NCBI GenBank assembly: GCA_041743505.1
Contig: JBGTMQ010000008.1
Coordinates: 69,183 to 133,182, forward strand
Direction: 5' to 3'
Source of the DNA: Candidatus Saccharimonadia bacterium
Lineage (GTDB): Bacteria > Patescibacteriota > Saccharimonadia > UBA4664
DNA length: 64,000 bases
Shown here: in pieces, positions 1 to 64,000 of the stretch
Layout of the letters: the number at the start of each line of letters is the position of its first letter
How positions within the stretch are numbered: position 1 is the stretch's first letter
Notes under the pieces: model-generated
Told to the model about the DNA's origin: nothing
Database searches by the model: none
Seen by the model: the letters and a program-made list of their open reading frames with translations, nothing else
Position numbers and translations under genes: made by a program

Positions 1-241
1 CCAAATTCTGCAGCTTGCGCAAGATGCAATTAAAGAAGTGACTGCGTGATCGTTCAAGCGCTCGGTCAATCCGGTCATAACCAAGATAGTACAACCCATC
101 GCCGATAGTGTCATGAATGGCAATCAACAACAAAGTCGGGTTAAGAAGGAGGCCGGCGATCAATTCGACCGCTCCAAGGCCCACAAACAACCAACCGGCC
201 CGCACCAGCGGCCGGAGACGCGGTGGGGCTGGCTGATCCAT
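1..241 (-). CDS. hypothetical membrane protein, partial (N-terminus in window, C-terminus beyond window start)
   Basis: Reverse-strand ATG at 241 gives MDQPAPPRLRPLVRAGWLFVGLGAVELIAGLL..., a hydrophobic open frame running off the window edge. Confidence 0.3.
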   Translation of the reverse strand, partial: MDQPAPPRLRPLVRAGWLFVGLGAVELIAGLLLNPTLLLIAIHDTIGDGLYYLGYDRIDRALERSRSHFFNCILRKLQNL

Positions 242-295
242 ACTGGATCCTTTCGCTAGTGTCAAAGAAACAAGCGGCCCTCACCATACCAGCAT

Positions 296-517
296 TTATC
301 GGGCCTGGCAACGCTGGGCAGCTCGCTGCAGCATATAAACTTGGCGGATCAGTAAGTTAATGCACTCATCAGGTCTCTTATTGGCAGTCATACGCTCGAT
401 ATGCCGGCGCATCGTATCTTCCCAGTGTGGTTGGCAGAGGCCTTCATAGTTCTCGCCATTTGGGCTAGCAGGTGTAATAGCATCATTAGAGCAATCAGTC
501 CGGCTACACAAGGTCAT
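296..517 (-). CDS. hypothetical small protein (73 aa), Cys/His-containing
   Basis: ORF-track frame, divergent from the ABC-F gene. No recognisable family. Confidence 0.3.
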   Translation of the reverse strand: MTLCSRTDCSNDAITPASPNGENYEGLCQPHWEDTMRRHIERMTANKRPDECINLLIRQVYMLQRAAQRCQAR

Positions 518-2282
518 GACTCCTCCTCAAATATCAATGGACTGTATCTGTATCATAGAAGGTACCATATTTAAAGAAATGTGGTATCCTCAGGGACGTA
601 TGCTTATTAACCTCATTAACATCGGCAAAATCATCGGAGCCAAAGCTCTGTACGACGGCCTGAACCTGACCATCCAGCCAGGCGAGAAAATTGGCCTCAT
701 CGGACGTAATGGCATCGGCAAGACAACCTTGCTTGGAATCATGGCCGGCACGGATTCAGACTTTAGCGGCCAAATCGATCGACGTCGCGGCCTGGTTATC
801 GCCTCAACCGCGCAGGAACATCACGGCGTCATGGACCGGCCGGTGCTTGAGTATGTCCTCGAAAACCTGCCGGAATACGCCCGGCTCAAGCACATTATGG
901 ACAGCTACCCTGAAACCATGGGCGACGATATGAAACTCATCGGCCAATATACCGACGCCCTGTCGCGCTTTGGCGAGCTGGGCTATTACGATATTGAAGC
1001 CCGCGCCCGCGCCGAATTTGAGGCCTTCCAAGTTCCCGCCGACCGTCTCGAGGGGCCCATGAACGCGCTATCCGGCGGCCAAAAGCGATTCGTGGAGCTG
1101 GTCAAGGTCACACTTAGCGACGCCGACCTGGCGCTCATCGACGAGCCCACCAACCACATGGACTATGTCGCCAAAGAAACGTTCATCAAATGGCTGGAGG
1201 CTGCTGAGCAGGCGGTCGTGGTCATTACCCATGACCGCGATGTGCTAGCCGGCGTCGACCGCATCATCGAGATGAAAGGGCATGGCATTATTAATTTCCC
1301 GGGTAACTATGAGGCCTATCTCAAGCAAAATGGCGCTTCCACTGCCAAGGACATCGATACCTATGAAAATGGCCAGAAGCGCATCATCAAGCTTGACAAG
1401 CAAATCCGGGAGGCCCGGGCCAAGAAAGCCAGCTGGAGCGGTACGGCCGACAAAACTAACCCGTTCATGCTGCTCGAGCGCCGCCTCACCAAAGAGCGCG
1501 ATGAACTCCAAACCACCCTCACCAAACCGGATTTCTGGATCGACCAGGAAACCATCGACACCATGCAAGACAAAGTGGTGGCCAAATACGACAAATACAA
1601 AACCCGCAACATCAAACTACGCACCGGAGGCGAGCACCGTCAACGCGGGCTGTTGATAGTTGACGACCTGGTCTTGGGTTATGGCGACGACCCACTATTC
1701 AAGCCGGTCAGCTTCGGGTTGGCGGTTGGTGAGCGCTTGCAAATTCACGGGCGCAATGGCGTCGGCAAGTCAACGCTCATCAAGACCATCCTCGCCACCG
1801 CCGCCAACCGCCCGTCCAGCTCACGAATCCTCGGCGGCGATCTCCAGCTCGACCCCAAGACCATCATCGGCATCTACGAGCAGGAAATCGACGCCAAATA
1901 TCTGGATCTACCACTCGGCGCCGCCATCCATCGGGTTTACGCCGACTTTGGGGTAGCAGTGACGGACCAAAGGGTCAAGCAAGTGCTGGCCGAATACTTG
2001 TTTGACCCGCAACAAGACGGCCGGCTCGAGATCCGGCGCCTCAGCGGTGGACAAAAGGCACGCTTCCAGCTCATCATCATGCTTTGTCACCAACCCAATT
2101 TACTCATTCTCGACGAGCCCACCAATCACCTCGACCTGCCAAGCATCGAGGAGCTCGAAAAAGCTCTCGACCGCTACGCCGGTGCCATTCTATATATTTC
2201 CCACGACTCGTATTTCGCCAAGAATGTCGGCGGGGAAGTGGCTCATATTGTTCCAGCGACGACAATTTCTCCTGTGGGGTAG
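516..2282 (+). CDS. ABC-F family ATPase with two tandem ABC domains and no TM domain; true start probably internal (~MLINLINIGK, near 597)
   Basis: Two Walker A sites (GRNGIGKTTLL, GRNGVGKSTLI) and two ABC signatures (LSGGQKRF, LSGGQKARF) in a single 588-aa ORF. Confidence 0.85.
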   Translation: MTPPQISMDCICIIEGTIFKEMWYPQGRMLINLINIGKIIGAKALYDGLNLTIQPGEKIGLIGRNGIGKTTLLGIMAGTDSDFSGQIDRRRGLVIASTAQEHHGVMDRPVLEYVLENLPEYARLKHIMDSYPETMGDDMKLIGQYTDALSRFGELGYYDIEARARAEFEAFQVPADRLEGPMNALSGGQKRFVELVKVTLSDADLALIDEPTNHMDYVAKETFIKWLEAAEQAVVVITHDRDVLAGVDRIIEMKGHGIINFPGNYEAYLKQNGASTAKDIDTYENGQKRIIKLDKQIREARAKKASWSGTADKTNPFMLLERRLTKERDELQTTLTKPDFWIDQETIDTMQDKVVAKYDKYKTRNIKLRTGGEHRQRGLLIVDDLVLGYGDDPLFKPVSFGLAVGERLQIHGRNGVGKSTLIKTILATAANRPSSSRILGGDLQLDPKTIIGIYEQEIDAKYLDLPLGAAIHRVYADFGVAVTDQRVKQVLAEYLFDPQQDGRLEIRRLSGGQKARFQLIIMLCHQPNLLILDEPTNHLDLPSIEELEKALDRYAGAILYISHDSYFAKNVGGEVAHIVPATTISPVG

Positions 2283-2297
2283 TGATAAGATAAGTAC

Positions 2298-3131
2298 ATG
2301 AAGATAGATAACTTTCACTCCGACGGCCATGGCCATCCAGCTGAAGACGTCGCAGGCCATATCACAGACAGCGCAGGAGGCGTTTTTGCTGTTTTTGATG
2401 GGGTAACATTGCTGCACTATGATCCATACCCGGATCCCTCACCGGCCGCTATCGCTGCCCGGCGCGCGGTTGAAGCCGTCAAGAATGGCTACCGGCACAT
2501 CGGTGACCGGAAAATCAGCGAGCGTGACATGCGAGAGCTCATGGTGCAGGCAAATGACGCTATCCAGGCCTACAATAATGAGCTCGGCACCACGCCTAAT
2601 ACAGTTGATTTCCTCCGTCGCCAATATGCTGCCGCAGTCGGAGCTGCCGTTGTGATCAGCGGCCACAATCTTCATGCCGCACAGATCAACGACACCGAGT
2701 TATGTATCCTAAACCAGGATGGAGACCGCGTTTATCATTTAGCCAGTGATAAAACAGTCTTTTATCAATACCTGCGTCATCTTCAAGAAACAGGCGCACT
2801 CTCCAAGGGCACGCCGGAGGAGCATCACTACATTCGAAGTAAACTAGTCAATCATGAAGATGTCACCTATGAAGGTCGCTCGGCCCGTTCCGGTGTATTC
2901 ACCGGCGAGCAGGTCGCCAATAACTTCATTATGACAGGTGAGTTTCGCCTTGAACCAACGATGATAGTGCTCGTCTACAGTGATGGGTTCCTGCCTCTGC
3001 TAAAACAACCCGGTTTTTGCCATCTGTTAGCTTCGGCTGATTCGGATGAAATCAACCGGTCTATTGCTCAGCTCGAGAAACACGGCGCCAAATATCGGAG
3101 CGAAAAAACTATGATTCGTATTAGGGTCTAG
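2298..3131 (+). CDS. hypothetical protein, possible PP2C/SpoIIE-like Ser/Thr phosphatase
   Basis: FAVFDGV (PP2C motif-2-like) and VLVYSDGFLPLL (PP2C C-terminal SDG motif). The match is weak. Confidence 0.45.
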   Translation: MKIDNFHSDGHGHPAEDVAGHITDSAGGVFAVFDGVTLLHYDPYPDPSPAAIAARRAVEAVKNGYRHIGDRKISERDMRELMVQANDAIQAYNNELGTTPNTVDFLRRQYAAAVGAAVVISGHNLHAAQINDTELCILNQDGDRVYHLASDKTVFYQYLRHLQETGALSKGTPEEHHYIRSKLVNHEDVTYEGRSARSGVFTGEQVANNFIMTGEFRLEPTMIVLVYSDGFLPLLKQPGFCHLLASADSDEINRSIAQLEKHGAKYRSEKTMIRIRV

Positions 3132-3169
3132 CCTTGTAATTTCGCGTTACCGTAACCATAATTATATCC

Positions 3170-4030
3170 ATGACTCCTCAGGAAGCACTCGATTACATCA
3201 ATGCCGCCCACCCCGCCAAGGCCTATACGCTAAAAGCCCAGTTTAGTGGCGGCGAAAATCAGGGCGCGTTCCTCATAGTTGCCACCGACGGTACCCGGGA
3301 CGTTCTCAAGCTCAGCCGCAACCCGCTCTGGCTCAACCAGATCAAACGGGCCAAGGCCGCCACCGATCATCTGCGACCGTTAGGTTATCCGGCCCCCACC
3401 TATGGCCTTCTGGACGCTACTGATCGCGGCAGCTTCTGGATTCAAAACGAGCTTCCAGGCGAAAAACTCGTCAACCCGACAACCGAACAAATCCAAAACC
3501 TTATCAATACCATCGAGCTTCAAAAAGACCAGGTTATCTTTGAAGTTCAAGGTCAGGATTGGTGCTGGTACATTGGCAGTGTCGTTTTTCGTGGCGAATC
3601 CGGCCACGTTCGCGTCCTCATGCAATTCTCGACCGTCACCTCGGCTCTGGTATCCCGGGTTGAAGGCCTCGTGACGGGGTTAGAAGGCAAAGTTCTACCC
3701 AAACTCGATTTGGTCCATGGCGACTATAGTATCAACCAAATCCTAGCGACCGGACCCCAAATTACAGGCGTGCTCGACTGGGATCAGGCCGGCTATGGCG
3801 ACCGCACTCAAGATTTAATCGACCTCTGGTATTCACTCATCGATCTGCCTGAGCCGCGCGATCTGGTCATGAGCCATCTCCATACAATCTCTGACCCCCA
3901 GGTTATCAAGATCTTCGCCGCCTACAAAATGCTGGCAGTTATTGCATGGCACATCAATAAGATCCATGGCGATGTCGAAACTGCAGCTGCCCAGGCTAGC
4001 ACCGCGCTCGACCTGCTCGAAGCCATCTAG
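3170..4030 (+). CDS. phosphotransferase-family (APH / choline-kinase-like) small-molecule kinase
   Basis: Catalytic loop LVHGDYSINQIL (HGDxxxxN) followed by VLDWDQAGYGD (DxD metal-binding), in a 286-aa protein. Confidence 0.7.
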   Translation: MTPQEALDYINAAHPAKAYTLKAQFSGGENQGAFLIVATDGTRDVLKLSRNPLWLNQIKRAKAATDHLRPLGYPAPTYGLLDATDRGSFWIQNELPGEKLVNPTTEQIQNLINTIELQKDQVIFEVQGQDWCWYIGSVVFRGESGHVRVLMQFSTVTSALVSRVEGLVTGLEGKVLPKLDLVHGDYSINQILATGPQITGVLDWDQAGYGDRTQDLIDLWYSLIDLPEPRDLVMSHLHTISDPQVIKIFAAYKMLAVIAWHINKIHGDVETAAAQASTALDLLEAI

Positions 4031-4050
4031 ATATGCTAGACTAAACCAGT

Positions 4051-5442
4051 ATGAGTGGTCATTTCTACTTCATTGGTATCGCAGGCCATACGATTCGGGC
4101 GGTTGCGTTAGCGGTCCGCCAGCAAGGGCATGACGTCAGTGGCCTCGATGAAACAGCCGTGCCGCCTGGCAGTGATTGGCTCGACAAACAAGGCATCCTC
4201 TGGAGCCGGACTTTCGCGCCAGAGCAACTTGATGGGGTTTCAGCCGTAATTGTAACCGGCGCGCACGCTACCGAAGATCACCCGGCCATACTTGAGGCCA
4301 AAAAGCGGGGCATCGAAATTAAATCCTGGGCTAATCTCGTTGGTGAATTAACGACTGGTAAGCGCTCGGTCGTGGTGGCCGGCACTCATGGCAAGACCAC
4401 CACAACTTCATTGATTGCCTGGATCATGGAAGGCGCTGGGCACCAACCGGATTTCTTAATTGGTATCCAGCCATTCAACTTCGACTCAAGCGTCCGTCTA
4501 ACCGGCGCAGATTTGGTAGTGATGGAAGGCGATGAATATAAGGCCTCAGAGCTTGACCCCGTTCCCAAGCTACACTACTACCATCCCGATGTGCTGGTGC
4601 TAACCTCCATCGAACATGATCATCCCGATATGTACGCCGATCTTGAAGCTGTGGTTGGTGAGTTTACTAAAGTGGTCCAGGCGCTGCCATCAGACGGACG
4701 GCTCGTCGCCTGGTCGGGTAGTGAAACCGTGAAGCACATAGCACACAAAGCTAAATGCCAGGTCATAACGTATGGATTAGAAGAAGGCGATTACATCGCC
4801 CGCAACATTACCTACCTACCGACCGGCATCGAATTCGACGTCGAAACGAGCGAAGGTGTCATTGGCCGGATGGCCGTGCCTCTGTATGGCCGGCACAATG
4901 TCCTCAACGCATTAGCGGCCATAGCCGTAGCAGTAGGGGAAGGTCTGGTGCTCGATCAGCTACTAGACCCCGCCGCGACCTTCAAAGGTGCCTACCGTCG
5001 GTTTAATATACTGACCCGTCCAAAAGACCGAGTTACGGTCATTGACGACTATGCCCATCACCCCACAGAAATCCAAACTACCATCGAGGCGGCCAAATTA
5101 CATTTTAAAAATCAGCGGCTGGTGATAGTTTTCCGGCCACACACCTACTCGCGGACCAAAGCCTTTCTTGCCGAATACCAAGCCGCCTTCGATGGTGCCG
5201 GCACCATCTATATCACCGACATCGAGGGCGACCGCGAAGCCGCGCACCGGCAAACCGTTAGCGGGGCTGATATCGTTTCCGGACTTAGTAAAACAGCCGT
5301 GTTCGAGCCGGACCGAACCAAGCTGGCCGACCGTATAGCAGCCGATGCCAGAGCCGGTGACGTAGTGATATGCATGTCAGTATCCGGTTACCAAGATATC
5401 GCACCTGAGCTAGCTAGCTGCCTGAGCGAGGAGTTAGCATGA
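4051..5442 (+). CDS. Mur ligase family, UDP-N-acetylmuramate-L-alanine ligase (MurC) or Mpl-type
   Basis: N-terminal Rossmann start HFYFIGIAG...GHDVSGLD, P-loop GTHGKTTTTSLIAWIM, 463 aa. Confidence 0.8.
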   Translation: MSGHFYFIGIAGHTIRAVALAVRQQGHDVSGLDETAVPPGSDWLDKQGILWSRTFAPEQLDGVSAVIVTGAHATEDHPAILEAKKRGIEIKSWANLVGELTTGKRSVVVAGTHGKTTTTSLIAWIMEGAGHQPDFLIGIQPFNFDSSVRLTGADLVVMEGDEYKASELDPVPKLHYYHPDVLVLTSIEHDHPDMYADLEAVVGEFTKVVQALPSDGRLVAWSGSETVKHIAHKAKCQVITYGLEEGDYIARNITYLPTGIEFDVETSEGVIGRMAVPLYGRHNVLNALAAIAVAVGEGLVLDQLLDPAATFKGAYRRFNILTRPKDRVTVIDDYAHHPTEIQTTIEAAKLHFKNQRLVIVFRPHTYSRTKAFLAEYQAAFDGAGTIYITDIEGDREAAHRQTVSGADIVSGLSKTAVFEPDRTKLADRIAADARAGDVVICMSVSGYQDIAPELASCLSEELA

Positions 5443-5864
5443 AAACCGCGTCTACCAGCGCCGGATTGATCGTTCGCCTTGAAATCGGCGACTATATCCT
5501 CAGTAGTATAGAGACGGCCTGCAGCGAACATGGTATTCACAACGCCGAGGTTACCGGCCTCGGGTCAGCCGAAAAACTCACCCTAGCCCACTATCGCCGC
5601 GATACCAAAAAGTTTACCGAGCGGCAGCTTGACGGCATTTACGAAGTTGTTTCGCTCATCGGAAACGTCAGTCTGGTAGACGGCCAGCCGTTTGCCCATT
5701 GTCACATCGCCGTCTCTGATGCGGCTATGACAGTATTTGGCGGCCATTTGGCCAGAGGCGTTTGTTCGGCCACCCTCGAACTCATGATTCGGCCGCTACC
5801 CACTGCCTTCACGAAGGCCTACGACGACGACATTGGACTCAAGCTCTGGAACCTTGCCGCTTAG
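5439..5864 (+). CDS. PPC/DUF296-domain protein (predicted DNA-binding, PD1-like)
   Basis: 141-aa protein with the GLIVRLEIGDYILSSIETACSEHGIHNAEVTGLGS pattern typical of DUF296. Overlaps the upstream stop by 4 nt. Confidence 0.55.
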   Translation: MKTASTSAGLIVRLEIGDYILSSIETACSEHGIHNAEVTGLGSAEKLTLAHYRRDTKKFTERQLDGIYEVVSLIGNVSLVDGQPFAHCHIAVSDAAMTVFGGHLARGVCSATLELMIRPLPTAFTKAYDDDIGLKLWNLAA

Positions 5865-5916
5865 AGCGATACAATAACTACCTGCACCTTAAGATACACA
5901 CAACCGAGGAGGAACA

Positions 5917-7746
5917 ATGTCACTGGCTGTAACCACAGCACAGGAGTTTGCTAATCCCAATGTCGAGCGGTTTGTCGACGCCTGGGTCAAGCACTGCCGA
6001 CCCGATGAAGTGGTCTGGTGTGATGGCAGCGAAGAAGAAGACTGGACGCTGCGCCGCCAAATGGTCCGCGCCGGCACGCTGCGACAGCTTGATCATGCCA
6101 TATGGCCAAACAGCCATCTGGCCCTGTCCGACCCTCGCGATGTTGCCAGGGTCGAGAACCGGACCTTCATCTGCACGACCAACGTAGCCGACGCCGGCCC
6201 CACCAATAACTGGATGGCGCCGGGCGAGATGCGTGCCAGCATGTGGCAGTTATTTGCCGGCAGTATGCGCGGACGCACTATGTACGTCGTGCCCTATTGC
6301 ATGGGACCGCTAGGTAGCCCGTTCTCGCGTATCAGCATTATGGTGACAGATTCGCCCTATGCCGTCGTAAGTATGCGTATCATGGCTCGAATGGGCATCG
6401 AGGTGCTCCGCGCAATGACCAAGCACGATGATTTCATCGCCGGCGTCCATTCAGTGGGGGTCCCACTTGAATCAGGCCAGCCCGACGTGCCTTGGCCCTG
6501 TAATCCGGACAACATCACCATCAGCCATTTTCCAGAGCGTCAGCAAATCTGGTCCTTCGGCTCCGGCTATGGAGGCAACGCCCTGCTCGGCAAAAAGTGC
6601 CTGGCATTGCGGCTTGGCTCAGCGGCTGCGGTCAAGGAGGGGTGGTTGGCCGAGCACATGCTTATCATTAGGGTGACAAGTCCGGAGGACAAGGTTCACT
6701 ACCTGGCGGCAGCCTTCCCGTCAGCCTGTGGCAAGACCAACTTCGCCATGATGCAACCGGCTCTTCCAGGATGGGGGATCGAAACACTAGGAGATGATAT
6801 TGCCTGGATGCGATTTGGTGACGATGGCCGTCTCTATGCGATCAACCCGGAAGCCGGATTTTTTGGGGTTGTCCCGCACACTAGTCCCCAAACCAACCCC
6901 CACATGATCGAGGCCATGGGTCGGGGCAACGTTCTGTTCACAAACGTCGCCTACACTGAAGCCGGCGATATCTGGTGGGAGGGAATCGGCCATTCGGCTC
7001 CATCAAACCTGCGCGATTGGCGTGGGCAACCATGGTGCCAAGGCCAAGACACTCCAGCGGCCCACCCCAACGCCCGGGCGGCAGTACCACTTGGCAACCT
7101 GTCAATTGCTGATGCCTACACCTGGGACGATCCCGCGGGTGTGCCGATCTCGGCAATCCTGTATGGCGGCCGGCGCCCGAACATAGTACCGCTGGTGCGG
7201 GAAGCCAGAAATTGGACGGAAGCCGTGTTCGGAGCAGCCACATTGGCGTCCGAGACTACGGCCGCTGCCGAAGGACCAATTGGCCGGTTGCGGTTCGACC
7301 CGTCGGCAATGAAACCGTTCCTCGGTTGCAATGTCGGCGATTACTACCGCCATTGGCTGGAACTGGCGAACAAAGCACCGCACCCCGGCGCACTGCCGGA
7401 AGTCTTCTTTGTCAACTGGTTCCGCAAAAACGCCGATAACCAGTTCCTCTGGCCGGGCTTCGGCGAAAACGCCCGGGTACTTGAGTGGATCTTCCGCCGG
7501 CTCGATGACCAAGTCGGCGCCCACGAGACACCCATCGGGCTCCTGCCTCACCCGGAAGATCTCAATCTGGACGGGCTCGATCTGATTCCCGAAGCTCTGG
7601 CCGAGCTCACCAGCTACAGCCCCGCAGCCTGGGCCCACGAGCTGGCGCAGTATAACGATCACCTGGATTCATTGGGTGATCGTCTGCCGGTTGAACTACA
7701 CCAGTGGCTGGAGCAGTTACGATCAGCAGTAGCAAGCGAGCAATAG
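5917..7746 (+). CDS. pckG: phosphoenolpyruvate carboxykinase (GTP)
   Basis: Kinase-1a motif AAFPSACGKTNFAMM, 609 aa, which fits the GTP-PEPCK family. Confidence 0.9.
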   Translation: MSLAVTTAQEFANPNVERFVDAWVKHCRPDEVVWCDGSEEEDWTLRRQMVRAGTLRQLDHAIWPNSHLALSDPRDVARVENRTFICTTNVADAGPTNNWMAPGEMRASMWQLFAGSMRGRTMYVVPYCMGPLGSPFSRISIMVTDSPYAVVSMRIMARMGIEVLRAMTKHDDFIAGVHSVGVPLESGQPDVPWPCNPDNITISHFPERQQIWSFGSGYGGNALLGKKCLALRLGSAAAVKEGWLAEHMLIIRVTSPEDKVHYLAAAFPSACGKTNFAMMQPALPGWGIETLGDDIAWMRFGDDGRLYAINPEAGFFGVVPHTSPQTNPHMIEAMGRGNVLFTNVAYTEAGDIWWEGIGHSAPSNLRDWRGQPWCQGQDTPAAHPNARAAVPLGNLSIADAYTWDDPAGVPISAILYGGRRPNIVPLVREARNWTEAVFGAATLASETTAAAEGPIGRLRFDPSAMKPFLGCNVGDYYRHWLELANKAPHPGALPEVFFVNWFRKNADNQFLWPGFGENARVLEWIFRRLDDQVGAHETPIGLLPHPEDLNLDGLDLIPEALAELTSYSPAAWAHELAQYNDHLDSLGDRLPVELHQWLEQLRSAVASEQ

Positions 7747-7864
7747 CCCGCCGCGTTGGTTCTTTGTCCCTATTATGGGCAAGGAATCAACGCTTTTTCT
7801 ATCAATACAAAAAAAACCCTGCCATCCGGAAAACCGGATAGAAGGGTCATGATGCGGGCTCTGT

Positions 7865-9151
7865 CTAGTTAAGCGAGATACCCATGGATGCGAGCCGGTT
7901 GCTGTAGGCAAGAGCTTGGGCTCCCTCGGTCAAGGTATGAATGTCAAACTGCCTCATAACCTTCATGACCGCCTGAAAGTCCTGACTAGCCCTGTCATGG
8001 ACTCGCTCCAAGACGGCATCCTGGTCGCCCTTGAAGTGGGCCAGCTCCAGATCCGAGCCGTAGACGCCATAAATGCTGTCGAGCCGGTCGGTCAAGTAAA
8101 TCTTCCCGTTTGCTCTCAGAATCTCCTGAGCACCCCAGGTACCGAAACCGTTGGCCGGGCCGGCCACCAGGTCTGCTTGAACCAAGTTTGCATTGTCGAC
8201 CGTAAGAATGTTCTCCTTGGATGCGACTGCTAGGAGAACAGCATTCAAGCCGAGCCATTCCTCGTCATCAACCATGGTAGTGTCCCGGAAGCCAGCGACA
8301 CTACCCGTCACCTTCGTGTGCCGGGACAGATCATCGACATCAATGTTCGATTTCGACTTGATATTGCCCCATTCGTCTGCCACACCGACAATACGGCAGC
8401 CCCAGCGCTGCAGGAAGCGGGCCATAACCTGGCCGGCCTTACCGAACCCGTGGACGATGACCGGTGTTCCGAATTCCAATGGCATGCCATAGTGGCCGGC
8501 AGCCAGGTGCGCCATAACAGCGGCACCGTAACCGGTACATAGGCTTTGACCCGGCAACGCGCCGGGCTTGCCGGTAACACCGTCGGGGCCGACGATTTCA
8601 GCCATCACAGCCATATGCTCAGGCTTACTACCCAGGTCGGTGGCCGCAACGTACGTTGAACCAAGAATATCCCGGAAGCAAACGGCAAATCCACGAGCCA
8701 CGCCCACCAGCTCAGCAGGCGTGTAATGGTTGGCGTCAATTGGCACTCCGCTCTTGCCACCTTCTTTGTAAATGCCGAGGACATCGGCCTTATCAAGCAT
8801 GCCCCGACTCAGGAAACACATTTCTGGGCCGGTTACGCTCGTATCGAGCCGCCAACCGCCCTTATAAACGCCTTGGAGCCGCAGACAGTCATGCCATGGG
8901 TCGTAGGCCGAGGACAGAGCTACCAGGCCGGTCATCTCCTCACCAAACGGCTGCAGATGCTCGTCGAGCGCACGGAATTGGCGTTCCAGCAACTCAGTCT
9001 TACCGGTGACGGCCATTCGCTGCTCAGCATTAAGGCCCATTTTGGCGATCACCCGACTACTCAGTTCATCAGCATCTTGGATCAGGACTTCACCGCTTGC
9101 GATGTCGTCGGCGCGGACGGGTCCGGGTCCGGTCAGCAGACTGGACATCAT
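7865..9151 (-). CDS. Glu/Leu/Phe/Val dehydrogenase family (glutamate dehydrogenase-like)
   Basis: 428 aa; Gly-rich substrate region (KEGGKSG) and dinucleotide-binding HGFGKAGQV motif. Family-level call only. Confidence 0.65.
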   Translation of the reverse strand: MMSSLLTGPGPVRADDIASGEVLIQDADELSSRVIAKMGLNAEQRMAVTGKTELLERQFRALDEHLQPFGEEMTGLVALSSAYDPWHDCLRLQGVYKGGWRLDTSVTGPEMCFLSRGMLDKADVLGIYKEGGKSGVPIDANHYTPAELVGVARGFAVCFRDILGSTYVAATDLGSKPEHMAVMAEIVGPDGVTGKPGALPGQSLCTGYGAAVMAHLAAGHYGMPLEFGTPVIVHGFGKAGQVMARFLQRWGCRIVGVADEWGNIKSKSNIDVDDLSRHTKVTGSVAGFRDTTMVDDEEWLGLNAVLLAVASKENILTVDNANLVQADLVAGPANGFGTWGAQEILRANGKIYLTDRLDSIYGVYGSDLELAHFKGDQDAVLERVHDRASQDFQAVMKVMRQFDIHTLTEGAQALAYSNRLASMGISLN

Positions 9152-9409
9152 ACCTTCTCTCGGATAGCAGGGTTTCTGGCCATTACTTCATTAACTGCAC
9201 ACACGTTGCACAATATGTGCAATAATGACTTCATTACTCTACCACTCCCAGCCTAATATGACAACTCCCAGTGACACTTTTGACACTTTCGTTTATATAC
9301 CTCAGCTTGATAAGGCTATCAAAATACTTTAGAATAACATCAACCAGTGCGCTCGGCGCTGTTTTGTTTTGCGCCGAATCTAACTAATCAAAGGATTTCA
9401 TTCACTACC

Positions 9410-11488
9410 ATGGCCCGCGAATACTCGCTCGAAAACACTCGAAATATAGGCATTATCGCCCACATCGACGCCGGTAAAACTACTACAACTGAGGGTATTC
9501 TTTACCGTACTGGTAAAACCCATAAGATCGGTGAGGTCCACCAGGGCGAGGCCACCATGGACTGGATGGAGCAGGAGCGCGAGCGTGGCATCACCATTAC
9601 ATCAGCCGCCACTACCTGTTTCTGGAAGGGTAAGCGCATCAACATCATCGACACCCCCGGCCACATCGACTTTACCGTCGAAGTCGAGCGCAGTCTTCGT
9701 GTACTCGACGGCGCTGTCACAGTTTTCGACGGCAAGATGGGCGTGGAACCACAGTCCGAAACTGTTTGGCGACAGGCTGACAAGTACGGCGTTCCGCGTA
9801 TTTGCTTTATTAACAAAATCAACCAGACCGGCGGTGACTTCTACAAGAGCCTCGACAGCATCCACGAGCGCCTGAGCAAGCGCGCCTACGCCATCCACCT
9901 CCCAATCGGCTTTGAGCAGACAATCAATGGCGTCATCGATCTCATCGAAATGAAAGCCTACACCTACAAAGACTACAAAGACCACGAACTCATCGAAGGC
10001 GAAATCCCCGAGGACATGAAGGACAGGGCTGAACGCTACCGCCAGCACCTGGTCGAAGCCGCCGTCGAAGCCGATGATGAACTCATGGAAAAGTACCTCG
10101 AAGGCCACGTCCTAACAACTGACGAGCTCAAATCAGCCATCCGCAAGAGCGTCCTGACCGGCCAATTCTTTGCCGTTACCGGTGGTGATGGCCGCGGTGT
10201 CATCGTCGAGAAGCTCCTCGACGCCATGGTCGACTTCCTGCCCAACCCGCTCGACATTGGCTCAGTCTGGGGCACCGACCCCAAGACCGGCGACGAAATC
10301 GAGCGCAAGCCTTCCGACTCTGAGCCATTTTCCGCCCTGGCCTTCAAAATTGCCACTGACCCGTTCATCGGTAAATTGGCCTTCTTCCGTGTCTATTCCG
10401 GCATCGTCAAAAGCGGTTCCTACATCCTCAACGCCTCAACTGGTGAAAAGGAGCGTATCGGCCGTCTCGTCTTAATGCACGCTAACTCCCGCGAAGAAGT
10501 CCAGGAAGTCCACGCCGGCGAAATTGCTGCCGCTGTCGGCCTCAAGAACACGACCACCGGTCACACTCTGACCGACCTCGATCACCCGGTCATTCTCGAA
10601 AGCATCGTCTTCCCCGAGCCGGTTATTTCCATTGCTGTTGAGCCTAAAACTAAAGCCGACCAGGAAAAGATGGGTACCGCTCTCCAGCGCCTAGCCGAAG
10701 AAGACCCCACCTTCCGCGTACGCACCGACGAAGAAACCGCTCAAACCCTCATTAGCGGCATGGGCGAGCTCCACCTCGACATTATCGTCGACCGCATGAA
10801 GCGTGAGTTCAAGGTCGAAGCCAATGTTGGTAAACCCCAGGTTGCCTACCGTGAAACCATCAAAAAGACCGTTCAGGTCCAGGGCAAATTCGTGCGCCAA
10901 AGTGGTGGTCGTGGTCAGTACGGTGACGTCTGGCTCGAAGTATCGCCCAACGAAATGGGCGGCGGTTTTGTCTGGGATAACGCCATCGTCGGCGGTGTCG
11001 TCCCACGCGAGTACATCAACCCGACCGAACAGGGCGTCAAAGAAGCCATGCAAAACGGCGTGCTTGCCGGCTACCCGGTCGTGGACCTCAAGGTCAAGCT
11101 CTACGACGGCTCCTACCACGACGTTGACTCCAGCGAAATGGCCTTCAAAATTGCCGGCTCCATGGCTCTCCAGGAAGGCGTCCGCAAAGCCGACCCGATC
11201 ATTCTTGAGCCAGTCATGAAAGTTGAGGTTGTCGTCCCCGAAGAGTACATGGGTGACGTCATCGGCGATCTCAACTCCAAGCGCGGCCGTATCGAAAGCA
11301 TGGAAGACCGCTCCGGCGCCAAAGTCATCGCCGCCATGGTGCCACTGGCCGAGATGTTCGGCTACACCACCAGCTTGCGCTCCATGACCCAAGGCCGCGG
11401 CTCAAACTCCATGCAGTTCGACCACTACGAAGAAGTACCTCGCAACGTCGCTGAAGAGATTATCTCCAAGCGCGCCGCTAAAGCCTAA
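9410..11488 (+). CDS. fusA: elongation factor G
   Basis: [18 protein letters not shown]1 motif, DTPGHIDF, ~690 aa. The track ORF starts at 9347; MAREYS at 9410 is the likely true start, with AAAGGA upstream. Confidence 0.95.
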
Positions 11489-11509
11489 CCGGTTACGGCC
11501 TACACGATC

Positions 11510-11537
11510 AGACCCGCACCTGGCGGGTCTTTTTGTT
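11510..11537 (+). terminator. rho-independent terminator after fusA
   Basis: AGACCCGC-acctg-GCGGGTCT followed by TTTTTGTT. Confidence 0.7.
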
Positions 11538-11539
11538 GG

Positions 11540-12286
11540 ATAAATTATTGCGCCCGCATGGGTTAATTGATAAAATTCTCAAACGCACGCTCAAGCGCGC
11601 TAAGTTGTGAGACTGGTTCGCCAGGAGCGCTGGCCTTCCGCGTTTGCTCACACCAGTTCCGAGCCGCTGACACGGCTCGGAACTGGCTACTGGAAAGAAG
11701 GCGCCTTGCTGTTGCGGTCAAGGCAGCCGGCACGCGTAGGTTCTAACCCCCCACCTCCGCGCATAAGCCGGCTCAAGCTTTCCTTGTAATATTCGAGACG
11801 GAGTCTGGATACTTGATGCGGGTAATCCAGACTCCTGGGCCGGAACCGGCTGTACGCTGCGTCGGAAGCAATGATCATGCGCTATCAATACTGCCAGTCT
11901 GCAGCTGGCTGCGGCGCAGCGTTTCATAGCAGCCATCGCGCACCCGGTTCCGGCCGCCAAGGTCGTGCGTTTGGTGATCGCCTCATCGCCAAAAACGCAC
12001 GCGGCGGGTGGACAGATTCACCCGCCAATCAAGGCGCATACTCCGATCCGCTTCTCGCCGGCGAGATGCGCCCATAGGGCGGAACGGCGTTAACCCCCAG
12101 CCGTTCCGCCCCCTTTCGCAAAACCACAGACCGGTTCACCTCGAGCCCACCATCGGCGAGGTGAACCTAGGGCGGGGCGGTAGCTTCCGCCACGTAACAC
12201 CACTACCGCCCCACCCGCCTTTCCTTGCTCCATCTAGTTCCGGATAGAGCATAGCCCGGTTAACAGCCGGGCTACTCCTTTTTAAG
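11540..12286 (+). other. ~750-nt GC-rich non-coding structured element between fusA and tuf (candidate ncRNA, unidentified)
   Basis: No credible ORF. Perfect 14-bp hairpin 11653-11686 and 11-bp hairpin 12078-12110. A ~14-bp imperfect stem lies at 12169-12217. The region ends in a hairpin plus T-run at 12251-12286. Confidence 0.35.
12251..12286 (+). terminator. putative rho-independent terminator closing the fusA-tuf non-coding element
   Basis: AGCCCGG-ttaacag-CCGGGCT followed by ACTCCTTTTTAA, immediately upstream of the tuf promoter. Confidence 0.5.
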
Positions 12287-12289
12287 GGC

Positions 12290-12319
12290 TTTACAATGAG
12301 GGCTCTCTCTGCCTATAAT
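12290..12319 (+). promoter_or_regulatory. sigma-70-type promoter for tuf
   Basis: TTTACA (12290-12295), 18-nt spacer, TATAAT (12314-12319). AAAGGAG RBS at 12476-12482. Confidence 0.55.
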
Positions 12320-12487
12320 ATGGAGGTTCCCGGTGGGAGGTATTTTTTATGTTAAAATGCTTTTCACTCAAAATGACAATAAATTGGTTCCCGAGGTAGA
12401 TAGCTAATGCGGCGCCTTTTCCGGCCTCCCGCGTGGCAGAGCTGCCACATTAACTCTTAACTAAACGGAATCACTAAAGGAGTATCA

Positions 12488-13669
<1,182 letters not shown>

Positions 13670-13693
13670 TTTAAGTATCCATCAGTTAATACC

Positions 13694-13726
13694 AAAAAAC
13701 GGGCCTCTCGGTCCGTTTTTTGGTAT
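13694..13726 (+). terminator. rho-independent terminator after tuf
   Basis: AAAAAACGGGCC-tctc-GGTCCGTTTTTT, a 12-bp stem followed by a T-run. Confidence 0.8.
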
Positions 13727-13783
13727 TTTACGAATATCATGGCATAATCGAGGCGGGTATGTACCTTCTATCGAGGAGCTAAC

Positions 13784-14185
13784 ATGATTCTCACGCTTGT
13801 ACTGGACGGCTCGCCATCGAATGTCATGGCGTTGGTGAGTATCGTCGCTACCCACGAAAACGCGCTGCCGGTGAAGGTTACAATGTCCATGGAGGCTCAA
13901 CCACCCGAGTATGATAGCGGGCTTGGCCCACAGGATATCCTGGCCATGCCAATCGAGGACCTGGACTTGTCAGTCCGGGCCTATAACAATATCAAGAGGG
14001 CTGAACTCGACACACTGCGTGATCTTGTAGCGTGGACACGCGCAGAGATTGCCATGTTAGGCCATAATGATGACCATGCAACTGGGATGAATGACCAGGC
14101 AACTACCGAGGTTGTCGAAAGGTTGACTCGGTACGGGCTCAGTCTTACGCCCGAACCCAAGTCACCAGCCGCCAGGGCCAAGTAA
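13784..14185 (+). CDS. stand-alone RNA polymerase alpha-subunit C-terminal-domain (alphaCTD)-like protein
   Basis: IEDLDLSVRAYNNIKRAELDTLRDLVAWTRAEIAMLGHN...TTEVVERLTRYGLSL aligns with the alphaCTD helix-hairpin-helix (E. coli [59 protein letters not shown]). The bona fide rpoA lies at 34778. Confidence 0.6.
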   Translation: MILTLVLDGSPSNVMALVSIVATHENALPVKVTMSMEAQPPEYDSGLGPQDILAMPIEDLDLSVRAYNNIKRAELDTLRDLVAWTRAEIAMLGHNDDHATGMNDQATTEVVERLTRYGLSLTPEPKSPAARAK

Positions 14186-14234
14186 TGGCTATCCGAGTTC
14201 TTTCACAATCCAACTTCTGAAGATTGGACGCAGC

Positions 14235-14975
14235 ATGCCGGGCATCCACGACATCAACCCCATTGAACGCAAAATTCTCATCGCCAATCTCACCCAGTGT
14301 CTTGGCACCATGATGCTGGAGCACCAACAAAGTTTGCTTGAGTACTTTGTCGACGCCTTGCTCTCCTGTGGGGTCAAGCCCGAAGAGGTAATTTTCTACC
14401 GCCGTGACCCTTCCGGCACTGAATGGCACGGCATCCAACTTGGGAGCGGCCAAAGCTTCGGTCTCGGCGTTATTCACCAAGCCAGCGTACCTCGCTGGCT
14501 TGGTCTACGCATTGAAGCCCGGTCGATCAACTGTTTAGACGGGTCCTGGCTGTTCAGCTGGGATACGGTTCGAAACTGCCTTCGAGTCTCACGCAATAAC
14601 GAGCAAGACCATATCAAAAAGCCAGGGCTTGAGCACATCGTTAGTATTCTCGAGGATATTGTCGATGGGCCCCAGGTCAGCCGAAGCTTTTTGCTTCACT
14701 GGCTCAAGACCAAGCGTCAGTTAACCGACAAAGAGCTGGAGCAACAAAGCAATGTTGTTGATGCTTTCATCCGGTCAGCAGTGCTGCTCGGTTTAGGGCC
14801 CAAGCTACAGCCACTGACTGCGAACTCGTACGGTTTCGACCAAGGTATCTGGCATTGGCGCCGCACTCTCAAGCTAATGGTCGTAGGCTCCAACCGCCTG
14901 CTCCTCACCAGCCAAGGCCTACCGGTATCAAGCGCAGACACAGGGAGGAGATATGACGAGCTCACCCACAACTAG
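14235..14975 (+). CDS. hypothetical protein (246 aa)
   Basis: Long ORF in operon-like position. No recognisable motif. Confidence 0.45.
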   Translation: MPGIHDINPIERKILIANLTQCLGTMMLEHQQSLLEYFVDALLSCGVKPEEVIFYRRDPSGTEWHGIQLGSGQSFGLGVIHQASVPRWLGLRIEARSINCLDGSWLFSWDTVRNCLRVSRNNEQDHIKKPGLEHIVSILEDIVDGPQVSRSFLLHWLKTKRQLTDKELEQQSNVVDAFIRSAVLLGLGPKLQPLTANSYGFDQGIWHWRRTLKLMVVGSNRLLLTSQGLPVSSADTGRRYDELTHN

Positions 14976-15876
14976 CGGACTCGATATCGGAGCGCTTAAC
15001 GGGCATGCCGTCGGAATCATTCTCAAAGAACTAGTCCGGCGGGCCATGCGAATCATTCAAGCCAAAAGGCTAATCTTCGAGGCCAGAGCCAAGGACTCAC
15101 CGGGACGTCCAGACGACCTGGTAACCGATGCAGACGAAGCAGCTCAAGATAGATACGTCACTAGCCTGAAAGAGTGTTTTCCCGGCTTCGGCATCATCGC
15201 CGAAGAACATGATCACCGCGAACCTTGCACCATACCCGGCCGACAGCTCTATGCCATCATCGACCCGCTCGACGGCACCAAAGCCTTCGGTCGCCGGCAA
15301 TCAACCGGCGTTGCCACGCAGATCGCACTGGTTGATTTCGACACCGGACAGGTGTTATCGGCCTTCGTTGGCGACATCAACACCGGCGAGATCTACGGCT
15401 ATCGCCCAGATTCAATCAACGTCCACCGAATCACCGATCTGGTGCATTCGGAAAAATTGTCCGCGATCGGTCGGGGCCAACCGCTGACTAAGCAAGTTGC
15501 TATTCTTCGGGAACACCCCAGCACCTACAGTTGGCTTATTCGCCGCCTGGTCTCGCCGGCAACCAATGGCCTGGTCAAACATATCCTCATCGACAACGGC
15601 AGCATGTCGGTAATGTTTGCCAGACTCTGGAAAGGGGAAGTCGGCCTGCTCGTAAACGAGCCGTACAACGACACGCCCTGGGATTGTGCCCCTGTATTTG
15701 GTATCAGTCACACACTTGGGTTCGTCGCCCTTGCGCCAGATCCAAAGCGGGCGACCTTCGAGCCCTTCAGCGCCATCACCCCGCGTGAGGTTCGCTGGCG
15801 GAGTCATGAGGTCGTCTGGGTACATCAGACCCGCTTAGCCGAACTGCAGAGCTGGGCTGCCCGCCAACACATCTAG
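14953..15876 (+). CDS. inositol monophosphatase / CysQ family phosphatase
   Basis: VTDADEAAQ and IIDPLDGTKAF metal-binding motifs. Confidence 0.85.
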   Translation: MTSSPTTSGLDIGALNGHAVGIILKELVRRAMRIIQAKRLIFEARAKDSPGRPDDLVTDADEAAQDRYVTSLKECFPGFGIIAEEHDHREPCTIPGRQLYAIIDPLDGTKAFGRRQSTGVATQIALVDFDTGQVLSAFVGDINTGEIYGYRPDSINVHRITDLVHSEKLSAIGRGQPLTKQVAILREHPSTYSWLIRRLVSPATNGLVKHILIDNGSMSVMFARLWKGEVGLLVNEPYNDTPWDCAPVFGISHTLGFVALAPDPKRATFEPFSAITPREVRWRSHEVVWVHQTRLAELQSWAARQHI

Positions 15877-15889
15877 CTATCTACACCCC

Positions 15890-15931
15890 ATAGGGGCTCG
15901 CACATCCAGTGCGAGCCCCTATTTGACTTTT
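15890..15931 (+). terminator. rho-independent terminator after the IMPase-family gene
   Basis: ATAGGGGCTCGCAC-atcca-GTGCGAGCCCCTAT followed by TTGACTTTTG. Confidence 0.7.
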
Positions 15932-15998
15932 GACCTCGTCTCTGCTTAAATCAAACCCAGCAAATGACTAATTAATATGATCGAAAGATAGTACCCCC

Positions 15999-16325
15999 AT
16001 GGCCACAGCCGCAACCGAGAGTAAGCAACGTATTCGTATCCGTCTTAAGGCCTATGACTCCAAGGTCATCGACCAAAGTGCCAAACAAATTATTGAAACC
16101 GCAATCCGTACCGGCGCTACCGTTGCCGGACCTATTCCGCTCCCCACCGAGCGCAATGTCACAACCGTACTTCGCAGCCCGCATGTCTACAAAGACGCCC
16201 GCGAGCAATTCGAAATGCGAACCCACAAGCGCCTCATCGATCTCACCGATCCCACCCCCAAAACCATCGATGCCCTCATGAATCTCAACCTTCCGGCCGG
16301 CGTCGATATCGAAATCAAAATGTAA
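15999..16325 (+). CDS. rpsJ: 30S ribosomal protein S10
   Basis: [26 protein letters not shown]...[39 protein letters not shown]. Confidence 0.95.
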
Positions 16326-16402
16326 TTCTAGCTCGTCGAGGGCCCCCGCAAGGGGGCTTTTGAGTAAGAAAAACATTCGAAAACATAACTCACTTCTTAG
16401 CT

Positions 16403-17326
16403 ATGAACCCAAACTTATACATTCGATATATCCCAGTTGACGGCTCGACCGAGATCCCAATGGGTCAACTTGCGCGATCTCTTGAAGGCTTCGAGCAGGT
16501 GTTTCTTGAAATCGCAAAACTTTCTAAGATCAAGGGGGAGATGTCGGTATATGCGGCAGGCAGTGAGCGTGGCTCAGTCCTTATCCCTACTATCATACAA
16601 ATCATTACAAGCGGTCTACCTTTTGCAGATGTAAATCCTTTCTTAAATTTTCTAAAAGTAGCTGACCCTACAAGATATAAAGGTGCACTTGAGTTTTTAG
16701 GGACAGGGCACCGGACACTTAACGACTATTTTGCAAAAAATCCATTGGATCAAGCTACCCTCGAAACATTACTAGGGCTTTTTGTGGGGTACCTTATAGG
16801 GCATTCTCGTGGAATAAAAAGAAACATTGGCTCGCCCGAGATCGTCTCAAGGGTTCCAGTAGCATACGTGCGACCATTGAGAAAGCTTATTCATGAAGGA
16901 CGTTATAAAAAAGCATTCTCCCCGCTTATTGATGATACGGTTGACTCTATTGAGATTGGATCCCAACCCAAATCAGTCTTAGCTGTTGTGAACGATGAGA
17001 CATTGGAGGAATATTTAGAGGACAAGGAAATAATCCTGCCCCAATTTCAAGATGGCAAGGAAGTTAGGTTAAAGGCGGAACTGGTAAGTCTACAAAGTTC
17101 AAATGGTGAACACCTTGGCATCAAGATCCATGATTCAACACGAATAGTCTTGATGGCTTATCCTATTGTGGACACAACTACGGATGAATATATCGACTAC
17201 TACAAAAAGCACATCTTGATTAATGCCGCTGTGATTCGAGGATCAATGTACAAAAAACCCAAGCTTAAGCTGCTCAGTATCAAGCTTGAGCAAGAACAAT
17301 TGCCCAGCCATGAATTGGGGCAATAG
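16403..17326 (+). CDS. hypothetical protein (307 aa)
   Basis: ORF track only. Confidence 0.45.
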   Translation: MNPNLYIRYIPVDGSTEIPMGQLARSLEGFEQVFLEIAKLSKIKGEMSVYAAGSERGSVLIPTIIQIITSGLPFADVNPFLNFLKVADPTRYKGALEFLGTGHRTLNDYFAKNPLDQATLETLLGLFVGYLIGHSRGIKRNIGSPEIVSRVPVAYVRPLRKLIHEGRYKKAFSPLIDDTVDSIEIGSQPKSVLAVVNDETLEEYLEDKEIILPQFQDGKEVRLKAELVSLQSSNGEHLGIKIHDSTRIVLMAYPIVDTTTDEYIDYYKKHILINAAVIRGSMYKKPKLKLLSIKLEQEQLPSHELGQ

Positions 17327-17819
17327 GCGACAGTATAATGACCAACGTAAACCCACGGTATAAACTCAACTAAGCTAAGCAAGGCATCTTCCATGAGCGA
17401 ACAACAGATATTCATCATACCGACAAAGCATTAAACAACGTAGTCCAACAAATCAAAGATGACCAATGGAGTATGAAGCTGCCCGACTGGTTTCAGCTTG
17501 AAAGTCCTCAAAAAGATCTGAACTTACGCGATACCGGCAAAACCATCAGCGAAGTTGGCAATAAATTATGATGGAGATCTGCTAGGGGATAACCCTAAGG
17601 CCGCTTTTGCGAATATTGTTACTACAGCCACCACAGCGGTCAAAGGTCTGGTCCAAGGACTGTGGGACGAAGTTTCCTCGAGCCGGTAGAGGTCTCATCC
17701 GATGCGCCATTGCAAAACCGGCTCCTCGGTCTGTCAGGCCGCCGTCCGTAAGTCACTTGGACGTTTGACCTAGAATGCTATACAATCTCGCAGTGAGTCC
17801 GTTCATTCAACCGTAAGGA

Positions 17820-18488
17820 GTGATGATGAAGCGGATAGCACTTTTAGTACTTGGATTCGCGTTGTTGCTAACCGGCTGCACCGGTCAGGACGTCAACCCA
17901 TCGTCAGACCAAAGAGTAGCACCGAATGCAATCAGCCCCATCGACCCCGAACCGGGTCTACCGCCTTCACCGTCAAAGCATGCCGACTGCAACGAGAAAG
18001 ACCCGCCGGCGGGCAGTATTCCTGTCGAAGGCGGCGGTTCAATTCCTATTCACCACACGACAATGATTTGCGGCGCTCCGTTTGAGGACTATGTTGATCT
18101 CACCAGTATGGCCAATGGCTTGCCCGGTTGCAAAAACGTCCCGGCCAGAACCAACCCGGATCTTGGACGGCCATGCGACTATCCACTACGGCGAGAGCCA
18201 AATTGGCGTTCGGCGGCCTACACCAAGGATGAAGTACCGTGGAGTCCAGTCGAGGGTCAATTCCTGGCTAACGGCGAGGTTAACCCACCGCTGCACATCA
18301 GGTGCCAGGTGATTGGCGGAGTTACTACGGACGACCGCGGCATTGGCTCCAATATCTGGAACCTAGTCGATGACCGCCGGCTAAAAGGCAAAATCGGCTA
18401 CCTTCCAGACACCGTCACCAGTCCAAATCACGATGGTGGCCGGGGCTGGCGGAACATTCCCTGCACCGTAGATCAACTACAGCCATAA
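17820..18488 (+). CDS. putative lipoprotein
   Basis: Signal peptide MMMKRIALLVLGFALLLTGC with an LTGC lipobox. AAGGAG RBS. Confidence 0.6.
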   Translation: MMMKRIALLVLGFALLLTGCTGQDVNPSSDQRVAPNAISPIDPEPGLPPSPSKHADCNEKDPPAGSIPVEGGGSIPIHHTTMICGAPFEDYVDLTSMANGLPGCKNVPARTNPDLGRPCDYPLRREPNWRSAAYTKDEVPWSPVEGQFLANGEVNPPLHIRCQVIGGVTTDDRGIGSNIWNLVDDRRLKGKIGYLPDTVTSPNHDGGRGWRNIPCTVDQLQP

Positions 18489-18553
18489 CCAACGACCATC
18501 AGCGGTAGAGGATTCGACCCCCTCTGCCGCTGTTTTATTTACTGGTCAGAACA

Positions 18554-18784
18554 TTAATAATCTGTGGCCATAACATGCTCGTAAGCCTCAGTGAAATCGT
18601 ACCAGCTTTGGCTGCCAAACTCATTGCGAAACGTTTCCCAGGGCTCATTCTCACCGATCCGCAACCCTAGCCGGTCGGCAATTGCCCCTAGTTCCTCGGG
18701 TTCAAGCATCTCAACCTTAGATTCAAAATCTGCCCACTGCTCGGGCGTACAGTCATTCTCAATTATTTCGCGGCTATCAATCAT
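18554..18784 (-). CDS. hypothetical small acidic protein (76 aa)
   Basis: ORF track only. Confidence 0.35.
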   Translation of the reverse strand: MIDSREIIENDCTPEQWADFESKVEMLEPEELGAIADRLGLRIGENEPWETFRNEFGSQSWYDFTEAYEHVMATDY

Positions 18785-18882
18785 AACCTAGTTGTCTCAA
18801 ATTTCACTGCAAATGTCCATAAATTTCACCAGCGAATCTTAAGTATCACTCTGCTAAGATAACCAAAACAAGGAGCGTCAAT

Positions 18883-19446
18883 ATGCGGGAAATCGAAGCG
18901 TTTGTCAGGTCCAATCAATTGTTTAGCAAATTCGTGGCTCAGATCCAAGACAACCAGTGGGACGCACCCACGCCTAACACCGAGTGGAACGTACGCGATC
19001 TAGTTGCCCATGTCGCCGATGAAAATCGCTGGATTCCGCCTATGCTAGGCGGAAAACGCATAGCCGAAGTCGCCGGTGATTTTCGAGACGATGCCTTGGG
19101 CGCCGACCCCAAAGCCGGTTGGGGCAAAAACGCTAAAGCCGCCGAGGCCAGCATTAATAAGCTAACAGATCTCGGCCATCCCGTGCATTTGTCTTATGGC
19201 GATGCACCAGCTTCCGAATACCTTCAACATATGACCATCGATCATGTCATACACAGCTGGGACCTGGCGCGGGCCATCGGTGCAGATGAACAATTGGACG
19301 AGAAGTTAATCCAGACCGTCTATGATTGGCTCGAACCCATAGCCGAAAGCTGGCGAGCCTCCGGCGCATTTGGACCAGCGGTGCCTACCCCGCCTGACGC
19401 CAGTCTGCAAACCAAGCTATTGGCCTTATCTGGACGTGAAGTCTAG
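18883..19446 (+). CDS. DinB_2 / mycothiol-maleylpyruvate-isomerase N-terminal-domain-like protein
   Basis: WNVRDLVAHVADENRWIPPMLGG... (HxxD) pattern of the DinB/YfiT four-helix family. Confidence 0.55.
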   Translation: MREIEAFVRSNQLFSKFVAQIQDNQWDAPTPNTEWNVRDLVAHVADENRWIPPMLGGKRIAEVAGDFRDDALGADPKAGWGKNAKAAEASINKLTDLGHPVHLSYGDAPASEYLQHMTIDHVIHSWDLARAIGADEQLDEKLIQTVYDWLEPIAESWRASGAFGPAVPTPPDASLQTKLLALSGREV

Positions 19447-19567
19447 TCGTGTTTAGCATTATTTACAAGTTAATATTGACTGTCAACAAAATATTGTAAG
19501 AATAACCAATAACACAACACCCTTCGGTCAATATGATAATAGCGGCACCTAACGCTGGGAGGACATT

Positions 19568-19840
19568 ATGGAATATCGGGATCAAAACGAGTACGAGCGT
19601 CGCATTGAAATAATTCACGAGATCGCTACACAGCACCCCGAACTTCTAAAGTCAATCACGGCTGAGGACCGCGAGCAGCTGCAGAAATACTTCCTTGATG
19701 CCAGAAAGCAACCCAAGCGGACTGAATACCGGCACAATCTCATCAAAGAAACCCCAACCATCGAGCTATCAGCTAATAAAGCCTATGAACGGTTCCTGGC
19801 TGAAGCCGGCTTACCGGAAACATTGCCTCACCAATCGTAA
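19568..19840 (+). CDS. hypothetical protein (90 aa)
   Basis: ORF track only. Confidence 0.35.
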   Translation: MEYRDQNEYERRIEIIHEIATQHPELLKSITAEDREQLQKYFLDARKQPKRTEYRHNLIKETPTIELSANKAYERFLAEAGLPETLPHQS

Positions 19841-19891
19841 ATACTACCCAATCTGCATACAAAAACCGAACAAGGATGTATAATCATTAGC

Positions 19892-21106
19892 ATGAATCTA
19901 TTCGGTGAAGCACAGCGGCCGTTGGCTGACCGGGTCCGCCCGCGCACGCTCGACGAGTTTATCGGTCAGGCTCAAATAGTGGGGGAGGGCCAGTTCTTGC
20001 GCACTCTCATCCAGAGTGGCCAGCCGACCTCGCTCATTCTCTGGGGCCCACCTGGCACCGGCAAGACTACCCTAGCCCGGATCATTGCCGCTGGTGGCGA
20101 CTTTGCCTTTGAGGAAATATCGGCCGTCACCAGCGGCTTACCCGACGTCAAAAAGGTCATTGAGCGCGCAGCCCAGCGGCGCAAAGTCGGCCAAAGCACC
20201 GTGTTGTTCGTTGACGAAATTCACCGCTTCAACAAGGCCCAACAAGACGCCTTCTTGCCACACATGGAAAATGGCACCATTATACTCATCGGCGCCACGA
20301 CCGAGAACCCATCGTTCGAGGTCATCGGACCGTTGCTCTCGCGCAGCCGCGTCGTGGTGCTAGAATCACTCAGCCCCGACCAGTTAACGGCCATTGTTGA
20401 ACGGGGTATGCGAGAGTTGGATGGCAAAACCATCGAGCCCGAAGCCGCCCGCCTGCTGGCCGAGCTGGCCGGCGGCGATGCCCGCGTGGCCTTAGGCGGC
20501 CTGGAGACCGCCGCCGGCCTAGCCGATAGCATCACCCCCGACACCATCAAGCAAGCCATGCAAAAAACCAGCCTCAAATACGACAAAGGCGGTGAATACC
20601 ATTACAATCTCATCTCGGCCTTCATCAAGTCCATGCGTGGCGGGGCAGTCGACGCAGCCTTGTTTTACCTGGCCCGCATGCTTGAAGCCGGCGAAGATCC
20701 CAAGTTTATTGCCCGCCGTATAGTTATCTTCGCCTCCGAGGACGTCGGGCTGGCCGATAACACCATGCTTCCCCTGGCCGTGAGCACGTTTCAGGCTATC
20801 GAACGAATCGGCCTACCGGAGGGACGCATTATTTTGAGCCAGGCCACCATTGCCATGGCCAGATCCCCCAAAAACCGCGACGCCTACGACGCCATCGCTG
20901 CCGCCACCACTGCCGTCCGTGACAACCCATCAGCCGAGGTGCCCCTACATTTGCGCAATGCGCCCACCGGTCTCATGAAACAACTCGAATATGGCAAAGG
21001 CTACCAATGGAAGCCAGGGTTTGAGCATGAGCAGGGCTTTTTGCCAAAAGAGCTGACCAATCAGCATTTTTACCGCCCACATCCAGACAAACGGGCGGCT
21101 TTGTGA
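19892..21106 (+). CDS. rarA: replication-associated recombination protein A (AAA+ ATPase RarA/MgsA)
   Basis: LILWGPPGTGKTTLARIIA Walker A, VLFVDEIHRFNKAQQDAFLPHMENG, 404 aa. Confidence 0.9.
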   Translation: MNLFGEAQRPLADRVRPRTLDEFIGQAQIVGEGQFLRTLIQSGQPTSLILWGPPGTGKTTLARIIAAGGDFAFEEISAVTSGLPDVKKVIERAAQRRKVGQSTVLFVDEIHRFNKAQQDAFLPHMENGTIILIGATTENPSFEVIGPLLSRSRVVVLESLSPDQLTAIVERGMRELDGKTIEPEAARLLAELAGGDARVALGGLETAAGLADSITPDTIKQAMQKTSLKYDKGGEYHYNLISAFIKSMRGGAVDAALFYLARMLEAGEDPKFIARRIVIFASEDVGLADNTMLPLAVSTFQAIERIGLPEGRIILSQATIAMARSPKNRDAYDAIAAATTAVRDNPSAEVPLHLRNAPTGLMKQLEYGKGYQWKPGFEHEQGFLPKELTNQHFYRPHPDKRAAL

Positions 21107-21186
21107 GTTCTAACAAAGCCGCCCTGCCATCTGGTACTCTATGCTTCAGACGCTAGTATTCTCATTATCGTCGCTAAGGAGGCAAC

Positions 21187-21723
21187 ATGGACTTATCAGG
21201 CAAGACCGTGGCGATACTGGCCACCGGCCTATTCGAAGAAAGTGAGCTAGTCGAGCCCAAAGCCGCGCTGGACCGGGCAGGCGCCAAAACCGTAATCATC
21301 GCACCGCATGACGGCGAAATCCAAGCTCTGCGCCACGCCGACAAAACCATCACAGTTCCCGTAGACGAAGTCTTAAGTCGCGCCGCTCCTGAAGATTACG
21401 ACGCCGTAGTCTTGCCCGGCGGCGCTATGAACGCCGATCATCTGCGCATCGACAAACACGCCCAAGAATTCGTCCGCACCATTGACGAAGCCGGCAAACC
21501 AGTGGCCGCCATCTGCCACGCGCCGTGGCTACTGATATCAGCCAAGCTCGTCGAAGGCCGTAACATGACCAGCTACCACACCATTGCCGATGACCTCATA
21601 AATGCCGGCGCCAAGTGGACTAACCAAGAAGTCGTGGTAGACGGTAACTGGGTCACCTCCCGCAAACCGGCCGATATTCCAGCCTTTAATGACGCAGCCA
21701 TTAAGCTCATTGCCGAAGCGTAA
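21187..21723 (+). CDS. DJ-1/PfpI family protein
   Basis: Nucleophile-elbow AAICHAPWLL, 178 aa. Confidence 0.85.
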   Translation: MDLSGKTVAILATGLFEESELVEPKAALDRAGAKTVIIAPHDGEIQALRHADKTITVPVDEVLSRAAPEDYDAVVLPGGAMNADHLRIDKHAQEFVRTIDEAGKPVAAICHAPWLLISAKLVEGRNMTSYHTIADDLINAGAKWTNQEVVVDGNWVTSRKPADIPAFNDAAIKLIAEA

Positions 21724-21744
21724 CCAGTATGGTTTAATAAGGGC

Positions 21745-21999
21745 ATGAAGAAAGCCCGAACCAAAACAACGATCCGTGAAGCCGATAGTGTCTATTTTCT
21801 CAAAATCCTGCTGTTCTTTTTGTTAAGCACGATCTGGATTAAACATAACGGCTATCTAGTGTTTCCGTTGGGGTTGGCTCTGGGCCTTCTCTTTACCCGG
21901 TCAGACCATTTTGTCATCGACCGCAAAATCGAATATGCCATTTTAATCATCGGCACCCTCTTGAGCGCCTCAGTTGGCGGAATCTGGCTAACGTTCTAG
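21745..21999 (+). CDS. small hypothetical membrane protein
   Basis: 84 aa with two hydrophobic helices. Confidence 0.3.
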   Translation: MKKARTKTTIREADSVYFLKILLFFLLSTIWIKHNGYLVFPLGLALGLLFTRSDHFVIDRKIEYAILIIGTLLSASVGGIWLTF

Positions 22000-22000
22000 T

Positions 22001-22204
22001 CTAATAGTCCTCAAGCACACGCTGGATAGTGATCCACATAGTCAAAGCCATCAAACCAAATTGAGCCAGGGCTAATGCAACCCGCACTGGCGTGTAGACT
22101 GGTGGCACTAGGCCATATAAAAAGCCAATTGCAATAATAACGCCCAACAAATACATAAGCTGGCGGGCATACGTGAGGCTGGTGTATGAGTAATCTGGTT
22201 GCAT
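22001..22204 (-). CDS. small hypothetical membrane protein
   Basis: 67 aa with two hydrophobic helices. Confidence 0.3.
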   Translation of the reverse strand: MQPDYSYTSLTYARQLMYLLGVIIAIGFLYGLVPPVYTPVRVALALAQFGLMALTMWITIQRVLEDY

Positions 22205-22398
22205 ATAAATCCTAACTTATTTGTATCAATCCTCTATTGTATCACATAACATTACATTTGTCAATAAAGTCATCCATCTGAGTCTCGCCATCTCCCCATC
22301 TCTCACGGGTGACGTCACTGGAGGGCTGCCGACAAACACCAATCGTTAGCGACTGGTTTCGAGCTAGCCCCTGGTTAGTGAGAAGTTACTGCTTAAGA

Positions 22399-22442
22399 AA
22401 AAAGTAAGGCCCCGCCGCTCTATAGTGAGAGCGGCGGGGCCG
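22399..22442 (-). terminator. rho-independent terminator for the minus-strand gene at 22523-22885
   Basis: Perfect 13-bp GC stem (22409-22421 / 22430-22442). On the minus strand it is followed by TTACTTTTTT. Confidence 0.65.
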
Positions 22443-22522
22443 GATAGCGGACGTCTAACGGTTACCGGAGTTGCCTTCGATGTGTCGTCTGGACGGTCAA
22501 CCCAGCTTGTTGGGTAAAAAGG

Positions 22523-22885
22523 TCACGCTGAAATGGGTTGCGTCGCTTCTGTGGTCACACCAAGCTCAGCGTGGGCGAACCACTTGCCCGAGAGGCGGTT
22601 GGCTTCTCCGCCCCGAGCTGCCAGTGACGTTCCATCGGGGAGGCCGATGGTGATTTGCTGCGGGTGCCCGACCGCCTGGGCGTTTGAGGCGGCACAGTGC
22701 GACGAGTGGTTGATTTCGAACAGGCAGTAAGAGTCCGGATACTGGCAAGCCGTCTGCGGGTCGTGAATGTTTACAACCACGAACGGGCCGTTGCCATACC
22801 AGCTGACAGGGTGAACGCAGTCATCAAGTAGGCTCGGATTCCAGACAACGGTGTCGCCAGTCTTGAATAGAGTCGCGGTGCTCAT
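22523..22885 (-). CDS. hypothetical protein (120 aa)
   Basis: ORF track. The terminator hairpin lies directly downstream. Confidence 0.45.
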   Translation of the reverse strand: MSTATLFKTGDTVVWNPSLLDDCVHPVSWYGNGPFVVVNIHDPQTACQYPDSYCLFEINHSSHCAASNAQAVGHPQQITIGLPDGTSLAARGGEANRLSGKWFAHAELGVTTEATQPISA

Positions 22886-23027
22886 TTGAGTCTCCTTGAG
22901 AAGACGGGTTGTGAAGGCAGCTCGGCATTAGACGGGACATCCCGCCGAACATCTCTACATTATAACATAAAGCGAATCTAAACACAAGTCTTACAGCCTC
23001 TTCAAACGCTCCATCAAAACATTCTTG

Positions 23028-23057
23028 TTGACAGAGAGCCATCAGATAAGCTATAGT
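23028..23057 (+). promoter_or_regulatory. sigma-70-type promoter upstream of rplC, leading the S10-less S10/spc operon
   Basis: TTGACA (23028-23033), 18-nt spacer, TATAGT (23052-23057). A ~130-nt leader follows before rplC. Confidence 0.5.
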
Positions 23058-23188
23058 CGCATGGTATTTGTCGGTGCCTATGCATCACAACTCGCAAGTT
23101 TCAGCTAGGACATGAGCAGGTCTGAGTAACATCAGATACCACTCGTAGCCTGGAGCTTGTTTTTGCCAGACTTTCTAACAGGGTAACC

Positions 23189-23845
23189 ATGAAGGCTATA
23201 CTCGGAACAAAACTCGGTATGACCCAACTCTTCGATGAGGCTGGCAATGTAGCCCGCGTGACGCTGATTCAGGCTGGGCCGTGCACCGTTACTCAGGTGA
23301 AAACGGTCGAGAGCGACGGTTACAACGCCGTTCAGCTCGGATTTGGCGACGCCAAGTATCAGCCCAAACCCCAGGAAGGCCACCTTAAGGCCGCCGGGGT
23401 AAATTCACGCACTATGCGTGAAATTCGCCTCAACGCTGTTAACGCGAACCACCCCAATGCCAAGGCTCAAAGCGAAGCGGAAGCCACTGCGTTGGCGCTC
23501 GAGGTTGGTGCGCAGATAGACGTATCGGCCTTCGAAGCCGGAGATGAAGTCCAGGTAACAGGTATTTCCAAGGGTAAGGGCTTTGCCGGCACCATCAAGC
23601 GCCACAACTTCCACCGCGGGCCCAAGACACACGGTTCACACAACTACCGTGCACCCGGCTCAATCGGCGCCGGTTACCCCGAGCATGTCTTTAAAGGTAT
23701 GCGCATGGCCGGCCAGATGGGCAACGCACAGGTAACCGTCAAAGGGCTCAAGGTCGTCATCGTCGATGCCGGCCGGAATGTCCTAGCAATCAAAGGCGCG
23801 GTACCCGGTCCCAAGCGCGGCACTGTAATGGTGAGAGGCTTCTAA
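23189..23845 (+). CDS. rplC: 50S ribosomal protein L3
   Basis: MKAILGTKLGMTQLFDEAGNVARVTLIQAGPCTVTQVK. Confidence 0.95.
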   Translation: MKAILGTKLGMTQLFDEAGNVARVTLIQAGPCTVTQVKTVESDGYNAVQLGFGDAKYQPKPQEGHLKAAGVNSRTMREIRLNAVNANHPNAKAQSEAEATALALEVGAQIDVSAFEAGDEVQVTGISKGKGFAGTIKRHNFHRGPKTHGSHNYRAPGSIGAGYPEHVFKGMRMAGQMGNAQVTVKGLKVVIVDAGRNVLAIKGAVPGPKRGTVMVRGF

Positions 23846-24480
23846 TGGCAACAGCGGTATCCTACTCCAAGACCGGCGCCAAGCACGACGCCGCAGCCAA
23901 GCTCAACAAGAGCATCTTTGGACTCGAAGCCAACCACGAATTAGTTGGACAAGCCTACCGGACATACTTAGCTAACGGCCGTGCCACGAGCGCCACTACG
24001 CTTAAACGCGGAGAAGTTCGCGGCGGCGGCAAGAAGCCATGGCGTCAAAAAGGCACCGGCCGTGCTCGCGTCGGTTCTATCCGCGTACCGAACTGGCGCG
24101 GCGGTGGCGTGATATTCGGCCCATCGGGCAACGAAAACTATAGCTTGACGCTGCCACTCAAGATGAAGCGCCAAGCCATCCGCCAGGCTCTCAGTCTGCA
24201 AGCCGGTGCCAGCCGCATCGCCACTATCGAAGCCTTTGACAGCCAGCAAGGCCGCGTTCGGCCAACCGTCGAGCTGCTCAGCAAGCTCGGTCTTGCCGGC
24301 AACGTCGTACTCGTGCTAGCAGCCAAAACTGATCTAACTGAGCGGGCTACCCGCAATATTTCCGGCCTGGAAGTCGTTTCGGCTACTTACCTTAACGTTT
24401 ATACAATTATGAATGCCGACCACATCATCTTCACAACAGACGCCCTCGAAACTGTTAACAGCTGGTTGGGAGAGAAATAA
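23845..24480 (+). CDS. rplD: 50S ribosomal protein L4
   Basis: RGGGKKPWRQKGTGRARVGSIRVPNWRGGG. Confidence 0.95.
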   Translation: MATAVSYSKTGAKHDAAAKLNKSIFGLEANHELVGQAYRTYLANGRATSATTLKRGEVRGGGKKPWRQKGTGRARVGSIRVPNWRGGGVIFGPSGNENYSLTLPLKMKRQAIRQALSLQAGASRIATIEAFDSQQGRVRPTVELLSKLGLAGNVVLVLAAKTDLTERATRNISGLEVVSATYLNVYTIMNADHIIFTTDALETVNSWLGEK

Positions 24481-24761
24481 TGAGTCAGTTAATCCTTACC
24501 CCCAAGATCAGCGAGAAAGCCATGCATTTGGCTGAACGCGGAATTTATGTTTTTGAAGTCCCCACAAACACCAACAAAATTGAGGTCGCCAAGGCAGTCG
24601 AAGCCGCCTTCAAGGTCAATGTTACTGACGTCAACATAGTCATCGCCAAAGGCAAGGTCAAGCGGTTCCGCCGCTTCCTGGGTCGTGAACGCGACGTCAA
24701 AAAGGCTATGGTTAAGGTCAAGGCTGGTCAAGCGATCACCTTGTTTGAGAAGGGTAAATAA
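24480..24761 (+). CDS. rplW: 50S ribosomal protein L23
   Basis: Position in operon. 93 aa with KISEKAM...YVFEV...KIEVAKAVE. Confidence 0.9.
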   Translation: MSQLILTPKISEKAMHLAERGIYVFEVPTNTNKIEVAKAVEAAFKVNVTDVNIVIAKGKVKRFRRFLGRERDVKKAMVKVKAGQAITLFEKGK

Positions 24762-25612
24762 TGGCAGTTAAACTCTTGCGACCAACTACTCCCGGCCGCC
24801 GCGGCATGACCACGGCTGATACTTCGGCTGTGACCAAGAAGCGTCCTGAACGTTCATTAATCGTAGCCAAGAAGGCCGGTTCAGGCCGCAACAACCAGGG
24901 CAAAATCACTGTCCGTCACCGTGGCGGTGGGGTCAAGCGGTTCTACCGCCTGGTCGACTTTGATTTTCGCTCGGTAACCTCAGCCGTTGTTACTGCTATC
25001 GAATATGACCCGAACCGCTCAGCCAATATCGCTCTGGTTCAAATCGATGGTGGCAAAAAAGCCTACGTCCTAGCCGGTTCCGGCATGAAGGTCGGCGATC
25101 AGCTGGCCTCAGGAGAAGAAGCCGCCATCCGCACCGGTAATCGTCTAGCACTCAAGAACATCCCGGCTGGTACCCAGATTTACAACATCGAACTGGTGCT
25201 CGGCAAGGGCGGTCAGATCGCCCGAAGCGCCGGGGCCAAGGCCCAGCTGGTCTCCAAAGAAGCTAGTCGTGAGGGTTTCGTGCAGGTCCGCCTGCCCAGC
25301 AGCGAGGTACGTCTGATCCATCAGGACTGCCAGGCCACCATCGGTACCGTCGGCAATGAGGCCCACCAGAACATCAAGTATGGTTCGGCCGGCCGTCGCC
25401 GCCGCTTAGGCTGGCGTCCGCAGGTTCGTGGTAAAGCCATGAACCCGGTTGATCACCCGCATGGTGGTGGTGAAGGTGCCCAGCCAACAGCAATTTATAA
25501 ATATGGCCAGAAGACCCCATGGGGTAAGCCGGCGCTTGGTCTCAAGACCCGCCGTCGCAAGCTTACCAATGCAATGGTTGTCCGTGGCCGCAATCAAGGT
25601 AGGAGACGCTAG
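24761..25612 (+). CDS. rplB: 50S ribosomal protein L2
   Basis: GRNNQGKITVRHRGGG...PVDHPHGGGEG. Confidence 0.95.
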   Translation: MAVKLLRPTTPGRRGMTTADTSAVTKKRPERSLIVAKKAGSGRNNQGKITVRHRGGGVKRFYRLVDFDFRSVTSAVVTAIEYDPNRSANIALVQIDGGKKAYVLAGSGMKVGDQLASGEEAAIRTGNRLALKNIPAGTQIYNIELVLGKGGQIARSAGAKAQLVSKEASREGFVQVRLPSSEVRLIHQDCQATIGTVGNEAHQNIKYGSAGRRRRLGWRPQVRGKAMNPVDHPHGGGEGAQPTAIYKYGQKTPWGKPALGLKTRRRKLTNAMVVRGRNQGRRR

Positions 25613-25885
25613 ATGAGCCGTTCACTCAAGAAAGGACCATTTGTAGACCAGCGCCTGCTGCAGCGAGTAGTCGCTTTAGGGCCCAATGATAAAACTGTGC
25701 TCAAGACATGGTCACGCGATTGCACGATATCACCAGAAATGGTGACTCACACCATCGCTGTTCACAACGGCCGGATGCACGTACCGGTTTTCGTGACCGA
25801 GAACATGGTTGGGCACAAGCTCGGTGAGTTCTCGCCGACCCGTAAATTCCGTCATCATGGCGGTAAGCTGGCAAAGGGTAAATAA
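25613..25885 (+). CDS. rpsS: 30S ribosomal protein S19
   Basis: [12 protein letters not shown]...[23 protein letters not shown]. Confidence 0.95.
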
Positions 25886-26298
25886 TGAAGACGAGCGCAA
25901 CAGCAAAATTCGTGGGCACGTCAGCTCGTAAAACCGGCTTGGTGGCTGGTCTTATTCGTGGACGCCGGGCAACTGACGCCCAAACCATCCTCGCCAACAC
26001 CGACAAACGCGCTACGGTGCCAATTGGTAAAGCGCTGACTTCAGCGATTGCCAATGCCGAGAATAACTTTAACGCCAAAGTCCGGGAGCTGGTTGTTGAG
26101 AGCGTATTAATTGGTCCCGGCCCATCACTCAAGCGCTCGCGCCCACGTGGCAAGGGTAGCGCTGCCCCGATCTTAAAGCGCTCCAGTCATATTACGGTGA
26201 TAGTATCCGATGGCAAGCCGGCTACCGAAGTGAACAAGCCCGCGGCAGCAGAAGAGCCAGCCAAGAACACTGACGAACCTAAGAAGGAGGCCAAGTAA
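25885..26298 (+). CDS. rplV: 50S ribosomal protein L22 (with K/A/E/P-rich C-terminal extension)
   Basis: AKFVGTSARKTGLVAGLIRGRRATDAQTIL... Confidence 0.9.
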   Translation: MKTSATAKFVGTSARKTGLVAGLIRGRRATDAQTILANTDKRATVPIGKALTSAIANAENNFNAKVRELVVESVLIGPGPSLKRSRPRGKGSAAPILKRSSHITVIVSDGKPATEVNKPAAAEEPAKNTDEPKKEAK

Positions 26299-26924
26299 TG
26301 GGTCAAAAAATCGATCCCCGCAGTATGCGCCTCCAGCTCAGCCGTGACTGGCAATCCCGCTGGTATGCAGACAAAGATTATGCCAATTATCTGATCCAGG
26401 ATCTCAAAATCCGTGGCGCTATCGCTGGGAAGCTCAACAAGCGGGCCGGTGTTGCTCGCGTTGATATTGAGCGTTCCACAAACCAATTAGTAATCACCAT
26501 TCATACGTCCAAACCAGGCGTAGTAATCGGCCGTGGTGGCTCCGGAGTTGAAGAACTCAAAAATATTTTGACCAAACTCGCCACCGGTCCACTCAAGGTC
26601 TCTATCGAAGAGGTCAAGAAACCAGAGATCAACGCCCAGCTCGTGGCTGAGAACATTGCCAGCCAGTTGGAGCGCCGCATCGGCTTCCGCCGGGCCATGA
26701 AAATGGCCGTCGAGAACGCCATGAAATCCGGCGCTCTGGGTGCTAAAGTCGCCGTAGCCGGCCGCCTCAACGGCGCCGAAATGGCCCGCCGCGAGTCAGT
26801 TTCACAAGGCAGCATCCCGCTCCATACCCTGCGCGCCGACATCGACTATGCCCGCGGCCTGGCCCGCACCACCTACGGCGTCATTGGCGTGAAGGTATGG
26901 GTCTATAAAGGCACGAAGTTCTAG
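26298..26924 (+). CDS. rpsC: 30S ribosomal protein S3
   Basis: MGQKIDPRSMRLQLSRDWQSRWYA; KH domain. Confidence 0.95.
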   Translation: MGQKIDPRSMRLQLSRDWQSRWYADKDYANYLIQDLKIRGAIAGKLNKRAGVARVDIERSTNQLVITIHTSKPGVVIGRGGSGVEELKNILTKLATGPLKVSIEEVKKPEINAQLVAENIASQLERRIGFRRAMKMAVENAMKSGALGAKVAVAGRLNGAEMARRESVSQGSIPLHTLRADIDYARGLARTTYGVIGVKVWVYKGTKF

Positions 26925-26933
26925 GATAAAACT

Positions 26934-27359
26934 ATGTTATTACCTAAGAAGACAAAGTATCGCAAGCAAATGAAGGGTCGTCTCCGCGGCGAGGCTTCGC
27001 GTGGCACCACCATTGCATTTGGTCAATTTGCACTCAAGGCCGAAACCGGCGAGCGTATTACTAGCCGCCAAATCGAAGCCGCCCGCCGGGCCATGACCCG
27101 CTACATCAAGCGTGGCGGTAAAATCTGGATCCGCATCTTCCCCGACACTCCCATCACCAAAAAGCCGGCCGAAGTCCGCATGGGTTCAGGCAAAGGCTCC
27201 ATTGATCACTATGCCGCCAAAGTCCGTCCTGGCCGCATTATGTTCGAGATGGATGGCGTCGCTGAGGATGTAGCCCGCGAGGCCATGCGCCTGGCCGCCC
27301 ACAAACTGCCGGTCCGCACCCGGTTCCTGGTCCGCGAAATCCCGGGAGAGGTTGAATAA
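26934..27359 (+). CDS. rplP: 50S ribosomal protein L16
   Basis: [19 protein letters not shown]. Confidence 0.95.
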
Positions 27360-27568
27360 TGAAACATCAAGAAATTACTAGAAAAACGGACGCCGAGCTG
27401 GCTGAGCTGATTCGCATGTCCCGCGCTGATCTCGCCCAAGCTGTTATCGACAGCCGCACCAAGGAGACCAAGGACGTCAAGAAACTGGCCCGGTTAAAAA
27501 AGACCATTGCCCGCGGGTTAACCATCACTCGCGAGCGGGAAATCGCAAAAATGGAGGCCGCACAATGA
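27359..27568 (+). CDS. rpmC: 50S ribosomal protein L29
   Basis: 69 aa, correct operon position, TAATG overlap with rplP. Confidence 0.85.
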
Positions 27569-27816
27569 TACGCACCCTGCACGGAACGGTAGTTTCCGAC
27601 AAAATGGACAAGACGGTTGTGGTTGCGGTTAACACCGTTAAAGAGCACCCGATCTACCGCAAGAAGTACAAAGTAACCACGAAGTTCAAGGCTCACGACG
27701 AAGGCAATACCTGCCAAATCGGGGATCTTGTAGAAATCACCGAGACCAAGCCGCTCAGCCGTGATAAGCGCTGGCTGGTAGCTCGTAAGGTAACCGCCAA
27801 GGAGATGGAGGCGTAA
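27565..27816 (+). CDS. rpsQ: 30S ribosomal protein S17
   Basis: [20 protein letters not shown]... Confidence 0.9.
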
Positions 27817-27817
27817 C

Positions 27818-28186
27818 ATGATTCAGTCAGAATCCAGACTCAGAGTCGCCGACAACTCCGGCGCCAAAGAAATCTACTGCATCAAAGTGTTAGGTGGTTC
27901 ACGCCGCCGTTACGCTGCTGTCGGCGACATCATCACAGCTAGTGTCAAATCAGCCATTCCTGGCGCTGCAGTTAAGAAAAAAGAAATTGTACGCGCCGTA
28001 ATCGTCCGCACCACCAAAGAAACAAAGCGCCCCGATGGTTCCAGTATCCGCTTCGACGAAAACGCGGCCGTATTGGTCAACAAAGACGGCCAGCCACGCG
28101 GTACCCGTATCTTTGGCCCAATCGCCCGTGAATTGCGCGACGGCGGCTACATGAAAATCGTGTCGCTCGCGCCGGAGGTATTGTAA
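27818..28186 (+). CDS. rplN: 50S ribosomal protein L14
   Basis: [33 protein letters not shown]. Confidence 0.95.
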
Positions 28187-28551
28187 TGAAACTTAAGCGT
28201 GAAGATAACGTCATAGTGATTCGCGGCCGCGACAAGGGGAAAACCGGTAAGGTAACCGCCATACTGCGCAGCGAGAACCAGGTTGTTGTCGAAGGTGTTA
28301 ATATGGTCAAGCGCCACACCAAACCGTCTCAGAAACAACCGCGCGGTGGAATCCTCGATATCACCAAGCCCATCGATACCGCCAAGGTTATGGTGCTCGA
28401 TCCGGCCAGCGGCAAGCCTGCCCGCATCGGTTACGAAATTAAGCCGGACGGCAGCAAAGAGCGCGTCTTTAAAGTCAGTCGCAATCATGAAGGTAAAAAG
28501 ACTAAAAAAGCCGAGCCCGCTGGGGACAGCGGCAAGGCAGGTAAGAAATGA
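28186..28551 (+). CDS. rplX: 50S ribosomal protein L24 (KOW; Lys-rich C-terminal tail)
   Basis: [23 protein letters not shown]. Confidence 0.9.
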   Translation: MKLKREDNVIVIRGRDKGKTGKVTAILRSENQVVVEGVNMVKRHTKPSQKQPRGGILDITKPIDTAKVMVLDPASGKPARIGYEIKPDGSKERVFKVSRNHEGKKTKKAEPAGDSGKAGKK

Positions 28552-29093
28552 ATCGATTTAAGGAAAAATATGTGAAGGAAGCCGTACCAGCCCTCAAGAA
28601 AGAGTTTGGATACACCAATCCCCACCAAGTACCTCGGATTATCAAGGTAGTGGTGAGTGCTGGTGTGGGTCGCGCAGTCAGTGATGCCAAGCATCTCGAT
28701 GCCGCGGCCGAGACTCTCCAGCGGGTCACGGGACAGCGCCCGGTAACTACGGTTGCCCGTAAAAGCATCGCTTCATTCAAGCTTCGTGATGGCATGAAGG
28801 TCGGCACCACCGTAACCCTGCGCGGTGAGCGGGCGCAGGAATTTTTGGATCAGCTGGTATCGGTTGTGCTGCCGCGTATCCGTGACTTCCGGGGTATCTC
28901 CGACACTGCCTTTGATCCGCACGGCAACTATTCTCTCGGCTTATCAGAGCACAGCATCTTCCCGCAAATTCCGTTCGAGGAAGTCGGTGTCGTCCATGGC
29001 CTCCAAGTCAACATCGTCACTACCGCCAAAACAGCCAATGAAGGCAAGCGGTTACTACAGTTAATGGGCTTTCCCTTTAGGAGGACTGCATAA
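28548..29093 (+). CDS. rplE: 50S ribosomal protein L5
   Basis: [33 protein letters not shown]... Confidence 0.95.
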
Positions 29094-29278
29094 TGGCAAG
29101 AACTGCTTTAATCGTAAAAGCTACGCGCAAGCCAAAGTTTTCAACCCGCAAGATCAATCGCTGCAAGGTTTGTGGTCGCTCACGTGCCTACATTCGTAAG
29201 TTCGGCCTCTGCCGTATCTGCTTCCGCGAATTTGCCTCCCGGGGTCAGGTTCCAGGTATTACTAAGGCTAGCTGGTAA
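29093..29278 (+). CDS. rpsZ: 30S ribosomal protein S14, type Z (zinc-binding)
   Basis: 61 aa with [23 protein letters not shown]. Confidence 0.9.
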
Positions 29279-29288
29279 GGAGTAAGTT

Positions 29289-29678
29289 ATGTTTTTCAAC
29301 GATCCAATCGCCGACTTGCTCACTCGCGTCCGAAACGCGGCCACGGCCCGCAAAAACACCGTGGTTATGCCATATTCCAAGATGAAAGAGCAGGTTGCTG
29401 GTATTCTCAAAACCAATGGCTATTTGGTAGATGTTCGCGTCGCTGAAGCGGGCGGCTTTAAGTCACTCGAGTTTACATTGCCCCAAGACCCCGAGGTTAT
29501 CACCTCATTAGTCCGCGTATCCAAACCGGGCCGCCGCGTATATGTCTCCGCCAAGGAGATCCCAAGTGTATTAGGCGGCCGGGGTTTGGTTATTATATCA
29601 ACGTCCAGCGGCATTATGTCGGGCCGCGAAGCCCGGGGCAAAGGCCTCGGCGGCGAATTAATCTGCAAGGTGTGGTAA
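29289..29678 (+). CDS. rpsH: 30S ribosomal protein S8
   Basis: DPIADLLTRVRNA. Confidence 0.95.
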   Translation: MFFNDPIADLLTRVRNAATARKNTVVMPYSKMKEQVAGILKTNGYLVDVRVAEAGGFKSLEFTLPQDPEVITSLVRVSKPGRRVYVSAKEIPSVLGGRGLVIISTSSGIMSGREARGKGLGGELICKVW

Positions 29679-29679
29679 G

Positions 29680-30219
29680 ATGAGCCGGATTGGACGACAA
29701 CCAATTACAGTGCCCGCCGGCGTTACCGTCGAGCAGACCGGTCATCTTATCAAGGTTACGGGGAGCAAGGGCTCTCTTGAGCTTCAGCTCATGCCCGACC
29801 TAATCCTGAATCAAGCTGATGGTGTATTAACGCTTTCTAGAGCTATAGAGACGTCAGAAACTCAGCGCTCCTACGGCCTCATGCGCACCCTAATCAACAA
29901 CATGGTATTAGGCGTTTCACAAGGTTTCACCCGCCAGCTCGAGATTAACGGCGTCGGCTTCCGGGCCAGCGTCTCTGGCAACGTCATTACGCTGAGTCTC
30001 GGATTCTCTCACCCCATCAACTTCAACTTACCCGCCGGCGTTGACGCCAAGGTAGAGAAAAATATCATCACATTGACCGGATATGACAAACAAGCCGTCG
30101 GACAGGTTGCTGCCAATCTGCGCGCTCTCAAGAAGCCGGAACCGTACAAGGGCAAAGGTATCAAGTACGTCGAGGAGCGGATCCGCCGCAAGGCCGGTAA
30201 GACCGCTACAAAGGGTTAA
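29680..30219 (+). CDS. rplF: 50S ribosomal protein L6
   Basis: MSRIGRQPITVPAGVTV. Confidence 0.95.
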   Translation: MSRIGRQPITVPAGVTVEQTGHLIKVTGSKGSLELQLMPDLILNQADGVLTLSRAIETSETQRSYGLMRTLINNMVLGVSQGFTRQLEINGVGFRASVSGNVITLSLGFSHPINFNLPAGVDAKVEKNIITLTGYDKQAVGQVAANLRALKKPEPYKGKGIKYVEERIRRKAGKTATKG

Positions 30220-30224
30220 AACTA

Positions 30225-30572
30225 ATGAATAATACACTACTACAACAACTTAATCGCCGCCGGGCCCGGGTTCGCGCCCGCGTGACTGGCACACCAGAAC
30301 GTCCGCGACTGTCGGTCAGGATTACGCTGCGCCACATCGTCGCGCAGCTCGTGGATGATACCACCGGCCGAACGCTAGCCTATGTCACCACCATTCGCAG
30401 CGACGCCAAAGGCAACATGACTGAGCGGGCCATCTGGGCTGGTGAGCAAATCGCCACACATGCCAAGAAAGCCAAGATCAGCCGCGTCGTCTTCGATCGC
30501 GGAGGCCGCATTTACCATGGCCGTCTTCACGCACTAGCCGAAGCCGCCCGCAAAGCAGGATTGGAGTTTTAG
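30225..30572 (+). CDS. rplR: 50S ribosomal protein L18
   Basis: RRRARVRARVTGTPERPRLSV...GGRIYHGRLHALAEAARKAGLEF. Confidence 0.9.
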   Translation: MNNTLLQQLNRRRARVRARVTGTPERPRLSVRITLRHIVAQLVDDTTGRTLAYVTTIRSDAKGNMTERAIWAGEQIATHAKKAKISRVVFDRGGRIYHGRLHALAEAARKAGLEF

Positions 30573-31073
30573 ATGGCGATTGTTGAGCAACCCAAAGAAT
30601 TTGAAGAAAAAGTCATTAATATTGACCGCGTCGCCCGCGTAGTCAAAGGGGGCCGCCGGTTCCGCTTCCGCGCCACGGTAGTGGTAGGAGATGGCAAAGG
30701 CCGGGTTGGCGTCGGCGTCGGCAAAGGTTCCGAGGTCATGACTTCAATTGCCAAGGCTGTATCACGAGCCAAGAGCCAAATGATCACCGTGCCCCTCAAA
30801 GACCATACCATCCCGCACGAGATTCAGGTCCGTTTTTCCGGCGCCCAAGTACTACTCAAGCCTGCCTCGCCCGGAACCGGCGTCATAGCCGGCGGTGCGG
30901 TTCGCAATGTAGTTGAGGTAGCAGGCATCCGTGACCTCTTGACCAAATCGCTCGGGAGCAGTAATAAAGTAAATAACGCTTATGCCACGGTTGTAGCGCT
31001 ATCACAGCTTAAAGCCGCCCCGGTCAAGGCCAACAAAAAGGCCGCAGCTGTTACCGAAGAAATAGCGGCTTAG
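30573..31073 (+). CDS. rpsE: 30S ribosomal protein S5
   Basis: [37 protein letters not shown]. Confidence 0.95.
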
Positions 31074-31083
31074 GAAACGAATC

Positions 31084-31581
31084 ATGAAGATCCACGAATT
31101 AAGTCTCAAATCCGCCAAAGACCGCAAACGTATCGGTCGTGGTATTGGCTCAGGGTACGGCAAGACTGCCGGCCGAGGAACCAAAGGCCAAAATGCCCGG
31201 ACCGGTGGCGGTGTCCGTATCGGCTTCGCCGGCGGTCAAAACCCATTGGCTAAGTTGCTCCCTAAAAAGCGCGGCTTCAAAGCCATTTTCCCGGTAACAA
31301 ACCAGGTGGTCAGCATCGGTCAACTCGACCGTCTCAAGGATGGCGCCACGATCGACAACGAAGCCCTGGCTAAAGCCGGCTTCATCAAGAAGGCTGACGA
31401 GCGCGTCAAACTGCTCTCCGGCGGCGAACTGACCAAGAAACTGACTGTTAAAGTACAGGCAGCTAGCGCAGCCGCAAAGTCCGCCGTCGAAAAAGCAGGT
31501 GGCACATTTGAGCTAACAGAACTTCCGAAGGTTGCTAGCAAAAAAGCCACTCGTAAAACAGAAGATACCTCTGCCTCATGA
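31084..31581 (+). CDS. rplO: 50S ribosomal protein L15 (directly follows S5; no L30 gene between)
   Basis: GRGIGSGYGKTAGRGTKGQNARTGGGVRIGFAGGQ. Confidence 0.95.
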   Translation: MKIHELSLKSAKDRKRIGRGIGSGYGKTAGRGTKGQNARTGGGVRIGFAGGQNPLAKLLPKKRGFKAIFPVTNQVVSIGQLDRLKDGATIDNEALAKAGFIKKADERVKLLSGGELTKKLTVKVQAASAAAKSAVEKAGGTFELTELPKVASKKATRKTEDTSAS

Positions 31582-32891
31582 ACTTAACGACGCTTAAGCA
31601 GGTCTACCGTTCTCCTGATCTGCGGCGTCGTGTGCTCATGGTACTGGGCCTATTAATCATCTTTCGTCTCCTGGCCCACGTTCCTGTACCCGTACCCGAC
31701 AACGCGGCTCTGGCTAACTTCCTCAAAACTATCTTTAGTTCCAACCAGATTCTTGGGTTTGCTGACCTGTTCTCCGGTGGCGCCCTGACAAACTTCTCCA
31801 TCGTCATGATGGGTGTTGGGCCGTATATTAACGCCTCAATTATTATTCAGCTGCTCACTCAAGTTGTGCCAAAGCTGGAAGCTTTATCCAAAGAAGGCGA
31901 GATGGGGCGGCGAAAGATCAACCAATATACCAGGCTCTTTACCTTGCCGCTGGCCTTAGTTGAGTCATTTGGTATGGTATTGCTTATCCAGCAAACATCC
32001 ACCAGGGTCACCGGCCAGGACCTGATCGGCCATCCCAACTTTTTCCAATGGCTATTGCTTATCTCAACCATTACAGCCGGAACGATGCTATTGATGTGGA
32101 TCGGTGAGATCATCACCGAGAAGGGAATTGGCAATGGTATTTCCCTCCTGATCTTCTGTGGCATCATTGCCCAGCTTCCGTCGACAGTCGGTCAATTTGG
32201 CTCACTAGCCAGTGGTGACTCCGCCAAACTTGTAACTCTAGCTTTCTTCCTGGTAGCAACCCTTCTCATTATTGCGTTTATCGTGATACTCAATGAAGGA
32301 ACCAGAAATATTCCAGTCTCGTATGCTAAACGCACCCGCGGCAATCGAATCTATGCAGGCGTCGATACCCATTTGCCTGTGCGCGTCATTACGGCCGGCG
32401 TCATCCCCATCATCTTCTCTTTGGCCTTCTTAAGTGTGCCCGGTATTTTGGGACAATTACTATCGACCGCCAAAACCCAGTGGGTAGCCTCGGCCGCCAA
32501 GGAACTAACCACACTATTCGCACCGAGCGGCTTCGTCTACGCGCTCTCGTACTTCCTCTTAGTTGTAGGCTTTACGTACTTCTACACCTCAATCGTATTC
32601 AAGCCTACAGAGATTGCCGAGAATCTGCAGAAACAGGGCGGTTTCGTGCCAGGCATCCGGCCGGGTAACCAGACAGCGGCGTACCTGAAAAAAGTCGTCA
32701 ACCGCATCACTCTGGCCGGTGCATTAGGTCTTGGTATTGTCGCGGTCCTGCCGTTCATTGCTGAGAGCTTCACCAAAAGCCAGATCCTCACCTTTGGTGG
32801 TACCGGGCTCCTTATTGTTGTCAGCGTGGCGCTAGAGACATTGAAACAGCTTGAGGCCCAAGCAATTACGACTTCATATGAACAGTATTAA
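31578..32891 (+). CDS. secY: preprotein translocase subunit SecY
   Basis: 437 aa, 10-TM profile, correct operon position. Confidence 0.9.
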   Translation: MNLTTLKQVYRSPDLRRRVLMVLGLLIIFRLLAHVPVPVPDNAALANFLKTIFSSNQILGFADLFSGGALTNFSIVMMGVGPYINASIIIQLLTQVVPKLEALSKEGEMGRRKINQYTRLFTLPLALVESFGMVLLIQQTSTRVTGQDLIGHPNFFQWLLLISTITAGTMLLMWIGEIITEKGIGNGISLLIFCGIIAQLPSTVGQFGSLASGDSAKLVTLAFFLVATLLIIAFIVILNEGTRNIPVSYAKRTRGNRIYAGVDTHLPVRVITAGVIPIIFSLAFLSVPGILGQLLSTAKTQWVASAAKELTTLFAPSGFVYALSYFLLVVGFTYFYTSIVFKPTEIAENLQKQGGFVPGIRPGNQTAAYLKKVVNRITLAGALGLGIVAVLPFIAESFTKSQILTFGGTGLLIVVSVALETLKQLEAQAITTSYEQY

Positions 32892-32972
32892 CGGAAATAT
32901 GGCAAAACTCATCGAAAAAGCCTTTACAACCCAGCCAGAAGTCACTATAATCGACAACTGTAGTCATTAGAC

Positions 32973-33209
32973 ATGTCAGACGCAAAGAAAACCACAAAGG
33001 AAGTAATTGAAGTAGAGGGCACCGTCGAAGAGACTCTGCCCAATGCTTTGTTTCGAGTCAAGCTCGAGAATGGTCATGAAATACTGGCACACATCTCGGG
33101 CAAGATGCGTATGCACTACATCCGCATCATTCCTGGTGACCGCGTCACGCTAGAAATGACACCGTACGACCTGTCCAAAGGCCGTATCACTTACCGACAT
33201 AAGAACTAA
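32973..33209 (+). CDS. infA: translation initiation factor IF-1
   Basis: [45 protein letters not shown]. Confidence 0.9.
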
Positions 33210-33228
33210 CGACGAAGGATACTCAACC

Positions 33229-33345
33229 GTGAAGGTACGCGCTAGCGTCAAGAAAATCTGTGATTCCTGCAAGGTTGTACGCCGTGAAGGTGTCGTGCGG
33301 GTAATCTGCCCGGTCAAGCCTCGTCATAAGCAGAGGCAGGGTTAA
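33229..33345 (+). CDS. rpmJ: 50S ribosomal protein L36 (GTG start; not in ORF track because <60 aa)
   Basis: [38 protein letters not shown] (C-x2-C...C-x motif). TAATG overlap with rpsM. Confidence 0.8.
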
Positions 33346-33731
33346 TGGCACGTATCGCCGGAGTAAATATTCCTGAGGCCAAGCGCGTTGAGGTAGCCCT
33401 AACGTATGTCTATGGTATTGGCATCACCACCAGCCGCCAGATTCTGGCAGCAACCAAGATCAGCCCCGACACGCGGGTCAAGGACCTAACAGAAGCGGAA
33501 ACCTCAAAACTCCGCGAGTACATCGACAAAAACTGCCAGGTGGAAGGTGACCTCCAACGCCAGGTGAGTTTGAATATCAAACGGCTCAAGGAAATCAATG
33601 CCTACCGGGGTTTGCGCCACAAGGCCAACCTTCCGGTGCACGGCCAGCGCACCAAGACCAATGCCCGCACCAAGCGCGGCAAGAAGGTCACGATGGGTTC
33701 CGGCCGCAAGAAGTCAGCAGCTAAGACGTAA
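33345..33731 (+). CDS. rpsM: 30S ribosomal protein S13
   Basis: [26 protein letters not shown]. Confidence 0.95.
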
Positions 33732-33739
33732 GGTAACCA

Positions 33740-34141
33740 ATGGCAAAGACACCCACTAAATCCACAACCACCCGCCGCCGCAAGATCCGCCGCACCGTTG
33801 CCGCCGGTCAGATGCATGTACAGGCCACGTTCAATAACACCATCATCTCGTTTACCGACGAGCGCGGCAACTTACTGTCATGGTCGAGCGCTGGCTCATC
33901 TGGCTTCAAGGGCTCTCGCAAGAGTACTCCCTACGCTGCTCAGTCTGCCGCCGAGAAGGCCGCTACGCTGGCCAAAGACCACGGCCTCAGCCGCGTTGAT
34001 GTATTCGTCCGTGGCGTTGGCAGTGGCCGTGAGTCGGCCATCCGCGCCCTCATCACTGCCGGCATCGCCGTTTCTAGCATTAAAGATGTAACCGGCATTC
34101 CGCACAACGGCTGCCGGCCACGTAAGGCCCGGAGAGTTTAA
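33740..34141 (+). CDS. rpsK: 30S ribosomal protein S11
   Basis: [43 protein letters not shown]. Confidence 0.95.
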
Positions 34142-34143
34142 TC

Positions 34144-34761
34144 ATGGCACGAAACCTTACCCCCATCCTCAAAGTCTCCCGTCGCGAAAAAACCGCACTG
34201 CACCCTAAGGCCATCAAGGGCATGACCAAGCGCCCATACGGTCCCGGCCAGCATGGTCCATCCAGCGGACGGCAGAAGCTGACCCAGTATGCCGTACAGC
34301 TGCGGGAAAAGCAAAAAGTTAAGCGCATGTATGGTCTGCTCGAGAAACAGTTCGCCAAAATTGTCCGTGAATCAAGCCGCCGTCAGGGCGTCACCGGCGA
34401 TATTATGGTTCAGTTATTGGAACAGCGTCTCGACAACGCCGTTTATCGTCTGGGTCTGGCCCCTTCCCGTCAAGCAGCCCGTCAAGTCGTCACCCACGGT
34501 CACATTCTGCTGAATGGCCGCCGGGTAGATATTCCTTCGATCCTTCTCAAAGCCGGTGATGAGTTCCAGGTCCGCCCGAAGAGCGCCTCTAACGCGTACT
34601 TCAAGGCCCTAACTGGTCAACTGGCTGGCAACGCATCATCAGTCCGCTGGCTAAGCTTTGATAACAAAAAATTATCAGGCAAAGTTACTGGACTACCGGC
34701 GCGGGAGGATGTCGCGGAAGAAATTCATGAGCAGTTAATTATCGAATTCTACTCAAGGTAA
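34144..34761 (+). CDS. rpsD: 30S ribosomal protein S4
   Basis: MARNLTPILKVSRREKTAL, S4 domain VYRLGLAPSRQAARQVVTHGHILLNGRRV. Confidence 0.95.
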   Translation: MARNLTPILKVSRREKTALHPKAIKGMTKRPYGPGQHGPSSGRQKLTQYAVQLREKQKVKRMYGLLEKQFAKIVRESSRRQGVTGDIMVQLLEQRLDNAVYRLGLAPSRQAARQVVTHGHILLNGRRVDIPSILLKAGDEFQVRPKSASNAYFKALTGQLAGNASSVRWLSFDNKKLSGKVTGLPAREDVAEEIHEQLIIEFYSR

Positions 34762-34777
34762 GGAAAGGACGACCAAA

Positions 34778-35713
34778 GTGTTACATCCCATTCAGCTCCC
34801 AGAGCTTAAACCGGTCCGCGAGGAACAAAATAAGGCTACATTTGCCATTGAGCCTCTGTATTCCGGTTACGGCATGACCCTCGGCAACTCATTGCGCCGG
34901 GTCATTCTATCGAGCCTTGGCGGTGCCGCCGTAACGGCCGTTAAGATCGACAGTGTCGCCCATGAGTTCTCGACTATTGAGGGGGTCAAAGAGGACGTTG
35001 TTGAAATCATCCTTAATCTCAAAAAACTACGGTTTCGCGTCTATTCTGACGAGCCGCAATTCCTGGTTTTGACTGCCTCCGGCAAGGGTGAGGTGACGGC
35101 AGCAAGCATCAAGACCACCTCAGACGTGGAAATCGTAAACCCAGATCAGCTCATTGCTACCCTGGACAATGCCAAGGTCAAGCTCGGCATGGAAATCAAG
35201 GTCGAGAAAGGCCGCGGCTACGTACCAGTCGAGAACCGCGAAAGCGAAAAGCTCGAGGTAGGTATGATTGCTGTCGACGCCCTCTACTCGCCAGTCCAGC
35301 GCGTCCGCTACAATGTCGAGAATACCCGCGTCGGCCAGATGACCGATCTGGACCGCCTCGTGCTTGAGGTTGAGACTGACGGCACCATAACGCCGGCCGA
35401 AGCCATCCGCCAGGCCGCCGAGATACTTGTTGATCACTTCCAGGTAGTAGCCGGCAACCCGGTTGGCGCCTCTGTCGGTGCCCAAGCCGACGAGCGGACC
35501 GAGGCCGGTGTAGCTAAGATCAATGTTGAAGAAGTCAACTTGACCCCACGCACCACCAATGCGCTCATCAATAACGATATTAAGACCGTCAAGGACTTAC
35601 TGCGCCTAAGCGACCAGGAGCTACGCGAGCTCAAGGGCTTTGGCTCCAAGGCCTATGACGAGGTTAAAGAAAAGATCGCAGAGCTCGGCTTTGCGACGGA
35701 GAAGGTAGACTAA
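34778..35713 (+). CDS. rpoA: DNA-directed RNA polymerase subunit alpha (GTG start)
   Basis: GYGMTLGNSLRRVILSSL..., with a C-terminal HhH alphaCTD. Confidence 0.95.
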   Translation: MLHPIQLPELKPVREEQNKATFAIEPLYSGYGMTLGNSLRRVILSSLGGAAVTAVKIDSVAHEFSTIEGVKEDVVEIILNLKKLRFRVYSDEPQFLVLTASGKGEVTAASIKTTSDVEIVNPDQLIATLDNAKVKLGMEIKVEKGRGYVPVENRESEKLEVGMIAVDALYSPVQRVRYNVENTRVGQMTDLDRLVLEVETDGTITPAEAIRQAAEILVDHFQVVAGNPVGASVGAQADERTEAGVAKINVEEVNLTPRTTNALINNDIKTVKDLLRLSDQELRELKGFGSKAYDEVKEKIAELGFATEKVD

Positions 35714-35715
35714 TT

Positions 35716-36174
35716 ATGCATCGCCACGGATATAAAGGGCGCAAGCTTCAGCTCGATGCCGCTCCGCGCCGCGCACTCATCCGCGGCCAGCTGACTTCGC
35801 TCGTTTTACACGAGGCCATTACGACTACTGAGGCCAAAGCCAAGGAAGTCGCGCCTCAATTCGAACGACTAGTAACTCACGCCAAAAAAGGCACTCTGGC
35901 CGGCAGCCGCCAGCTACGCCGCGAGCTCCTCACCGAGAATGCGGTCCAGAAGATGCTCCAGGAGCTGACGCCCGCCTTTGAAAGCCGCCAGGGTGGTTAC
36001 ACCCGAATCATCAAACTCGCCAACCGGCGCGGTGATAACGCACCCATGGTGCAACTATCGCTCGTATTGGAGGCGGGGGACACCGAAGCCGAAGATAAAG
36101 CCAAAGCTGATGCCAAGCCGGCGACCAAAAAGTCGGCCTCCAAGAAGGCTGACAAAGTAGAGGCAGGGGCATAA
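35716..36174 (+). CDS. rplQ: 50S ribosomal protein L17 (with K/A/D-rich C-terminal tail)
   Basis: MHRHGYKGRKLQLDAAPRRALIRGQLTSLVLHEAITTTEAKAKE. Confidence 0.9.
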   Translation: MHRHGYKGRKLQLDAAPRRALIRGQLTSLVLHEAITTTEAKAKEVAPQFERLVTHAKKGTLAGSRQLRRELLTENAVQKMLQELTPAFESRQGGYTRIIKLANRRGDNAPMVQLSLVLEAGDTEAEDKAKADAKPATKKSASKKADKVEAGA

Positions 36175-36605
36175 TGAAGACCTATTCACCCAAACCAACC
36201 GAATTAACTCATGACTGGTACATCATCGATGCCCAGGGTAAGACACTCGGCCGCCTAGCTACTCAGATTGCGACCTACTTGCTGGGTAAGCACAAGCCAC
36301 AGTTTAGCGCACACCTGGATTGCGGCGATAATGTCGTCGTTATCAACGCTGCCCGGATTGTAGTGACCGGCAACAAGCTAGAGGATAAAAAATATTATCG
36401 CCACTCCGGCTACCCTGGCGGTATCAAAGAAACCAATCTTGCTACACTGCTAGAGAATAATCCAGCCAAGGTGATTGAGAAAGCTGTAGCCGGCATGCTA
36501 CCCAAGAACCGCCTGCATGATGACCGCATGTATCGTCTGAAGGTTTACCCCAGCAACGAGCATCCGCATGCCCCACAGGCACCTAAGACCCTAGGAGATA
36601 ACTAA
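36174..36605 (+). CDS. rplM: 50S ribosomal protein L13
   Basis: WYIIDAQGKTLGRLATQIATYLLGKHKP. Confidence 0.95.
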   Translation: MKTYSPKPTELTHDWYIIDAQGKTLGRLATQIATYLLGKHKPQFSAHLDCGDNVVVINAARIVVTGNKLEDKKYYRHSGYPGGIKETNLATLLENNPAKVIEKAVAGMLPKNRLHDDRMYRLKVYPSNEHPHAPQAPKTLGDN

Positions 36606-37003
36606 TGGCCGAAGCTACCCATTATCACTATGCCCGCGGCCGCCGCAAAGAAGCCATTGCTACCGTCCGGCTCTACCCAGGCCGTGGCGAGGTACTCATT
36701 AACGAGAAGCCAGCCGCCGACTACTTCAACAATGACCTGCTCATGGCCGTTATTGAGCGCCCCATCAAGCTAGCTGGTCAGGAGCAAAAGCTTCGCGTCA
36801 GCCTGCACGTCAAAGGTGGTGGCAAAGCCGGTCAGGCCGATGCAGCCAGTCTCGCCATCGCCCGCGCCCTCAATGTCATGAGCGAAGACCTGCGACCTAC
36901 CCTCAAAAAGGCCGGTATGCTCACCCGCGACCCCCGCGAAAAAGAGCGTAAGAAGCCTGGACTCAAGAAAGCCCGCAAAGCCCCACAGTTCTCTAAGCGC
37001 TAA
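36605..37003 (+). CDS. rpsI: 30S ribosomal protein S9
   Basis: YHYARGRRKEAIATVRLYPGRGEVLIN...KKAPQFSKR. Confidence 0.95.
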   Translation: MAEATHYHYARGRRKEAIATVRLYPGRGEVLINEKPAADYFNNDLLMAVIERPIKLAGQEQKLRVSLHVKGGGKAGQADAASLAIARALNVMSEDLRPTLKKAGMLTRDPREKERKKPGLKKARKAPQFSKR

Positions 37004-37022
37004 ACCAAGTTGCTCCATTTCC

Positions 37023-37050
37023 AAAACCGGCTCGTCAGGGCCGGCTTTGG
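37023..37050 (+). terminator. weak putative terminator after rpsI
   Basis: CCGGC-tcgtcagg-GCCGG followed by CTTTGG. Confidence 0.3.
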
Positions 37051-37068
37051 TAGTGCTAGAATTAATTC

Positions 37069-37500
37069 ATGAACCGTGAAGAACTATTTCAGTTCTTACG
37101 TCACCTCGCCCTTCCCGAAGGGCAATGGGTGGTTTTTGGCGGCAGCTGTCTGGCAGCGCACGGCATTCGACCGGCCAATGACGTCGACATTTTTGTCCAT
37201 CCGCTCCTTTACGATCAGCTCAAACACCAGCGCTGGACCGAACACACAGCTAGTTCCACCGGATCAAACTTCTTAAAAACCACTGCCAGTAATATCGAGA
37301 TCCAAGCCTTTATTACCTGCGGAAGTGATCAATGGGTCCCACAAGTCGAGGCCTATTTACGTGATCCGGAGTTCATCAATGGCCTACCGTTCATGCCACT
37401 CTCTCAGATGTACGCCTGGAAAGACACCACCCGCCGGCCCAAGGATATAATCGATATCGAGCTGATCAAAAACTATTGGGCCGAACAAGCTGCAAAGTAG
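37069..37500 (+). CDS. hypothetical protein, possible minimal nucleotidyltransferase (MNT) fold
   Basis: GGSCLAAHGIRPANDVDIF resembles the GS...DxD nucleotidyltransferase motif. The match is weak. Confidence 0.45.
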   Translation: MNREELFQFLRHLALPEGQWVVFGGSCLAAHGIRPANDVDIFVHPLLYDQLKHQRWTEHTASSTGSNFLKTTASNIEIQAFITCGSDQWVPQVEAYLRDPEFINGLPFMPLSQMYAWKDTTRRPKDIIDIELIKNYWAEQAAK

Positions 37501-37533
37501 CGCATACTAGCATAAGCACGATATAATGCCAGT

Positions 37534-38529
37534 ATGGACAAACATGACTCCAAGACAATCTGGTGGCTGTCATCGGCAGCCCTAGTTTTGTTAATTAGCA
37601 GCACACTCGGCTTTATGGGTTTAGCCGACTTACCGGCCACCGAGGCCCTGTATGTAACGCTAATAATTCTTTTGACCCACTATGACCATCATGGCTTCCA
37701 GGATGCTGGTTCGCGAGCTCTGGTGCTCTTCCTCATCCTCAGCTCCTATGCCGTCATCGCTTATTTGCTTAAGATGTTTGCAGAAAGTATTATGGGATTA
37801 TCAGGAAATGTACGGAAACTACGCGTGAAAACACGAGTCGACAAACTAAAAGATCATTACATTATTTGCGGTCTAGGCCGGGTCGGATCGCAAGTGGCTC
37901 GTGAAATGTACCAAGAAGATGTACCTTTTGTGGCGCTCGACCGCGATCAGGAGCGGGTAGACGAGGCCATAGCCCAGGGCTATTTGGCAATGTGCCTGGA
38001 TTCAAGCAAAGAAGACGCCATGGAACAAGCGGGCATTGAGCGGGCCACCGGTTTAGTCGCCTGTCTAAACGAAGACTCTCTTAACCTTTTCGTCACCCTG
38101 GCCGCCCGGTCAATGAACCCGCATCTCTATATCGTCGCCCGGGCCAATCGGCCGGACAGCGAAGTTAAGCTCCGCCGGGCCGGCGCCGACCGCGTAGCCA
38201 TGCCATACCGTATCGGCGGCTACCACATGGCCTCCATGGCCCTGCGCCCCAATGTCGTCGACTACATGGACATCGTATCCGGCAAAAACGGCACCAGCGA
38301 CCTAGAGGTCGAGGAAATGATCGTCGGCGAGCACTCACCACTAGCCGGCCGCCGCCTCGGCAAGACTCTGGCCGAAGGCGAAGTCGGAGCTACGGTCATT
38401 GCCATCAACGGCGCAGATGGTACCAGCCGCGTCCGCCCAACCGGCAAAGAAACGATTTATCCCGGCGACCGGTTAATTATCCTCGGGGCCAAGCGCGAAC
38501 TAACCAACGCCTCGGCGCTTATCCGTTGA
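37534..38529 (+). CDS. RCK/TrkA-N domain putative ion channel (two N-terminal TM helices + NAD-binding-like RCK + TrkA-C)
   Basis: YIICGLGRVGSQVAREM Rossmann motif, with hydrophobic helices at the N-terminus. No canonical TVGYG selectivity filter was seen. Confidence 0.7.
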   Translation: MDKHDSKTIWWLSSAALVLLISSTLGFMGLADLPATEALYVTLIILLTHYDHHGFQDAGSRALVLFLILSSYAVIAYLLKMFAESIMGLSGNVRKLRVKTRVDKLKDHYIICGLGRVGSQVAREMYQEDVPFVALDRDQERVDEAIAQGYLAMCLDSSKEDAMEQAGIERATGLVACLNEDSLNLFVTLAARSMNPHLYIVARANRPDSEVKLRRAGADRVAMPYRIGGYHMASMALRPNVVDYMDIVSGKNGTSDLEVEEMIVGEHSPLAGRRLGKTLAEGEVGATVIAINGADGTSRVRPTGKETIYPGDRLIILGAKRELTNASALIR

Positions 38530-39419
38530 ACCGCGAATTGGTCGTACCAATCGGAGTCGCTGCCAAGCGGCTCGATGTGTTTTTAGCCGAAACCCTTAAG
38601 CTATCCCGCAGCCAGGTCCAACGGTGGTTTAAGCATGACCAGGTAACAGTGAACGGATCACCAGTCCGGGCCAATTACGTGCCCCAAGCAGGGGACCTGC
38701 TTACGATTCGAGTGCCGGAAAAACCAGCCGCATCATGGCCCGCACCCAAACTGCCAATAGTTTACGAAGACGATGACTTGATAGTCATAGACAAGCCACC
38801 CGGCATCGCGGTCCACGCCGGCAACGGCCGCTCCGACGAACCGACGGTCGCCGACTTCGCCCGGGTCCACACCACCGATCCCGATCCGGAGCGGCCGGGC
38901 ATTGTGCATCGTCTTGACCGTGACACGTCAGGCTTGCTAGTGATCGCCAAGACGCCGCATGTCAAACAACTCCTGCAAGACCAATGGCGCAGCCGGACGG
39001 TCACCAAGACGTACCGGTTACTAGCTGTCGGGCGAGTCGAGCCAGGCGAAGCCGTCATCGATTTACCGCTTGGCCGCGACCCGGCCCATCCCACCAAACG
39101 GCATGTCAGCTCCACGGGACGGATAGCCGTCACCCGCTACACAACGCTCGCATCATACCCAGGCTACAGCTATATCGAAGCCTATCCTGAAACCGGCCGG
39201 ACCCACCAAATCAGGGTGCACTTCGCCGCTCTCGGCCATGCCGTTGCGGGCGACGTAGTTTACGGCCCCAATCACCGGCCGCTAGGATTAAAGCGCCAAT
39301 TTCTGCACGCCACCCGGCTCGTTTTTACCGCTCCCTCAGGCCGTCAACTCGATTTACAAAGTTCACTGCCATTAGATCTCGAAACCGTTCTCACGGCGCT
39401 CGAAGAACCGTATACTTAG
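38526..39419 (+). CDS. RluA-family pseudouridine synthase (RluD-like, N-terminal S4 domain)
   Basis: Catalytic motif HRLDRDTSGLLVIAKT. Confidence 0.9.
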   Translation: MNRELVVPIGVAAKRLDVFLAETLKLSRSQVQRWFKHDQVTVNGSPVRANYVPQAGDLLTIRVPEKPAASWPAPKLPIVYEDDDLIVIDKPPGIAVHAGNGRSDEPTVADFARVHTTDPDPERPGIVHRLDRDTSGLLVIAKTPHVKQLLQDQWRSRTVTKTYRLLAVGRVEPGEAVIDLPLGRDPAHPTKRHVSSTGRIAVTRYTTLASYPGYSYIEAYPETGRTHQIRVHFAALGHAVAGDVVYGPNHRPLGLKRQFLHATRLVFTAPSGRQLDLQSSLPLDLETVLTALEEPYT

Positions 39420-39422
39420 ATT

Positions 39423-40310
39423 ATGAACTTACTCTCGCACCATGTCACAGAGCGTCAACTGGAAACAGCTCTGGAAGATATGGCGAGCGGCTATATCTTC
39501 CATGGTATTCGTTCGGTTGGCAAAGCCACCGCCGCCCGGGAACTTGCCCGCCGGCTCAATTGCCGCGGCGACGACATCAGACTATGCAATCCTTGTCGCC
39601 AGTTTAACTCAGGCTCGTACCCAGATTTTCTGGAACTCGGCCCCGAAAACCGGCCCAGTATCACCATTGAGCAGATTCGGCAACTCAACCACTCCCTATC
39701 TCTGAGCCCATACTACGCCGGCGGAGCCCGGGTGGTACTGATCGATGAGGCCCACATGCTAACAGTCGAGGCGCAAAACGCCTTGCTTAAGCTCATCGAA
39801 GAACCGCCGCCCCACACACTATTTGTTCTGGCCGCCGAGCATCTGGAAGCTCTGTTGCCAACGGTTTGCTCGCGGCTATCAGCCGTCTACTTTGCGCCAG
39901 TGTCAGACCAGCATGTGGCCGATTGGCTAATGGCCACCCGTAGCGTGGGCTTAGCCGACGCCAACCGGCTAGCCGCGCTAGCAGCTGGAGCTCCGGGCCA
40001 AGCCATCCGCCTGCTCCAGGACGCAGCCGCCAGCGACCAGCTAGCTGAGCTAGACCAAGCTGCCCAAAACGCTCTCACCAGCGGGCTATTTGACCGCCTC
40101 CTCCTGGCCAAGCAGCTAGCCGACAAAAAGGTTGACCTGCCAGCTTGGTCACAGCGCTTACAGCAGACGCTGCTACAAGCCTTGCGCCAAGAGCAGGCGC
40201 CCTCCAGCCAAATAGCCTCACGACTCGAGGCCGTCGAGCGGTTTCGGCGTGGACTTGTAGCAAATGTGGGGCCAAGAGTTGCCCTCGAGCGGTTAATGCT
40301 GGAGTTATAA
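39423..40310 (+). CDS. holB: DNA polymerase III delta-prime subunit
   Basis: FHGIRSVGKATAARELARRLNC...C..C P-loop-like motif with zinc module; VVLIDEAHMLTVEAQNALLKLIEEPP. Confidence 0.8.
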   Translation: MNLLSHHVTERQLETALEDMASGYIFHGIRSVGKATAARELARRLNCRGDDIRLCNPCRQFNSGSYPDFLELGPENRPSITIEQIRQLNHSLSLSPYYAGGARVVLIDEAHMLTVEAQNALLKLIEEPPPHTLFVLAAEHLEALLPTVCSRLSAVYFAPVSDQHVADWLMATRSVGLADANRLAALAAGAPGQAIRLLQDAAASDQLAELDQAAQNALTSGLFDRLLLAKQLADKKVDLPAWSQRLQQTLLQALRQEQAPSSQIASRLEAVERFRRGLVANVGPRVALERLMLEL

Positions 40311-40312
40311 CG

Positions 40313-40927
40313 ATGCTTGAGGTGATCATCTTGGCCGCGGCTGTCGTCGTCTTTCGGCGTCAGCTAGCGGCTTTGAGCAGTGCTACGCCCACCAGGCCGG
40401 CTGCCTTCATCCCGCCCAAACGGGTATCGCAAATCACGCAGCTAGCCGAGTATGCCGACCGGCTCTATACCGAGAAAAGATGGCTAGCCGCCGAAAAAGC
40501 CTACTTAAATGTCCTCAAAGCCGACCACAAGAATGTCACCGCCTATAGCCATTTGGGTGTAATTTACACTACACAAAAAAACCTGGCCGACGCCATTGAA
40601 TGTTTTGAGATTGCAGCCAGACTCCGGCCCGGCGCCGGAACCTACCAAAACCTGGGGCTGGCCTATTACGAAAACCGAAACTTCATAAAATCCATTGCCG
40701 CCTTTGAGAAAGCGATTATGTTTGAACCTAGCACTCAACGCCAAATCGGCCTAGCCAAGGCCTACAAAAAGATCGGCAACATCCCGCAAACGACCAAGGC
40801 CCTGGAACGCGCCGCCGAACTGGATCTCTCCAAAAAAGTGCTCCAACTGCTAGCTGAGGCCTACGAAGACGGCGGCCGGGGAGATGATGCCACGGCAACC
40901 TACGAGCGCCTCCGCCATCTTTCATAA
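40313..40927 (+). CDS. TPR-repeat protein with N-terminal TM helix
   Basis: MLEVIILAAAVVVF, then TPR-like AYLNVLKADHKNVTAYSHLGVIY...AIECFEIAARLRP. The track ORF at 40145 overlaps holB; the internal ATG at 40313 is preferred. Confidence 0.65.
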   Translation: MLEVIILAAAVVVFRRQLAALSSATPTRPAAFIPPKRVSQITQLAEYADRLYTEKRWLAAEKAYLNVLKADHKNVTAYSHLGVIYTTQKNLADAIECFEIAARLRPGAGTYQNLGLAYYENRNFIKSIAAFEKAIMFEPSTQRQIGLAKAYKKIGNIPQTTKALERAAELDLSKKVLQLLAEAYEDGGRGDDATATYERLRHLS

Positions 40928-41019
40928 ATTACGCTCAAGCCATACTTGATCCTAAGACCACAACCTGTTACCATAACCTAGTTGAAAACGCTAAATACCG
41001 ACGAAAAGACGGCCCCTAT

Positions 41020-41094
41020 GCCGACGTAGCTCAACGGTAGAGCAACAGTTTTGTAAACTGTAGGTTGCGGGTTCGATTCCTGTCGTCGGCTCCA
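41020..41094 (+). tRNA. tRNA-Thr (anticodon UGU), CCA encoded
   Basis: Acceptor GCCGACG/CGTCGGC, anticodon stem ACAGT/ACTGT with loop TTTGTAA, T-loop GGTTCGATTCC. Confidence 0.7.
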
Positions 41095-41196
41095 GAAGTT
41101 GTAATTATACTCTCTTCCACCACTAGCTTTCATTCAGTCTTTATCAAGGGTCTTATTAGTATTCTCGAGCTGCCGGACCCTACCCCCGAGCAGCTT

Positions 41197-42102
41197 GTGG
41201 CCGTTACCACCAGTGCCATCGCCTTAGGCAACCATACCCTCCTAGACAGAGCCCGAAAACTTATCACACCCCGTCTCCAGTCCACAGCAATCAATACCTC
41301 AAGCGAAGACTTTCAGGTACTCAGGCATATCTTCGCCGCTTCAGACCCATTCGCATTGGTGCATCATCGCACCACACCGGCTGGCTTCGGGCTCCAGTAT
41401 AACGAGCTTCGAAGCTTCCGTCCCCGGCGCGAGTCCACTACTGCAACACCAACTGTGCACCGGCCATTCGAACCAGCAAAATTCAATTTTACACACATTT
41501 CAGGAGAGCGGTACTGGCAGGGAAGCTTTGGGAACAAACTGCTAGCTTGCTACTACAACAAGTATCCGTTTGCGCCATACCATACTTCACTTGTACCGGA
41601 TCCAGACAGCGACCATGAGCAGTTTCTAACTCAACCTTACCATGAACTAGCCTGGAATTTCCTACAAGCACTGGCCGGTGAGCAGCCAAAGGCCGTGCTC
41701 GGCTATAACTCTCTTGGCAGTTATGCCTCCATTAACCATCTCCACTTTCAACTCGTAGCTGATGGGCACAAGCTCCCGTTGTTGCACTCAAAGAACCTTA
41801 CTACCTATCCCATACCGGTAACCGAGCACCAAAACATCCAAACTGCTTGGCGTCAGATAGCTCACTTACAAGCCACTCAGCAGCCGTTTAATCTCATCTA
41901 TAGCGCCGGCCGGATGATTGTCATTGAACGGCAATTCCAGGGCACCTACCCACAACCAAACTGGACCACCGGCTTTGCCTGGTATGAATTATGCGGCGGC
42001 ATTATCACGGTCAGCGAGGACGCGTTCGATCGTATCACCGACGACGATATCACAACCGCCCTACAAACCACAGTTTCCGTGGCTAAAGCCTTGTCCAGTT
42101 AA
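41197..42102 (+). CDS. hypothetical protein; possible HIT-superfamily GalT-branch (HxHxQ) nucleotidyltransferase/phosphorylase
   Basis: INHLHFQLV (H-phi-H-phi-Q). The track ORF (41065) overlaps the tRNA and has no ATG after the tRNA end; GTG at 41197 was chosen tentatively. Confidence 0.4.
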   Translation: MAVTTSAIALGNHTLLDRARKLITPRLQSTAINTSSEDFQVLRHIFAASDPFALVHHRTTPAGFGLQYNELRSFRPRRESTTATPTVHRPFEPAKFNFTHISGERYWQGSFGNKLLACYYNKYPFAPYHTSLVPDPDSDHEQFLTQPYHELAWNFLQALAGEQPKAVLGYNSLGSYASINHLHFQLVADGHKLPLLHSKNLTTYPIPVTEHQNIQTAWRQIAHLQATQQPFNLIYSAGRMIVIERQFQGTYPQPNWTTGFAWYELCGGIITVSEDAFDRITDDDITTALQTTVSVAKALSS

Positions 42103-42145
42103 GCAGTTTGTTATACAATAGCCAGGTTAAAAACCAAATTAACCG

Positions 42146-42231
42146 GCCGGGTTACTCAAGTGGCCAACGAGGGCTGACTGTAAATCAGCTGGCATTAGCC
42201 TTCGGGAGTTCGAATCTCTCACCCGGCACCA
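42146..42231 (+). tRNA. tRNA-Tyr (anticodon GUA), long variable arm, CCA encoded
   Basis: Acceptor GCCGGGT/ACCCGGC, anticodon stem GCTGA/TCAGC with loop CTGTAAA, T-loop GGTTCGAATCT. Confidence 0.7.
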
Positions 42232-42311
42232 TATCAAACATTGTGTATACAACAGACTGATGCAGTGCAAGGAATGACGAAGCAATGCGCAGGCTGTTGG
42301 AGACACGCTAA

Positions 42312-42386
<75 letters not shown>

Positions 42387-42411
42387 TGAACAATAAGGAA
42401 TTATCAAGACT

Positions 42412-42609
42412 ATGAAACGGCTTGTACGAAGCGAAAAGGATAAAAAAGTTGCAGGTTTATGCGGCGGTATTGCCGAATACGCCGATATTGACCCAACTGT
42501 CGTTCGTCTTATTGTATTAACCGTTATCATCATGAGCGGCGTCCTGCCTGGTATCTTACTGTATGCAGTGGCCGCCGCTATCACCCCCAAAGAAGGAGAA
42601 GTAAAATAA
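42412..42609 (+). CDS. PspC-domain small membrane protein
   Basis: KKVAGLCGGIAEYADIDPTVVRLIVLTVIIMSGVLPGILLYAVAA matches the PspC domain consensus. Confidence 0.7.
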   Translation: MKRLVRSEKDKKVAGLCGGIAEYADIDPTVVRLIVLTVIIMSGVLPGILLYAVAAAITPKEGEVK

Positions 42610-42771
42610 ATGCCTAAACGTAACCGGCCATTCGTGGCTTTGGAGTGCACAAGTTGCCATAACCGCAACTACACCACCTCCAAAAACCCCAAAAACACCA
42701 CCGATCGCCTAGAACTCAACAAGTTCTGCAAGCACGAGAAAAAAGTTCTGGTTCACAAAGAAACCAAATAA
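42610..42771 (+). CDS. rpmG: 50S ribosomal protein L33 (below the ORF-track size cut-off)
   Basis: [53 protein letters not shown], with the C-x2-C...C-x2-H pattern of L33. Confidence 0.8.
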
Positions 42772-42920
42772 TCTCTCCGCATCAGCGGATATAAAGTATG
42801 GGGCCTGGCTTCCAAAGGAGCCAGGCCTTTGTGGTCAACAGAACTCCAGACAGTATCTACTTAGCATGGACGCAAGTCACTACCCTAAGTATACTAACCG
42901 TAATAACATGAGCCTCATCC

Positions 42921-43871
42921 ATGGCCGAAAACCTCCAGCCAACTAGCGAACAAGAGCCAGACACCGGCTTTCCCCAAGCCGCCAAGCTACTAGCCGGCCT
43001 AAATGAAGCACCTCGACCGGCAATCCCCATGCCGCGTGCACCAAAAAAACGCCCGGAACTGCAACAGATTGATTTAGCCAACAAGCTCAGGCCAATCTAC
43101 CAGGAAGGAACTCAGTCAGAGCACGGCCATAACGAGCCACAAATACAAGAGCTGGCCGAACAGTACCAACTCAAATACCCCAACGAGCTTGAGGCTATCA
43201 CCATCCTCACTAATGTGCAGTCTTTCCTCGAACTCACCCAGCGTGTCAAAGATCCAGAACTCAAGCGGGAAGAAAAAAAGCCGCTTTTCAAGGAATTAAC
43301 CGAATATCAGTACCTTTGGACGCATTTTGTCATTACCAACTCTGACAAAACCCGGGTCATGGAGGACTTCTGGGAGGCTACCCACCGTATTGCCGAATCA
43401 GCCGGCTATGCAGAACCAGCCCGGGCATACCAATCCGGCATTATCACAGCCGCCGCCACCTATCAGATCTTTGAAGCTCTCGGCAAACAGCCACAATTGT
43501 CGCACCCTGCCGAGGACGCCTATGATGCAATTGATCTTTGGATTGACGAAACCAATCAACCCGTCCAAATCAAAAAAAGTAACGCGTCAGAAGTCGAAAT
43601 CGAAAAAACCGAAGACATAGAATTCCCTGCCCTAGAAGTAGCCGGCCCAGCCGGCCACACGCAGCATTTTGCCATCGAACAGCCAAACAGGGAACAGATC
43701 CAATTCAAGATGAACATCAAGCGATACGCCGAGCGTGTCGGTCATCCCGTGGATGGCTATTTTATACGCGTACCGTATGGACAGGTTGATTCCACCACCG
43801 GAAAACCGACACCAGAGCTAATCGAGCAAGTCCGCGCCAAACTCGCCGCCGAGGAACCCGAAGCAGCTTAA
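42921..43871 (+). CDS. hypothetical protein (316 aa)
   Basis: ORF track only. Confidence 0.45.
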   Translation: MAENLQPTSEQEPDTGFPQAAKLLAGLNEAPRPAIPMPRAPKKRPELQQIDLANKLRPIYQEGTQSEHGHNEPQIQELAEQYQLKYPNELEAITILTNVQSFLELTQRVKDPELKREEKKPLFKELTEYQYLWTHFVITNSDKTRVMEDFWEATHRIAESAGYAEPARAYQSGIITAAATYQIFEALGKQPQLSHPAEDAYDAIDLWIDETNQPVQIKKSNASEVEIEKTEDIEFPALEVAGPAGHTQHFAIEQPNREQIQFKMNIKRYAERVGHPVDGYFIRVPYGQVDSTTGKPTPELIEQVRAKLAAEEPEAA

Positions 43872-43921
43872 ACTCGACTAAGCCGCTTAAATTAAGTACA
43901 ATAAGCCGGTCATAACCATTT

Positions 43922-43997
43922 AGGGGTGTAGCTCAGTTGGTAGAGCACCGGTCTCCAAAACCGGGTGTCGTAGGTTCGAGTCCTATCACCCCTGCCA
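43922..43997 (+). tRNA. tRNA-Trp (anticodon CCA)
   Basis: Acceptor AGGGGTG/CACCCCT, anticodon stem CCGGT/ACCGG with loop CTCCAAA, T-loop GGTTCGAGTCC. Confidence 0.75.
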
Positions 43998-44012
43998 GAA
44001 ATTATCAAACAT

Positions 44013-44552
44013 CTAGGTTAGATCTAATTCAACAAAACTAGCCTTTTCTACCTCAAAATCCCAAGCTTGCTGATTTGTAAGCCCGTTCAGTAATCCATAG
44101 ATAGCCTGTACTATAACCATCGACGTAATGATAAGTACCGATTCGTATTTTTGTGTCCGCACTTCATCGATAAAACTCGCTGCCCGGGCTTTAACATCTT
44201 CTAGCGACTCACCATTATTAAAACGCACAGACCACCTATCATCAGCCTGATCGAGGGCTGCATAGTATTCTCTGAAATGCTTATCTTCATAACCCGTCCG
44301 GTTGTCGTTTAAGCGAGAATCTACCTTTACGGGAGCATTATGAAATTCATTAACGATTTCTGCGGTTTTCTGAGTGCGCTTAAGTTCAGATACAAAAATC
44401 TGGTCTATTCGTATCTTGCTGAGTTCTACGGCCAAACCCTTTACCTGTTGAATACCAGTTTCAGTAAGATGAACGTCCGTTTGCGGGTCGGAATTACACA
44501 AACCCAAGTCGTTATAATTAGTTTGTCCATGTCTAGCTAAGTATATTTTCAT
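44013..44552 (-). CDS. histidine phosphatase superfamily (phosphoglycerate-mutase-like) protein
   Basis: MKIYLARHGQTNYN (RHG catalytic motif). Low-GC gene. Confidence 0.8.
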   Translation of the reverse strand: MKIYLARHGQTNYNDLGLCNSDPQTDVHLTETGIQQVKGLAVELSKIRIDQIFVSELKRTQKTAEIVNEFHNAPVKVDSRLNDNRTGYEDKHFREYYAALDQADDRWSVRFNNGESLEDVKARAASFIDEVRTQKYESVLIITSMVIVQAIYGLLNGLTNQQAWDFEVEKASFVELDLT

Positions 44553-44681
44553 TTCTCTATAGTAAATGTATCTATCGCTATTACCTAAATCACTCGTGTC
44601 GTCCTCTTCACTTCTTTAAGGATAAACCAAAAATGGTGGCCTATATTTGCATTTTTACCACGCTAGTGGTTAAGTGTCGCT

Positions 44682-45251
44682 ATGGTCAAATTTGAGCCTG
44701 TACCTTCAGCTTCCAAACCCAAGTGCTATAGGATGGAGACACTAATACCTACAAGTACTGCCAATACACTTAAAACAATCCGCGACCTAGAAGGAAACAA
44801 TGTTACAGAAGTTGTTCGCAAAGTAGTAAGTATGTACAAATGGTATGACGACTGCAGAATAAACGGGAACCTTCTCATAGCCGCCCAACCACAGCAGCTA
44901 GAGGTGCTTGAGCCACCGGCCACCGTTAAGACCGGTGAAAATGAAGAACATGCAAAATTGTCCATCAAGGTAAGTCCAAGTATAAAGAGCTGTCTTGAGG
45001 TATTAATACCAGATGACCTCATGGATGAATCCGGTTTCTGGAAGGCAGCTGTTGTTTTTTATAGTTCCCTCATGGAAAAACAGCTTCTTGGCTCAAAATT
45101 CTATTGCATAGCCCCGGGTTTATCAGTCAGTCAATTTCACTTGGATGATCCTTTTGCGTCTGACAATAGTGCTCCAACAACCTTCGTTGAATGGAGATGG
45201 CTTAATCTTGATTTTGTGAGACGCCTATTCCGCAAGAAGCCACCTGGATAA
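44682..45251 (+). CDS. hypothetical protein (189 aa)
   Basis: ORF track; low-GC region. Confidence 0.4.
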   Translation: MVKFEPVPSASKPKCYRMETLIPTSTANTLKTIRDLEGNNVTEVVRKVVSMYKWYDDCRINGNLLIAAQPQQLEVLEPPATVKTGENEEHAKLSIKVSPSIKSCLEVLIPDDLMDESGFWKAAVVFYSSLMEKQLLGSKFYCIAPGLSVSQFHLDDPFASDNSAPTTFVEWRWLNLDFVRRLFRKKPPG

Positions 45252-45477
45252 GGTGGACACCACTCAATGCGATTCAACAGGGCAAACGAAAAACGGCTGC
45301 ACTATGCCCACCCCACGAAGCCATCACATGATGGCTTCTTTCTTGTTATAGACCCAAGCCAAAACAAAAAGCCCAAAAGTATTGCTATTAAACAATAAAA
45401 ATGATATAATATAATATCCTCAATCGAGTGATAACTCCTGCCCACATCCACCCCGAGACTCGAGGAGATGATCCGCA

Positions 45478-45855
45478 ATGTCGGATATCGAAACATTTTA
45501 CTACAACGCAGCAGCCAACGGCGTCGATTTCAAAGGGCACTGGGCAAGCATCATCCGGTGCTTTATCGTAGAGCCCCTCAGATTCGAAGCCCTGGTCGGG
45601 ACTGACGGACAAGTCAAATGGAAGGCACTCATGGAGCTCGGTCTCCTCGGTGCGCCCAGAAAGATCCGGCACCGGCACGGGTGGCACTTCCGCCCCTTCA
45701 CGACGACAGAAGTCGAAGCCATTTGCAGCTTATTCGCCGGTGGCGAAACAGTCCTCGGCCTTCACGCCCCAATCGACTTCTTCCACGGCCAGGACCGAGC
45801 CGTCTTCGGCAACCCCCTCGCGGGTACGGGCTTAATCCTACCACGTAACAACTAG
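45478..45855 (+). CDS. hypothetical protein (125 aa)
   Basis: ORF track only. Confidence 0.35.
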   Translation: MSDIETFYYNAAANGVDFKGHWASIIRCFIVEPLRFEALVGTDGQVKWKALMELGLLGAPRKIRHRHGWHFRPFTTTEVEAICSLFAGGETVLGLHAPIDFFHGQDRAVFGNPLAGTGLILPRNN

Positions 45856-46101
45856 CATCAACCGAGTAAACGGTCACAAGTCCACTAATGGCCAGGAGAA
45901 GCAACCCCTCTCCTGGCCATTCACATTACGATGTCATCTTCATCTATGCGTCAATCAAAATAGCCAAGCACACAAGATTATTGCAATTTTTTGATCGAGG
46001 CAGCCATATCTGGAAAGAAATGCAAGAAATGCCATTGCCAAGACATAAAAAAACAACATACAATAACACTAAAGTGGTTATGCTAAAAAGGTGGAGGGTT
46101 T

Positions 46102-49100
46102 ATGTTTCGATTGAGAAGCGTCCGGCGACTCGTACGTCAAAGTTCTATGGCTGCTAGTCGCCTTTTAAGTATAAAATTAATAGCAGCCTTGAAAGAACAT
46201 AAATTCAAGCAACCGGTAATTCATCTTTCAACAAACCCGTTTAGGGCGATATTAACACGCAACACCCTCAATATACTTGCCGTTGGCGTATTTTTTCTCA
46301 ATATTACCGCCATAGGTATTCCGGGCCTTATGGCCCAGTGGCAGGAGAAGGAGGCCCGAACGCCTCAAGCTCTTCAAGCTACGGATAATGATTTTGCTGC
46401 AGCCGCAGACGGCGCTAGTACCTCAAATAAGGCGTTAAAACTCGATAAAGCCGTAACAGATGAACTCGATAAGACGCGAGAAGAACTCATTCATGGTAAG
46501 GCAAAAAAGAATCCTAAACGCGTAAAAATGCTCGAAGAAGACCGTGACGTCAACTCCCGCGTTTTCTTAAATGACGATGGCTCAAAAACCCTAGAGAAGA
46601 GCACCTCTGCCACCAGTTACCGTGACAGCTTAGGCAAATGGAAAGACGTGGATGTCTCACTTGAGAAGGATTCGGTTAAAAATGAATGGAGTACAAAATC
46701 CAACTCCTGGAAGGCAACTTTTAAGGAAGCCAACGCTGAAACTGCAGTTGAATTATCACGTGGGGCACAAACTGTCCGCATTGCACCGGTAGGAGGCCAA
46801 AAGGTCAAGCCGACAGTAACTGGTAATGCGCCAAAACAATTAGTTACTTATAAAAACGTCTGGCCTGACGTCGATTTGCGTTACGTAGTAAATGGCTCGT
46901 CAGTAAAAGAGAGCATTTGGATTAAAGCGCCAACACAGCAAACAGAGTTTCAATTCAGCGTTAAAGGAGGCAACCTTTCGCCAAAGCCCGGTGAAACTGG
47001 CCGCTACAGTCTTGATGGGGAACTGTCTGATTTCACTCTCACGCGTTCATTTGTTGCCACAGCCGATCAGGGCATAGTGGGGGATGACGGATATATTACA
47101 CAGGATGTAAAACAAAACAGCATAATCCTAAAACTTAACCCGGAGTGGATTAAGCAGCAACCTGCTAAAGCATATCCGGTTGTCATTGATCCTTCCTTTA
47201 CTAGCTACACAACCGCACAAAACCATATGTCCTTTAAATCTGATGGCTGGTCATGCAACGCGCTCGACTGCGGAATAGGCACTGGCTACACAGGATCTCA
47301 CCAGTGGCGTAGTATAGCCTGGTTTCCCTATGACACCCTGGGACAAGCACCCACTAAGCACCTCACCAGCGCACAACTGTACTTGGAGATGGTTGACCCG
47401 GGAGTGATCAGCTACCCGGGTACCTATGACCCAAGGACAATCTCAGTCTATAAAGGCCAACGCGGCAGTAATGGTCATTATAATATAAACAGCGGCGTAA
47501 CTGATTATGGCATGGGTAGTGGCTCCATAGGGTACAACGGCACTATTGACGTTACAACTATATATCGCAATGCAATTGCAAATGCCGACTGGGGTATGCA
47601 TCTGTTCTTTGTTGGTGATGAAAGTCAGTATTCATACAAATTTAAGACATATCCAGATGCAAAGGTAACGTTTACCTATACTCACTCGCCGGGAGCCGCC
47701 ACACTCGAAGCACCCACAGATAAAGCATCTGTAGTTACGTCTCAACCTGTACTAAAAGCGAGCACCGCCACTGACCCCGATGGAGATCCGGTGCGGTACC
47801 GCTTTAAAGTGGCCACCAGTCCTGATGCCGAAGGTGGTACGGTAGTGAATTCGGGCTGGCTAGACACTCCGCAATGGACTGCTCCGGATGGCTCACTACA
47901 GGATGGAATGACATACTATTGGAAAGTTCAAACGTGGGACGGACTGTACATTAACTCATTTGGTACAGCAGGCTCCTGGAGCACCAGTTCAATCAGATCG
48001 TTCCGGGTTGATATGCGTAAAGGCAAAGACAATACTCAGGCCTATGACGCTGTCGGACCAATTAATGTCGATCTTGCTACAGGCAATCTAACAACAGGAA
48101 CAAAGAGCCACAGCATAGCTGCGCTTGGTGGTTCACTCGGCGTGAACCTGGACTACAACTCACCTCAGCGTTCACGCCCGGGCCTGATAGGTAAGTATTG
48201 GAATAATCCCACGCAGGCCGCAACATTCCCATCATCCTCAACCGCAGCTAGCGTAGAGCGGGTTGATGGCGTGGTTGACTTTAACTGGGGCAGCGGTTCG
48301 CCCGAGCCGGCCACTGTAACCACGGATAATTTTCTTGTCCGCTGGTCAGGTTATTTTGTAGCGCCGCAAGCTGGCACATATCAATTCGGAACCACCAGCG
48401 ATGATGGTGTACGCATTTACATCAATGACCTCAACACGGCATATGTTGATCAATGGAGTACTAGCCCAAGTAACATATATGGCGCAAGCGTGACGCTCGC
48501 GGCTGGTCAAGTAATTCCAGTTAAATACGAGTACCGTGAAGTCGGCGGACTGGCAAATACCAAGTTTCTCGTAAAAACGACTGATAGCTCTATTACTGCG
48601 CAACCTATACCAACTTCATGGCTGCAAACCGGCACACGATCTGTGGCGGTAGAACATGGACTCACTGGACGATACTTCGCCTACACAGGAGACAATCCGC
48701 CCGCCTCTCCATCAGATAGTGATCCAAGCCTATTCCTCAAACGCACAGATAGCAGCCCGTCATTCTATTGGAATAGTGCGGCCCCGGTATCTGGCGGGCC
48801 AACAGACAGGTTCTTGGTTCGTTGGACAGGTTATTATACGCCGGATGTGACAGACTCCTACCGATTCCGGATTGCAGCCGATGATGGCGTACGCATGTGG
48901 GTGAATAATCTTATTACGAACACGCAAGTTATTAACGACTGGGCAGATAATCCAGGCACGCGTGAGCAAGCCACGCCTATTTCACTAACCGCAGGGCAGT
49001 CCTATCCCGTTACAATCGAGTATTATGAGCACATTGGTAGCGCCATTTTCGACCTGCAATATAAAGGTTCCGATGGGATTTCTAAGGCCGTTCCATCTAA

Positions 49101-52100
49101 GTTGCTTAGCCCTAAGGTTCAAACGTTGCCCGACGGCTGGACGCTTGGTGGCGATATAAAGGGTGATCTGCCCTACGACTTTGCCCATATCGGCGCAAAT
49201 TCGGCAGTTCTCCAGGACACGAATGGTGAGTCGCATGAGTATAAGTGGACTGGCGCATCATACATTTCTCCTCCGAACGAAGACGGGCAGTTAACGCGTA
49301 ATGATGATGGCACCCTAACACTGCAGGCTGGCGATGGTCGCACCTACATCTTCGGGACAGATGGCAAGCTTTTGTCATCAACCTTACCAGCGGATGACAA
49401 AAATCCAGCTGCCGTTCAATACGAATATGGCCTGACGCCTTCTCGTCTCACTAAAATCAAGGACGGCATCAATCTTAACCGTTACGCTGAGTTGATTTAT
49501 GCTGGTGATAGCCGTTGTCCAAGTGCGCCAAGCGGATTTGTTGGAGCCAATGGCACAATGCTGTGCGCCGTCGTAACAACCGACGGCTCAACCACTACTC
49601 CGACAGATGCTAACATAACAAAGTTCTTCTATAGCGCCGACACCGGCGGCAACAAGCGTTTAGCCCGAGTAGTATCACCCGGAGCCGAGACAAGCGACTT
49701 CTCATACCTCACGGAGGATATTAACTCGCCAAACTCATGTTCTGGTTGTCTAAGTCAAATCCGCGACGCGATTGCAAATGACGCTGTAGCAGCAGGTGAA
49801 CGGTCACAAGACGCCACCGTAATGACTGAAATTGCATATGACGCGTTAGGACGAGTTATGAGCATAACTGGCCCAGCGGCACAGGCCGGGATAGCTCGAT
49901 TGGCCCACACTTACGAGTATCAAGCTGGCCACACGAAACTTCATACTACTGGCGCCACGGAGCCTAATGGCTTTACCCGGAAGGTTACATATGACAGCAC
50001 GTATAGGACGACAGAGGACCGCGATGCAGCCAATGTAGCTACATCAACCGAATGGGATGCTGGTAAAGACCAGGTTTTGTCATTAACGGATGGCGCTGGG
50101 CTTAAGAGCACAACGCATTACGACTACGCCGACCGGATAACCGACCAGTACGGCCCGGCCCCGGCCGGTTGGTTCGATATGACTCCTGGTACGAATTATA
50201 ATAAGCCTTCATCGGGCTATATCAATCAGATCCCACGTAAGCAAGCCAGCTATGACGAGGGCATTAACGGCCTCGCTGCCTCGTACTACACTTATAGCAC
50301 TAGCAGCAAAGCTCTAACGGGCGCGCCTAAGGGGCACCAAACAGGCATCGGCGGCACCGGCGGTGACGTAAATAAAAACTGGGCCGGCACGGCTCCATTC
50401 ACCACTTCATCACCATGGGGTGCGCGATTAACCGGCGATATCCTGTTGGGCGCAACCGGTAACTATACCTTCCGCATAGCCAGCGATGATGGAGTGCGGC
50501 TCTGGATTGACGATAAGCTCGTCATCAATGACTGGGCTGACGGCAGCTACCGCTCACATACCCAGCTCACAGGTGTGACAGTCAATAATGACACAGCCAA
50601 TAAGTACCATCGCATTCGCCTCGATTATTACAATAAAAGTAGTTCGGAGTCAGATGCGCAACTAGTGCTCTATATGACACCGCCAGGCGGCTCGGAGCAA
50701 TCCGGGCTCGGCAGTATTCTTGTTCCTCGCTATGGACTCGCAACAACTGCTAAAAACTACGACTCCTCCAGTAGCGTAGGTGATACTACCATCGCGACTA
50801 ACTACGGGAACAACCCAGAGCTAGCACTGCCGCAGTCTAAGACGGTTGATCCCGGAACGGGCACATTGAATCTTGCTAAAACCGCTAGCTATGAAACTCA
50901 GGGCGCAACCGGTAGTTACTTACGTCAACTCGGCACTGTACTGCCAGGCGGAAGTTCAACGAGTTATGGCTACTACTCGGCCACGGAAGTAAAAGATAAC
51001 CCTTGCACAACTGGCATTACCGAAACGTATGTGCAGGCCGGCATGATGAAGCTAAAGACACAGCCAGATCCTGATGGAGCCGGCTCTCAGGTCGGACGAA
51101 AATCGGAATCCATATATGACAATGCAGGACGAATAGTTGCCGCTCGTTACAATGCCGATTCATGGACATGCACAACCTATGACAACCGCGGCCGAGTAAC
51201 CCAAGTCTCAGTACCGAGCATAAATGGTCAGCCCGGCCGGACCATCACAACGAATTGGGCCGTAGGCAGCAATCCATTTGTAACCAGTATCACCGATAAC
51301 AACGGAACGGTAACTACAACTTCAGACTTATTAGGCAGAACAGTCATCTATCAGGACTCTCTCGGTACCTGGACCGACTACTCATACGATAGCCAAGGCC
51401 GCTTGATCAGTAAGGATAGCGATATGGGCTTAGAAGAGTTCGTCTATGACAGCTATAACCGGCTAACTGCGCAGAAGCTTGATGGCACAACGCTCGCAGT
51501 ACCGACGTATGATGCTTATAGCCGCATCACGAGCGTGACCTATCCGACGGCTGGGGCACAAGCTTTATCCATCTCACGGAATGACCATGGTCGCACCACA
51601 GGCTTAGATTACACCCTTGGCAACGGGTCAACGCACCTAACCGATTCCATTACACGTAGTCAATCTGGCAAGGTTGTAGGCGGTACAGAGTTAGGCCAGA
51701 CTAAGAGTTACACTTATGACAAAGCAGGCCGCCTTACGGCTGCGACTATCGGTTCGAACCAATTTACCTATAATTTCGGAGCCCCCACTGGCTGCTTAGG
51801 CGCCTATAACGCCGATGCGGGCAAGAACGCCAACCGTATAAGTATGAGTAAAACCGTAGGCGGAGTAACTACATCTACTTCTTACTGCTATGACTATGCT
51901 GACCGGTTGATCCAAAGTTCAGACTCCAACGCTGTAGACCCAGCCTATGACTCACATGGAAACCTCATAAATATGGGAACTTCGTGGAATGGCAAGTACA
52001 CGCAGTTCGCATATGACTCAAGTGATCGCAATATTGGTGTTCTTCAAAACTGGGGCAATGATTACGATATATATTACAACCGTGACGTTCAAAATCGCAT

Positions 52101-53166
52101 AACCTCAAGATTCGTTGCAGGCCTCAGTACAAGCTCAACCTGGTATGGTTTCACAGGTGCCAGTAGTGCGCCCGCCTTTACTCGAAATGCCAATTGGGAT
52201 ATTACAGAGAAGTATATGTCGCTCCCTGGCGGCGTACTATTAACCGTACGTCCCGGCCAAACTGGTGATAACCAAAAAGTATTCTCACTTCCCAACACTC
52301 ATGGTGATGTGATGGCTACCACCAACACGAGCGGCAACCAAACTGGTACGTTTAGCTACGATCCGTTTGGACAGACCCTAAGCTCAAGCATACCCGACAA
52401 TGCAGCAGGAGATGTCTCATTTGCTTGGGTTGGCCAACATCAAAAAGCCACTGAAGCAGATTTGGCGCTTAGGCCGATCCAGATGGGAGCTAGGGTGTAC
52501 ATTCCTTCACTTGGGAGATTCTCGAGCACAGACTCTGTAGAGGGTGGTGCCGAGAACGCCTATGTCTACCCTCCCGATCCAATTAATCTGTACGATATCG
52601 ATGGGAAGAACACGGCAGAGGAGGCCCTGGATGGTATAGGCGCCAGCGCAAATAGTGTTGGCTGGAAACTCGACGCACTCATGGTGGCCGTAGGTGTCGC
52701 ATGTGTAGCCAGCGGAGTCGGGGTAGTCATTTGTGGCGTAGGAGCCGCAACCGGTCTAGTTGTAACGACGGCTCAAGCATACAACAAGCACAATCGAGAT
52801 CCTGGCGCTGCAGCTGGAGAATTATTTCTATCAAGTATTTTCTGGGCAGCAGGTGGACCAATAGCTAAAAACATTGCTAAAATCAGCATCTCCTACATTG
52901 CTCCTGTCATTGCGCAGCGAGTAAAGCAGGTGGCGCCCGCAACGCCAATACGTGCAATTAATCGAACAGTGGCTACTGCAAAGCAGACTATACGGAACTC
53001 AATAGGTTATGCTGCAACCCTGTACGATGCGGCACGCCATATACCAGCTGCAAATCGGAACTATAATTATGGTGGAACACCCTATATGACAAGCCCATGG
53101 AGCGGGTATGCGGAGGTAAAAGAAATGATTCTGAAACACTTGGCTAATACGTGGAGAAGGGTATAA
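46102..53166 (+). CDS. giant polymorphic toxin: N-terminal signal-anchor, three PA14 domains, RHS/YD-repeat shell, RHS core ending DPINL, C-terminal glycine-zipper toxin domain
   Basis: GGAGG RBS. PA14-like segments start at ~48181, ~48658 and ~50269, each with the FLVRW(S/T)GY...DDGVR(I/M/L)(Y/W)(I/V)(N/D)(D/N) pattern. Many YD repeats ([29 protein letters not shown]...). RHS core tail ...[39 protein letters not shown] at ~52480-52605. The C-terminal 186 aa contain [26 protein letters not shown]. Confidence 0.9.
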
Positions 53167-53484
53167 ATGCGAATCTTTCCGGATAGATCCAGAAACTATA
53201 AAATCAAGGGGTGTGTTTGTGGAGAAACCAATGAGTCACTCAAGGTAAATAAGAACATGTATCATAATACGATCTTTCTATCTCTACTTAGTGTCCCGGT
53301 TATTCTGGGCTTTCCATGGGTAAGCCTGCACACTGATTTAGGTACAAAAGGTATAGTTGCCTGGGGGCTGATTCTAATTGTCTTGGGTTTTTATACATAC
53401 GGTACTACAAAGTTACTTGGTAAAGGCCATTCCTTGTTATGCTCTGTTCGACGAACAATGATTAATTTTGGAGCATTAACCTAG
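53167..53484 (+). CDS. putative cognate immunity protein (two-TM, CxCG...GHxLLCxxRR family), paralog 1
   Basis: Start abuts the toxin stop (TAAATG). MRIFPDRSRNYKIKGCVCGE..., two hydrophobic helices, ...GKGHSLLCSVRR. Confidence 0.65.
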   Translation: MRIFPDRSRNYKIKGCVCGETNESLKVNKNMYHNTIFLSLLSVPVILGFPWVSLHTDLGTKGIVAWGLILIVLGFYTYGTTKLLGKGHSLLCSVRRTMINFGALT

Positions 53485-53504
53485 GCACCAAATAACAGAT
53501 GTGA

Positions 53505-53888
53505 AGCACTGGCTCACACGACAATACGTCCGATGGCGCATTTGTAGGTGAGGCTGGGCTGGGCCTACTATTTCTTGGACTAGGCGGGGAAGGAGCAAAA
53601 CAAATAGCTAAGATAACAATAAAGCCCATCGCAGCCAAAATAGCTCAGACAGCTCGCCAAGTTGCACCAAAGATAACCATAAACAATAAGGTTGTCGCCG
53701 TAAAGCAGCGCATCCAATATACAATTGGATATGGTGCAACAATAACAGATACATTACGTCAGATCTGGCCCAGCAAGCCGGTTTATAACTATGGTGGTAC
53801 GCAGTATATGACAAGTCCTTGGAGCGGCTTAGCGCAAGCAAAGGAAGTCATTATGAAATACTTAGCTAAGGCGTGGAGCGGGGCTTAG
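53505..53888 (+). pseudogene. orphan, start-less toxin C-terminal cassette paralogous to the last ~105 aa of the 46102-53166 toxin
   Basis: Frame-0 translation ...GGEGAKQIAKITIKPIAAKIAQTARQVAPKITI...[35 protein letters not shown] aligns with the toxin end ...[29 protein letters not shown]...[35 protein letters not shown]. No start codon; the frame is bounded upstream by a stop at 53502-53504. Confidence 0.7.
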
Positions 53889-53889
53889 A

Positions 53890-54217
53890 ATGCAAATATT
53901 CCCAAATCGCAAAAAAAAAGCAAAGCGTTACTTCATGTATTTGTGGGCGGTCTAACGAAATGCAAAAGATAAATAAAGCGAAATATCACAATATGACCCT
54001 ATTAATCAGTATGGGCCTAGTTGGTTACCTAGGTGCATTAGTGATTTTCCCGATGTTACTGCAGTCGCCCCGAGGTGTTACTACGAGAGGATGGATTGCC
54101 TTCGCCATAGGCACTTGCATGGTAGCGTATCTGATCTTCCTTGTCAGAAAAAATACAAAGCAGGGCCACAAATTACTTTGTTCAATGAGAAAATCCATGT
54201 TTCAGCTTGCGAGTTAG
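53890..54217 (+). pseudogene. immunity-family paralog 2 interrupted by a frameshift in an A9 homopolymer (53911-53919)
   Basis: ATG at 53890 reads MQIFPNRKKK, then hits a stop after 21 codons. The -1 frame continues ...KQSVTSCICGRSNEMQKINKAKYHN...QGHKLLCSMRKSMFQLAS. Removing one A restores a 108-aa paralog. The track's intact ORF needs a GTG at 53873 inside the preceding cassette. Confidence 0.6.
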
Positions 54218-54264
54218 CCGAGCACTCCTAAGTGCTCAATGTAGCGAGCACCACTTACACTAAG

Positions 54265-54543
54265 ATGAAAATATTTCCCCTCCCTTTAACGAAATATCCT
54301 CTAGACAAGGCGCTCAAAGAGATTAAGTTGTTCTTGGCCATTGGTTATTCAATACTTGCCTTAACGGTGTTCGTAAGCATATTCTTCGCATTGCCTGCGA
54401 TGGTGGTATGCGGTCGTCCGCTCGTATTGTGCTTTAATCCCGCTGTCAAAAAGCATCCAGATGGTAAAAAATACATGACTGCGAGTGTTGTGTTAGCGGT
54501 CCTATCGGTTCTATGCTTTGTGGTGTATCTAATAGTCAAGTAG
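54265..54543 (+). CDS. small two-TM membrane protein (MKIFP... N-terminus, distinct core), putative immunity paralog 3
   Basis: Internal Met start MKIFPLPLTKYP chosen by analogy with the paralog N-termini. Two hydrophobic helices. Lacks the GH.LLC motif. Confidence 0.45.
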   Translation: MKIFPLPLTKYPLDKALKEIKLFLAIGYSILALTVFVSIFFALPAMVVCGRPLVLCFNPAVKKHPDGKKYMTASVVLAVLSVLCFVVYLIVK

Positions 54544-54593
54544 CATTCTCCGCACACTACTTACATTTATATAAAGTTTAAGCAGCTGATAAC

Positions 54594-54914
54594 ATGAAAT
54601 TTTTCCCAGACCGTTCAAAAAAATATAAGCTAAAAAAATGTGTATGCGGGAAAGAAACCGAAAATGTCAAAGTTAACAGGAGCATATATCATAACGTAAT
54701 TCTATTTACGATAATTGGCGTTTTCGGTTTCCTTCTCTTGACCGTAATCAGTTTCTATACTCCGTTGCCTACTGATTCATGGATTGCCTGGCTGATTATG
54801 GCAGCAATACTTAGCTATGATGGATGGCAACTGTGGGTTAATACCCAACAGGGACATAATTTATGGTGCGCACTGAGAAGGGTCATGATAAGTGTTGCAG
54901 GAGCTAAAGACTAG
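54594..54914 (+). CDS. immunity-family paralog 4
   Basis: MKFFPDRSKKYKLKKCVCGKETE..., two TM helices, ...QQGHNLWCALRR. Confidence 0.65.
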   Translation: MKFFPDRSKKYKLKKCVCGKETENVKVNRSIYHNVILFTIIGVFGFLLLTVISFYTPLPTDSWIAWLIMAAILSYDGWQLWVNTQQGHNLWCALRRVMISVAGAKD

Positions 54915-54994
54915 AAAGACTCACAGAATACTTGAGCTTACAGCTATGATAATATTTTCTCATGCTTGCCAGACATCGAAATAACTAGCTCGAC

Positions 54995-55420
54995 ATGAAT
55001 AGCCCTGAAATTCTTGGCTGGATTATTTTTTGGCTTGGAACGTTGTTATTCACGGTCTTCTGTATTTATATTGCACTTCGAATAAAGGGTAACAAAGATC
55101 GTGAGTACACCGTTCGCCCCTGTATTTGCGGTCGCCGCGCCCCCTCAATCAGTTTATTCGCAGGCAATGGTTCAGGCTGGGCCGGATTCATCATTCTATA
55201 TAGCCTAATGGCGATATTACCCGCATTGTATATCGTAGACGCAACGAGTTTTATGCTGATTGAGATCCCCTGGTATTTATGGTTATCCTTGGCCCTATAC
55301 CTGTCAGGAGGTCTTGTCCCCCTTATTAAGTTCATCACTTGGGGCCATTCGCTATTGTGCGCATTACGCCGGGGACTTCTTGGCCTCGTATGGTTTTTTC
55401 ATTACAGCCACAAACACTAG
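54995..55420 (+). CDS. immunity-family paralog 5 (extra N-terminal TM helix)
   Basis: ...RPCICGRR... then TM helices and ...WGHSLLCALRR. Confidence 0.55.
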   Translation: MNSPEILGWIIFWLGTLLFTVFCIYIALRIKGNKDREYTVRPCICGRRAPSISLFAGNGSGWAGFIILYSLMAILPALYIVDATSFMLIEIPWYLWLSLALYLSGGLVPLIKFITWGHSLLCALRRGLLGLVWFFHYSHKH

Positions 55421-55522
55421 ATCCAATAGCCTTTGCGCTGTATCTAGCAGCCAAGTACACATTCGCGTGCCTGTACATGCGGCATATCAAAGGAAAAGCT
55501 TCAACGAAACCGGGCAATACTG

Positions 55523-55741
55523 GTGTTACAAAGTGGCTTGTTTATTATTGCTCTTCCAATAATACTTTCGCTGCTTATCTTTCTCGACTGGAGAGAAATG
55601 CTAAGTAAACTTTGGTTCGCCTACATATTCACGGCCGGGGAAGTCATTGCGCTCGTAATAATCGCTAGACGCTATCGACGCAAGCGTCATGGAACAATCT
55701 GCGCGCTACGCCGCGCACTTATCGCTATGTCGCCCAGATAA
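55523..55741 (+). CDS. immunity-family paralog 6 (short, C-terminal motif only)
   Basis: Two hydrophobic helices then RHGTICALRRAL. Confidence 0.45.
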   Translation: MLQSGLFIIALPIILSLLIFLDWREMLSKLWFAYIFTAGEVIALVIIARRYRRKRHGTICALRRALIAMSPR

Positions 55742-55810
55742 GCTTTCCTTTATATCCATATAATGGTAAAGTAGCTTATCCTTCCCGTTCATGTCCGAAA
55801 GGGGCGGAAG

Positions 55811-57097
55811 GTGGATGACTCCGCAACGACCGAACTCATTCGGTTAAACGCACTATGCGGCAAAAATATTGGTGCCTACATGAACCAAGTCCGCCGCATC
55901 CCATTCCTCATCCCTCAACTACAACAGGACCTAGCCACCATAGCCCAGGAAGGAGTTGAGGCCGAGGAAAGCCTGGAGAAGTGCCTCAAGGGCAAGCGCA
56001 CATTGACATCAGCCCAACGAAAAAGCCAATGGTACACTCGGCTTCAACGCCAAATCATCGCAGGCAAAGAGGCCCAAATCCGCCTGGTCTACCATAATCT
56101 GCGCTTCGCAGCCTACTTTGCCCGCCATTCCATGGGCTGGAAACAGCATTCCGATGATGAGTTCATTACTGAGCTGAACTTTGGAAAACCACGTGGTGGA
56201 GCGCCGCTACACACCCTGGATATGTTTGCGGGCAATTCATTGCCCCTGGAAGATAGGATACAGGTAGGCAATCTGTCGCTCATCAAGTCAGCCGGCAAGT
56301 ATCAACCATATTGCGGCGAGAGGATAGACCCGGTCACCGGAGCAAAAACCACCAAGCCCATCGCCAAATTCACGACCTATGCCGCCCATAACCTCTACGA
56401 TATGCTCCACCGGGCGTTTATGGTCGAAAAGTACCGTGACGGGCTATCACTCAGCTTGGCCAGAAGTATGCACCAAATGCAGGCAGCACGTAAAAAGCTC
56501 CGACGGCTCACAGGCTACGAGCCGTCCATCAATGAACTGGTGGACGACACCGATCTTGGTTACAAAGCCGTCGAATTTCGTCTCGAGGAGGAATTTGGAT
56601 GTCCCAACACCACGCTGGAAGAGCTAGCCACCACCACCTGGGTCCACGACCTCGCCACCAACGCCCGGCTGGGCCTGGCGGACCTGCTCTGGGATGACAC
56701 CATCCTGGACCCGCACGACACGCTCATCGAGCTTGATCTGCTAGATAGCATAGAGCGGGTTCTGGGCACCCTGTCAGAGCGCGAAGCCGGCGTAATTGCC
56801 TTGCGGTTTGGGCTTCGCGATGGCGAGTGCCGGACACTGGATGAGATTGGTTATGTCTATGGCGTAACCCGCGAACGCATCCGCCAAATCTTGGGCCACA
56901 CCATGACATTGCTTCGCCACCCGTCGCGAAGTAATCAATTGCGCAACCACTGGTGTGAGCAAGACCCGCTCGAAGAGCGCGATGAGCGCCGCGAAGCCAA
57001 GGAACGCCGCGACCGTACCATCACGCTCCTCTCGCATCCGCATCTCTACCCGGACACCATTAAGCCAATAGCCAAGCACAGGGCTAAGGCCAAATAG
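55811..57097 (+). CDS. sigma-70 family RNA polymerase sigma factor, highly divergent with insertions in region 2
   Basis: Region 1.2-like YMNQVRRIPFLIPQLQQDLA. Region 2.1/2.2 IRLVYHNLRFAAYFARH ... DRIQVGNLSLIKSAGKY. Region 2.3/2.4 FTTYAAHNLYDMLHRAF. Region 4 LSEREAGVIALRFGLRDGECRTLDEIGYVYGVTRERIRQILGHTM. Basic/acidic C-terminal tail. Confidence 0.75.
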   Translation: MDDSATTELIRLNALCGKNIGAYMNQVRRIPFLIPQLQQDLATIAQEGVEAEESLEKCLKGKRTLTSAQRKSQWYTRLQRQIIAGKEAQIRLVYHNLRFAAYFARHSMGWKQHSDDEFITELNFGKPRGGAPLHTLDMFAGNSLPLEDRIQVGNLSLIKSAGKYQPYCGERIDPVTGAKTTKPIAKFTTYAAHNLYDMLHRAFMVEKYRDGLSLSLARSMHQMQAARKKLRRLTGYEPSINELVDDTDLGYKAVEFRLEEEFGCPNTTLEELATTTWVHDLATNARLGLADLLWDDTILDPHDTLIELDLLDSIERVLGTLSEREAGVIALRFGLRDGECRTLDEIGYVYGVTRERIRQILGHTMTLLRHPSRSNQLRNHWCEQDPLEERDERREAKERRDRTITLLSHPHLYPDTIKPIAKHRAKAK

Positions 57098-57207
57098 ACC
57101 TTCATCCATGCAAAAAATAGCCGCTCTCCAGGACATTACGTCTTGAAGTGCGGCTTTTCAATTAATAAAGTGGCCCTCACTGGTTGCGAGACCCCACTTG
57201 ACGGAAC

Positions 57208-58152
57208 CTAATCAACGCTCTCTTCGTCATCGATATCGGTACCGTTATCTCCAGTTTGCCCATTATCAGGAGCACAGGCTGTTAGCCGCAAGCGGCGGCG
57301 CGCAAACTTGGCCTCAAGCATCTCACGAGTCTGGAAGAACTTATTGCCATGCCAAATCTCCGCCAGCGACGTATCCTGCACATTACCCACCGTCAACCAG
57401 CGCGAGAACACGCACGGCAGAACATTACCGGTACGGGTGATAGCCACCACGCTCTTAACGCAATGCCCACAGAGCTCGTCGGTAGTAGCACACAGGCTGC
57501 GCTCTCCGCGCCCCACCTGCCGCAAATGATCCATCCGGATAGACTTCTCGAACACCCCCAGAGACATGAGATCCCTGCGGGCGCCGGCACAATCCTGGCC
57601 ATTGCCCGAATCAACAATCCCAACCCGCAGCCGGATATCCCGGCGAAGTGCCTCAATAATATTATCTCTAGTCCGCCCATGGCTGCCACGCCGCTTGGTG
57701 ATAGCGTCATGCTCAGTGGCAATGCTCGAATGATAGCTCGTAGCAACCCTCACGCCCGGGAGCGAGAAAACCTCCCACACCTCCGGCTCGACGAACATAA
57801 GGTTGGTGTAAACCTCTACCTTGAGCTCACACGAAAGTGCGTAACGAATCAAAGACGACAGGGAAGGATGTAGTGTCGCTTCACCCCCAATGAACTGCAC
57901 CATATCGGCGCCAAGTACCTTAACGTCACGAATCACCCGCCGCCAGTCGTCATCCGACATGCTACCGTGATTGCCACGAGGGCCAGCGTTCAGGTAGCAG
58001 ATAGTACACTCTTCGTTGCACTTGTCGGTAATCTCAAGCCACGCGAACTTGAGTCCCGTGCTTGCCGTCTGCGACCTTGCTTCTTCTGCTACCAGTGCAG
58101 TCATAGCGGTCCTGCTTCCTATTGGGATGGATAGAACACAATGCCGGCCCAT
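57208..58152 (-). CDS. radical SAM enzyme with C-terminal SPASM/twitch-like Cys-rich domain
   Basis: CNEECTIC (C-x3-C-x2-C) SAM-cluster motif. C-terminal LCGHCVKSVVAITRTGNVLPCVF... Confidence 0.75.
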   Translation of the reverse strand: MGRHCVLSIPIGSRTAMTALVAEEARSQTASTGLKFAWLEITDKCNEECTICYLNAGPRGNHGSMSDDDWRRVIRDVKVLGADMVQFIGGEATLHPSLSSLIRYALSCELKVEVYTNLMFVEPEVWEVFSLPGVRVATSYHSSIATEHDAITKRRGSHGRTRDNIIEALRRDIRLRVGIVDSGNGQDCAGARRDLMSLGVFEKSIRMDHLRQVGRGERSLCATTDELCGHCVKSVVAITRTGNVLPCVFSRWLTVGNVQDTSLAEIWHGNKFFQTREMLEAKFARRRLRLTACAPDNGQTGDNGTDIDDEESVD

Positions 58153-58256
58153 GCCCTGGAGTAGGCAATATATGCGCCGGCATAACGATAAGTATACATT
58201 AAAGTGTCAATATGTTCTAGAATGCGCTAGAAAATATAATAGCGTAAACTTACATA

Positions 58257-59645
58257 ATGAAGCATGATTTTTTTAACGACCTCGACTCATATATTCAAGA
58301 CACACGCCCAGGGTTCGAAAAACAATTAGCCGAATTGGTCGCCATTCCCACCGTCAGCACCGATCCGGACCACGCTGCCGATATTATACTTGGCGCACAA
58401 CTTGCCGTCACTTATCTCACTAGAATCGGATTCACCGCCAGAGTTGTGCCCACCGCCGGACACCCGGTAGTAGTTGGCGAGTTAATCGGAGACGCCAGCT
58501 GGCCCACCGTCACTATCTACAACCACCTCGACGTCCAACCGGCCGACCCCGGTGAGTGGCAAACCCCGCCGTTCATGCTCACTACGTCTGACGACAAGTA
58601 CTTTGGCCGCGGCGCCACCGATGACAAAGGGCCGGCCTTAACTGCTCTCATGGCCACAAAATATGCCCACGAACACCAGCTGCCGCTCAATTTTAAATAC
58701 ATCTGGGAATTCGAAGAAGAGAGTGGCAGCACCCATTTCGAAGACTTCATAGTAGCTGAGCGTGCGGCTCTGGACACCGATTCGGTTTTGGTATCGGACA
58801 GTGTCTGGATCTCCGCCGGCCGCGCGGCTATACCATATGGCTTGCGCGGATTGGTTTCGTTCGAATTGAGGCTCCAGACCGGCCGTAGCGACGTCCACTC
58901 CGGTCTGGCCGGCGGCGCAGCTCGCAACCCACTGGGCGAGCTAATGCAAATCATCATCGAATGCTACGACGCCACCACCGGACATGTCAAAGTCCCCGGT
59001 TTCTACGACAGCGTTCAACCCGTCACCGAAGCCGAACTGGACAGCTTTGTCGCTTCGGGCTTCGACGCTAAAGTCTTCGCCAAAGCACATGGTCTCAGCT
59101 CAATGCGCACCGTCGATAACCGTGATCTCGCCAGACGAGTTATGGCTGAGCCAACATTTGAGGTCCATGGCCTGCTTGGCGGCTATACTGGACCGGGTAT
59201 TAAAAACATCATTCCACCTGCCGCCACCGCCAAATTAAGCACCCGGCTCGTACCCGGCCAACATCCAGAGCAAACATTTGATCTAATCAAGAAGTTCATC
59301 AACCAGAAGCACCCAGACGTCGTAGTAAGCCCAGGAGATGCCTGCGAGCCATATCTCGGCGCGTTTGAAGGATCATACACAACTGCCGCCATAAACGCCA
59401 CTAACTATGCCTTCGGCTCCACTCCGGCGTTCATTCGTGAAGGCGGCTCAATCGGTTCCGTGCTGACCATGGCACATCACCTTAAAGCTCCCATAATACT
59501 CCTTGGGCTAAGCCTGCCCAGCCACGGCTACCACTCGGTCAATGAACACTACGACTGGACTCAGGCCTCAGGCGGCATCAAATTGTTCGTCAAGTACTTT
59601 AGTGAGATCGCAGATATTAAGCGCGGCCACATCACGTCGAGCTAG
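58257..59645 (+). CDS. M20 family metallopeptidase (dipeptidase/deacylase-like)
   Basis: YNHLDVQPAD, GRGATDDKGPALTALMA, EFEEESGS. Confidence 0.8.
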   Translation: MKHDFFNDLDSYIQDTRPGFEKQLAELVAIPTVSTDPDHAADIILGAQLAVTYLTRIGFTARVVPTAGHPVVVGELIGDASWPTVTIYNHLDVQPADPGEWQTPPFMLTTSDDKYFGRGATDDKGPALTALMATKYAHEHQLPLNFKYIWEFEEESGSTHFEDFIVAERAALDTDSVLVSDSVWISAGRAAIPYGLRGLVSFELRLQTGRSDVHSGLAGGAARNPLGELMQIIIECYDATTGHVKVPGFYDSVQPVTEAELDSFVASGFDAKVFAKAHGLSSMRTVDNRDLARRVMAEPTFEVHGLLGGYTGPGIKNIIPPAATAKLSTRLVPGQHPEQTFDLIKKFINQKHPDVVVSPGDACEPYLGAFEGSYTTAAINATNYAFGSTPAFIREGGSIGSVLTMAHHLKAPIILLGLSLPSHGYHSVNEHYDWTQASGGIKLFVKYFSEIADIKRGHITSS

Positions 59646-60817
59646 TATCCAGCCCTCTGTGCCAGGCCCAATGCGTAGTCTGGCCACCATTCGCCGGCCT
59701 TCGGCTCATTGCGACCACACTCGCCGTCAGACTCGCCAGGCGATTTGATCCATAGATACGCATCGACTAACGGAACGCCGGTCTGAGTAGTCGGCTTCGT
59801 ACCCAAAGCACGGCCGGTCGGATTGCACCACTGACCGTCAGTACCTAACCCATTGCGGCTAGTATCGATGACAAAATGCTTGCCTCCAACCAGCGCCGAG
59901 ATCTGGTAGCCATAAACAGTATTCTCGGGGGTAGTAATAAAGTTTGACACATTCAGCGAAAAGCCGTCTGCCGCACCAACGCCGGCCGAGTTCAACCGTG
60001 AAGCCATAGTTACTGGAGTCTGCCAGGTAACATTGCCGGCATCCAAATAAACCGCCGCTTGCTTATTGCGCTTAAGAATCGACGTGGTGTTGCGCAAAAT
60101 ATTATAAACCTCAGTCTGCTGCACAGCACTAAAACACTCGATTTCAGCCAGCGAATCAGGCTCCAAGATATACATGACTGGCTGCTGGCCGGCCGCCACG
60201 GCAACCCGCTCAATCCAGGCCATATAAGCCGCCGTACTACTAGCTCCGCCAGACGAATAACTGCCGCAATCCCGGTTCGGTAAGTTATACAGCACCACCA
60301 CGGGTAGGGCACGGGCTGCCGCAGCTCCTCCAATATACCGGCCCGCCTCTTCATACGGATCCACATTCCAGTCGCCCAGCCACTTGGCCTGCGGCTGACT
60401 CGCCATACGGCGAAGGGTGGCAGCATCACCTACCCGAGCCGCATCCCACACAGCAGCCTGTTGGCTCACACTCGTATTTGGCTCCACATACAGCGGCAAC
60501 TTCAGCAAGGCAGCAATAGCTACCGACGGTTGGGTTACTATCCTGGGTAAATTCGGTACAACCGGGGCTTTAACCGGAACCGGACCGGCAGTTGGCTTGG
60601 GGGTTGGAGTTGGGCTTGGCTTAGGGCTGGGCGTAGGTGACCGCGACGGAATTGGTGTTGGCGAAGCTTCTTCCGTTGACTGCACATGGCTAGTCTGAGT
60701 CGGCTTTTGACGGTTTATAACACTAAGGGTGCCTCCAATACCAAGTATCGCAACCACAATAACGATCGTATGGAAATGGTAGGACACAAGTATGGATTTG
60801 AGCCGCGAACTATGCAT
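59642..60817 (-). CDS. glycoside hydrolase family 6-like (cellulase-like) protein with N-terminal membrane anchor and Pro/Thr/Ser-rich linker
   Basis: VVLYNLPNRDCG (GH6 catalytic-acid motif region) and YLWIKSPGESDGECG. PT-rich linker SPTPIPSRSPTPSPKPSPTPTPKPTAGP. Confidence 0.65.
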   Translation of the reverse strand: MHSSRLKSILVSYHFHTIVIVVAILGIGGTLSVINRQKPTQTSHVQSTEEASPTPIPSRSPTPSPKPSPTPTPKPTAGPVPVKAPVVPNLPRIVTQPSVAIAALLKLPLYVEPNTSVSQQAAVWDAARVGDAATLRRMASQPQAKWLGDWNVDPYEEAGRYIGGAAAARALPVVVLYNLPNRDCGSYSSGGASSTAAYMAWIERVAVAAGQQPVMYILEPDSLAEIECFSAVQQTEVYNILRNTTSILKRNKQAAVYLDAGNVTWQTPVTMASRLNSAGVGAADGFSLNVSNFITTPENTVYGYQISALVGGKHFVIDTSRNGLGTDGQWCNPTGRALGTKPTTQTGVPLVDAYLWIKSPGESDGECGRNEPKAGEWWPDYALGLAQRAGY

Positions 60818-60857
60818 AGCGTTCCCTAGCGAGCATTACCGCTTAATATAGTACCAT

Positions 60858-62009
60858 CTAAACCGCTATCTGTTGGAATTCTTGAGTCGCCATACCGGCC
60901 AGTAATTCCACAAACCCCTGCCGCACCGGTATCGCCTCATAAGGCAATCCCGGACCCCGGCAATTAAAGTCAACTACCAACCATTGCTCCTCATCTCGCC
61001 CGGACGGCTTCACGCGTATCCAATCCACGGCTCCATACAAGTAGGGAACATTTGAAGCCCCGGCCAATTCCAAGGCAGCCTTAACGGACTTCTCATAGAT
61101 ATAAGATCCAGGCGGAAAACTGTCTGGGTGAATTGGCACAATCTCGTGAAATGGCAGCCGGTTGGTACCCGGAGCACTCGTTTTGACGAGCGGGTATGCC
61201 TTGGCGCTACGCTGGCCCCGCGAGTCGGTTGTGACCATCACATGCATCCGGACTTCGCGCGCCCGGTCGGCTCTGGCATTAGCGGCCAACAACTGACCAC
61301 TATGGTACCTAGTAAGTGGCATCAAATCTTGTAGGGGCTGAGTCGTATCAAAAAAAGGCTGGATAAGACCATTCGCACCCAGGCTACCTGCCTCCAACGC
61401 AACCCATACATCAGCCGGCAAATCGAATGTTCTAATCCCCTTACTCCTGGAACCACCCAGAGGTTTATAAATAACTGGATGGTCGCCGTACCTATCCGCC
61501 AGCTTATCTATGTCCCAGACATTCCACGTATCAATCGCCACGCCGCAATGCTCTAAAATAGTATGCATTTTGTCCTTACGGTTGCCAAAGTACTGGACGC
61601 TCTTATGATTAAGCAGCCGCCTTGCAGGTAATCCAATCCCATGGGCAACCCGCTCAATAGTGCCATCGGGGTGGGTAATTTCCTGCTGAAAGTTAGACAC
61701 CCAATGATCAATGATGACAGGGTAATCTACAATGGAGCCAGGCCCAAAAGTCGCCTCAACCAATACGCCCTCGAGATTATATACGGGATCTCTGGCAATC
61801 CTGACCTGCGGCAATTCATCACGCCCAGTCGGCTTATGAACCACACAGGCAATGTGAAACTCCAGACTAGCCGCCCGCAGGTCACGCTGAAGCAGATCCG
61901 GCCTGAAAAACATATCCTCTTGCCAAGGATGAAGCGCATGGTTCCCGTATAGCATGAGAATCGCATGAGTCATGGTCCACGTACTATATATCAGGAAGGG
62001 CCGCCGCAT
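60858..62009 (-). CDS. hypothetical protein, possible ATP-grasp fold
   Basis: VIYKPLGGSRSKGIRTF resembles the ATP-grasp Gly-rich loop. The match is weak. Confidence 0.4.
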   Translation of the reverse strand: MRRPFLIYSTWTMTHAILMLYGNHALHPWQEDMFFRPDLLQRDLRAASLEFHIACVVHKPTGRDELPQVRIARDPVYNLEGVLVEATFGPGSIVDYPVIIDHWVSNFQQEITHPDGTIERVAHGIGLPARRLLNHKSVQYFGNRKDKMHTILEHCGVAIDTWNVWDIDKLADRYGDHPVIYKPLGGSRSKGIRTFDLPADVWVALEAGSLGANGLIQPFFDTTQPLQDLMPLTRYHSGQLLAANARADRAREVRMHVMVTTDSRGQRSAKAYPLVKTSAPGTNRLPFHEIVPIHPDSFPPGSYIYEKSVKAALELAGASNVPYLYGAVDWIRVKPSGRDEEQWLVVDFNCRGPGLPYEAIPVRQGFVELLAGMATQEFQQIAV

Positions 62010-62232
62010 ATAGGTATTTTTGCCAAAAAAGCCGCCTGTGGAAAAATAAGCTATTGATTCTTCAAACCGCTCATGCTAAAAACAAACTAGATAGTTTGGA
62101 GTGGAGATTAGTTTACATTCAAATAGAGCACGTCTCTTTTTGCATGGGTACTGCAGGTGCCAACACTAAGCTTCGCAAACTATCTGACAGACGGGTGCAA
62201 AATACGCCCGTCTGTTTTTTTAGGACTAAAGC

Positions 62233-62625
62233 TTACACCGTCCTGCGACTCGAAACCGTCATTTGCCTTATCTTGCGCAGCACCTCACTCGGGGTAACAC
62301 GACCCTTAACAAGATAATCAGAAGCCCCTAGCTTCAAAGCTTTTTGCAGCTCATTGGATTCGCTCAAAACCGAAAAAATCAGTATTGGCGGGTGGCTTGT
62401 TTTATAACCGTTCTGGAGCTCCACAATACTGCTTGCACCGGCTCCAGGTTGATGTGTCAAGTCTAAAATTACCAAATTAATTTTGTAGCGCCGTATCATA
62501 GAGATAGCCTGAAGAGCAGTCGGTGTAGCCATCACCCGATAACCAGCCTCCTCCAGCAGAATCCCATATTTATCCAGAAATGATTGGTCGGCGTCGACGA
62601 AAAGCACAGTTAAGCGGGTCGCCAT
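62233..62625 (-). CDS. stand-alone response-regulator receiver (CheY-like) domain protein
   Basis: VLFVDAD, LVILDLTH (phosphoacceptor Asp), ILIFSVLS, KLGASDYLVKG. 130 aa. Confidence 0.8.
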   Translation of the reverse strand: MATRLTVLFVDADQSFLDKYGILLEEAGYRVMATPTALQAISMIRRYKINLVILDLTHQPGAGASSIVELQNGYKTSHPPILIFSVLSESNELQKALKLGASDYLVKGRVTPSEVLRKIRQMTVSSRRTV

Positions 62626-62755
62626 TGTGCTTGTTTCCCCGTTCTAGTCTGCTGGTTCTGCTGATTATGCCCCATGACCCGCGCTCCTGGTAACGCGTTA
62701 GTTACTGGGAAGTAACAGTACTACCTAGAGATTACCACAGTAAGGTTAGGTAGCG

Positions 62756-64000
62756 CTACGGCGTTAGCCTGTTAATATCCCGCGGGAACAGCGTGGCCTC
62801 TTTAATGTTATGCAAGCCCACAACCTTCTGCGCCAGACGGTCGATACCAAATCCGCAACCTCCATGAGGTGGCAACCCGTACTTAAAAGCCTGCAAATAA
62901 TACTTGTACCCCGGATGCTCCGGGTCCATGCCCTTAGCCTTCATTTGCTCTACTAACTTGTCATAGTGGTGCTCCCGTTGCGGACAGGTCGCAATCTCAA
63001 CACCCCGAAACAACAAATCTGCCCACATAACCGTTTGCGGATTATCCGGGTTAACCATGTGATAGAACTTCATGCTCTCAATAGGGAACTCGGTCACAAA
63101 CACCGCCTCACTGCCATCATGATCTTTCGCATACTCGCATAACCAGCGCTCTTCGTCCGGCCGCATATCTTTTTCACCAATGGTTGAGGTACCGGTAGCC
63201 TTCGTATACATCTCATGGACCTGGGCTACCGTATAACGCGGAAACTGCGGCTTGAGCACCAATTCGGGCGCGTTCAAGGCCTTCAGCTCCTCCCTGTGAT
63301 CCTCGTATGCCCTCGTAACAGCCGAGTACACCATACACTGGACGGTATCCAAAACGTCGTCAAGACTTTCAATAAAGCCCATCTCAATATCAAGCATGGT
63401 TACTTCGCTCATATGACGGGTGGTAGCGCTGGGCTCAGCCCTAAAGGCCGGACCAATCTCATACACCCGCTCAAACGCACCCACCATCATTTGCTTGTAC
63501 AGTTGTGGGCTTTGAGCCAGCGTCGCCTCTTGACCAAAATAATCCAACTTGAAAACTTCCGCACCGCCCTCAGTTGCGCCGGCCAGCAACTTTGGTGTCT
63601 GAATTTCCACAAAATCATGCTCGGTCAAAAACTCCCGGATGTAACGGTTAAGCCCCGCCCGGATCCGAAAAATCGACCGCTCCTGCAAGTTGCGCACATT
63701 AGTCGCCCGGTTCTCAAACAGCGTGTCCAAATTCTCGCTCTTGTGGTCAATCGGCTTATCAATCTCAATCGGTGGCACATCGTGCACCGGCGTAATAATG
63801 ACTATTTTTGGCTCATGCATTTCCACGCCACCGACAGCCCGCGGCTCAGACACAACACTACCGTGAATCTCCAATACAGTCCCTGGATACAACCCCTCAA
63901 GCTTGGCCTGCTCAGATTCATCCTTAACCACAGCCTGCACCACGCCATGACGGTCGCGCAGCACTACGAACACCATACCTCCAAGGTCACGCCGCTTGTG
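62756..64000 (-). CDS. class IIb aminoacyl-tRNA synthetase, asparaginyl- or aspartyl-tRNA synthetase, partial (N-terminus beyond window end)
   Basis: Motif 2 FRAEPSATTRHMSEVTMLDIEM, motif 3 GGCGFGIDRLAQ, OB-fold ...RDLGGMVFVVLRD running off the window end. Confidence 0.85.
   Translation of the reverse strand, partial: HKRRDLGGMVFVVLRDRHGVVQAVVKDESEQAKLEGLYPGTVLEIHGSVVSEPRAVGGVEMHEPKIVIITPVHDVPPIEIDKPIDHKSENLDTLFENRATNVRNLQERSIFRIRAGLNRYIREFLTEHDFVEIQTPKLLAGATEGGAEVFKLDYFGQEATLAQSPQLYKQMMVGAFERVYEIGPAFRAEPSATTRHMSEVTMLDIEMGFIESLDDVLDTVQCMVYSAVTRAYEDHREELKALNAPELVLKPQFPRYTVAQVHEMYTKATGTSTIGEKDMRPDEERWLCEYAKDHDGSEAVFVTEFPIESMKFYHMVNPDNPQTVMWADLLFRGVEIATCPQREHHYDKLVEQMKAKGMDPEHPGYKYYLQAFKYGLPPHGGCGFGIDRLAQKVVGLHNIKEATLFPRDINRLTP

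Follow-up and report, generated by a model that had tools for sequence, protein, structure and literature searches.

A hairpin-array element in the fusA–tuf gap of Saccharimonadia: a candidate lineage-restricted noncoding RNA gene

In this study, we show that approximately 700 gene-free bases between the fusA and tuf genes in the genome of an uncultured member of the Saccharimonadia (TM7, Patescibacteria) carry about 14 stable hairpins arranged back to back, that elements of the same character recur at the same site in related lineages with an asymmetry between the two strands, and that one of the stems shows covariation. The DNA analyzed, referred to here as the window, is a 64 kb stretch of this genome, whose GC content is about 57%. 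The explanation that we favor, at roughly even confidence, is that the segment from about 11583 to 12284 is a lineage-restricted, independently transcribed noncoding RNA gene on the plus strand, about 700 nt in length and built as an array of stem-loops.

Results

Both neighbors of the element are plus-strand ORFs. The upstream gene, fusA (9410–11488), encodes an elongation factor G (EF-G) that is 100% identical to the protein P0001 and, among the matches listed in a protein search, 81–91% identical to proteins labelled Candidatus Saccharimonadia. The downstream gene, tuf (EF-Tu), lies at 12488–13669, and the gap between the fusA end at 11488 and the tuf start at 12488 measures 999 nt. A look-up of exact matches to the EF-G and Tuf proteins of the window found no record. 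The first-pass annotation had proposed that fusA has its own terminator and tuf its own promoter, and signal scans found both. The intrinsic terminator of fusA (11510–11538, plus strand) is made of a hairpin at 11510–11530, AGACCCGC-ACCTG-GCGGGTCT, followed by a T-run, and a strong hairpin directly 3' of fusA is also present in every relative with the element. The tuf promoter and a conserved tuf leader (12290–12487, plus strand) lie outside the element; in the promoter scan, TTTACA-18-TATAAT at 12290–12319 is an 11/12 match to sigma-70. Apart from L004, the aligned relatives have kept both the promoter, as CTTTACAA-N16-CTATAAT, and the tuf leader, and the leader is about 70% identical in L087–L091 by blastn. 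Because the tuf promoter is conserved in the relatives, tuf has a promoter of its own in this clade, and the fusA–tuf gap is an ancestral slot of variable content, usually holding a NUDIX hydrolase gene and other cargo. The earlier view that the element splits an otherwise adjacent fusA–tuf pair therefore had to be abandoned.

Within the element span (11538–12286) there is no credible ORF, the longest overlapping one being 80 aa, and a Pfam search of the element ORFs gave no match, in agreement with its initial description as noncoding. Its minimum free energy (MFE) on the plus strand is −358 kcal/mol versus −270 ± 6 kcal/mol for dinucleotide shuffles (z = −14.7), and nowhere else in the 64 kb do successive 200-nt windows without exception fold far better than shuffles. 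Moreover, of the 26 perfect hairpins in the 64 kb window with a stem of at least 9 bp, six fall inside 560 nt of the element, where about 0.2 would be expected. The description of the element as GC-rich holds with a qualification: its GC content is 0.58–0.66, that of the local coding DNA about 0.57, and that of four other intergenic regions that were measured 0.42–0.50. Structured noncoding RNAs usually stand out by a GC content above that of other intergenic regions. As a separate observation, the other long ORF-poor regions of the window, at 21724–23188 and 53167–54994, are not hairpin arrays.

The long stems noticed at first sight are present, some with adjusted limits. The stem at 11653–11686 is 14 bp and perfect, as described. 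The stem described as 11 bp at 12078–12110 is also real and perfect, but has 12 bp at 12077–12111, and the one placed at 12169–12217 with about 14 bp has 14 bp at 12170–12216 including one C.A mismatch, with 10 bp perfect. Additional perfect stems occur at 11800–11835, 11964–12001, and 12133–12167.

Read from the 5' end, the plus strand begins with a candidate promoter at 11548–11576, recognized from the sequence as a weak −35 box (TTGCGC, 3/6 matches), a 17-nt spacer, and an extended −10 box (TGaTAAAAT); it falls below the scan threshold. Just 3' of the predicted transcription start lies the motif ACGCTCAAGC (11587–11596), which was aligned with L161. The variable part of the array follows at 11606–12075, where folding and stem search place about nine hairpins; its pairings include the 14-bp perfect stem and the stems at 11800–11835, 11964–12001, 12003–12026, and 12036–12075, together with a long-range pairing of 11838–11859 with 11934–11955. 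The conserved hairpin J occupies 12075–12130 (TAGGGCGGAACGGC-loop-GCCGTTCCGCCCCC, then AAAACCACAG) and is followed at 12133–12232 by a second, paralogous module with the hairpins K (12133–12167) and L (12170–12216; TAGGGCGGGGCGG...), in which the direct repeats D5 and D7 recur at a spacing of about 94 nt. The predicted 3' end of the RNA is a terminator-like hairpin at 12252–12284, found by scan: TAGCCCGG-TTAACAG-CCGGGCTA at 12252–12274, then CTCCTTTTTA. The first-pass annotation was correct in placing such a hairpin and T-run just 5' of the tuf promoter.

The adjacent modules of about 90 nt at 12046–12132 and 12133–12232 are tandem paralogues (71% in alignment) that share CGGCGAG(A/G)TG and TAGGGCGG(AA/GG)CGG, again about 94 nt apart. 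The difference between them in the stem, AA/UU to GG/CC, is compensatory. Paralogous modules with compensated stem changes suggest that the array grows by duplication of modules while its stems are kept.

Five other Saccharimonadia lineages, with an EF-G 87–90% identical to that of the window, carry an ORF-free, hairpin-dense element of 500–750 nt directly 3' of the fusA terminator. Tested against dinucleotide shuffles, the element shared by L088–L091 and L135 has a plus-strand z of −13.7 (minus strand −11.5, L088), that of L087 −10.9 (−4.7), that of L086 −10.5 (−4.9), that of L161 −6.2 (−5.2), and that of L162 −8.6 (−3.7), while segments of the relatives' gaps with called genes give z near 0 in the same folding test. 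In L086 an intact NUDIX gene lies between the element and tuf. About nine of the related lineages sampled lack the element, their slot being filled by unrelated genes, indicating that it is dispensable. The slot contains a NUDIX hydrolase gene alone in L081 and L095; unknown ORFs with NUDIX in L084, L163–168, L118, and L149; an M20 peptidase or glycosidase-like gene with NUDIX in L151 and L092; and six minus-strand genes in L083. An EF-G scan of genome contigs gave relatives of at most 71% identity among the matches listed, with unrelated ORFs in their gaps and no similarity. A metagenome scan with the tuf promoter and leader pattern gave 69 loci, only eight of them with a Tuf/EF-G match by tblastn; at one of the other loci, L093, the pattern had by chance hit the promoter of a peptide-binding ABC protein.

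It could be asked whether the element is what remains of a degraded protein gene, for example the NUDIX hydrolase of the relatives' gaps, given that many relatives have NUDIX as the gene directly before tuf, that the window lacks it, and that the length of the element is of the same order as a NUDIX gene. We regard this as highly improbable. The gap proteins of L081, L083, and L084 (two NUDIX proteins, from L081 and L084, and seven others) had no tblastn match in 11489–12487 at E ≤ 10, tblastx between elements found no conserved peptide, no Pfam match was obtained, and in L086 the element coexists with an intact NUDIX gene. Folding at z = −15, moreover, is not something that pseudogenes acquire. 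On the tblastn, Pfam, tblastx, and co-occurrence results we rejected a NUDIX or other pseudogene, so that the gene remnant against which the first-pass annotation had cautioned was looked for and no trace of it was found.

The highly variable content of the slot in the clade (NUDIX, M20 peptidase, glycosidase-like gene, unknown ORFs, six minus-strand genes) could also mean that the gap is a hot spot for recombination or insertion and that the element is nonfunctional filler, with palindromes that go back to template switching or to small inverted duplications, or are scars left by mobile DNA, and that persist or regenerate with no role as RNA. The many perfect stems and the internal tandem duplication would fit such an origin, as would the near absence of sequence conservation and the hairpin loop that is inverted at the DNA level between near-identical strains (ATTACG in L088, CGTAAT in L089). 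Most stems are perfect Watson–Crick helices with large loops, which speaks against the reading as an RNA gene since palindromes at the DNA level could give the same appearance. However, neutral DNA should be randomized at such divergence, at which about 70% identity is left in the functional tuf leader alone, whereas the six lineages have retained the hairpin density, the size, the lack of ORFs, the promoter, and the terminator. Saccharibacteria have genomes of about 1 Mb, in which 0.7 kb of junk is not expected. We therefore consider filler an unlikely explanation, and the behavior of the two strands bears on it as well.

The plus strand gives the stronger z in all six lineages (−14.7 versus −10.1 in the window), and in L087, L086, and L162 the gap between the strands amounts to 4–6 z units. 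In the folds of L086, L087, and L088, single C.A mismatches number 5–7 on the minus strand and 0–1 on the plus strand; the minus-strand mismatches correspond to G.U pairs at those positions on the plus strand. In the window itself this test is ambiguous: the minus strand has the lower raw MFE, and its fold contains two C.A mismatches where that of the plus strand contains three. Over most of the element region the plus strand is C-rich (negative GC skew), so that a deamination bias would be predicted to produce the opposite mismatch asymmetry. Both this asymmetry and the preference for the plus strand in six of six lineages argue against filler, as do the G.U intermediates in the J stem described below. 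The promoter-like and terminator-like signals are likewise both on the plus strand.

Plus-strand asymmetry would fit equally well with a cis-acting element of the same orientation as fusA, that is, an extended 3' region transcribed with fusA by read-through of the terminator, or from a small promoter, that shields the upstream mRNA from 3' exonucleases and insulates the strong tuf promoter from arriving polymerases, much as REP/BIME clusters do in enterobacterial operons. It is consistent with this that the element always lies directly 3' of fusA whatever comes next, NUDIX and not tuf being next in L086, and that the array ends in a terminator right before the next promoter. A need for generic stable hairpins alone would, in addition, explain the drift of the sequence. 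On the other hand, the strong fusA terminator and T-run precede the element in every lineage, and a conserved promoter-like site lies between this terminator and the hairpins. This site reaches scan level in three relatives: TTGACG-17-TAAAGT in L088, TTGACA-17-TATTAT in L087 (11/12), and TTGCCA-17-TAGACT in L162. These align with TTGCGC-17-TAAAAT of the window, with its extended −10 TG, while no promoter was found at scan threshold in the L161 and L086 elements. About nine sampled related lineages manage without the element, fourteen hairpins far exceed what stabilization or termination needs, and the conserved J hairpin and 5' motif would be left unexplained. In our judgment the chance that a cis-acting role is the correct explanation is small.

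The separate RNA gene that we prefer also has to be reconciled with how little sequence the elements have in common. Their bodies cannot be aligned between lineages by blastn or nhmmer, and only short collinear islands were recovered. The motif ACGCTCAAGC is an exact 10-mer common to the window and L088, it and GCGGAACGG/CCGTTCCGCCCCC are collinear between the two, and the J region has a 13-nt exact match with further collinear matches to L088. In a motif search the J motif was confined to the syntenic site, where it occurs in the window, L088–91, and L161. The L088 version of J reads TTAGGGAGCGGAACGGTG...CACCGTTCCGCCCCCCCTAAAACTACAG, and recognizable versions exist in L161, L162, and L087. 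A plus-strand terminator stands at the 3' end of the element in five of the six lineages (window, L088, L087, L161, and L086). Comparison with relatives, which the first-pass annotation had suggested, thus found that position, hairpin-array character, and a few islands persist but that the sequence is mostly not conserved. This sets the element apart from classical RNAs with a conserved fold.

Since the element bodies are unalignable, covariation could be assessed in one 9-bp helix, the core shared by J and L, for which the consensus of the J hairpin is CGGRRCGG...CCGYYCCG with A-U/G.U/G-C covariation. In six sequences, 53 of 54 cells of this helix are paired (98%), a count that is biased towards pairing as the arms were excerpted by hand. 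Three of the nine pairs change on both sides: two of them pass through A-U, G.U, and G-C, and one alternates between C-G and U-A. G.U pairs number three against one C.A. The covariation score is 0.41 compared with 0.25 ± 0.05 for shuffles, and one of 500 shuffles reached the observed score. Compensatory pairs between homologous spacers are therefore found, within the limits of this one helix. The initial proposal of a structured RNA on the plus strand gains from the z-scores in six of six lineages, the plus-strand signals, and a J covariation that is valid on the plus strand only, while the scarcity of conserved sequence weighs against it.

At gathering thresholds, Rfam 15 recognized only three tRNAs in the 64 kb window, all outside the element. 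With the threshold relaxed to E ≤ 10 over 11400–12560 the best match was 20.6 bits, against a threshold of 233, and at E ≤ 1 no match fell inside the elements of the five relatives' loci. The first-pass annotation had been unable to match the element to RNase P, tmRNA, SRP, or 6S RNA; the Rfam scan agrees and adds no other curated family. The element had no blastn match in 50,697 phage and 72,556 plasmid records. A J-type stem occurs within 1.64 Mb of examined sequence at the syntenic site only, apart from four chance matches in unrelated taxa. In viral sequences the J-hairpin pattern gave 26 matches, which are generic GC-rich hairpins or terminators of unrelated phages without the J flanks.

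Two kinds of repeat were considered and rejected. Dispersed palindromes of the REP/BIME/REPIN type do not apply, as no other copy of any part of the element was found in the 64 kb window and no copy in the relatives' flanks. A CRISPR/TIGR-type array was dismissed because Tandem Repeats Finder, at a minimum score of 30, detected no array in the element, and its only direct matches are seven two-copy repeats of 10–18 nt at irregular spacing.

Discussion

The element works most like a hairpin cluster of the REP/BIME type or like a large intergenic noncoding RNA, and is a member of neither. Enterobacterial REP/BIME clusters are also intergenic groups of stable GC-rich hairpins, with convergent or co-directional genes on either side; they are co-transcribed with the flanking mRNA, and the shape of the hairpin acts as a 3' stabilizer or terminator. 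REPs are, however, a dispersed multi-copy family of conserved sequence mobilized by RAYT transposases, whereas in the element described here every hairpin is different and a promoter-like site of its own is present. With the ornate noncoding RNAs (OLE, GOLLD, ROOL, raiA, HEARO/omega RNA) the element shares a length of several hundred nucleotides, the absence of ORFs, a high degree of structure, and a GC content above that of other intergenic regions. The ornate RNAs are separate transcription units, and the element is predicted to be one. These families combine multi-stem junctions with strong sequence conservation and are detectable by Rfam models; the element, in contrast, consists for the most part of independent hairpins strung in a line, has hardly any conserved sequence, and had no Rfam match.

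Small RNAs with C-rich loops, such as the 6C RNA of Actinobacteria and those of the RsaE/RoxS type, resemble the element in combining stable stems with unpaired C-runs, of which the window has AACCCCCCA at 11746–11754 and AACCCCCA at 12092–12099. Such RNAs are 80–200 nt long with defined conserved loops, and the Rfam 6C RNA model had no match in 11400–12560 even at E = 10. Ten unpaired C-runs against one unpaired G-run are predicted across the six elements, which is weak evidence because a bias towards unpaired C over unpaired G is inherent in MFE folding. Among k-mers, GTTCCG/CGGAAC shows an enrichment of about 8-fold that comes mainly from the window, and C-runs are enriched too. In a comparison by eye with integron attC cassettes, whose imperfect hairpins are flanked by R''/R' core sites (RYYYAAC ... 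GTTRRRY) and accompanied by an intI integrase, GGAAC/GTTCC was seen in some stems. The enrichment in stems and the excess of exposed C-runs are hints towards a function and nothing firmer. Finally, CRISPR/TIGR guide arrays are comparable as noncoding arrays of short structured units with fast turnover in parasitic or episymbiotic bacteria, but differ in having the tandem period or regularly spaced direct repeats that the element lacks; nor was a cas or tas gene noticed beside it.

If the element is a separate RNA gene, it would be transcribed from a sigma-70-type promoter just 3' of the fusA terminator, with a start near 11583 as judged from the sequence. The transcript would form a tandem array of about 14 stable stem-loops and would end at its own intrinsic terminator just 5' of the tuf promoter. 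Selection on such an RNA appears to act on hairpin stability and on a few islands, namely ACGCUCAAGC near the 5' end and UAGGGCGGAACGG...CCGUUCCGCCCCC in hairpin J, leaving the remaining sequence free. With so little of the sequence maintained, the array would turn over quickly, by duplication of hairpin modules and by compensatory substitutions.

As to what the RNA might do, we predict with low confidence a trans-acting multivalent scaffold or decoy. A factor that binds hairpins or dsRNA, or G-rich sites in mRNAs, would be occupied by its many generic hairpins or by its exposed C-rich loops. A bolder version, which we offer as a long shot, is that the element represents an undescribed class of large RNA in the episymbiotic Saccharimonadia, a hairpin-array transcript of about 0.5–0.75 kb whose stem-loops turn over rapidly as under evolutionary conflict, and which would serve to divert, as a multivalent decoy, a nuclease or defense factor that recognizes hairpins or dsRNA, or else would be the precursor of many small hairpin RNAs acting on phage, host, or self transcripts.

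Literature searches found no such element described for Saccharibacteria or between fusA and tuf, and neither Rfam nor the literature searched yielded a large noncoding RNA of Saccharibacteria or the CPR. Large bacterial noncoding RNAs are rare, and those that have been characterized tend towards sophisticated functions. The element evolves in an unusual manner, keeping its position, size, hairpin density, strand, and both ends while nearly all of the sequence is free. In genomes of about 1 Mb, 0.7 kb of noncoding DNA maintained next to two genes that are among the most highly expressed carries a cost. Were the element to prove filler, the fusA–tuf gap would still be marked as a hot spot for cargo in this clade. 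If it is an RNA gene, its function would need many generic hairpins and not one precise fold, and the element would offer a tractable case of stems maintained by compensatory evolution together with the duplication of modules.

Gene order around fusA

The gene order of the window shows a disrupted version of the classical str operon (7865-9151 on the minus strand, 9347-11488 on the plus strand). The upstream neighbour of the fusA ORF (9347-11488, +) is not rpsG and instead is a divergently oriented gene for a Glu/Leu/Phe/Val-type dehydrogenase (7865-9151, -), and fusA has a promoter-like site of its own at 9307-9335. The same dehydrogenase/fusA arrangement is found in L088-L091, four loci from one related lineage.

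Promoter and leader of tuf

The region upstream of tuf (12290-12487) was compared with the regions upstream of tuf in the retrieved loci L081, L083, L084, L086-L091 and L001, and all of them carry the tuf promoter CTTTACAA-N16-CTATAAT. A small conserved hairpin followed by a GGTATTTTTTATG run (12327-12351) starts within about 8 nt of this promoter, and farther downstream the leader has a second conserved stem-loop (GTGGCAG-AG-CTGCCAC) with ATTAAC directly after it (12433-12454). In combination, the two hairpins and the GGTATTTTTTATG run look like a conserved tuf leader or attenuator of this clade. The promoter/leader pattern was also matched by about 60 further contigs within L093-L160, many of them from human gut metagenomes, and no Tuf or EF-G match was found by tblastn in these contigs. 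At the one locus inspected (L093), the match lies upstream of a gene for a peptide-binding ABC transporter and looks coincidental.

Hairpins and gene-poor stretches

Near-identical strains differ in the hairpins that follow fusA. Between L088 (7112-7165) and both L089 and L091, the loop of the fusA terminator hairpin is inverted (ATTACG vs. CGTAAT), a DNA-level flip between the hairpin arms, and the terminator stem also carries a compensatory U-A to C-G change. The C-run 3' of hairpin J, a conserved stem-loop of the fusA-tuf element (12075-12130), is 7, 8 or 9 C long in the same comparison. Another hairpin of the element exposes CACCUCC (11752-11758) next to a six-C run; the motif exactly matches the anti-Shine-Dalgarno core of 16S rRNA, an identity that may be due to chance.

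Hairpins with very long perfect stems (12-15 bp) are a feature of this genome, as at 13688-13727, 15890-15922, 21093-21124, 22408-22441 and 45887-45921. The first of these, situated after tuf with A- and T-runs on its two sides, resembles a bidirectional terminator. After a 2354-aa ORF (46102-53166) comes a 1.8 kb ORF-poor stretch (53167-54994) of low GC (0.42), with no ORF of at least 120 aa and no unusual folding. Upstream of fusA in L161, a related locus, 885 nt lack called genes (906-1789; GC 0.55); the minus strand is predicted to fold better than the plus strand (z about -7 vs. -4), and this stretch may be another structured element.

The fusA-tuf gap in relatives

In relatives (L081, L083, L084, L086, L092, L095, L118, L149, L151 and L163-L168), the fusA-tuf gap is a hot spot for cargo. 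Its commonest occupant in these loci is a NUDIX gene (180-187 aa) directly 5' of tuf, joined by unrelated genes for an M20 peptidase, a glycoside-hydrolase-like protein and a dockerin-containing protein, and by small unknown ORFs.

Follow-up and report, generated by a model that had tools for sequence, protein, structure and literature searches.

The orphan gene described here encodes a free-standing protein with the fold of the RNA polymerase alpha subunit's C-terminal domain (alpha-CTD). Our preferred reading, held tentatively and with somewhat less than even confidence, is that its product acts in trans as a docking module of the alpha-CTD type, most likely as an adaptor working with partner proteins. 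The 133-aa gene itself is real, expressed-looking, lineage-specific and under purifying selection, and, judged by its sequence signals, it is the first gene of an autonomous transcription unit of three genes, which has a putative promoter and a terminator of its own. In bacteria, the alpha-CTD is the main landing pad through which RNA polymerase is recruited by activators and UP elements.

The features of the window, i.e., the whole 64-kb stretch of DNA that was analysed, are collected in Table 1; the source organism is uncultured. A profile scan of the six-frame translation detected only two alpha-CTD modules in the 64 kb, that of the orphan and that of the full-length rpoA, and the orphan is encoded outside the rpsM-rpsK-rpsD-rpoA-rplQ cluster. 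A previous sequence-only reading of this DNA had proposed both an alpha-CTD-like reading frame of 133 aa and a complete rpoA with its own CTD about 21 kb downstream. The reading frame was recovered exactly where it had been placed, with a significant PF03118 match, and rpoA was found 20.6 kb downstream of the orphan gene.

Table 1. Coordinates of the orphan gene, its subregions, its operon and the flanking genes in the window.
Feature	Position	Strand	Description	Basis
tuf	12488-13669		upstream neighbour of the orphan operon	
tuf terminator hairpin	13688..13727	+	18-nt arms, 94% complementary, then T run	repeat search
Promoter-like sequence	13720..13748	+	TTGGTA-17 nt-(TG)CATAAT, extended -10	consensus match only
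Shine-Dalgarno sequence	13773..13778	+	GAGGAG, 5 nt ahead of the orphan ATG	sequence
Orphan alpha-CTD-like CDS	13784..14185	+	ATG start, 133 aa, stop included	
N-terminal element, aa 1-34	13784..13885	+	strand 3-7, helix 11-23, strand 30-34; pLDDT 60-70	AF2
Linker, aa 35-48	13886..13927	+	predicted disordered; pLDDT <50 for aa 34-39	AF2
alpha-CTD fold, aa 49-124	13928..14155	+		Pfam, NCBIfam, phmmer, Foldseek, hhalign
Acidic insertion, aa 93-99	14060..14080	+	7 residues, GHNDDHA, immediately preceding the second hairpin	HMMER vs PDB RpoA
Second gene	14235..14975	+	246-aa protein without recognisable family	ORF
Third gene	14953..15876	+	divergent inositol-monophosphatase (IMPase)-family protein, 307 aa	PF00459, E = 1.2e-16
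Operon terminator	15890..15922	+	perfect 14-bp stem, 5-nt loop, T-rich tail	sequence
rpsJ	15999-16325		downstream neighbour of the orphan operon	
Full rpoA	34778-35713		PF01000 + PF01193 + PF03118; followed by rplQ (L17)	

With the Pfam profile RNA_pol_A_CTD (PF03118) the orphan scores 40.8 bits (E = 1.9e-10), well above the gathering cut-off of 23.8, the local match being limited to aa 51-90 (profile positions 9-48 of 67). The sequence-only reading had staked its proposal on a significant match to this profile, and the match was obtained. Longer alignments were given by the NCBIfam rpoA models, in which aa 39-124 fall on the C-terminal end of RpoA, and by phmmer, with which the RpoA CTDs in the PDB align to aa 49-124 (best E = 7e-8) with one 7-residue insertion. 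Furthermore, hhalign aligned the small family to which the orphan belongs with the RpoA CTD at a probability of 99.7%. The domain was first described as the C-terminal ~65 residues of the protein; its alpha-CTD nature stands, and its size has to be revised to about 76 residues (aa 49-124). Structure prediction agrees with the earlier proposal. The AF2 model has a mean pLDDT of 72.6, rising to 88-90 over aa 50-90, places helices at aa 49-53, 57-60, 64-72, 78-82, 86-90 and 104-116, and superposes in Foldseek on the solved alpha-CTDs 1lb2, 3n4m, 9dvt and 1z3e with a target-normalised TM of 0.8-0.9 and an rmsd of 1.4-3 Å. By AF2, Foldseek and HMMER the orphan has the complete, compact helical alpha-CTD fold with two helix-hairpin-helix-like units.

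PF03118 is the only Pfam domain found in the 133 aa, and the RpoA N-terminal domains PF01193 and PF01000 are absent by Pfam. The protein had been proposed to be a free alpha-CTD and this is what it is; lacking the alpha-NTD, it cannot be a core subunit of RNA polymerase. In the NCBIfam rpoA models it stays below the equivalog level, with 21-41 bits against cut-offs of 228-523. Neither the HHH_5 nor the NusA models gave any sequence match to the orphan. By these comparisons of sequence, the orphan clearly belongs to the alpha-CTD family and not to the NusA AR family.

Genetics of the E. coli alpha subunit and the 1LB2 and 3N97 complexes have established the residues of the "265 determinant" (R265, N268, C269, G296, K298 and S299) and the roles of the 261 determinant, and the second hairpin of RpoA (N294, G296, K298, S299) clamps the phosphate backbone. 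In the orphan, the first hairpin keeps R65 (= R265), N68 (= N268) and K71 (= K271), and the acidic patch is intact, E58, D59 and D61 being the equivalents of D258, D259 and E261. Since these residues are preserved, the alpha-CTD contact surface would still be on offer. The second hairpin, on the other hand, reads G101-M-N-D-Q-A106 in place of N-[LF]-G-[KR]-K-S. In HMMER and structure-anchored alignments this corresponds to the replacement of N294 by G101, G296 by N103, K297 by D, K298 by Q105 and S299 by A106, with the qualification that the register of this hairpin is ambiguous: the glycine of the hairpin might instead be G101, two positions earlier, the loop then being longer by 2 residues, and HMMER placed the second hairpin of the ortholog in that alternative register. 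With the same caveat for the second hairpin, two of the six residues of the 265 determinant are kept in the orphan, C269 being replaced by N. As for the DNA-binding residues singled out in the sequence-only reading, R265 is therefore conserved (as R65), whereas N294, G296 and K298 are replaced by G101, N103 and Q105.

The acidic insertion lies within a loop that AF2 draws over aa 91-103 with a pLDDT of about 63. The net charge of the orphan CTD is -7, as compared to -3 for the CTDs of its ortholog, of the resident RpoA and of E. coli RpoA. The canonical UP-element clamp is thus predicted to be only half present, and, with the second hairpin replaced, an acidic insertion next to it and a charge of -7, tight UP-element binding by the orphan on its own appears unlikely.

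The N-terminal element was found by alignment in the orphan and in four further proteins (P0002, P0004, P0010 and P0011). It may be a dimerisation part. A different origin was also considered for it, namely that it is what is left of the last strand and helix of an alpha-NTD, the gene then being a remnant of the 3' part of rpoA; this idea came from full-length alpha subunits, which Foldseek aligned over 108-124 columns, and from the similar spacing. It was rejected, as hhalign aligns the CTD alone, and profiles of the N-terminal part by itself reach a probability of 0.6% and miss the NTD end in 11 diverse RpoAs.

The orphan shares 26% identity with the CTD of the resident RpoA, to which BLASTP finds no significant similarity, as compared to 35-45% with the CTDs of Actinomycetota, Armatimonadota and Clostridia. 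The protein had been called an alpha-CTD paralog; these values do not bear out a recent origin from this genome's rpoA, and a recent duplication of the resident gene is rejected. An exhaustive HMMER search of 1.84 billion representative proteins returned 278 representatives at E <= 1e-3, and the best matches of the orphan are non-RpoA proteins with two to eight alpha-CTD repeats. All the 95 nearest relatives contain PF03118; sigma-70 region 4 occurs in 21 of them and TPR in about 13, and the RpoA N-terminal domain is not among their 25 commonest families. Such sigma-region-4 and TPR fusions are what would be expected if the module were a portable unit for docking to DNA or protein. Across the 226 alpha-CTD modules of these 95 proteins the equivalents of R265, N268, G296, K298 and S299 are kept in 82%, 72%, 71%, 44% and 52%, respectively. 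No insertion precedes the second hairpin in 211 of the 226, the orphan being atypical in this respect. Matches labelled as Clostridioides difficile plasmids were discarded, because they are chromosomal rpoA regions filed as plasmids.

Among the relatives there is a single true ortholog (P0002), a protein of 130 aa with 60% identity over the full length. Three others (P0004, P0010, P0011) carry the N-terminal element followed by two to four alpha-CTDs, the first of which has a degenerate second hairpin. The resulting subfamily, recognised by the pattern M-x-L-x-L-x-L-x-G-S, a helix, a V-x-V strand and a CTD with a degenerate second hairpin, a pattern present in the orphan as well, comprises five proteins only among the 1.84 billion representatives. 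All five members keep R265 and N268 equivalents without variation, and the counterparts of G296, K297, K298 and S299 are altered. The subfamily was not found in 185,579 species genomes (one per species), where the search returned 80 loci, all ordinary rpoA (two of them checked), and its N-terminal element is absent from IMG/VR. Comparison of the codons of the orphan and P0002 gives an overall dN/dS of 0.16; for codons 1-35 alone the value is 0.34 and for the CTD 0.09, with dS saturated. The low dN/dS and the conserved Shine-Dalgarno sequence support both the long version of the reading frame and a protein that is functional.

The orphan operon is separated from tuf by the tuf hairpin, and its second and third genes overlap by 23 nt. 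The same organisation is seen on contigs of a relative (L001, L086), in which the orphan, a 245-aa homologue of the second protein and the IMPase-like gene follow each other in conserved order, again with a 23-nt overlap. One of these contigs (L001) also has an equivalent hairpin after tuf, the sequence TGgCATAAT at the corresponding place and GAGGAG with a 5-nt spacer. Membership of the three genes in one operon is seen in two lineages only. No Rfam family was detected in or around the orphan operon.

The 246-aa product of the second gene has no match in Pfam, NCBIfam, PADLOC or PHROG, and its one homologue among 5.8 billion proteins is P0286, with 61% identity; the AF2 model, built from two sequences only, has a pLDDT of 41.6. 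The product of the third gene belongs to PF00459 at the family level only. Its best NCBIfam score, 42.6 bits for CysQ, compares with a cut-off of 228.8, and it scores 20.5 bits in the IMPase/SuhB equivalog NF008027, for which the cut-off is 332. In the PDB the best matches are IMPases (E = 6e-7), E. coli SuhB following with E = 6e-4. Its sequence shows DPxDGT and WD motifs.

Relatives of the window were recovered by scanning metagenome contigs with its S10 sequence. In one of them (L089), with 91% identity in both EF-Tu and S10, the gap between tuf and rpsJ holds an unrelated ORF of 326 aa without any Pfam match; in another (L090, EF-Tu 87%), tuf and rpsJ are 29 nt apart, and the gap measures 74-150 nt in six more distant relatives. 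The orphan, the 246-aa gene and the IMPase-like gene are absent from the loci of all these relatives, i.e., L089, L090 and the six others. In the lineage of the window rpsJ is, moreover, detached from rplC, 6.9 kb of unrelated genes lying between them. Around 13.6-16.1 kb no integrase and no phage genes were detected, nor any direct or inverted repeats of note on the flanks, and the GC content of the operon (0.53-0.57) is like that of its flanks. Because the tuf-rpsJ slot is variable, the operon is to be regarded as lineage-specific cargo and not as a component of the str/S10 cluster. The sequence-only reading had called the placement inside this cluster unusual: the position between tuf and rpsJ is correct, but its unusual character loses weight in a slot whose content changes among relatives. 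A functional link of the operon to the translation cluster on the grounds of this position is not supported.

The adaptor reading introduced at the beginning can now be stated more fully. The first hairpin and the acidic patch would offer an alpha-CTD surface for the DNA minor groove, sigma region 4 or activators, and the orphan would bring partner proteins to DNA or to the transcription machinery, by tethering or by recruitment. As membership in the operon suggests, the candidate partners are the 246-aa protein and the IMPase-like protein, apparently co-transcribed with it, and the N-terminal element may mediate association of the orphan with itself or with a partner. Against an adaptor, the strict conservation of R65 and N68 could equally mean real DNA binding.

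Several other readings account for part of these observations. A free alpha-CTD could be a competitive decoy, a role that the sequence-only reading had named next to that of adaptor, which titrates activators, sigma region 4 or UP DNA away from the alpha-CTDs of RNA polymerase and thereby tunes down alpha-CTD-dependent promoters. The complete fold and the conserved equivalents of R265, N268 and the acidic 261 patch would suit this role, and a protein without NTD must in any case act off the enzyme. However, with 26% identity to the resident RpoA CTD the surfaces recognised by the resident activators are not copied, and both the remodelling of the second hairpin and the higher acidity of the domain speak against it; the absence of the orphan from the closest relatives means that it is not part of core regulation, and co-transcription with two lineage-specific genes is needless for a simple decoy. 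All this makes a decoy unlikely in our view. Real DNA binding is at the heart of another alternative, a regulator that binds DNA in the minor groove, or a protein of the nucleoid type, for which the N-terminal element would serve as dimerisation part and which would act on its own operon or on A/T-rich sites. Here the invariance of R65, N68 and K71 in the family is in favour, as is the retention of R265 (82%) and N268 (72%) in the 226 related non-RpoA modules, which suggests that DNA contact is generally selected. In addition, an N-terminal element joined by a flexible linker to a CTD recalls the layout of the alpha subunit, so that a dimer would mimic the alpha dimer with its pair of CTDs on tethers, and many of the relatives are fused to the HTH of sigma region 4. 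Such a regulator is nevertheless doubtful, given the change of G296, K297, K298 and S299 to N, D, Q and A, the acidic 7-aa insertion and the net charge of -7; nor was a repeated operator-like sequence seen around the promoter. Finally, the gene could be the decaying, functionless remnant of an rpoA 3' end that was once duplicated or transferred. Its C-terminal tail, GLSL-x-PEP, does resemble the RpoA C-termini of some other phyla, but a frame that has stayed open in each of two lineages (60% identity, dN/dS 0.16), a conserved Shine-Dalgarno sequence and promoter, and an N-terminal element without homology to the end of the alpha-NTD leave this origin hardly any credibility.

The remaining readings turn on the operon and its surroundings. 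Small alpha-CTD proteins are frequent in phages (BFVD, Goe8, 27 IMG/VR loci), the slot has a different content in relatives, the 246-aa protein has almost no counterpart among 5.8 billion others and the alpha-CTD part has a weak similarity to PglW. Taken together with these observations, the operon could be phage or mobile cargo for takeover, anti-takeover or defence, in which the alpha-CTD copy, as sensor or decoy, would mimic the target of factors directed against the alpha-CTD of RNA polymerase and the downstream proteins would be the effectors. As no integrase, flanking repeats or GC anomaly accompany it, the partner genes have no PADLOC or PHROG matches and the viral proteins lack the N-terminal element, we hold this to be rather improbable. 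A more specific proposal makes the operon a target-mimic surveillance or counter-takeover module, with the alpha-CTD as bait for factors of phages or toxins that bind the polymerase's alpha-CTD or modify it and the 246-aa and IMPase-like proteins as the response arm, within a wider world of alpha-CTD modules; we regard it as a speculation with little chance of being right. As for antitermination, E. coli SuhB, a member of the IMPase family, shares NusA AR2 binding sites with the alpha-CTD and the NusG-NTD (PMC6614797) and joins the rrn antitermination complex with NusE/S10 (PMC6614801). An operon that combines IMPase-family and alpha-CTD-like genes directly upstream of rpsJ (nusE) could therefore encode Nus/SuhB-like accessory proteins of an antitermination-type complex. 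Yet the IMPase-like protein resembles SuhB no more than it does CysQ or HisN, relatives do not conserve the adjacency to rpsJ and a terminator stands between the operon and rpsJ, so that such a complex seems very remote. The adaptor thus remains the reading that we prefer, at the tentative level given above.

A landing pad that is made separately from the enzyme could let a cell or a phage redirect or blunt the recruitment of RNA polymerase. Free or re-used alpha-CTD modules are numerous, with 278 clusters, fusions to sigma region 4 and TPR, and many phage proteins. Should the surveillance proposal be true, the operon would be one visible tip of a large world of portable alpha-CTD modules, with sigma-region-4 fusions, TPR fusions and phage orphans, by which transcription is rewired in trans. 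The orphan alone does not open a long-standing question. Alpha-CTD orphans are already annotated in databases and phages, and this gene adds another one, not a new kind of system; with a single module, an operon of its own and one ortholog, it is a compact test case for biochemistry.

In the literature searched we found no functional study of orphan or stand-alone alpha-CTD proteins. Among the PADLOC defence models only a weak match between the alpha-CTD part of the orphan and the alpha-CTD-like part of PglW (E = 0.0028) was obtained, and nothing for the partner genes. Viral counterparts are more abundant. BFVD contains several proteins, 111-139 aa long, under the name "RNA polymerase, alpha subunit, C-terminal" (e.g., A0A6J5M7I6), Bacillus phage vB_BmeM-Goe8 encodes an alpha-CTD protein of 210 aa (QDP42789.1) in its early region, and Rhodococcus phage Finch also encodes a small one. 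In IMG/VR, 27 loci with alpha-CTD modules were found, comprising proteins of 84-185 aa, fusions to sigma region 4 and large fusions; L170, L175, L183 and L193 are among the loci with small alpha-CTD proteins. None of these viral alpha-CTD proteins carries the beta-alpha-beta N-terminal element.

Compared with known systems, the orphan has in common with the alpha-CTD of RpoA (PF03118; 1LB2, 3N4M, 1Z3E) its fold and homology, R265, N268 and K271, and the acidic patch; it differs in lacking the alpha-NTD and in having a beta-alpha-beta element of its own, the 7-aa insertion, a remodelled second hairpin and a charge of -7. The NusA domains AR1 and AR2, which are (HhH)2 docking domains, are acidic, built of helix-hairpin-helix units and flexibly tethered like the orphan, a likeness that is one of functional analogy only. 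The nearest relatives by HMMER are the proteins that NCBI names [quoted passage not shown], with 1-8 PF03118 modules; most of these have tandem modules or extra domains, whereas the orphan has a single module with a rare 7-aa insertion. Finally, the phage alpha-CTD proteins resemble the orphan in size and layout, with a short N-terminal part followed by a C-terminal alpha-CTD fold, but they share only 15-38% identity with it and have N-terminal parts of other kinds, zinc ribbons among them, and the orphan gene is chromosomal, with phage genes not nearby.

The ribosomal cluster of the window is interrupted between rpsJ and rplC by unrelated genes, which code for a lipoprotein, a DinB/MDMPI-like protein, MgsA, DJ-1/PfpI and a 307-aa ORF of low GC content (42%) whose sole match, to DUF7946, is weak. 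Likewise, in L089, a metagenome contig of a relative, unrelated genes are found 3′ of rpsJ, followed by MgsA. Further downstream, the genes of S5 and L15 are separated by so short a spacer that the cluster has no L30 gene, an absence typical of candidate-phyla-radiation bacteria.

The gap between fusA and tuf folds much better than its shuffles (z = -8.9 and -8.6 for the two strands), the structure consisting of about 8-10 hairpins in a chain, each long and near-perfect. Within this gap we found neither a convincing ORF nor an Rfam match, and comparison with the same gap in relatives revealed no similarity. Candidate explanations are a structured RNA, arrayed palindromic elements or a decayed element. 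Among the other ORFs of the window, the giant PA14/RHS protein is toxin- or adhesin-like. The 428-aa ORF matches a single Pfam family, sigma-70 region 4 (aa 317-370), with no sign of region 2; perhaps it encodes an atypical regulator of sigma-like or HTH type.

Features of the window and of the compared records
Feature	Position	Remarks
fusA-tuf intergenic gap	11489-12487 (core 11590-12270)	1 kb; strong folding against shuffles, both strands
Genes splitting rpsJ from rplC	16326-23188	~6.9 kb; unrelated genes
S5 gene, then L15 gene	30573-31581	10 nt between
2354-aa ORF	46102-53166	three PA14 domains and RHS repeats; downstream of tRNA-Trp region
428-aa ORF	55811-57097	sigma-70 region 4; Pfam
Bacterial sigma-70 region-4/alpha-CTD fusions		examples P0006, P0142
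Viral fusion loci L172, L173, L185	~4001-4100 in each	match
Plasmid-collection matches H11, H15-H25	81-87 kb in NZ_CP149721.1	example record

Several Clostridioides difficile "plasmid" records of ~100-150 kb carry the chromosomal infA-rpmJ-rpsM-rpsK-rpsD-rpoA-rplQ cluster; these look like chromosome pieces deposited as plasmids. In two alpha-subunit proteins, P0005 and P0013 (the latter with a source name starting "Scyton"), the NTD end is followed by two or three near-identical tandem alpha-CTD repeats. Provided that the assemblies are correct, both would represent RNAP alpha subunits whose CTD has been multiplied.

A sigma-70 region-4 HTH is frequently fused to at least one alpha-CTD module in bacteria, as in 21 of the 95 nearest relatives of the orphan protein, and such fusions are frequent in viral contigs too. 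In RNAP, sigma region 4 and the alpha-CTD contact each other at UP/-35 promoters.

Follow-up and report, generated by a model that had tools for sequence, protein, structure and literature searches.

Tse5 is an Rhs toxin that forms pores, and its immunity protein, Tsi5, has two predicted transmembrane (TM) regions (PMC9637101). Orphan modules of a C-terminal toxin and an immunity gene that lack a start codon occur after CDI and Rhs genes (PMC3150448). Within a 64,000-nt stretch of DNA (the window), we analysed the block between positions 44,000 and 55,800, which is probably an accessory, horizontally assembled RHS/YD-repeat polymorphic-toxin locus in a Saccharibacteria-like genome and for which we propose a membrane-targeting mechanism. 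A sequence-only reading of this DNA had seen in the block a PA14-RHS polymorphic toxin with an immunity array, and the domains of the large protein, its toxin tip and five immunity paralogs (Table 1) bear this out. Such a locus would be an ordinary kind of bacterial weapon in which the toxin tip and the immunity parts are new.

Table 1. Features of the toxin locus and its left boundary, with positions in the window (aa, residues of the encoded protein).
Feature	Position	Strand	Basis
tRNA-Trp (CCA), CCA end encoded	43922..43997	+	ARAGORN; Rfam tRNA, 72 bits
Histidine phosphatase superfamily gene, 179 aa	44013..44552	-	Pfam His_Phos_1, E=1.3e-37
orf189, hypothetical, AT-rich (GC 0.433)	44682..45251	+	Open reading frame
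orf125, hypothetical, GC-rich	45478..45855	+	Called as gene on Logan contigs
Candidate promoter TTGCCA-18-TACAAT	46035..46064	+	Consensus scan; 38 nt 5' of RHS start codon
PA14-RHS polymorphic toxin gene, 2,354 aa	46102..53166	+	Pfam and NCBIfam domains
N-terminal hydrophobic signal anchor, aa 55-78, preceded by basic stretch	46264..46335	+	Hydropathy, mean Kyte-Doolittle 2.11
Tandem PA14 domains 1 and 2, aa 694-835 and 852-998	48181..49095	+	Pfam (best stretch 852-998); internal BLASTP repeat
PA14 domain 3, aa 1389-1515, inserted in RHS repeat region	50266..50646	+	Internal BLASTP to PA14 domain 2, E=3.6e-11
Rhs-associated core, aa 2086-2168	52357..52605	+	TIGR03696, 40.4 bits (cutoff 32.5)
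C-terminal toxin domain (CT), 186 aa, residues 2169-2354	52606..53166	+	Region past Rhs-associated core
imm1, presumed cognate immunity gene, 105 aa	53167..53484	+	Position; motif alignments A2/A4; hydropathy
Orphan toxin fragment, 127 codons + stop	53505..53888	+	DNA repeat D1; BLASTP; tblastn
imm2, paralog, 114 aa, paired with orphan toxin fragment	53873..54217	+	27-30% identical to imm1; same motifs
orf103, small two-TM protein	54232..54543	+	Alignment A1; hydropathy
imm3, paralog, 106 aa	54594..54914	+	38% identical to imm1; motifs kept
imm4, paralog, 141 aa	54995..55420	+	Extra N-terminal TM helix
imm5, fifth paralog; right edge of AT-rich block	55448..55741	+	Translation; alignments A2/A4

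The RHS protein and its toxin tip

Pfam matches in the RHS protein were three PA14 domains (E=2e-61), GLEYA, RHS_repeat (E=1.1e-14) and DUF7948, and NCBIfam gave Rhs_assc_core and YD_repeat_2x. A precomputed annotation added a weak match to TEN_YD-shell. Its sequence relatives in the PDB were the PA14 tandem of Clostridium thermocellum RsgI3 (1.9e-31), matched by residues 694-1002, and the Rhs protein 8h8a (1.7e-10). The PA14 domains are presumed to bind carbohydrate. Pfam detected no PAAR or other secretion-system adaptor domain in the protein, and we found no VgrG or chaperone gene context at the locus, the neighbours being the phosphatase gene, two hypothetical genes and a sigma factor gene. 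Such a domain or gene context would be expected of a T6SS-delivered Rhs effector. Promoter-like sites were not above the chance number in the region and thus the site upstream of the RHS gene is only a candidate.

The Rhs-associated core ends in a DPxG-type motif of 12 residues (2157-2168), which demarcates the toxin tip and is presumed to be the site of self-cleavage before it. Ten full-length RHS homologs were found (37-60% identical). Among the alignments of full-length homologs extending to the C-terminus, most break off at residue 2168-2169, beyond which the tips differ and include GIY-YIG-like and other types.

Gly, Ala, Val and Ile abound in the tip of the window protein, and CT residues 21-58 form a segment that is strongly hydrophobic (hydropathy 2.53). 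The tip had no Pfam match at E<6, a profile of its family (alignment A5) gave only chance matches when compared with all PDB chain sequences, and about four true homologs were found among 1.84e9 representative proteins. By these searches the CT belongs to no known family and is very rare. In the seven-member family alignment only G84, I95 and Y160 are invariant, and no polar or catalytic residue (Asp, Glu, His, Lys or Arg) is conserved. The AlphaFold2 (AF2) model of the CT is all-helical, with a pLDDT of 37 that makes it unreliable and too poor for fold comparison.

Downstream of imm1 lies an orphan toxin fragment that covers the C-terminal two-thirds of the CT (53% identity by BLASTP over 96 aa, E=9e-30) and has neither a start codon nor RHS core sequence; it is absent from the list of open reading frames. 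The resemblance extends to the DNA, where positions 53,062-53,161 and 53,784-53,883 (repeat D1) are 77% identical.

Immunity genes and the proposed mode of action

The ATG of imm1 directly abuts the RHS stop codon, and two TM helices of its product lie between a CxCG motif and a GHxLxCxxR motif. Residues C16, C18, G19, H88, C92 and R95 (imm1 numbering) are invariant across the family in alignments A2 and A4. The AF2 model of imm1 (pLDDT 70) consists of a beta-hairpin, helices at 29-55 and 60-85 and a helix at 90-104, and hydropathy likewise gave two TM segments for imm2. As the termini of the five two-TM paralogs are basic, both Cys/His motifs are predicted to face the cytoplasm. The CxCG and GHxLxC motifs are not known from Tsi5. 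The imm4 protein groups in one subfamily with the metagenomic proteins P0005 (58% identical) and P0004 (45%), and the gene of P0004 lies 3' of a further PA14-RHS gene, about 4 kb away. In imm5 no ATG, GTG or TTG precedes the CxCG motif, the listed open reading frame beginning only at the GTG at 55,523, and a pseudogene or an unusual start is therefore likely. Among these genes sits orf103, the product of which has a MKIFP-type N-terminus as in imm1 and imm3, no Cys/His motifs and no family match; it could be a paralog that has degenerated or else an unrelated immunity gene. As judged from sequence, the immunity family is very rare and matches no described family.

Tips and immunity proteins could be compared with those of loci elsewhere. 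At one independent locus (L009) an RHS gene 60% identical to that of the window has a related CT and is followed by three two-TM proteins, two of which carry CxCG and GHxLxC, the third keeping only a variant of the C-terminal motif. RHS genes with other tips have unrelated, soluble proteins lacking TM segments downstream. Hence, the CT and the immunity family co-vary.

In the mechanism that we propose, the N-terminal signal anchor would export the 2,354-aa protein by the Sec pathway, and the three lectin-like PA14 domains would, as their family suggests, bind glycans on the surface of a neighbouring cell. The 186-aa toxin would be carried inside the RHS shell and released by cleavage at the conserved DPxG-type motif. 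The CT would then act on the cytoplasmic membrane of the target, by depolarising it or by forming pores, and imm1 would neutralise the CT within the membrane. We give membrane action slightly better than an even chance, and it is the most likely action because the CT is hydrophobic, predicted to be helical, without conserved catalytic residues and always paired with a two-helix membrane protein. The orphan fragment with imm2, followed by the diverged imm3, imm4 and imm5, would be the usual record of toxin-tip replacement, and the paralogs may form a stock of immunity genes against the toxin variants of rivals.

A somewhat unlikely alternative is that the hydrophobic, Gly/Ala-rich N-terminal portion of the CT serves only to bring the tip through the target membrane, with the last ~100 residues hitting a cytoplasmic or membrane-associated target and the membrane-tethered immunity protein capturing the tip through its cytoplasmic Cys/His knuckle. 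Unrelated tips of this RHS family, including P0013, which is GIY-YIG-like, and P0015 (locus L010), which is paired with a soluble immunity protein, also open with a similar Gly/Ala-rich hydrophobic stretch. This stretch may thus be an entry segment common to the tips and not the part that kills. The C-terminal part of the CT is covered both by the orphan fragment and by the strongest family conservation, and the predicted cytoplasmic orientation of the immunity motifs would suit such a capture. However, the CT alignment offers no conserved residue for catalysis and the CT matches no enzyme family at any threshold, and immunity proteins that sit in the membrane typically go with membrane-acting toxins, Tsi5 being an example (PMC9637101).

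Composition, the tRNA-Trp boundary and origin

The block has a GC content of 0.474 compared with 0.542 for positions 1-43,900 and 0.532 for 55,811-64,000. The sequence-only reading was thus right that the block is AT-richer than its flanks (47.4% versus about 54%), but had put the flanks too high, at ~57%. Its value of ~40% for the immunity genes falls within a measured range that reaches higher (39-46% for the immunity-like open reading frames). Relative to 2-kb windows outside the block (mean 0.542, sd 0.025), z(GC) was -3 to -4 at 43.5-48 kb, about -0.8 to -1.2 at 48-51 kb, where the RHS body is within ~1 SD of background, and -3 to -4.9 at 52-56.5 kb. Tetranucleotide distance tracked the GC deviation and reached +8 SD. 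The AT-richness far exceeds window-to-window noise.

Codon usage gave a like picture. Compared with the background GC3 of 0.608 +/- 0.061 (n=56 genes), the histidine phosphatase gene deviated by -3.9 SD, orf189 by -3.4, the RHS gene by -2.2, orf103 by -1.6 and orf125 by +1.6, and the immunity genes by -3.8 (imm1), -3.5 (imm3), -2.4 (imm2) and -1.8 SD (imm4). Composition and codon usage are thus foreign-looking. The phosphatase gene (GC 0.409), convergent with tRNA-Trp, is likely to be accessory, with no obvious connection to the toxin. A terminator-like hairpin lies 3' of orf189 (45,317-45,338), and neither orf189 nor orf125 matched a family in Pfam, NCBIfam or PHROGs. As orf125 is GC-rich (GC 0.579, GC3 0.706) and embedded in AT-rich DNA, the block is a mosaic. 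The sliding-window comparison called for by the sequence-only reading gave a strong deviation, but the low GC is a patchwork of at least five compositional segments with a near-background RHS body and a GC-rich gene, not one uniform block. This mosaic points to several events plus recombination at the toxin tip rather than to a single integration. The AT-richness would reflect foreign and recombinant origin, strongest at the toxin-tip/immunity end, as in other Rhs loci; at L006, L009 and L010, as in the window, the immunity genes are AT-richer than their own RHS gene.

The genomic settings of the homologs also bear on origin. Homologous PA14-RHS genes in other Saccharibacteria lie in different neighbourhoods in every genome examined, one (L006) adjoining smpB and a large serine recombinase gene and another lying among defence genes, which fits accessory, horizontally moving DNA. 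Horizontal origin of the block thus rests on composition and patchy distribution, and no donor or empty site was found.

The sequence-only reading had the DNA inserted at the tRNA-Trp 3' end. The position beside the tRNA is real: GC drops from 0.51 to 0.41 across the gene, which forms the left compositional boundary. Integrase-type insertion through the tRNA is not visible. It is quite improbable that the whole 44.0-55.8 kb entered once by way of the tRNA-Trp 3' end, the integrase and distal repeat being later lost or eroded. Such an entry would account for AT-rich DNA that starts 15 nt past the tRNA 3' end and reaches almost to the next gene of native appearance, and the recombinase neighbour at L006 indicates that the family can travel on integrative elements. 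However, the tRNA 3' end is not repeated at the far edge, where the sequence-only reading had proposed to look, or elsewhere in the 14.5 kb from 44,013 to 58,500; pattern searches allowing up to 3 mismatches matched only the tRNA itself, and the best downstream local alignment scored 10.0, equal to the shuffled-sequence mean (10.1). Pfam, NCBIfam and PHROGs found no integrase, recombinase, phage or plasmid gene among the block open reading frames, and a composition that includes a GC-rich gene and a near-native RHS body also argues against one entry. Logan contigs of one sample end within the tRNA-Trp gene, which would agree with an insertion there, but contig breaks within conserved tRNA genes are expected in metagenomes.

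The remaining argument for insertion was that secE-nusG-rplK-rplA do not follow tRNA-Trp. These genes are indeed missing from the entire window, and tblastn with E. coli L11, L1, L10 and NusG, queries that readily matched in 12 alphaproteobacterial control loci, gave no match anywhere in it. The tuf gene is at 12,488, downstream of fusA. In two other Saccharibacteria, UBA1944 (L030) over the 6 kb read downstream and UBA6209 (L019) over 0.8 kb, unrelated genes likewise follow tRNA-Trp, without nusG-rplK-rplA, and hence the gap is not specific to this genome. The present host was placed in the Saccharibacteria by the names given to the RHS homologs and by a shared tRNA-Trp sequence rather than by marker-gene phylogeny. 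No close relative was present in the genome, metagenome and protein collections searched, in which the nearest homologs of the flanking genes (sigma factor, 43% identical; holB, 36%) were not syntenic.

That the locus is instead ancestral, its low GC owing to the amino-acid make-up of small membrane and repeat proteins, weak expression and relaxed codon selection, is very improbable, for although the immunity genes encode membrane proteins rich in Ile, Leu, Phe and Lys, the RHS body is near background and the L010 RHS gene has a higher GC content than the AT-rich genome that carries it, suggesting protein-driven composition, the GC3 values, which depend little on amino acids, are 2-4 SD low for most block genes (including those for the soluble phosphatase and orf189), the tetranucleotide and neighbourhood data also oppose it, and the RHS shell is closer to a protein of Kribbella (Actinomycetota; 58% identical) than to one of Saccharimonadales (48%).

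In an extended scenario, which we regard as unlikely, a Saccharibacteria-like epibiont would deliver a previously undescribed membrane-active toxin to its actinobacterial host or to rival epibionts in a Sec-exported RHS cocoon decorated with PA14 lectin domains. It would be protected by a likewise undescribed family of two-helix membrane proteins that clamp a cytoplasmic Cys-x-Cys...His...Cys (zinc-knuckle-like) site. In the same scenario, epibiont and host phyla may have exchanged the scaffold, the RHS shell being 58% identical to the Kribbella protein.

Comparison with described systems

The block resembles tRNA-targeted genomic islands in its deviant composition from the tRNA 3' end onward and its accessory cargo, and differs in its mosaic composition and the lack of an integrase and of a tRNA 3'-end direct repeat.

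Closer are the Rhs/YD-repeat systems of Dickeya dadantii and E. coli/Salmonella (PMC3150448, PMC4436062). Shared features are the RHS shell, a core ending in a DPxG-type motif after which homology is abruptly lost, an immunity gene immediately 3', an orphan toxin fragment that lacks a start and is accompanied by an immunity gene of its own, and a tip/immunity end AT-richer than the core. Unlike those systems, the window locus lacks PAAR, VgrG and T6SS context and has a signal anchor and three PA14 domains, its host being a CPR/Saccharibacteria-like genome. Moreover, its orphan fragment has retained none of the core, which leaves no obvious route for simple homologous reloading, and four of the five immunity paralogs have no adjacent toxin fragment.

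WapA/WapI of the monoderms Bacillus subtilis and Streptococcus suis, a Sec-exported, wall-associated system (PMC12704120, PMC4436062), also has an N-terminal export signal and no dedicated injection system. At the level of the RHS superfamily, YD/RHS repeats, a variable C-terminal toxin and an adjacent immunity gene are shared and, by analogy, the window locus may likewise act in competition between close relatives. However, the WapA tips that have been characterised act as nucleases (tRNases) and have soluble immunity proteins, whereas the window tip is hydrophobic and its immunity membrane-embedded, and PA14 domains take the place of the wall-binding region.

Tse5 (RhsP1) of Pseudomonas aeruginosa (PMC9637101, PMC10684867) is delivered by the T6SS through VgrG, and the CT-family profile finds no sequence relation to Tse5 among PDB chains. 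The likeness is one of design: an Rhs cocoon, a small, helical, hydrophobic tip without predicted enzymatic activity and an immunity protein with two predicted TM regions, which make Tse5/Tsi5 the model for how the window toxin may act.

The RHS protein and its variable tip

By its sequence, the product of the RHS gene is an Rhs-type polymorphic toxin. The protein has a basic N-terminus followed by a single hydrophobic segment (residues 55-78), a weak DUF7948 match, three PA14 domains (residues 694-835, 852-998 and 1389-1515), RHS/YD repeats and an Rhs-associated core domain (residues 2086-2168), and lacks a PAAR domain. Sequence comparisons showed the first two PA14 domains to be akin to the PA14 tandem of the polysaccharide-sensing RsgI3, and the repeat region to be akin to a solved Rhs protein. 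Among 5.8 billion proteins about 12 full-length homologs of 37-60% identity were found, some with Candidatus Saccharimonadales or Saccharibacteria as source name and one from Kribbella caucasensis. In BLASTP most full-length homolog alignments that reached the C-terminus stopped at residue 2168-2169, at the core motif, and this stop of homology is the signature that defines such toxins. Beyond the motif the homolog tips are mutually unrelated, one being GIY-YIG-like and two sharing another type. For two homologs, P0008 and P0014, the similarity partly continues into the tip.

The Kribbella homolog is 58% identical over the shell (residues 1276-2168; window 49,927-52,605), closer than a Saccharimonadales homolog at 48%. 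Kribbella belongs to the Actinomycetota, the phylum of the known Saccharibacteria hosts, and the similarity of the shells may reflect gene exchange between the epibiont and host phyla.

The toxin tip has no Pfam family, even at E = 6, and NCBIfam and PHROGs also gave nothing meaningful. An exhaustive HMMER search of 1.84 billion representatives returned 10 matches, 4 of them true relatives that are either C-terminal RHS fragments or short orphans. The remaining matches were to ankyrin-repeat proteins, involved only the last ~30 residues and were, on inspection, put down to a chance likeness to the repeat consensus.

Features of the block beside tRNA-Trp, with GC3 deviations from the background (0.608 +/- 0.061, 56 genes)
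Feature	Position (nt)	Strand	GC3 deviation (SD)	Remarks
tRNA-Trp (CCA)	43,922-43,997	+		ARAGORN, Rfam
Histidine-phosphatase gene	44,013-44,552	-	-3.9	First gene after tRNA-Trp
orf189			-3.4	
orf125	45,478-45,855	+	+1.6	GC 0.58, GC3 0.71; GC-rich ORF within the AT-rich block
RHS ORF	46,102-53,166	+	-2.2	2,354 aa, then a run of small ORFs
Toxin tip	52,606-53,163	+		RHS residues 2169-2354
imm1	starts 53,167	+	-3.8	ATG immediately after the RHS stop codon
Orphan toxin fragment	53,505-53,885	+		127 codons, no start codon; between imm1 and imm2
imm2	53,873-54,217	+	-2.4	Paralog of imm1
orf103	54,232-54,543	+	-1.6	Two TM helices; N-terminal MKIFP motif, without the Cys/His residues
imm3	54,594-54,914	+	-3.5	Paralog of imm1
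imm4	54,995-55,420	+	-1.8	Paralog of imm1
imm5	55,448-55,741	+		Fifth copy, paralog of imm1

The immunity array and its pairing with the tip

The presumed immunity paralogs imm1 to imm5 have pairwise identities of 19-38%, and all have two TM helices together with invariant C16, C18, G19, H88, C92 and R95 (imm1 numbering). Lys and Arg are abundant at the two ends that bear the motifs, and by the positive-inside rule these ends should lie together in the cytoplasm, which makes a Cys-x-Cys...His...Cys metal site plausible. The AlphaFold2 model of imm1 (pLDDT 70) has a small beta-hairpin around CxC, helices at residues 29-55 and 60-85 and a C-terminal helix, and Foldseek gave no match to it in the PDB. 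The immunity genes, as well as the orf189 and orf125 ORFs, had no meaningful match in Pfam (E up to 10), NCBIfam or PHROGs. The fifth copy is probably decaying, because no start codon precedes its CxCG motif.

The translated fragment that separates the first two paralogs matches the final 96 residues of the tip at 53% identity, and its DNA is 77% identical to the tip DNA over the final 100 nt. It is an orphan toxin fragment having its own immunity gene, imm2. In this the block is like CDI and Rhs loci, for which orphan toxin fragments with their own immunity genes have been described (PMC3150448).

A profile search of 5.8 billion proteins found the immunity family outside this genome only as two proteins, P0004 and P0005, the former encoded ~4 kb downstream of another PA14-RHS gene. 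By tblastn on the fetched loci, one of these (L009) has an RHS gene 60% identical to that of the window and a related tip (44% through residue 2302), followed by three small proteins of the same two-TM architecture. Two of the three have both CxCG and GHxLxC, and in the third just the C-terminal motif survives, as a variant; these two to three unannotated L009 copies come in addition to P0004 and P0005. In two loci having other tips, L006 and L010, the proteins encoded after the RHS gene are instead soluble and acidic and lack TM segments. Tip and immunity family thus co-vary, which supports a cognate relationship and an interaction located at the membrane. A metagenome scan with an alignment of the closer immunity subfamily (A6) gave no locus.

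Composition and origin of the block

The block had been read from the sequence as a lower-GC island inserted at the 3' end of tRNA-Trp. The AT-richness is correct and lies well beyond noise in GC, GC3 and tetranucleotides, but it is not uniform, the block being a mosaic of at least five segments. From the tRNA-Trp 3' end to the sigma-factor gene (55,811) GC is 47.4%, versus 54.2% in the upstream flank and 53.2% in the downstream flank. Relative to a background of 0.542 +/- 0.025 in 2-kb windows, z is -3 to -4 at 43.5-48 kb and -3 to -4.9 at 52-56.5 kb, whereas at 48-51 kb, in the middle of the RHS gene, GC is within ~1 SD. Tetranucleotide distance parallels GC and reaches +8 SD over the small ORFs, and GC3, a measure that depends little on amino-acid content, varies from gene to gene. 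The tRNA cluster region (40.5-44 kb) is mildly AT-rich, with z of about -1.6.

The immunity genes were AT-richer than the RHS gene and flanks in all three comparison loci, with GC of 0.35 versus 0.46 in L006 (16,789-17,172), 0.48 versus 0.52 in L009 (8,349-9,962) and 0.27 versus 0.41 in L010 (8,000-9,900). This looks like a general trait of such toxin-tip/immunity cassettes, and those of enterobacterial Rhs elements are likewise AT-richer. The RHS gene of L010 is itself GC-richer (0.41) than its own genome (~0.30).

Insertion at the tRNA-Trp 3' end is unsupported. With 3 mismatches allowed, the 25-mer and 16-mer of the 3' end matched only the tRNA itself, so the predicted direct repeat at the far edge was not found, and Smith-Waterman alignment of the 3' end with 44,013-58,500 (14.5 kb, both strands) gave a best score of 10.0, versus a shuffled mean of 10.1. 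Scans against Pfam, NCBIfam and PHROGs assigned no ORF of the block to an integrase, recombinase or phage family, and the block ends had no similarity to known phages or plasmids. For annotation, the case shows that AT-richness next to a tRNA gene cannot on its own be taken as a sign of insertion by an integrase.

The sequence-only reading had also argued from the missing secE-nusG-rplK-rplA genes. The tRNA-Trp gene is the last of a cluster (tRNA-Thr, tRNA-Tyr, tRNA-Thr, tRNA-Trp), and a search of species genomes with its 3' 25-mer gave 18 loci (L016-L033). Twelve were alphaproteobacterial with nusG, rplK, rplA and rplJ following tRNA-Trp and served as a positive control. The order therefore holds there, but the argument is weak for Saccharibacteria, since in UBA1944 and UBA6209 unrelated genes follow, and in UBA6209 7 kb of glycogen-metabolism genes lie between tRNA-Thr and tRNA-Trp. 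Thus, the tRNA-Trp neighbourhood varies among Saccharibacteria in general, and the secE-nusG rule of thumb fails in this group. The 25-nt end is exactly common to many Rhodospirillaceae and other Alphaproteobacteria, where the order is tuf, tRNA-Trp, nusG, rplK, rplA, and to a few Patescibacteria, where that order fails; the tRNA-Trp of one Patescibacteria contig (L025) is one inserted base off that of the window.

Searches for a syntenic relative gave none: a sigma-factor scan of 185,579 species genomes found no relative, the contexts of the sigma-factor protein matches were non-syntenic, and a JGI metagenome scan with holB gave matches of 28-36% identity, none syntenic or with tRNA-Trp nearby. 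Look-ups for exact matches hit nothing but contigs of the same organism, from two runs. Among these Logan contigs (L003, L004), those of SRR28170470 break inside tRNA-Trp (~43,941-43,970), where one ends and the next begins with an overlap of ~30 nt, and those of SRR28170471 break inside the RHS gene instead. The break in tRNA-Trp could reflect a strain variant or a tRNA common to another organism.

Several neighbouring features deserve record. The adjoining sigma-70 family gene (55,811-57,097, +) has only region 4 above the Pfam cutoff, and no homolog among 5.8 billion proteins exceeds 43% identity; the protein is unusually divergent or its lineage is barely sampled. A mechanical 345-aa ORF (41,065-42,102, +) overlaps tRNA-Thr (41,020-41,094) and therefore probably begins further downstream in reality; no family match was obtained for this ORF or for the 316-aa ORF between the tRNAs (42,921-43,871). 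Upstream of orf125 are a promoter-like site (45,382-45,410) and a strong terminator-like hairpin (45,317-45,338), which we list only as candidates because site counts in the promoter/terminator scan were not above the shuffled expectation.

In a looser sense the horizontal origin stands: the block holds a horizontally assembled toxin/immunity locus beside tRNA-Trp. Its codon-level composition deviates, its RHS shell is nearer to the Kribbella protein than to the Saccharimonadales one, and elsewhere the RHS family has different neighbourhoods: downstream of smpB, beside a serine recombinase and methyltransferases (L006, Saccharimonadales GCA_036388415.1), and beside GmrSD/HEPN defence genes (L010). 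The L006 surroundings (8,343-8,810 and 17,221-18,492) look like a mobile defence island: after the PA14-RHS gene come a large serine recombinase, ParB-methyltransferases and a ThsB-TIR/caspase pair. Over the 26.8 kb of L006 that were covered, ARAGORN called neither a tmRNA nor a tRNA. The window has a second AT-rich accessory gene (16,403-17,326, +; 307 aa, GC 0.43, GC3 -3.2 SD, tetranucleotide distance +3.7 SD) directly after rpsJ (15,999-16,325), which splits rpsJ from the ribosomal-protein cluster that resumes near 23 kb; this looks like a further case of insertion into an operon that is usually conserved.

Proposed action of the tip

The tip is 18% Ala, 9% Gly, 9% Val and 8% Ile, and its residues 21-58 (window 52,666-52,779) form a very hydrophobic stretch. 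The 7-member tip alignment has just three invariant positions, G84, I95 and Y160, and no conserved acidic, basic or histidine residue able to serve catalysis was present. The AlphaFold2 model was all-helical with a pLDDT of 37, too poor for fold comparison. The tip-family profile gave only chance matches to all PDB sequences, which should include the solved Tse5 (PMC10684867).

We propose that the RHS protein would be exported through Sec via its signal anchor, that the PA14 domains would bind surface glycans of a neighbour cell, and that the tip, released at the core motif, would act on the cytoplasmic membrane, an action imm1 would block in sister cells. We put the chance of this membrane-damage model at about even or slightly better. 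A rather unlikely alternative is that the Gly/Ala-rich hydrophobic stretch is a common entry device and that the killing activity resides in the last ~100 residues of the tip. The stretch may be such a device because several unrelated tips of the same RHS family open with a similar one, and one of these is paired with a soluble immunity protein. The tips of P0008, P0013, P0014, P0015 and P0017, otherwise of unrelated types, all begin with a Gly/Ala/Val-rich hydrophobic stretch directly after the DPxN..D.G motif, and in this PA14-RHS family it may be a common membrane-entry segment.

Saccharibacteria and other CPR bacteria spend their lives attached to host bacteria; to our knowledge, little has been described of the means by which they damage these hosts or keep competitors away. 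The toxin-tip and immunity families are new, and the system is of a well-known kind. Such weapons are hardly described in this lineage, and a full-text literature search brought up no description of an RHS toxin from Saccharibacteria. The locus provides a toxin/immunity pair from Saccharibacteria that is open to test.

The closest working model for the tip and imm1 under the membrane-damage reading is the Tse5/Tsi5 pair of Pseudomonas aeruginosa. Tse5 is an Rhs protein; its tip, for which no enzymatic activity is predicted, inserts into membranes and depolarises cells, and two TM regions are predicted for Tsi5, the immunity protein (PMC9637101). As the tip of the window has no sequence relation to Tse5, the likeness is one of analogy rather than family membership. 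If the tip is membrane-active, the locus would provide a second, unrelated example beside the Tse5-type Rhs pore-former, and also an immunity fold that may contain a metal site.

Follow-up and report, generated by a model that had tools for sequence, protein, structure and literature searches.

A PA14-RHS polymorphic toxin locus with a new C-terminal domain family and candidate two-helix membrane immunity proteins

We analyzed a 64,000-nucleotide stretch of DNA (hereafter the window) from a Candidatus Saccharimonadia bacterium, in which a very long gene is followed by an array of small open reading frames on the same strand (Table 1). The exact protein encoded by the long gene forms a singleton cluster in a collection of 15 billion proteins. 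A preliminary description, made by reading the sequence, had proposed a giant toxin with three PA14 modules and an RHS core, and profile searches confirmed these assignments. The Pfam PA14 profile (PF07691) matched three stretches of the protein (E = 2e-61, 206.5 bits in total), and isolated PA14 segments scored 72.6 and 68.1 bits against a cutoff of 24. RHS repeats were recognized by PF05593 (E = 1.1e-14 over the whole protein and 2.7e-16 on residues 1600-2175) and by TIGR01643 (20 bits for the whole protein, cutoff 15.8), and the RHS-associated core by TIGR03696 (Rhs_assc_core; E = 3.1e-10, 40.4 bits against a cutoff of 32.5, model positions 1-75 of 76). HMMER also matched the toxin to Rhs proteins of solved structure, namely 8h8a, 7q97, 8cp6 (Tse5) and 7pq5. 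The third PA14 domain sits as an insertion on the N-terminal side of the main RHS repeat block. The proposed interleaving of PA14 domains with YD repeats was recovered only in part: the three PA14 domains and the RHS repeats were found by profile, but the YD repeats between the second and third PA14 domains, which can be seen by eye, fall below the profile threshold (TIGR01643 E = 0.073, 13.6 bits against 15.8).

Next to these modules, a Kyte-Doolittle scan revealed only two strongly hydrophobic blocks in the whole protein, one near the N-terminus (residues 55-78) and the other beyond the RHS core (residues 2189-2226). The former is preceded by a 54-residue stretch rich in Arg and Lys, and an equivalent segment occurs once in each of the relatives L006, L007 and L008. 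When the whole protein was scanned with Pfam and NCBIfam, no PAAR, VgrG or LXG domain was detected. A Sec-type hydrophobic segment at the N-terminus, with no T6SS or T7SS targeting domain, is the arrangement of WapA-like exported proteins, and export is predicted here as well. PA14 domains (PF07691, GLEYA) are carbohydrate-binding adhesin modules. Surface display and contact dependence, as proposed in the preliminary description from the N-terminal segment and the PA14 domains, are plausible. Around the locus, three upstream open reading frames (189, 125 and 89 aa) had no family matches and no homologues in the relatives, no flanking genes were common to the window and the loci of the relatives, an Rfam scan returned tRNAs only, and a scan for promoters and terminators gave nothing above chance.

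Table 1. Features of the toxin gene and of the array that follows it, in window coordinates
Feature	Position	Strand	Basis
rhs gene, PA14x3-RHS polymorphic toxin, 2354 aa	46102..53166	+	single ORF; Pfam and NCBIfam matches
N-terminal hydrophobic segment, aa 55-78 (signal peptide or signal anchor)	46264..46335	+	Kyte-Doolittle scan
PA14 domain 1, aa 691-820	48172..48561	+	PF07691 E 3.9e-20, isolated segment
PA14 domain 2, aa 852-998	48655..49095	+	best PF07691 stretch, profile positions 3-144 of 147
PA14 domain 3, aa 1429-1532	50386..50697	+	PF07691 E 9.4e-19, isolated segment
RHS-associated core, aa 2086-2168, with D2144 (DSVEGG) and D2165 (DIDGK)	52357..52605	+	TIGR03696; alignment to 8h8a, 7q97
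D2165-I-D-G-K2169, DPxGL equivalent; predicted autoproteolytic site after K2169	52594..52608	+	TIGR03696 end; 8h8a/7q97 alignment
C-terminal (CT) toxin domain, N2170-V2354, 185 aa, net basic, predicted all-helical	52609..53163	+	no profile match; four homologues; composition
Gly/Ala/Val-rich hydrophobic block, aa 2189-2226, predicted helical hairpin	52666..52779	+	Kyte-Doolittle maximum 2.53
I1, cognate immunity candidate, 105 aa, 2 TM, CxCG...GHxxxCxR	53167..53484	+	
Orphan CT remnant, open frame without usable start codon	53505..53885	+	hmmsearch E 5e-27, CT-family HMM positions 71-180
I2, immunity paralogue after orphan CT	53873..54217	+	
ORF X, 103 aa, 2 TM, without Cys/His signature	54232..54543	+	
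I3, immunity paralogue (orphan)	54594..54914	+	
I4, 3-TM subtype immunity paralogue, closest to metagenomic P0004 and P0005	54995..55420	+	
I5, immunity paralogue	55448..55741	+	

The end of the core had been read as DPINL in place of the canonical DPxGL, and this reading proved to be out of register. In the HMMER alignments, DPINLYD of the query lies opposite NPIQWID and NPIGWID of 8h8a and 7q97, and TIGR03696 ends at G2168; therefore, the equivalent of DPxGL is D2165-I-D-G-K2169. Both catalytic Asp positions (D2144 and D2165) are kept and align with the motif of 8h8a and 7q97, although compared with the motif DPxG-x18/19-DPxGL the toxin has Ser and Ile for Pro, and Lys for Leu. The relatives carry DP[VQ][ES]GG...D[LIY]xG[MKR] at the same place. 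From the cases of Tse5 and RhsA, we infer cleavage after K2169 (PMC10684867). The CT does lie beyond the core as described, but it spans 185 residues and not 186. Four relatives with 34-44% identity, of which L005 is a Ca. Saccharibacteria MAG, lose their similarity to the toxin at residue 2168/2169, and their CTs beyond this point differ. The CT of L005, for example, is distinct from that of the window and equally hydrophobic.

We also searched for the family to which the CT belongs. Pfam and NCBIfam gave no match for the CT even at E<=10 and none for any of the seven family members, a CT-family profile found nothing relevant among PDB sequences (an inositol monophosphatase at E = 0.4 is noise), and a word-indexed homology search with the CT alone returned no homologues. 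An exhaustive search of 1.84 billion representative proteins identified four true homologues, all metagenomic; in two of these the domain is joined to the end of an RHS core (PxDP[IV]N..D..G[RK]), and one stands alone. Five further candidates (P0008 and P0011-P0014) were discarded as spurious, as they repeatedly matched a C-terminal stretch of about 30 residues only; P0012, the one whose sequence was examined, is a highly repetitive protein. About eight CT copies turned up in the billions of proteins searched. The preliminary statement that the CT contains no recognizable motif holds, and by these profile and database comparisons the CT is a new family that falls into no named one.

The composition of the CT is distinctive. 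It contains 17 Lys and Arg against 9 Asp and Glu, and small residues, among them Gly and Ala, are abundant in its hydrophobic stretch, which has two small-xxx-small-xxx-small runs within residues 2192-2204 and a heptad spacing of Gly. The earlier label of a 'GxxxG-rich' glycine zipper was overstated: the CT has two strict GxxxG motifs (at 2214 and 2235), one of which lies in the stretch quoted for it. In an alignment of seven CT sequences, invariance is limited to G, I, I, Y and S, and no conserved set of acidic residues, His or Lys was found. CT residues 25-39 and 44-64 are helical in a low-confidence AF2 model, and the models (pLDDT 48 from the single sequence and 35 from a 6-sequence alignment) are too poor to provide fold evidence for the CT.

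The small open reading frames downstream of the toxin form a family of their own. The ATG of I1 abuts the TAA stop of the toxin gene and has GGAG upstream. The five paralogues I1-I5 share 18-36% identity and belong to a family of 11 members, all unnamed; in Pfam and NCBIfam they gave only sub-threshold matches to unrelated membrane proteins. By the positive-inside rule they are predicted to be 2-TM proteins with both termini inside the cell, which would place the conserved residues in the cytoplasm, in tails of only about 30 and 20 aa. ORF X has the N-terminus MKIFP...Y in common with I1 and I3 and is probably a degenerate paralogue. I5 is possibly truncated or a pseudogene, with its CTCG motif lying upstream of its only canonical start (GTG 55523). 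Between I1 and I2 lies a remnant of a second CT, which lacks the hydrophobic N-terminal part and keeps only the non-hydrophobic C-terminal 110 aa; this remnant and the 3' end of the main CT have a 100-nt direct repeat in common (77% identical). The GC content of the array is 0.43, compared with 0.53 for the whole window. The remnant with its repeat, the abutting stop and ATG, and the deviating GC content are signs of CT displacement. The remnant and the Cys3His signature of the five paralogues had been missed in the preliminary description, as had the Gly/Ala-rich modules that precede unrelated tails in two relatives.

Metagenomic contigs gave further information on the partnership between the CT and the small proteins. 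An open reading frame of the type CxCG-2TM-GHxxxCxR lies directly downstream of CT homologues once in L002 and twice in L004, and in L003 it lies upstream of an orphan core and CT. All CT homologues for which downstream DNA was available are followed by such a small 2-TM protein, and its CxCG...GHxxxCxR signature is invariant in the paired proteins; P0007 is followed by open reading frames of 104, 112 and 105 aa. The toxin of L005 is followed by the only other carrier of the signature C.C...GH...C[ASC].[RK] among 1940 open frames, which is a candidate member of the family by motif and gene position, its match to the immunity-family HMM not being significant (E = 0.36-0.93). Profile scans of metagenome contigs with the CT alignment and with the immunity alignment yielded no confirmed loci. 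The window, L002, L003 and L004 all show the pairing in conserved synteny, and protection by the small proteins is predicted. The earlier proposal of membrane-embedded immunity candidates downstream of the toxin is supported by the predicted 2-TM frames, this synteny, the orphan remnant and the loss of similarity of the relatives at the core end. The locus is a classical polymorphic RHS toxin-immunity locus with new CT and immunity families.

A sigma-70 family gene (55811-57097) follows the array, and the HxxxC element of the small Cys/His proteins presumably recalls zinc anti-sigma (ZAS) motifs. Both features would fit a different reading, without any toxin-immunity pair, in which the hydrophobic C-terminus is the membrane anchor of a surface adhesin and the 2-TM proteins serve a regulatory function, perhaps as anti-sigma-like, zinc-binding partners of the sigma-70 gene product. 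However, the hydrophobic domain lies exactly beyond the conserved Rhs core and protease motif, which is the toxin position, and three metagenomic contigs without a sigma gene carry the small proteins alongside CT homologues. The presence of an orphan CT remnant, the lack of any Pfam anti-sigma match and cytoplasmic tails too short for a sigma-binding domain also speak against it. We rejected the ZAS-like interpretation of the small proteins on synteny, and the adhesin-and-regulator reading as a whole is very improbable.

Based on these observations, we propose that the CT depolarizes membranes, which is the best-supported mechanism and, as part of the best explanation of the whole locus, has a little more than an even chance of being correct. 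The 2354-aa protein would be Sec-exported by its N-terminal hydrophobic segment and would remain at or near the cell surface, where the three PA14 modules may bind glycans on a neighboring cell. The RHS shell would enclose the CT until the aspartyl protease of the core frees it after K2169. The CT would then act as a non-enzymatic, helical, basic membrane toxin, whose predicted hairpin (residues 2189-2226) and a second hydrophobic helix would insert into the target cytoplasmic membrane and, together with amphipathic C-terminal helices, may create a lesion through which ions flow and the membrane potential is dissipated. I1, as a 2-TM inner-membrane protein, would protect the producer, and its N- and C-terminal cytoplasmic tails may jointly form a putative Cys3His zinc site (CxC plus HxxxC). 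I2-I5 would be orphan immunity genes, and what is left of a displaced CT precedes one of them. Membrane permeabilization, which the preliminary description had also suggested, is plausible given a hydrophobic, predicted all-helical CT with no catalytic motif and 2-TM immunity proteins. A membrane-acting toxin would need no injection apparatus and therefore fits a Sec-exported protein.

Alternatively, the hydrophobic block of the CT need not be the toxic part. In all four relatives with a complete CT, as in the window protein, a hydrophobic block directly follows the core. L007 and L008 carry a Gly/Ala-rich block comparable to that of the window CT before unrelated tails, so the block may be a delivery module and not the toxin. 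By hhalign, the L007 CT resembles, over its first ~100 residues, the N-terminal half of the window CT family (E = 5e-5, probability 67%), and the tails differ; in hmmsearch against the CT family the similarity is marginal (E = 0.36) and lies in compositionally biased sequence. The tail of L008 matches GIY-YIG at the borderline (E = 2e-4; 21.9 bits, with the cutoff at 22.6), and the open reading frames downstream of both toxins look soluble. The block would then be a clade-wide self-translocation device for variable cargo, like the N-terminal glycine zipper of Tde1 (PMC10240207), and toxicity would reside in the last ~120 aa (about 2233-2354), which would act at the inner leaflet or inside the cytoplasm and be neutralized by a cytoplasmic Cys3His knuckle of the immunity protein. 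The orphan remnant, which keeps the C-terminal half alone, and the predicted cytoplasmic position of the conserved immunity residues agree with this. However, no conserved residues of a catalytic type were found in the C-terminal half, which also matches no family or structure. In every full-length member the two CT halves are conserved as a unit, and immunity proteins against cytosolic toxins are normally soluble, whereas here the cytoplasmic tails are very short. We consider a translocation module with a separate toxin rather unlikely. A broader idea, that a Gly/Ala-rich module after the core of patescibacterial PA14-RHS toxins enables an RHS shell that is only Sec-exported and kept at the surface to insert its payload into, or pass it through, the membrane of a neighbor without an injection machine, and that here the module became the toxin and is countered by an undescribed class of 2-TM immunity proteins with a cytoplasmic Cys3His zinc knuckle built from both termini, is speculative and distinctly unlikely.

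By indirect taxonomic evidence, the likely source of the window is an ultra-small epibiotic bacterium of the Patescibacteria, probably Saccharibacteria-like. The closest relatives include the Ca. Saccharibacteria MAG, the window lacks rpmD between the genes for S5 and L15, as in CPR bacteria, and PA14 domains are adhesin modules that bind carbohydrates. A soil Saccharibacteria genome also encodes a 2487-aa RHS/YD/PA14 putative toxin (PMC6031116). It is conceivable that the same architecture and CT are directed at the actinobacterial host of an epibiotic Saccharibacterium, for attachment and nutrient leakage, with immunity genes guarding only against self-damage during export. However, an array of divergent immunity paralogues (five here), a polymorphic CT and CT-immunity cassettes left as orphans form the signature of kin or strain competition, and a single immunity gene would suffice for self-protection alone. 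A host-directed effector seems improbable.

RHS polymorphic toxins, including those with pore-forming tips, are already well established, and a PA14-RHS giant has already been noted in Saccharibacteria. What is new here is a very rare CT family together with a partner 2-TM immunity family (invariant CxC...HxxxC), neither of which is in Pfam or NCBIfam. If the CT depolarizes membranes, microbial dark matter would provide a compact, apparatus-independent membrane toxin with a small and testable immunity protein, and classical polymorphic toxins would be among the weapons that Patescibacteria use against one another or to harm their hosts. The hydrophobic module that recurs in the relatives also provides a testable idea of how Sec-exported RHS toxins cross target membranes.

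Finally, we compared the locus with known systems. Searches of Pfam, NCBIfam and PDB sequences detected no homology of the window CT to characterized glycine-zipper pore formers (Tse5-CT, TspA/EsxX/TelE, CdzC/D, VacA-like). In terms of architecture, WapA/WapI of Bacillus subtilis is reported by Koskiniemi et al. (2013, PNAS) to be a Sec-exported, wall-associated RHS toxin system of a monoderm. WapA mediates contact-dependent inhibition. By description, it resembles the window toxin as a large RHS/YD protein with a Sec signal from a bacterium that lacks a T6SS, with a polymorphic CT after the core and cognate immunity immediately downstream, but its CTs are reportedly tRNases with soluble immunity proteins, and it has wall-binding repeats, not PA14 domains. 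The 2487-aa putative toxin of the soil Saccharibacterium Ca. Teamsevenus rhizospherense, mentioned in passing in a report that does not describe its CT and immunity types (PMC6031116), is likened by description only: it has RHS, YD and PA14 modules, a similar size, a neighboring immunity gene and a source in the same candidate phylum.

Membrane-active toxins of other systems provide parallels for the CT. EsxX is a glycine-zipper depolarizer (PMC12744356). The ionophore toxins of CDI systems (CdiA-CT EC93-like) are small, helical, membrane-spanning and highly polymorphic, and their CdiI immunity proteins are polymorphic integral-membrane proteins with about 30% identity within a group, compared with 18-36% among the window paralogues (PMC11630599). 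However, they have no sequence similarity to the window CT, are secreted by the two-partner CdiB/CdiA route of Gram-negative bacteria, and use entry domains that hijack inner-membrane receptors. Tde1 of Agrobacterium tumefaciens has a Gly-rich hydrophobic motif before its toxin domain that permeabilizes the membrane (PMC10240207), and L008, with its Gly-rich block joined to a GIY-YIG-like nuclease tail, is similarly built; Tde1 differs as a T6SS DNase whose zipper consists of consecutive GxxxG repeats. The Rhs protein Tse5 (PA2684) from Pseudomonas aeruginosa is delivered by the T6SS via VgrG/PAAR, whereas the window toxin carries a Sec-type segment and three PA14 domains but lacks a T6SS adaptor domain. 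The motif of Tse5 is DPxG...DPxGL compared with DSVEGG...DIDGK, its immunity protein Tsi5 belongs to a family different from the 2-TM Cys3His proteins, and a profile comparison with PDB sequences detected no similarity between the two CTs. Nevertheless, in both toxins an RHS shell ends in an aspartyl-protease motif, which is putative in the window toxin with its two conserved catalytic Asp positions. A CT of roughly 150-190 aa comes next, and an immunity gene (a candidate in the window) lies immediately downstream. The pore-forming CT of Tse5 enters membranes and makes their potential collapse (PMC9637101, PMC10684867).

The locus is almost certainly a polymorphic RHS toxin-immunity locus. The rhs gene is one uninterrupted open reading frame encoding 2354 aa, and a 15-billion-protein collection has its exact sequence as a singleton. 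Profile searches against Pfam and NCBIfam bore out the architecture given in the preliminary description, that is, three PA14 modules, RHS repeats and an RHS core. PA14 matched over three stretches of the protein (E 2e-61), RHS_repeat matched with E 1e-14, and the RHS-associated core model TIGR03696 exceeded its cutoff over aa 2086-2168. The PA14 modules had also been described as interleaved with YD repeats. The interval between the second and third PA14 domains (aa 1000-1430) is YD-repeat-like by eye and sub-threshold for TIGR01643 (E 0.073); therefore, this interleaving is weakly supported. A hydropathy scan of the whole protein detected only two strongly hydrophobic blocks, one at aa 55-78, preceded by an Arg/Lys-rich N-terminus of 54 residues, and the other at aa 2189-2226, within the C-terminal domain (CT).

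Features of the locus and its surroundings (nucleotide positions in the window, unless marked aa)
Feature	Position	Strand	Remark
rhs gene	46102-53166	+
PA14 domain 1	aa 691-820		localized on sub-segment
PA14 domain 2	aa 852-998		localized on sub-segment
PA14 domain 3	aa 1429-1532		localized on sub-segment
Immunity paralog I1	53167-53484	+	I1-I5: 18-36% mutual identity
Orphan CT remnant	53505-53885	+	between I1 and I2, apparent intergenic gap; open frame without usable start codon
Immunity paralog I2	53873-54217	+
ORF X	54232-54543	+	103 aa, 2 TM
Immunity paralog I3	54594-54914	+
Immunity paralog I4	54995-55420	+
Immunity paralog I5	55448/55523-55741	+	sole canonical start codon GTG 55523
S5-L15 region	30573-31581	+	S5 gene ends 31073, L15 gene starts 31084
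tRNA genes (Thr, Tyr, Thr, Trp)	41020-43997	+
Lower-GC stretch	44000-55800		GC 0.42-0.51 vs ~0.53-0.56 elsewhere
Sigma-70 family protein	55811-57097	+	428 aa
Radical SAM/SPASM protein	57208-58152	-
GH6 glycoside hydrolase	59642-60817	-

The sequence DPINL (aa 2159-2163) had been taken for a variant of the DPxGL protease motif, and this assignment is contradicted by two results. HMMER aligned DPINLYD of the query with NPIQWID / NPIGWID of the solved Rhs proteins 8h8a and 7q97, and the TIGR03696 match stops at G2168 (model position 75/76). Both point to D2165-I-D-G-K2169 as the probable DPxGL counterpart, and thus the CT is N2170-V2354, 185 aa; the first protease motif is D2144-SVEGG. In Tse5, the catalytic aspartates are D1141 and D1164, and the chain is cut behind L1168 (PMC10684867); both positions of this aspartate pair are kept in the 2354-aa protein. 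The relatives likewise carry a clade-specific form, DP[VI]NxxD[LIY]xG[MKR]. As judged from these alignments, the motif appears divergent, yet positionally conserved.

We also searched for the family to which the CT belongs. Even with the threshold relaxed to E<=10, it had no match in Pfam or NCBIfam, and a word-indexed homology search gave none either; seven members of its family gave none to Pfam at E<=1, and the family profile found nothing meaningful among PDB sequences, in agreement with the earlier view that the domain holds no recognized motif. An exhaustive HMMER scan of 1.84 billion representatives identified four true homologs among metagenomic proteins (E 2.5e-21 to 3e-8), so that the family is real and very rare. 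P0006 and P0010 begin with the end of an RHS core (...MGARVY..GRF..DPV.GG...PxDP[IV]N..D..GRN) and have the CT fused behind it, P0007 is a standalone CT of 164 aa, and the sequence of P0009 continues past the contig end. The CT is hydrophobic, basic and predicted to be all-helical, and only G, I, I, Y and S are invariant in the 7-sequence alignment, with no catalytic-type set among them. Its hydrophobic stretch had been labeled a 'GxxxG-rich' glycine zipper; there is one strict GxxxG in that stretch and two in the whole CT, and the block is Gly/Ala/Val-rich with some small-xxx-small spacing and not a canonical zipper. By sequence, the CT seems to have no kinship to any characterized toxin.

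Signs of Rhs recombination were found at the locus. A genome-contig scan detected four relatives of the protein at 34-44% identity, whose likeness ends at query residue 2168/2169 and whose CTs differ. Downstream, the rhs TAA stop abuts the I1 ATG, with GGAG upstream, and GC is 0.43 in the immunity array vs 0.53 in the whole window. The orphan remnant matches positions 71-180 of the CT-family HMM (E 5e-27) and, over its 3' 100 nt, shares 77% identity with the 3' end of the main CT. Its hydrophobic N-terminal part is missing, and I2 is next downstream. An older CT that had been displaced would be expected to have this appearance. Separately, four tRNA genes lie just upstream of a lower-GC stretch, in which the rhs gene and the immunity array are found together with ORFs that could not be annotated; this stretch may be an island adjoining the tRNA genes.

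The five immunity paralogs share an invariant signature: the N-terminal tail is basic and contains C-x-C-G, two TM helices follow, and G-H-x3-C-[AS]-x-R comes last. Positive-inside counts would place both tails in the cytoplasm, and therefore the four ligand-type residues (Cys3His) could make a putative single zinc site. None of the libraries names this family, and we found no more than about 11 members. An immunity-family ORF lies immediately behind the CT in contig L002, two lie each behind a CT in L004, and one lies just 5' of an orphan core+CT module in L003. Behind P0007 there are ORFs of 104, 112 and 105 aa (compared by length only), and P0004, a 3-TM I4-like member, lies ~4 kb downstream of another PA14-RHS gene. 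Nothing speaks more strongly for a toxin-immunity pairing of the two families than this recurrent linkage in independent metagenomic contigs, which also sustains the earlier proposal of membrane-embedded immunity candidates. Within the array, ORF X has the MKIFP...Y N-terminus that is also present in I1, I3 and the immunity gene of L002, but no Cys/His signature, and may be a paralog that has degenerated or diverged. In I5, the CTCG motif is 5' of the sole canonical start codon; truncation at the 5' end, pseudogenization or initiation at a non-canonical start are possible explanations.

For the CT itself, a membrane toxin is the best supported model, and we lean slightly towards it. The 2354-aa protein would be a Sec-exported RHS cocoon carrying the PA14 modules, the core protease would free the CT, and the freed CT would target the cytoplasmic membrane of the target cell. 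The hydrophobic, basic and predicted all-helical character of the CT and the lack of an invariant catalytic-type set argue for this model, as does the predicted integral-membrane nature of the immunity proteins, and a membrane-acting toxin suits a protein without an injection apparatus. The CT of a relative from Ca. Saccharibacteria UBA1932 (L005) is unrelated to that of the window and equally hydrophobic, and the ORF behind it is the only other one with a C.C...GH...C signature among 1940 open frames examined. Precedents are Tse5 (PMC9637101, PMC10684867) and EsxX (PMC12744356), together with the CDI ionophores and their polymorphic membrane immunity proteins (PMC11630599). A hydrophobic block directly follows the core in every relative, and therefore this block could instead be a translocation device similar to the Tde1 glycine zipper (PMC10240207), with the C-terminal ~120 aa acting as a cytosolic toxin. 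In L007, the first ~100 CT residues resemble the window CT family (hhalign E 5e-5), while the tail and downstream ORFs are different and soluble-looking; in L008, a ~60-residue Gly/Ala-rich block is joined to a borderline GIY-YIG nuclease match. We consider this second explanation, the main rival, rather unlikely.

The S5 and L15 genes lie without rpmD (L30) between them, and the lack of L30, which Brown et al. in 2015 reportedly described as a CPR/Patescibacteria trait, is consistent with such a genome. Among the relatives are a Ca. Saccharibacteria MAG (UBA1932) and bins of uncultured bacteria. From a soil Saccharibacteria genome, a putative RHS/YD/PA14 toxin of 2487 aa has already been reported, with an immunity gene adjoining it (PMC6031116). 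The L008 homolog (JAYVTZ010000004.1, 6001-13917; 2638 aa) is labeled Burkholderiaceae MAG, and its contig may be mis-binned because its closest relatives are Saccharibacteria-like. At L005 (6001-8773), a 1982-aa ORF is preceded by the N-terminal third of the RHS homolog, which is broken into several frames; a pseudogene or an assembly frameshift may be the cause. In the window, the gene directly 3' of the immunity array encodes a sigma-70 family protein with a clear region 4 and a weak region 2; none of its NCBIfam matches, among them that to the anti-phage-associated MzaA, comes near its cutoff. Radical SAM/SPASM and GH6 genes are found downstream of the locus, and the SPASM enzyme may have a small peptide substrate nearby.

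By type, the protein is a classical Rhs polymorphic toxin, for which we found most of the defining features examined: repeats, a core domain, a variable CT, downstream immunity and orphan modules. Polymorphic toxins normally have CTs that go unrecognized, and both this architecture in Saccharibacteria and pore-forming Rhs CTs are already known. The locus would work like Tse5/Tsi5 and, in its delivery logic, like WapA/WapI. Two features go beyond the routine, namely the 2-TM immunity family with its Cys3His signature and the hydrophobic module that recurs after the core.
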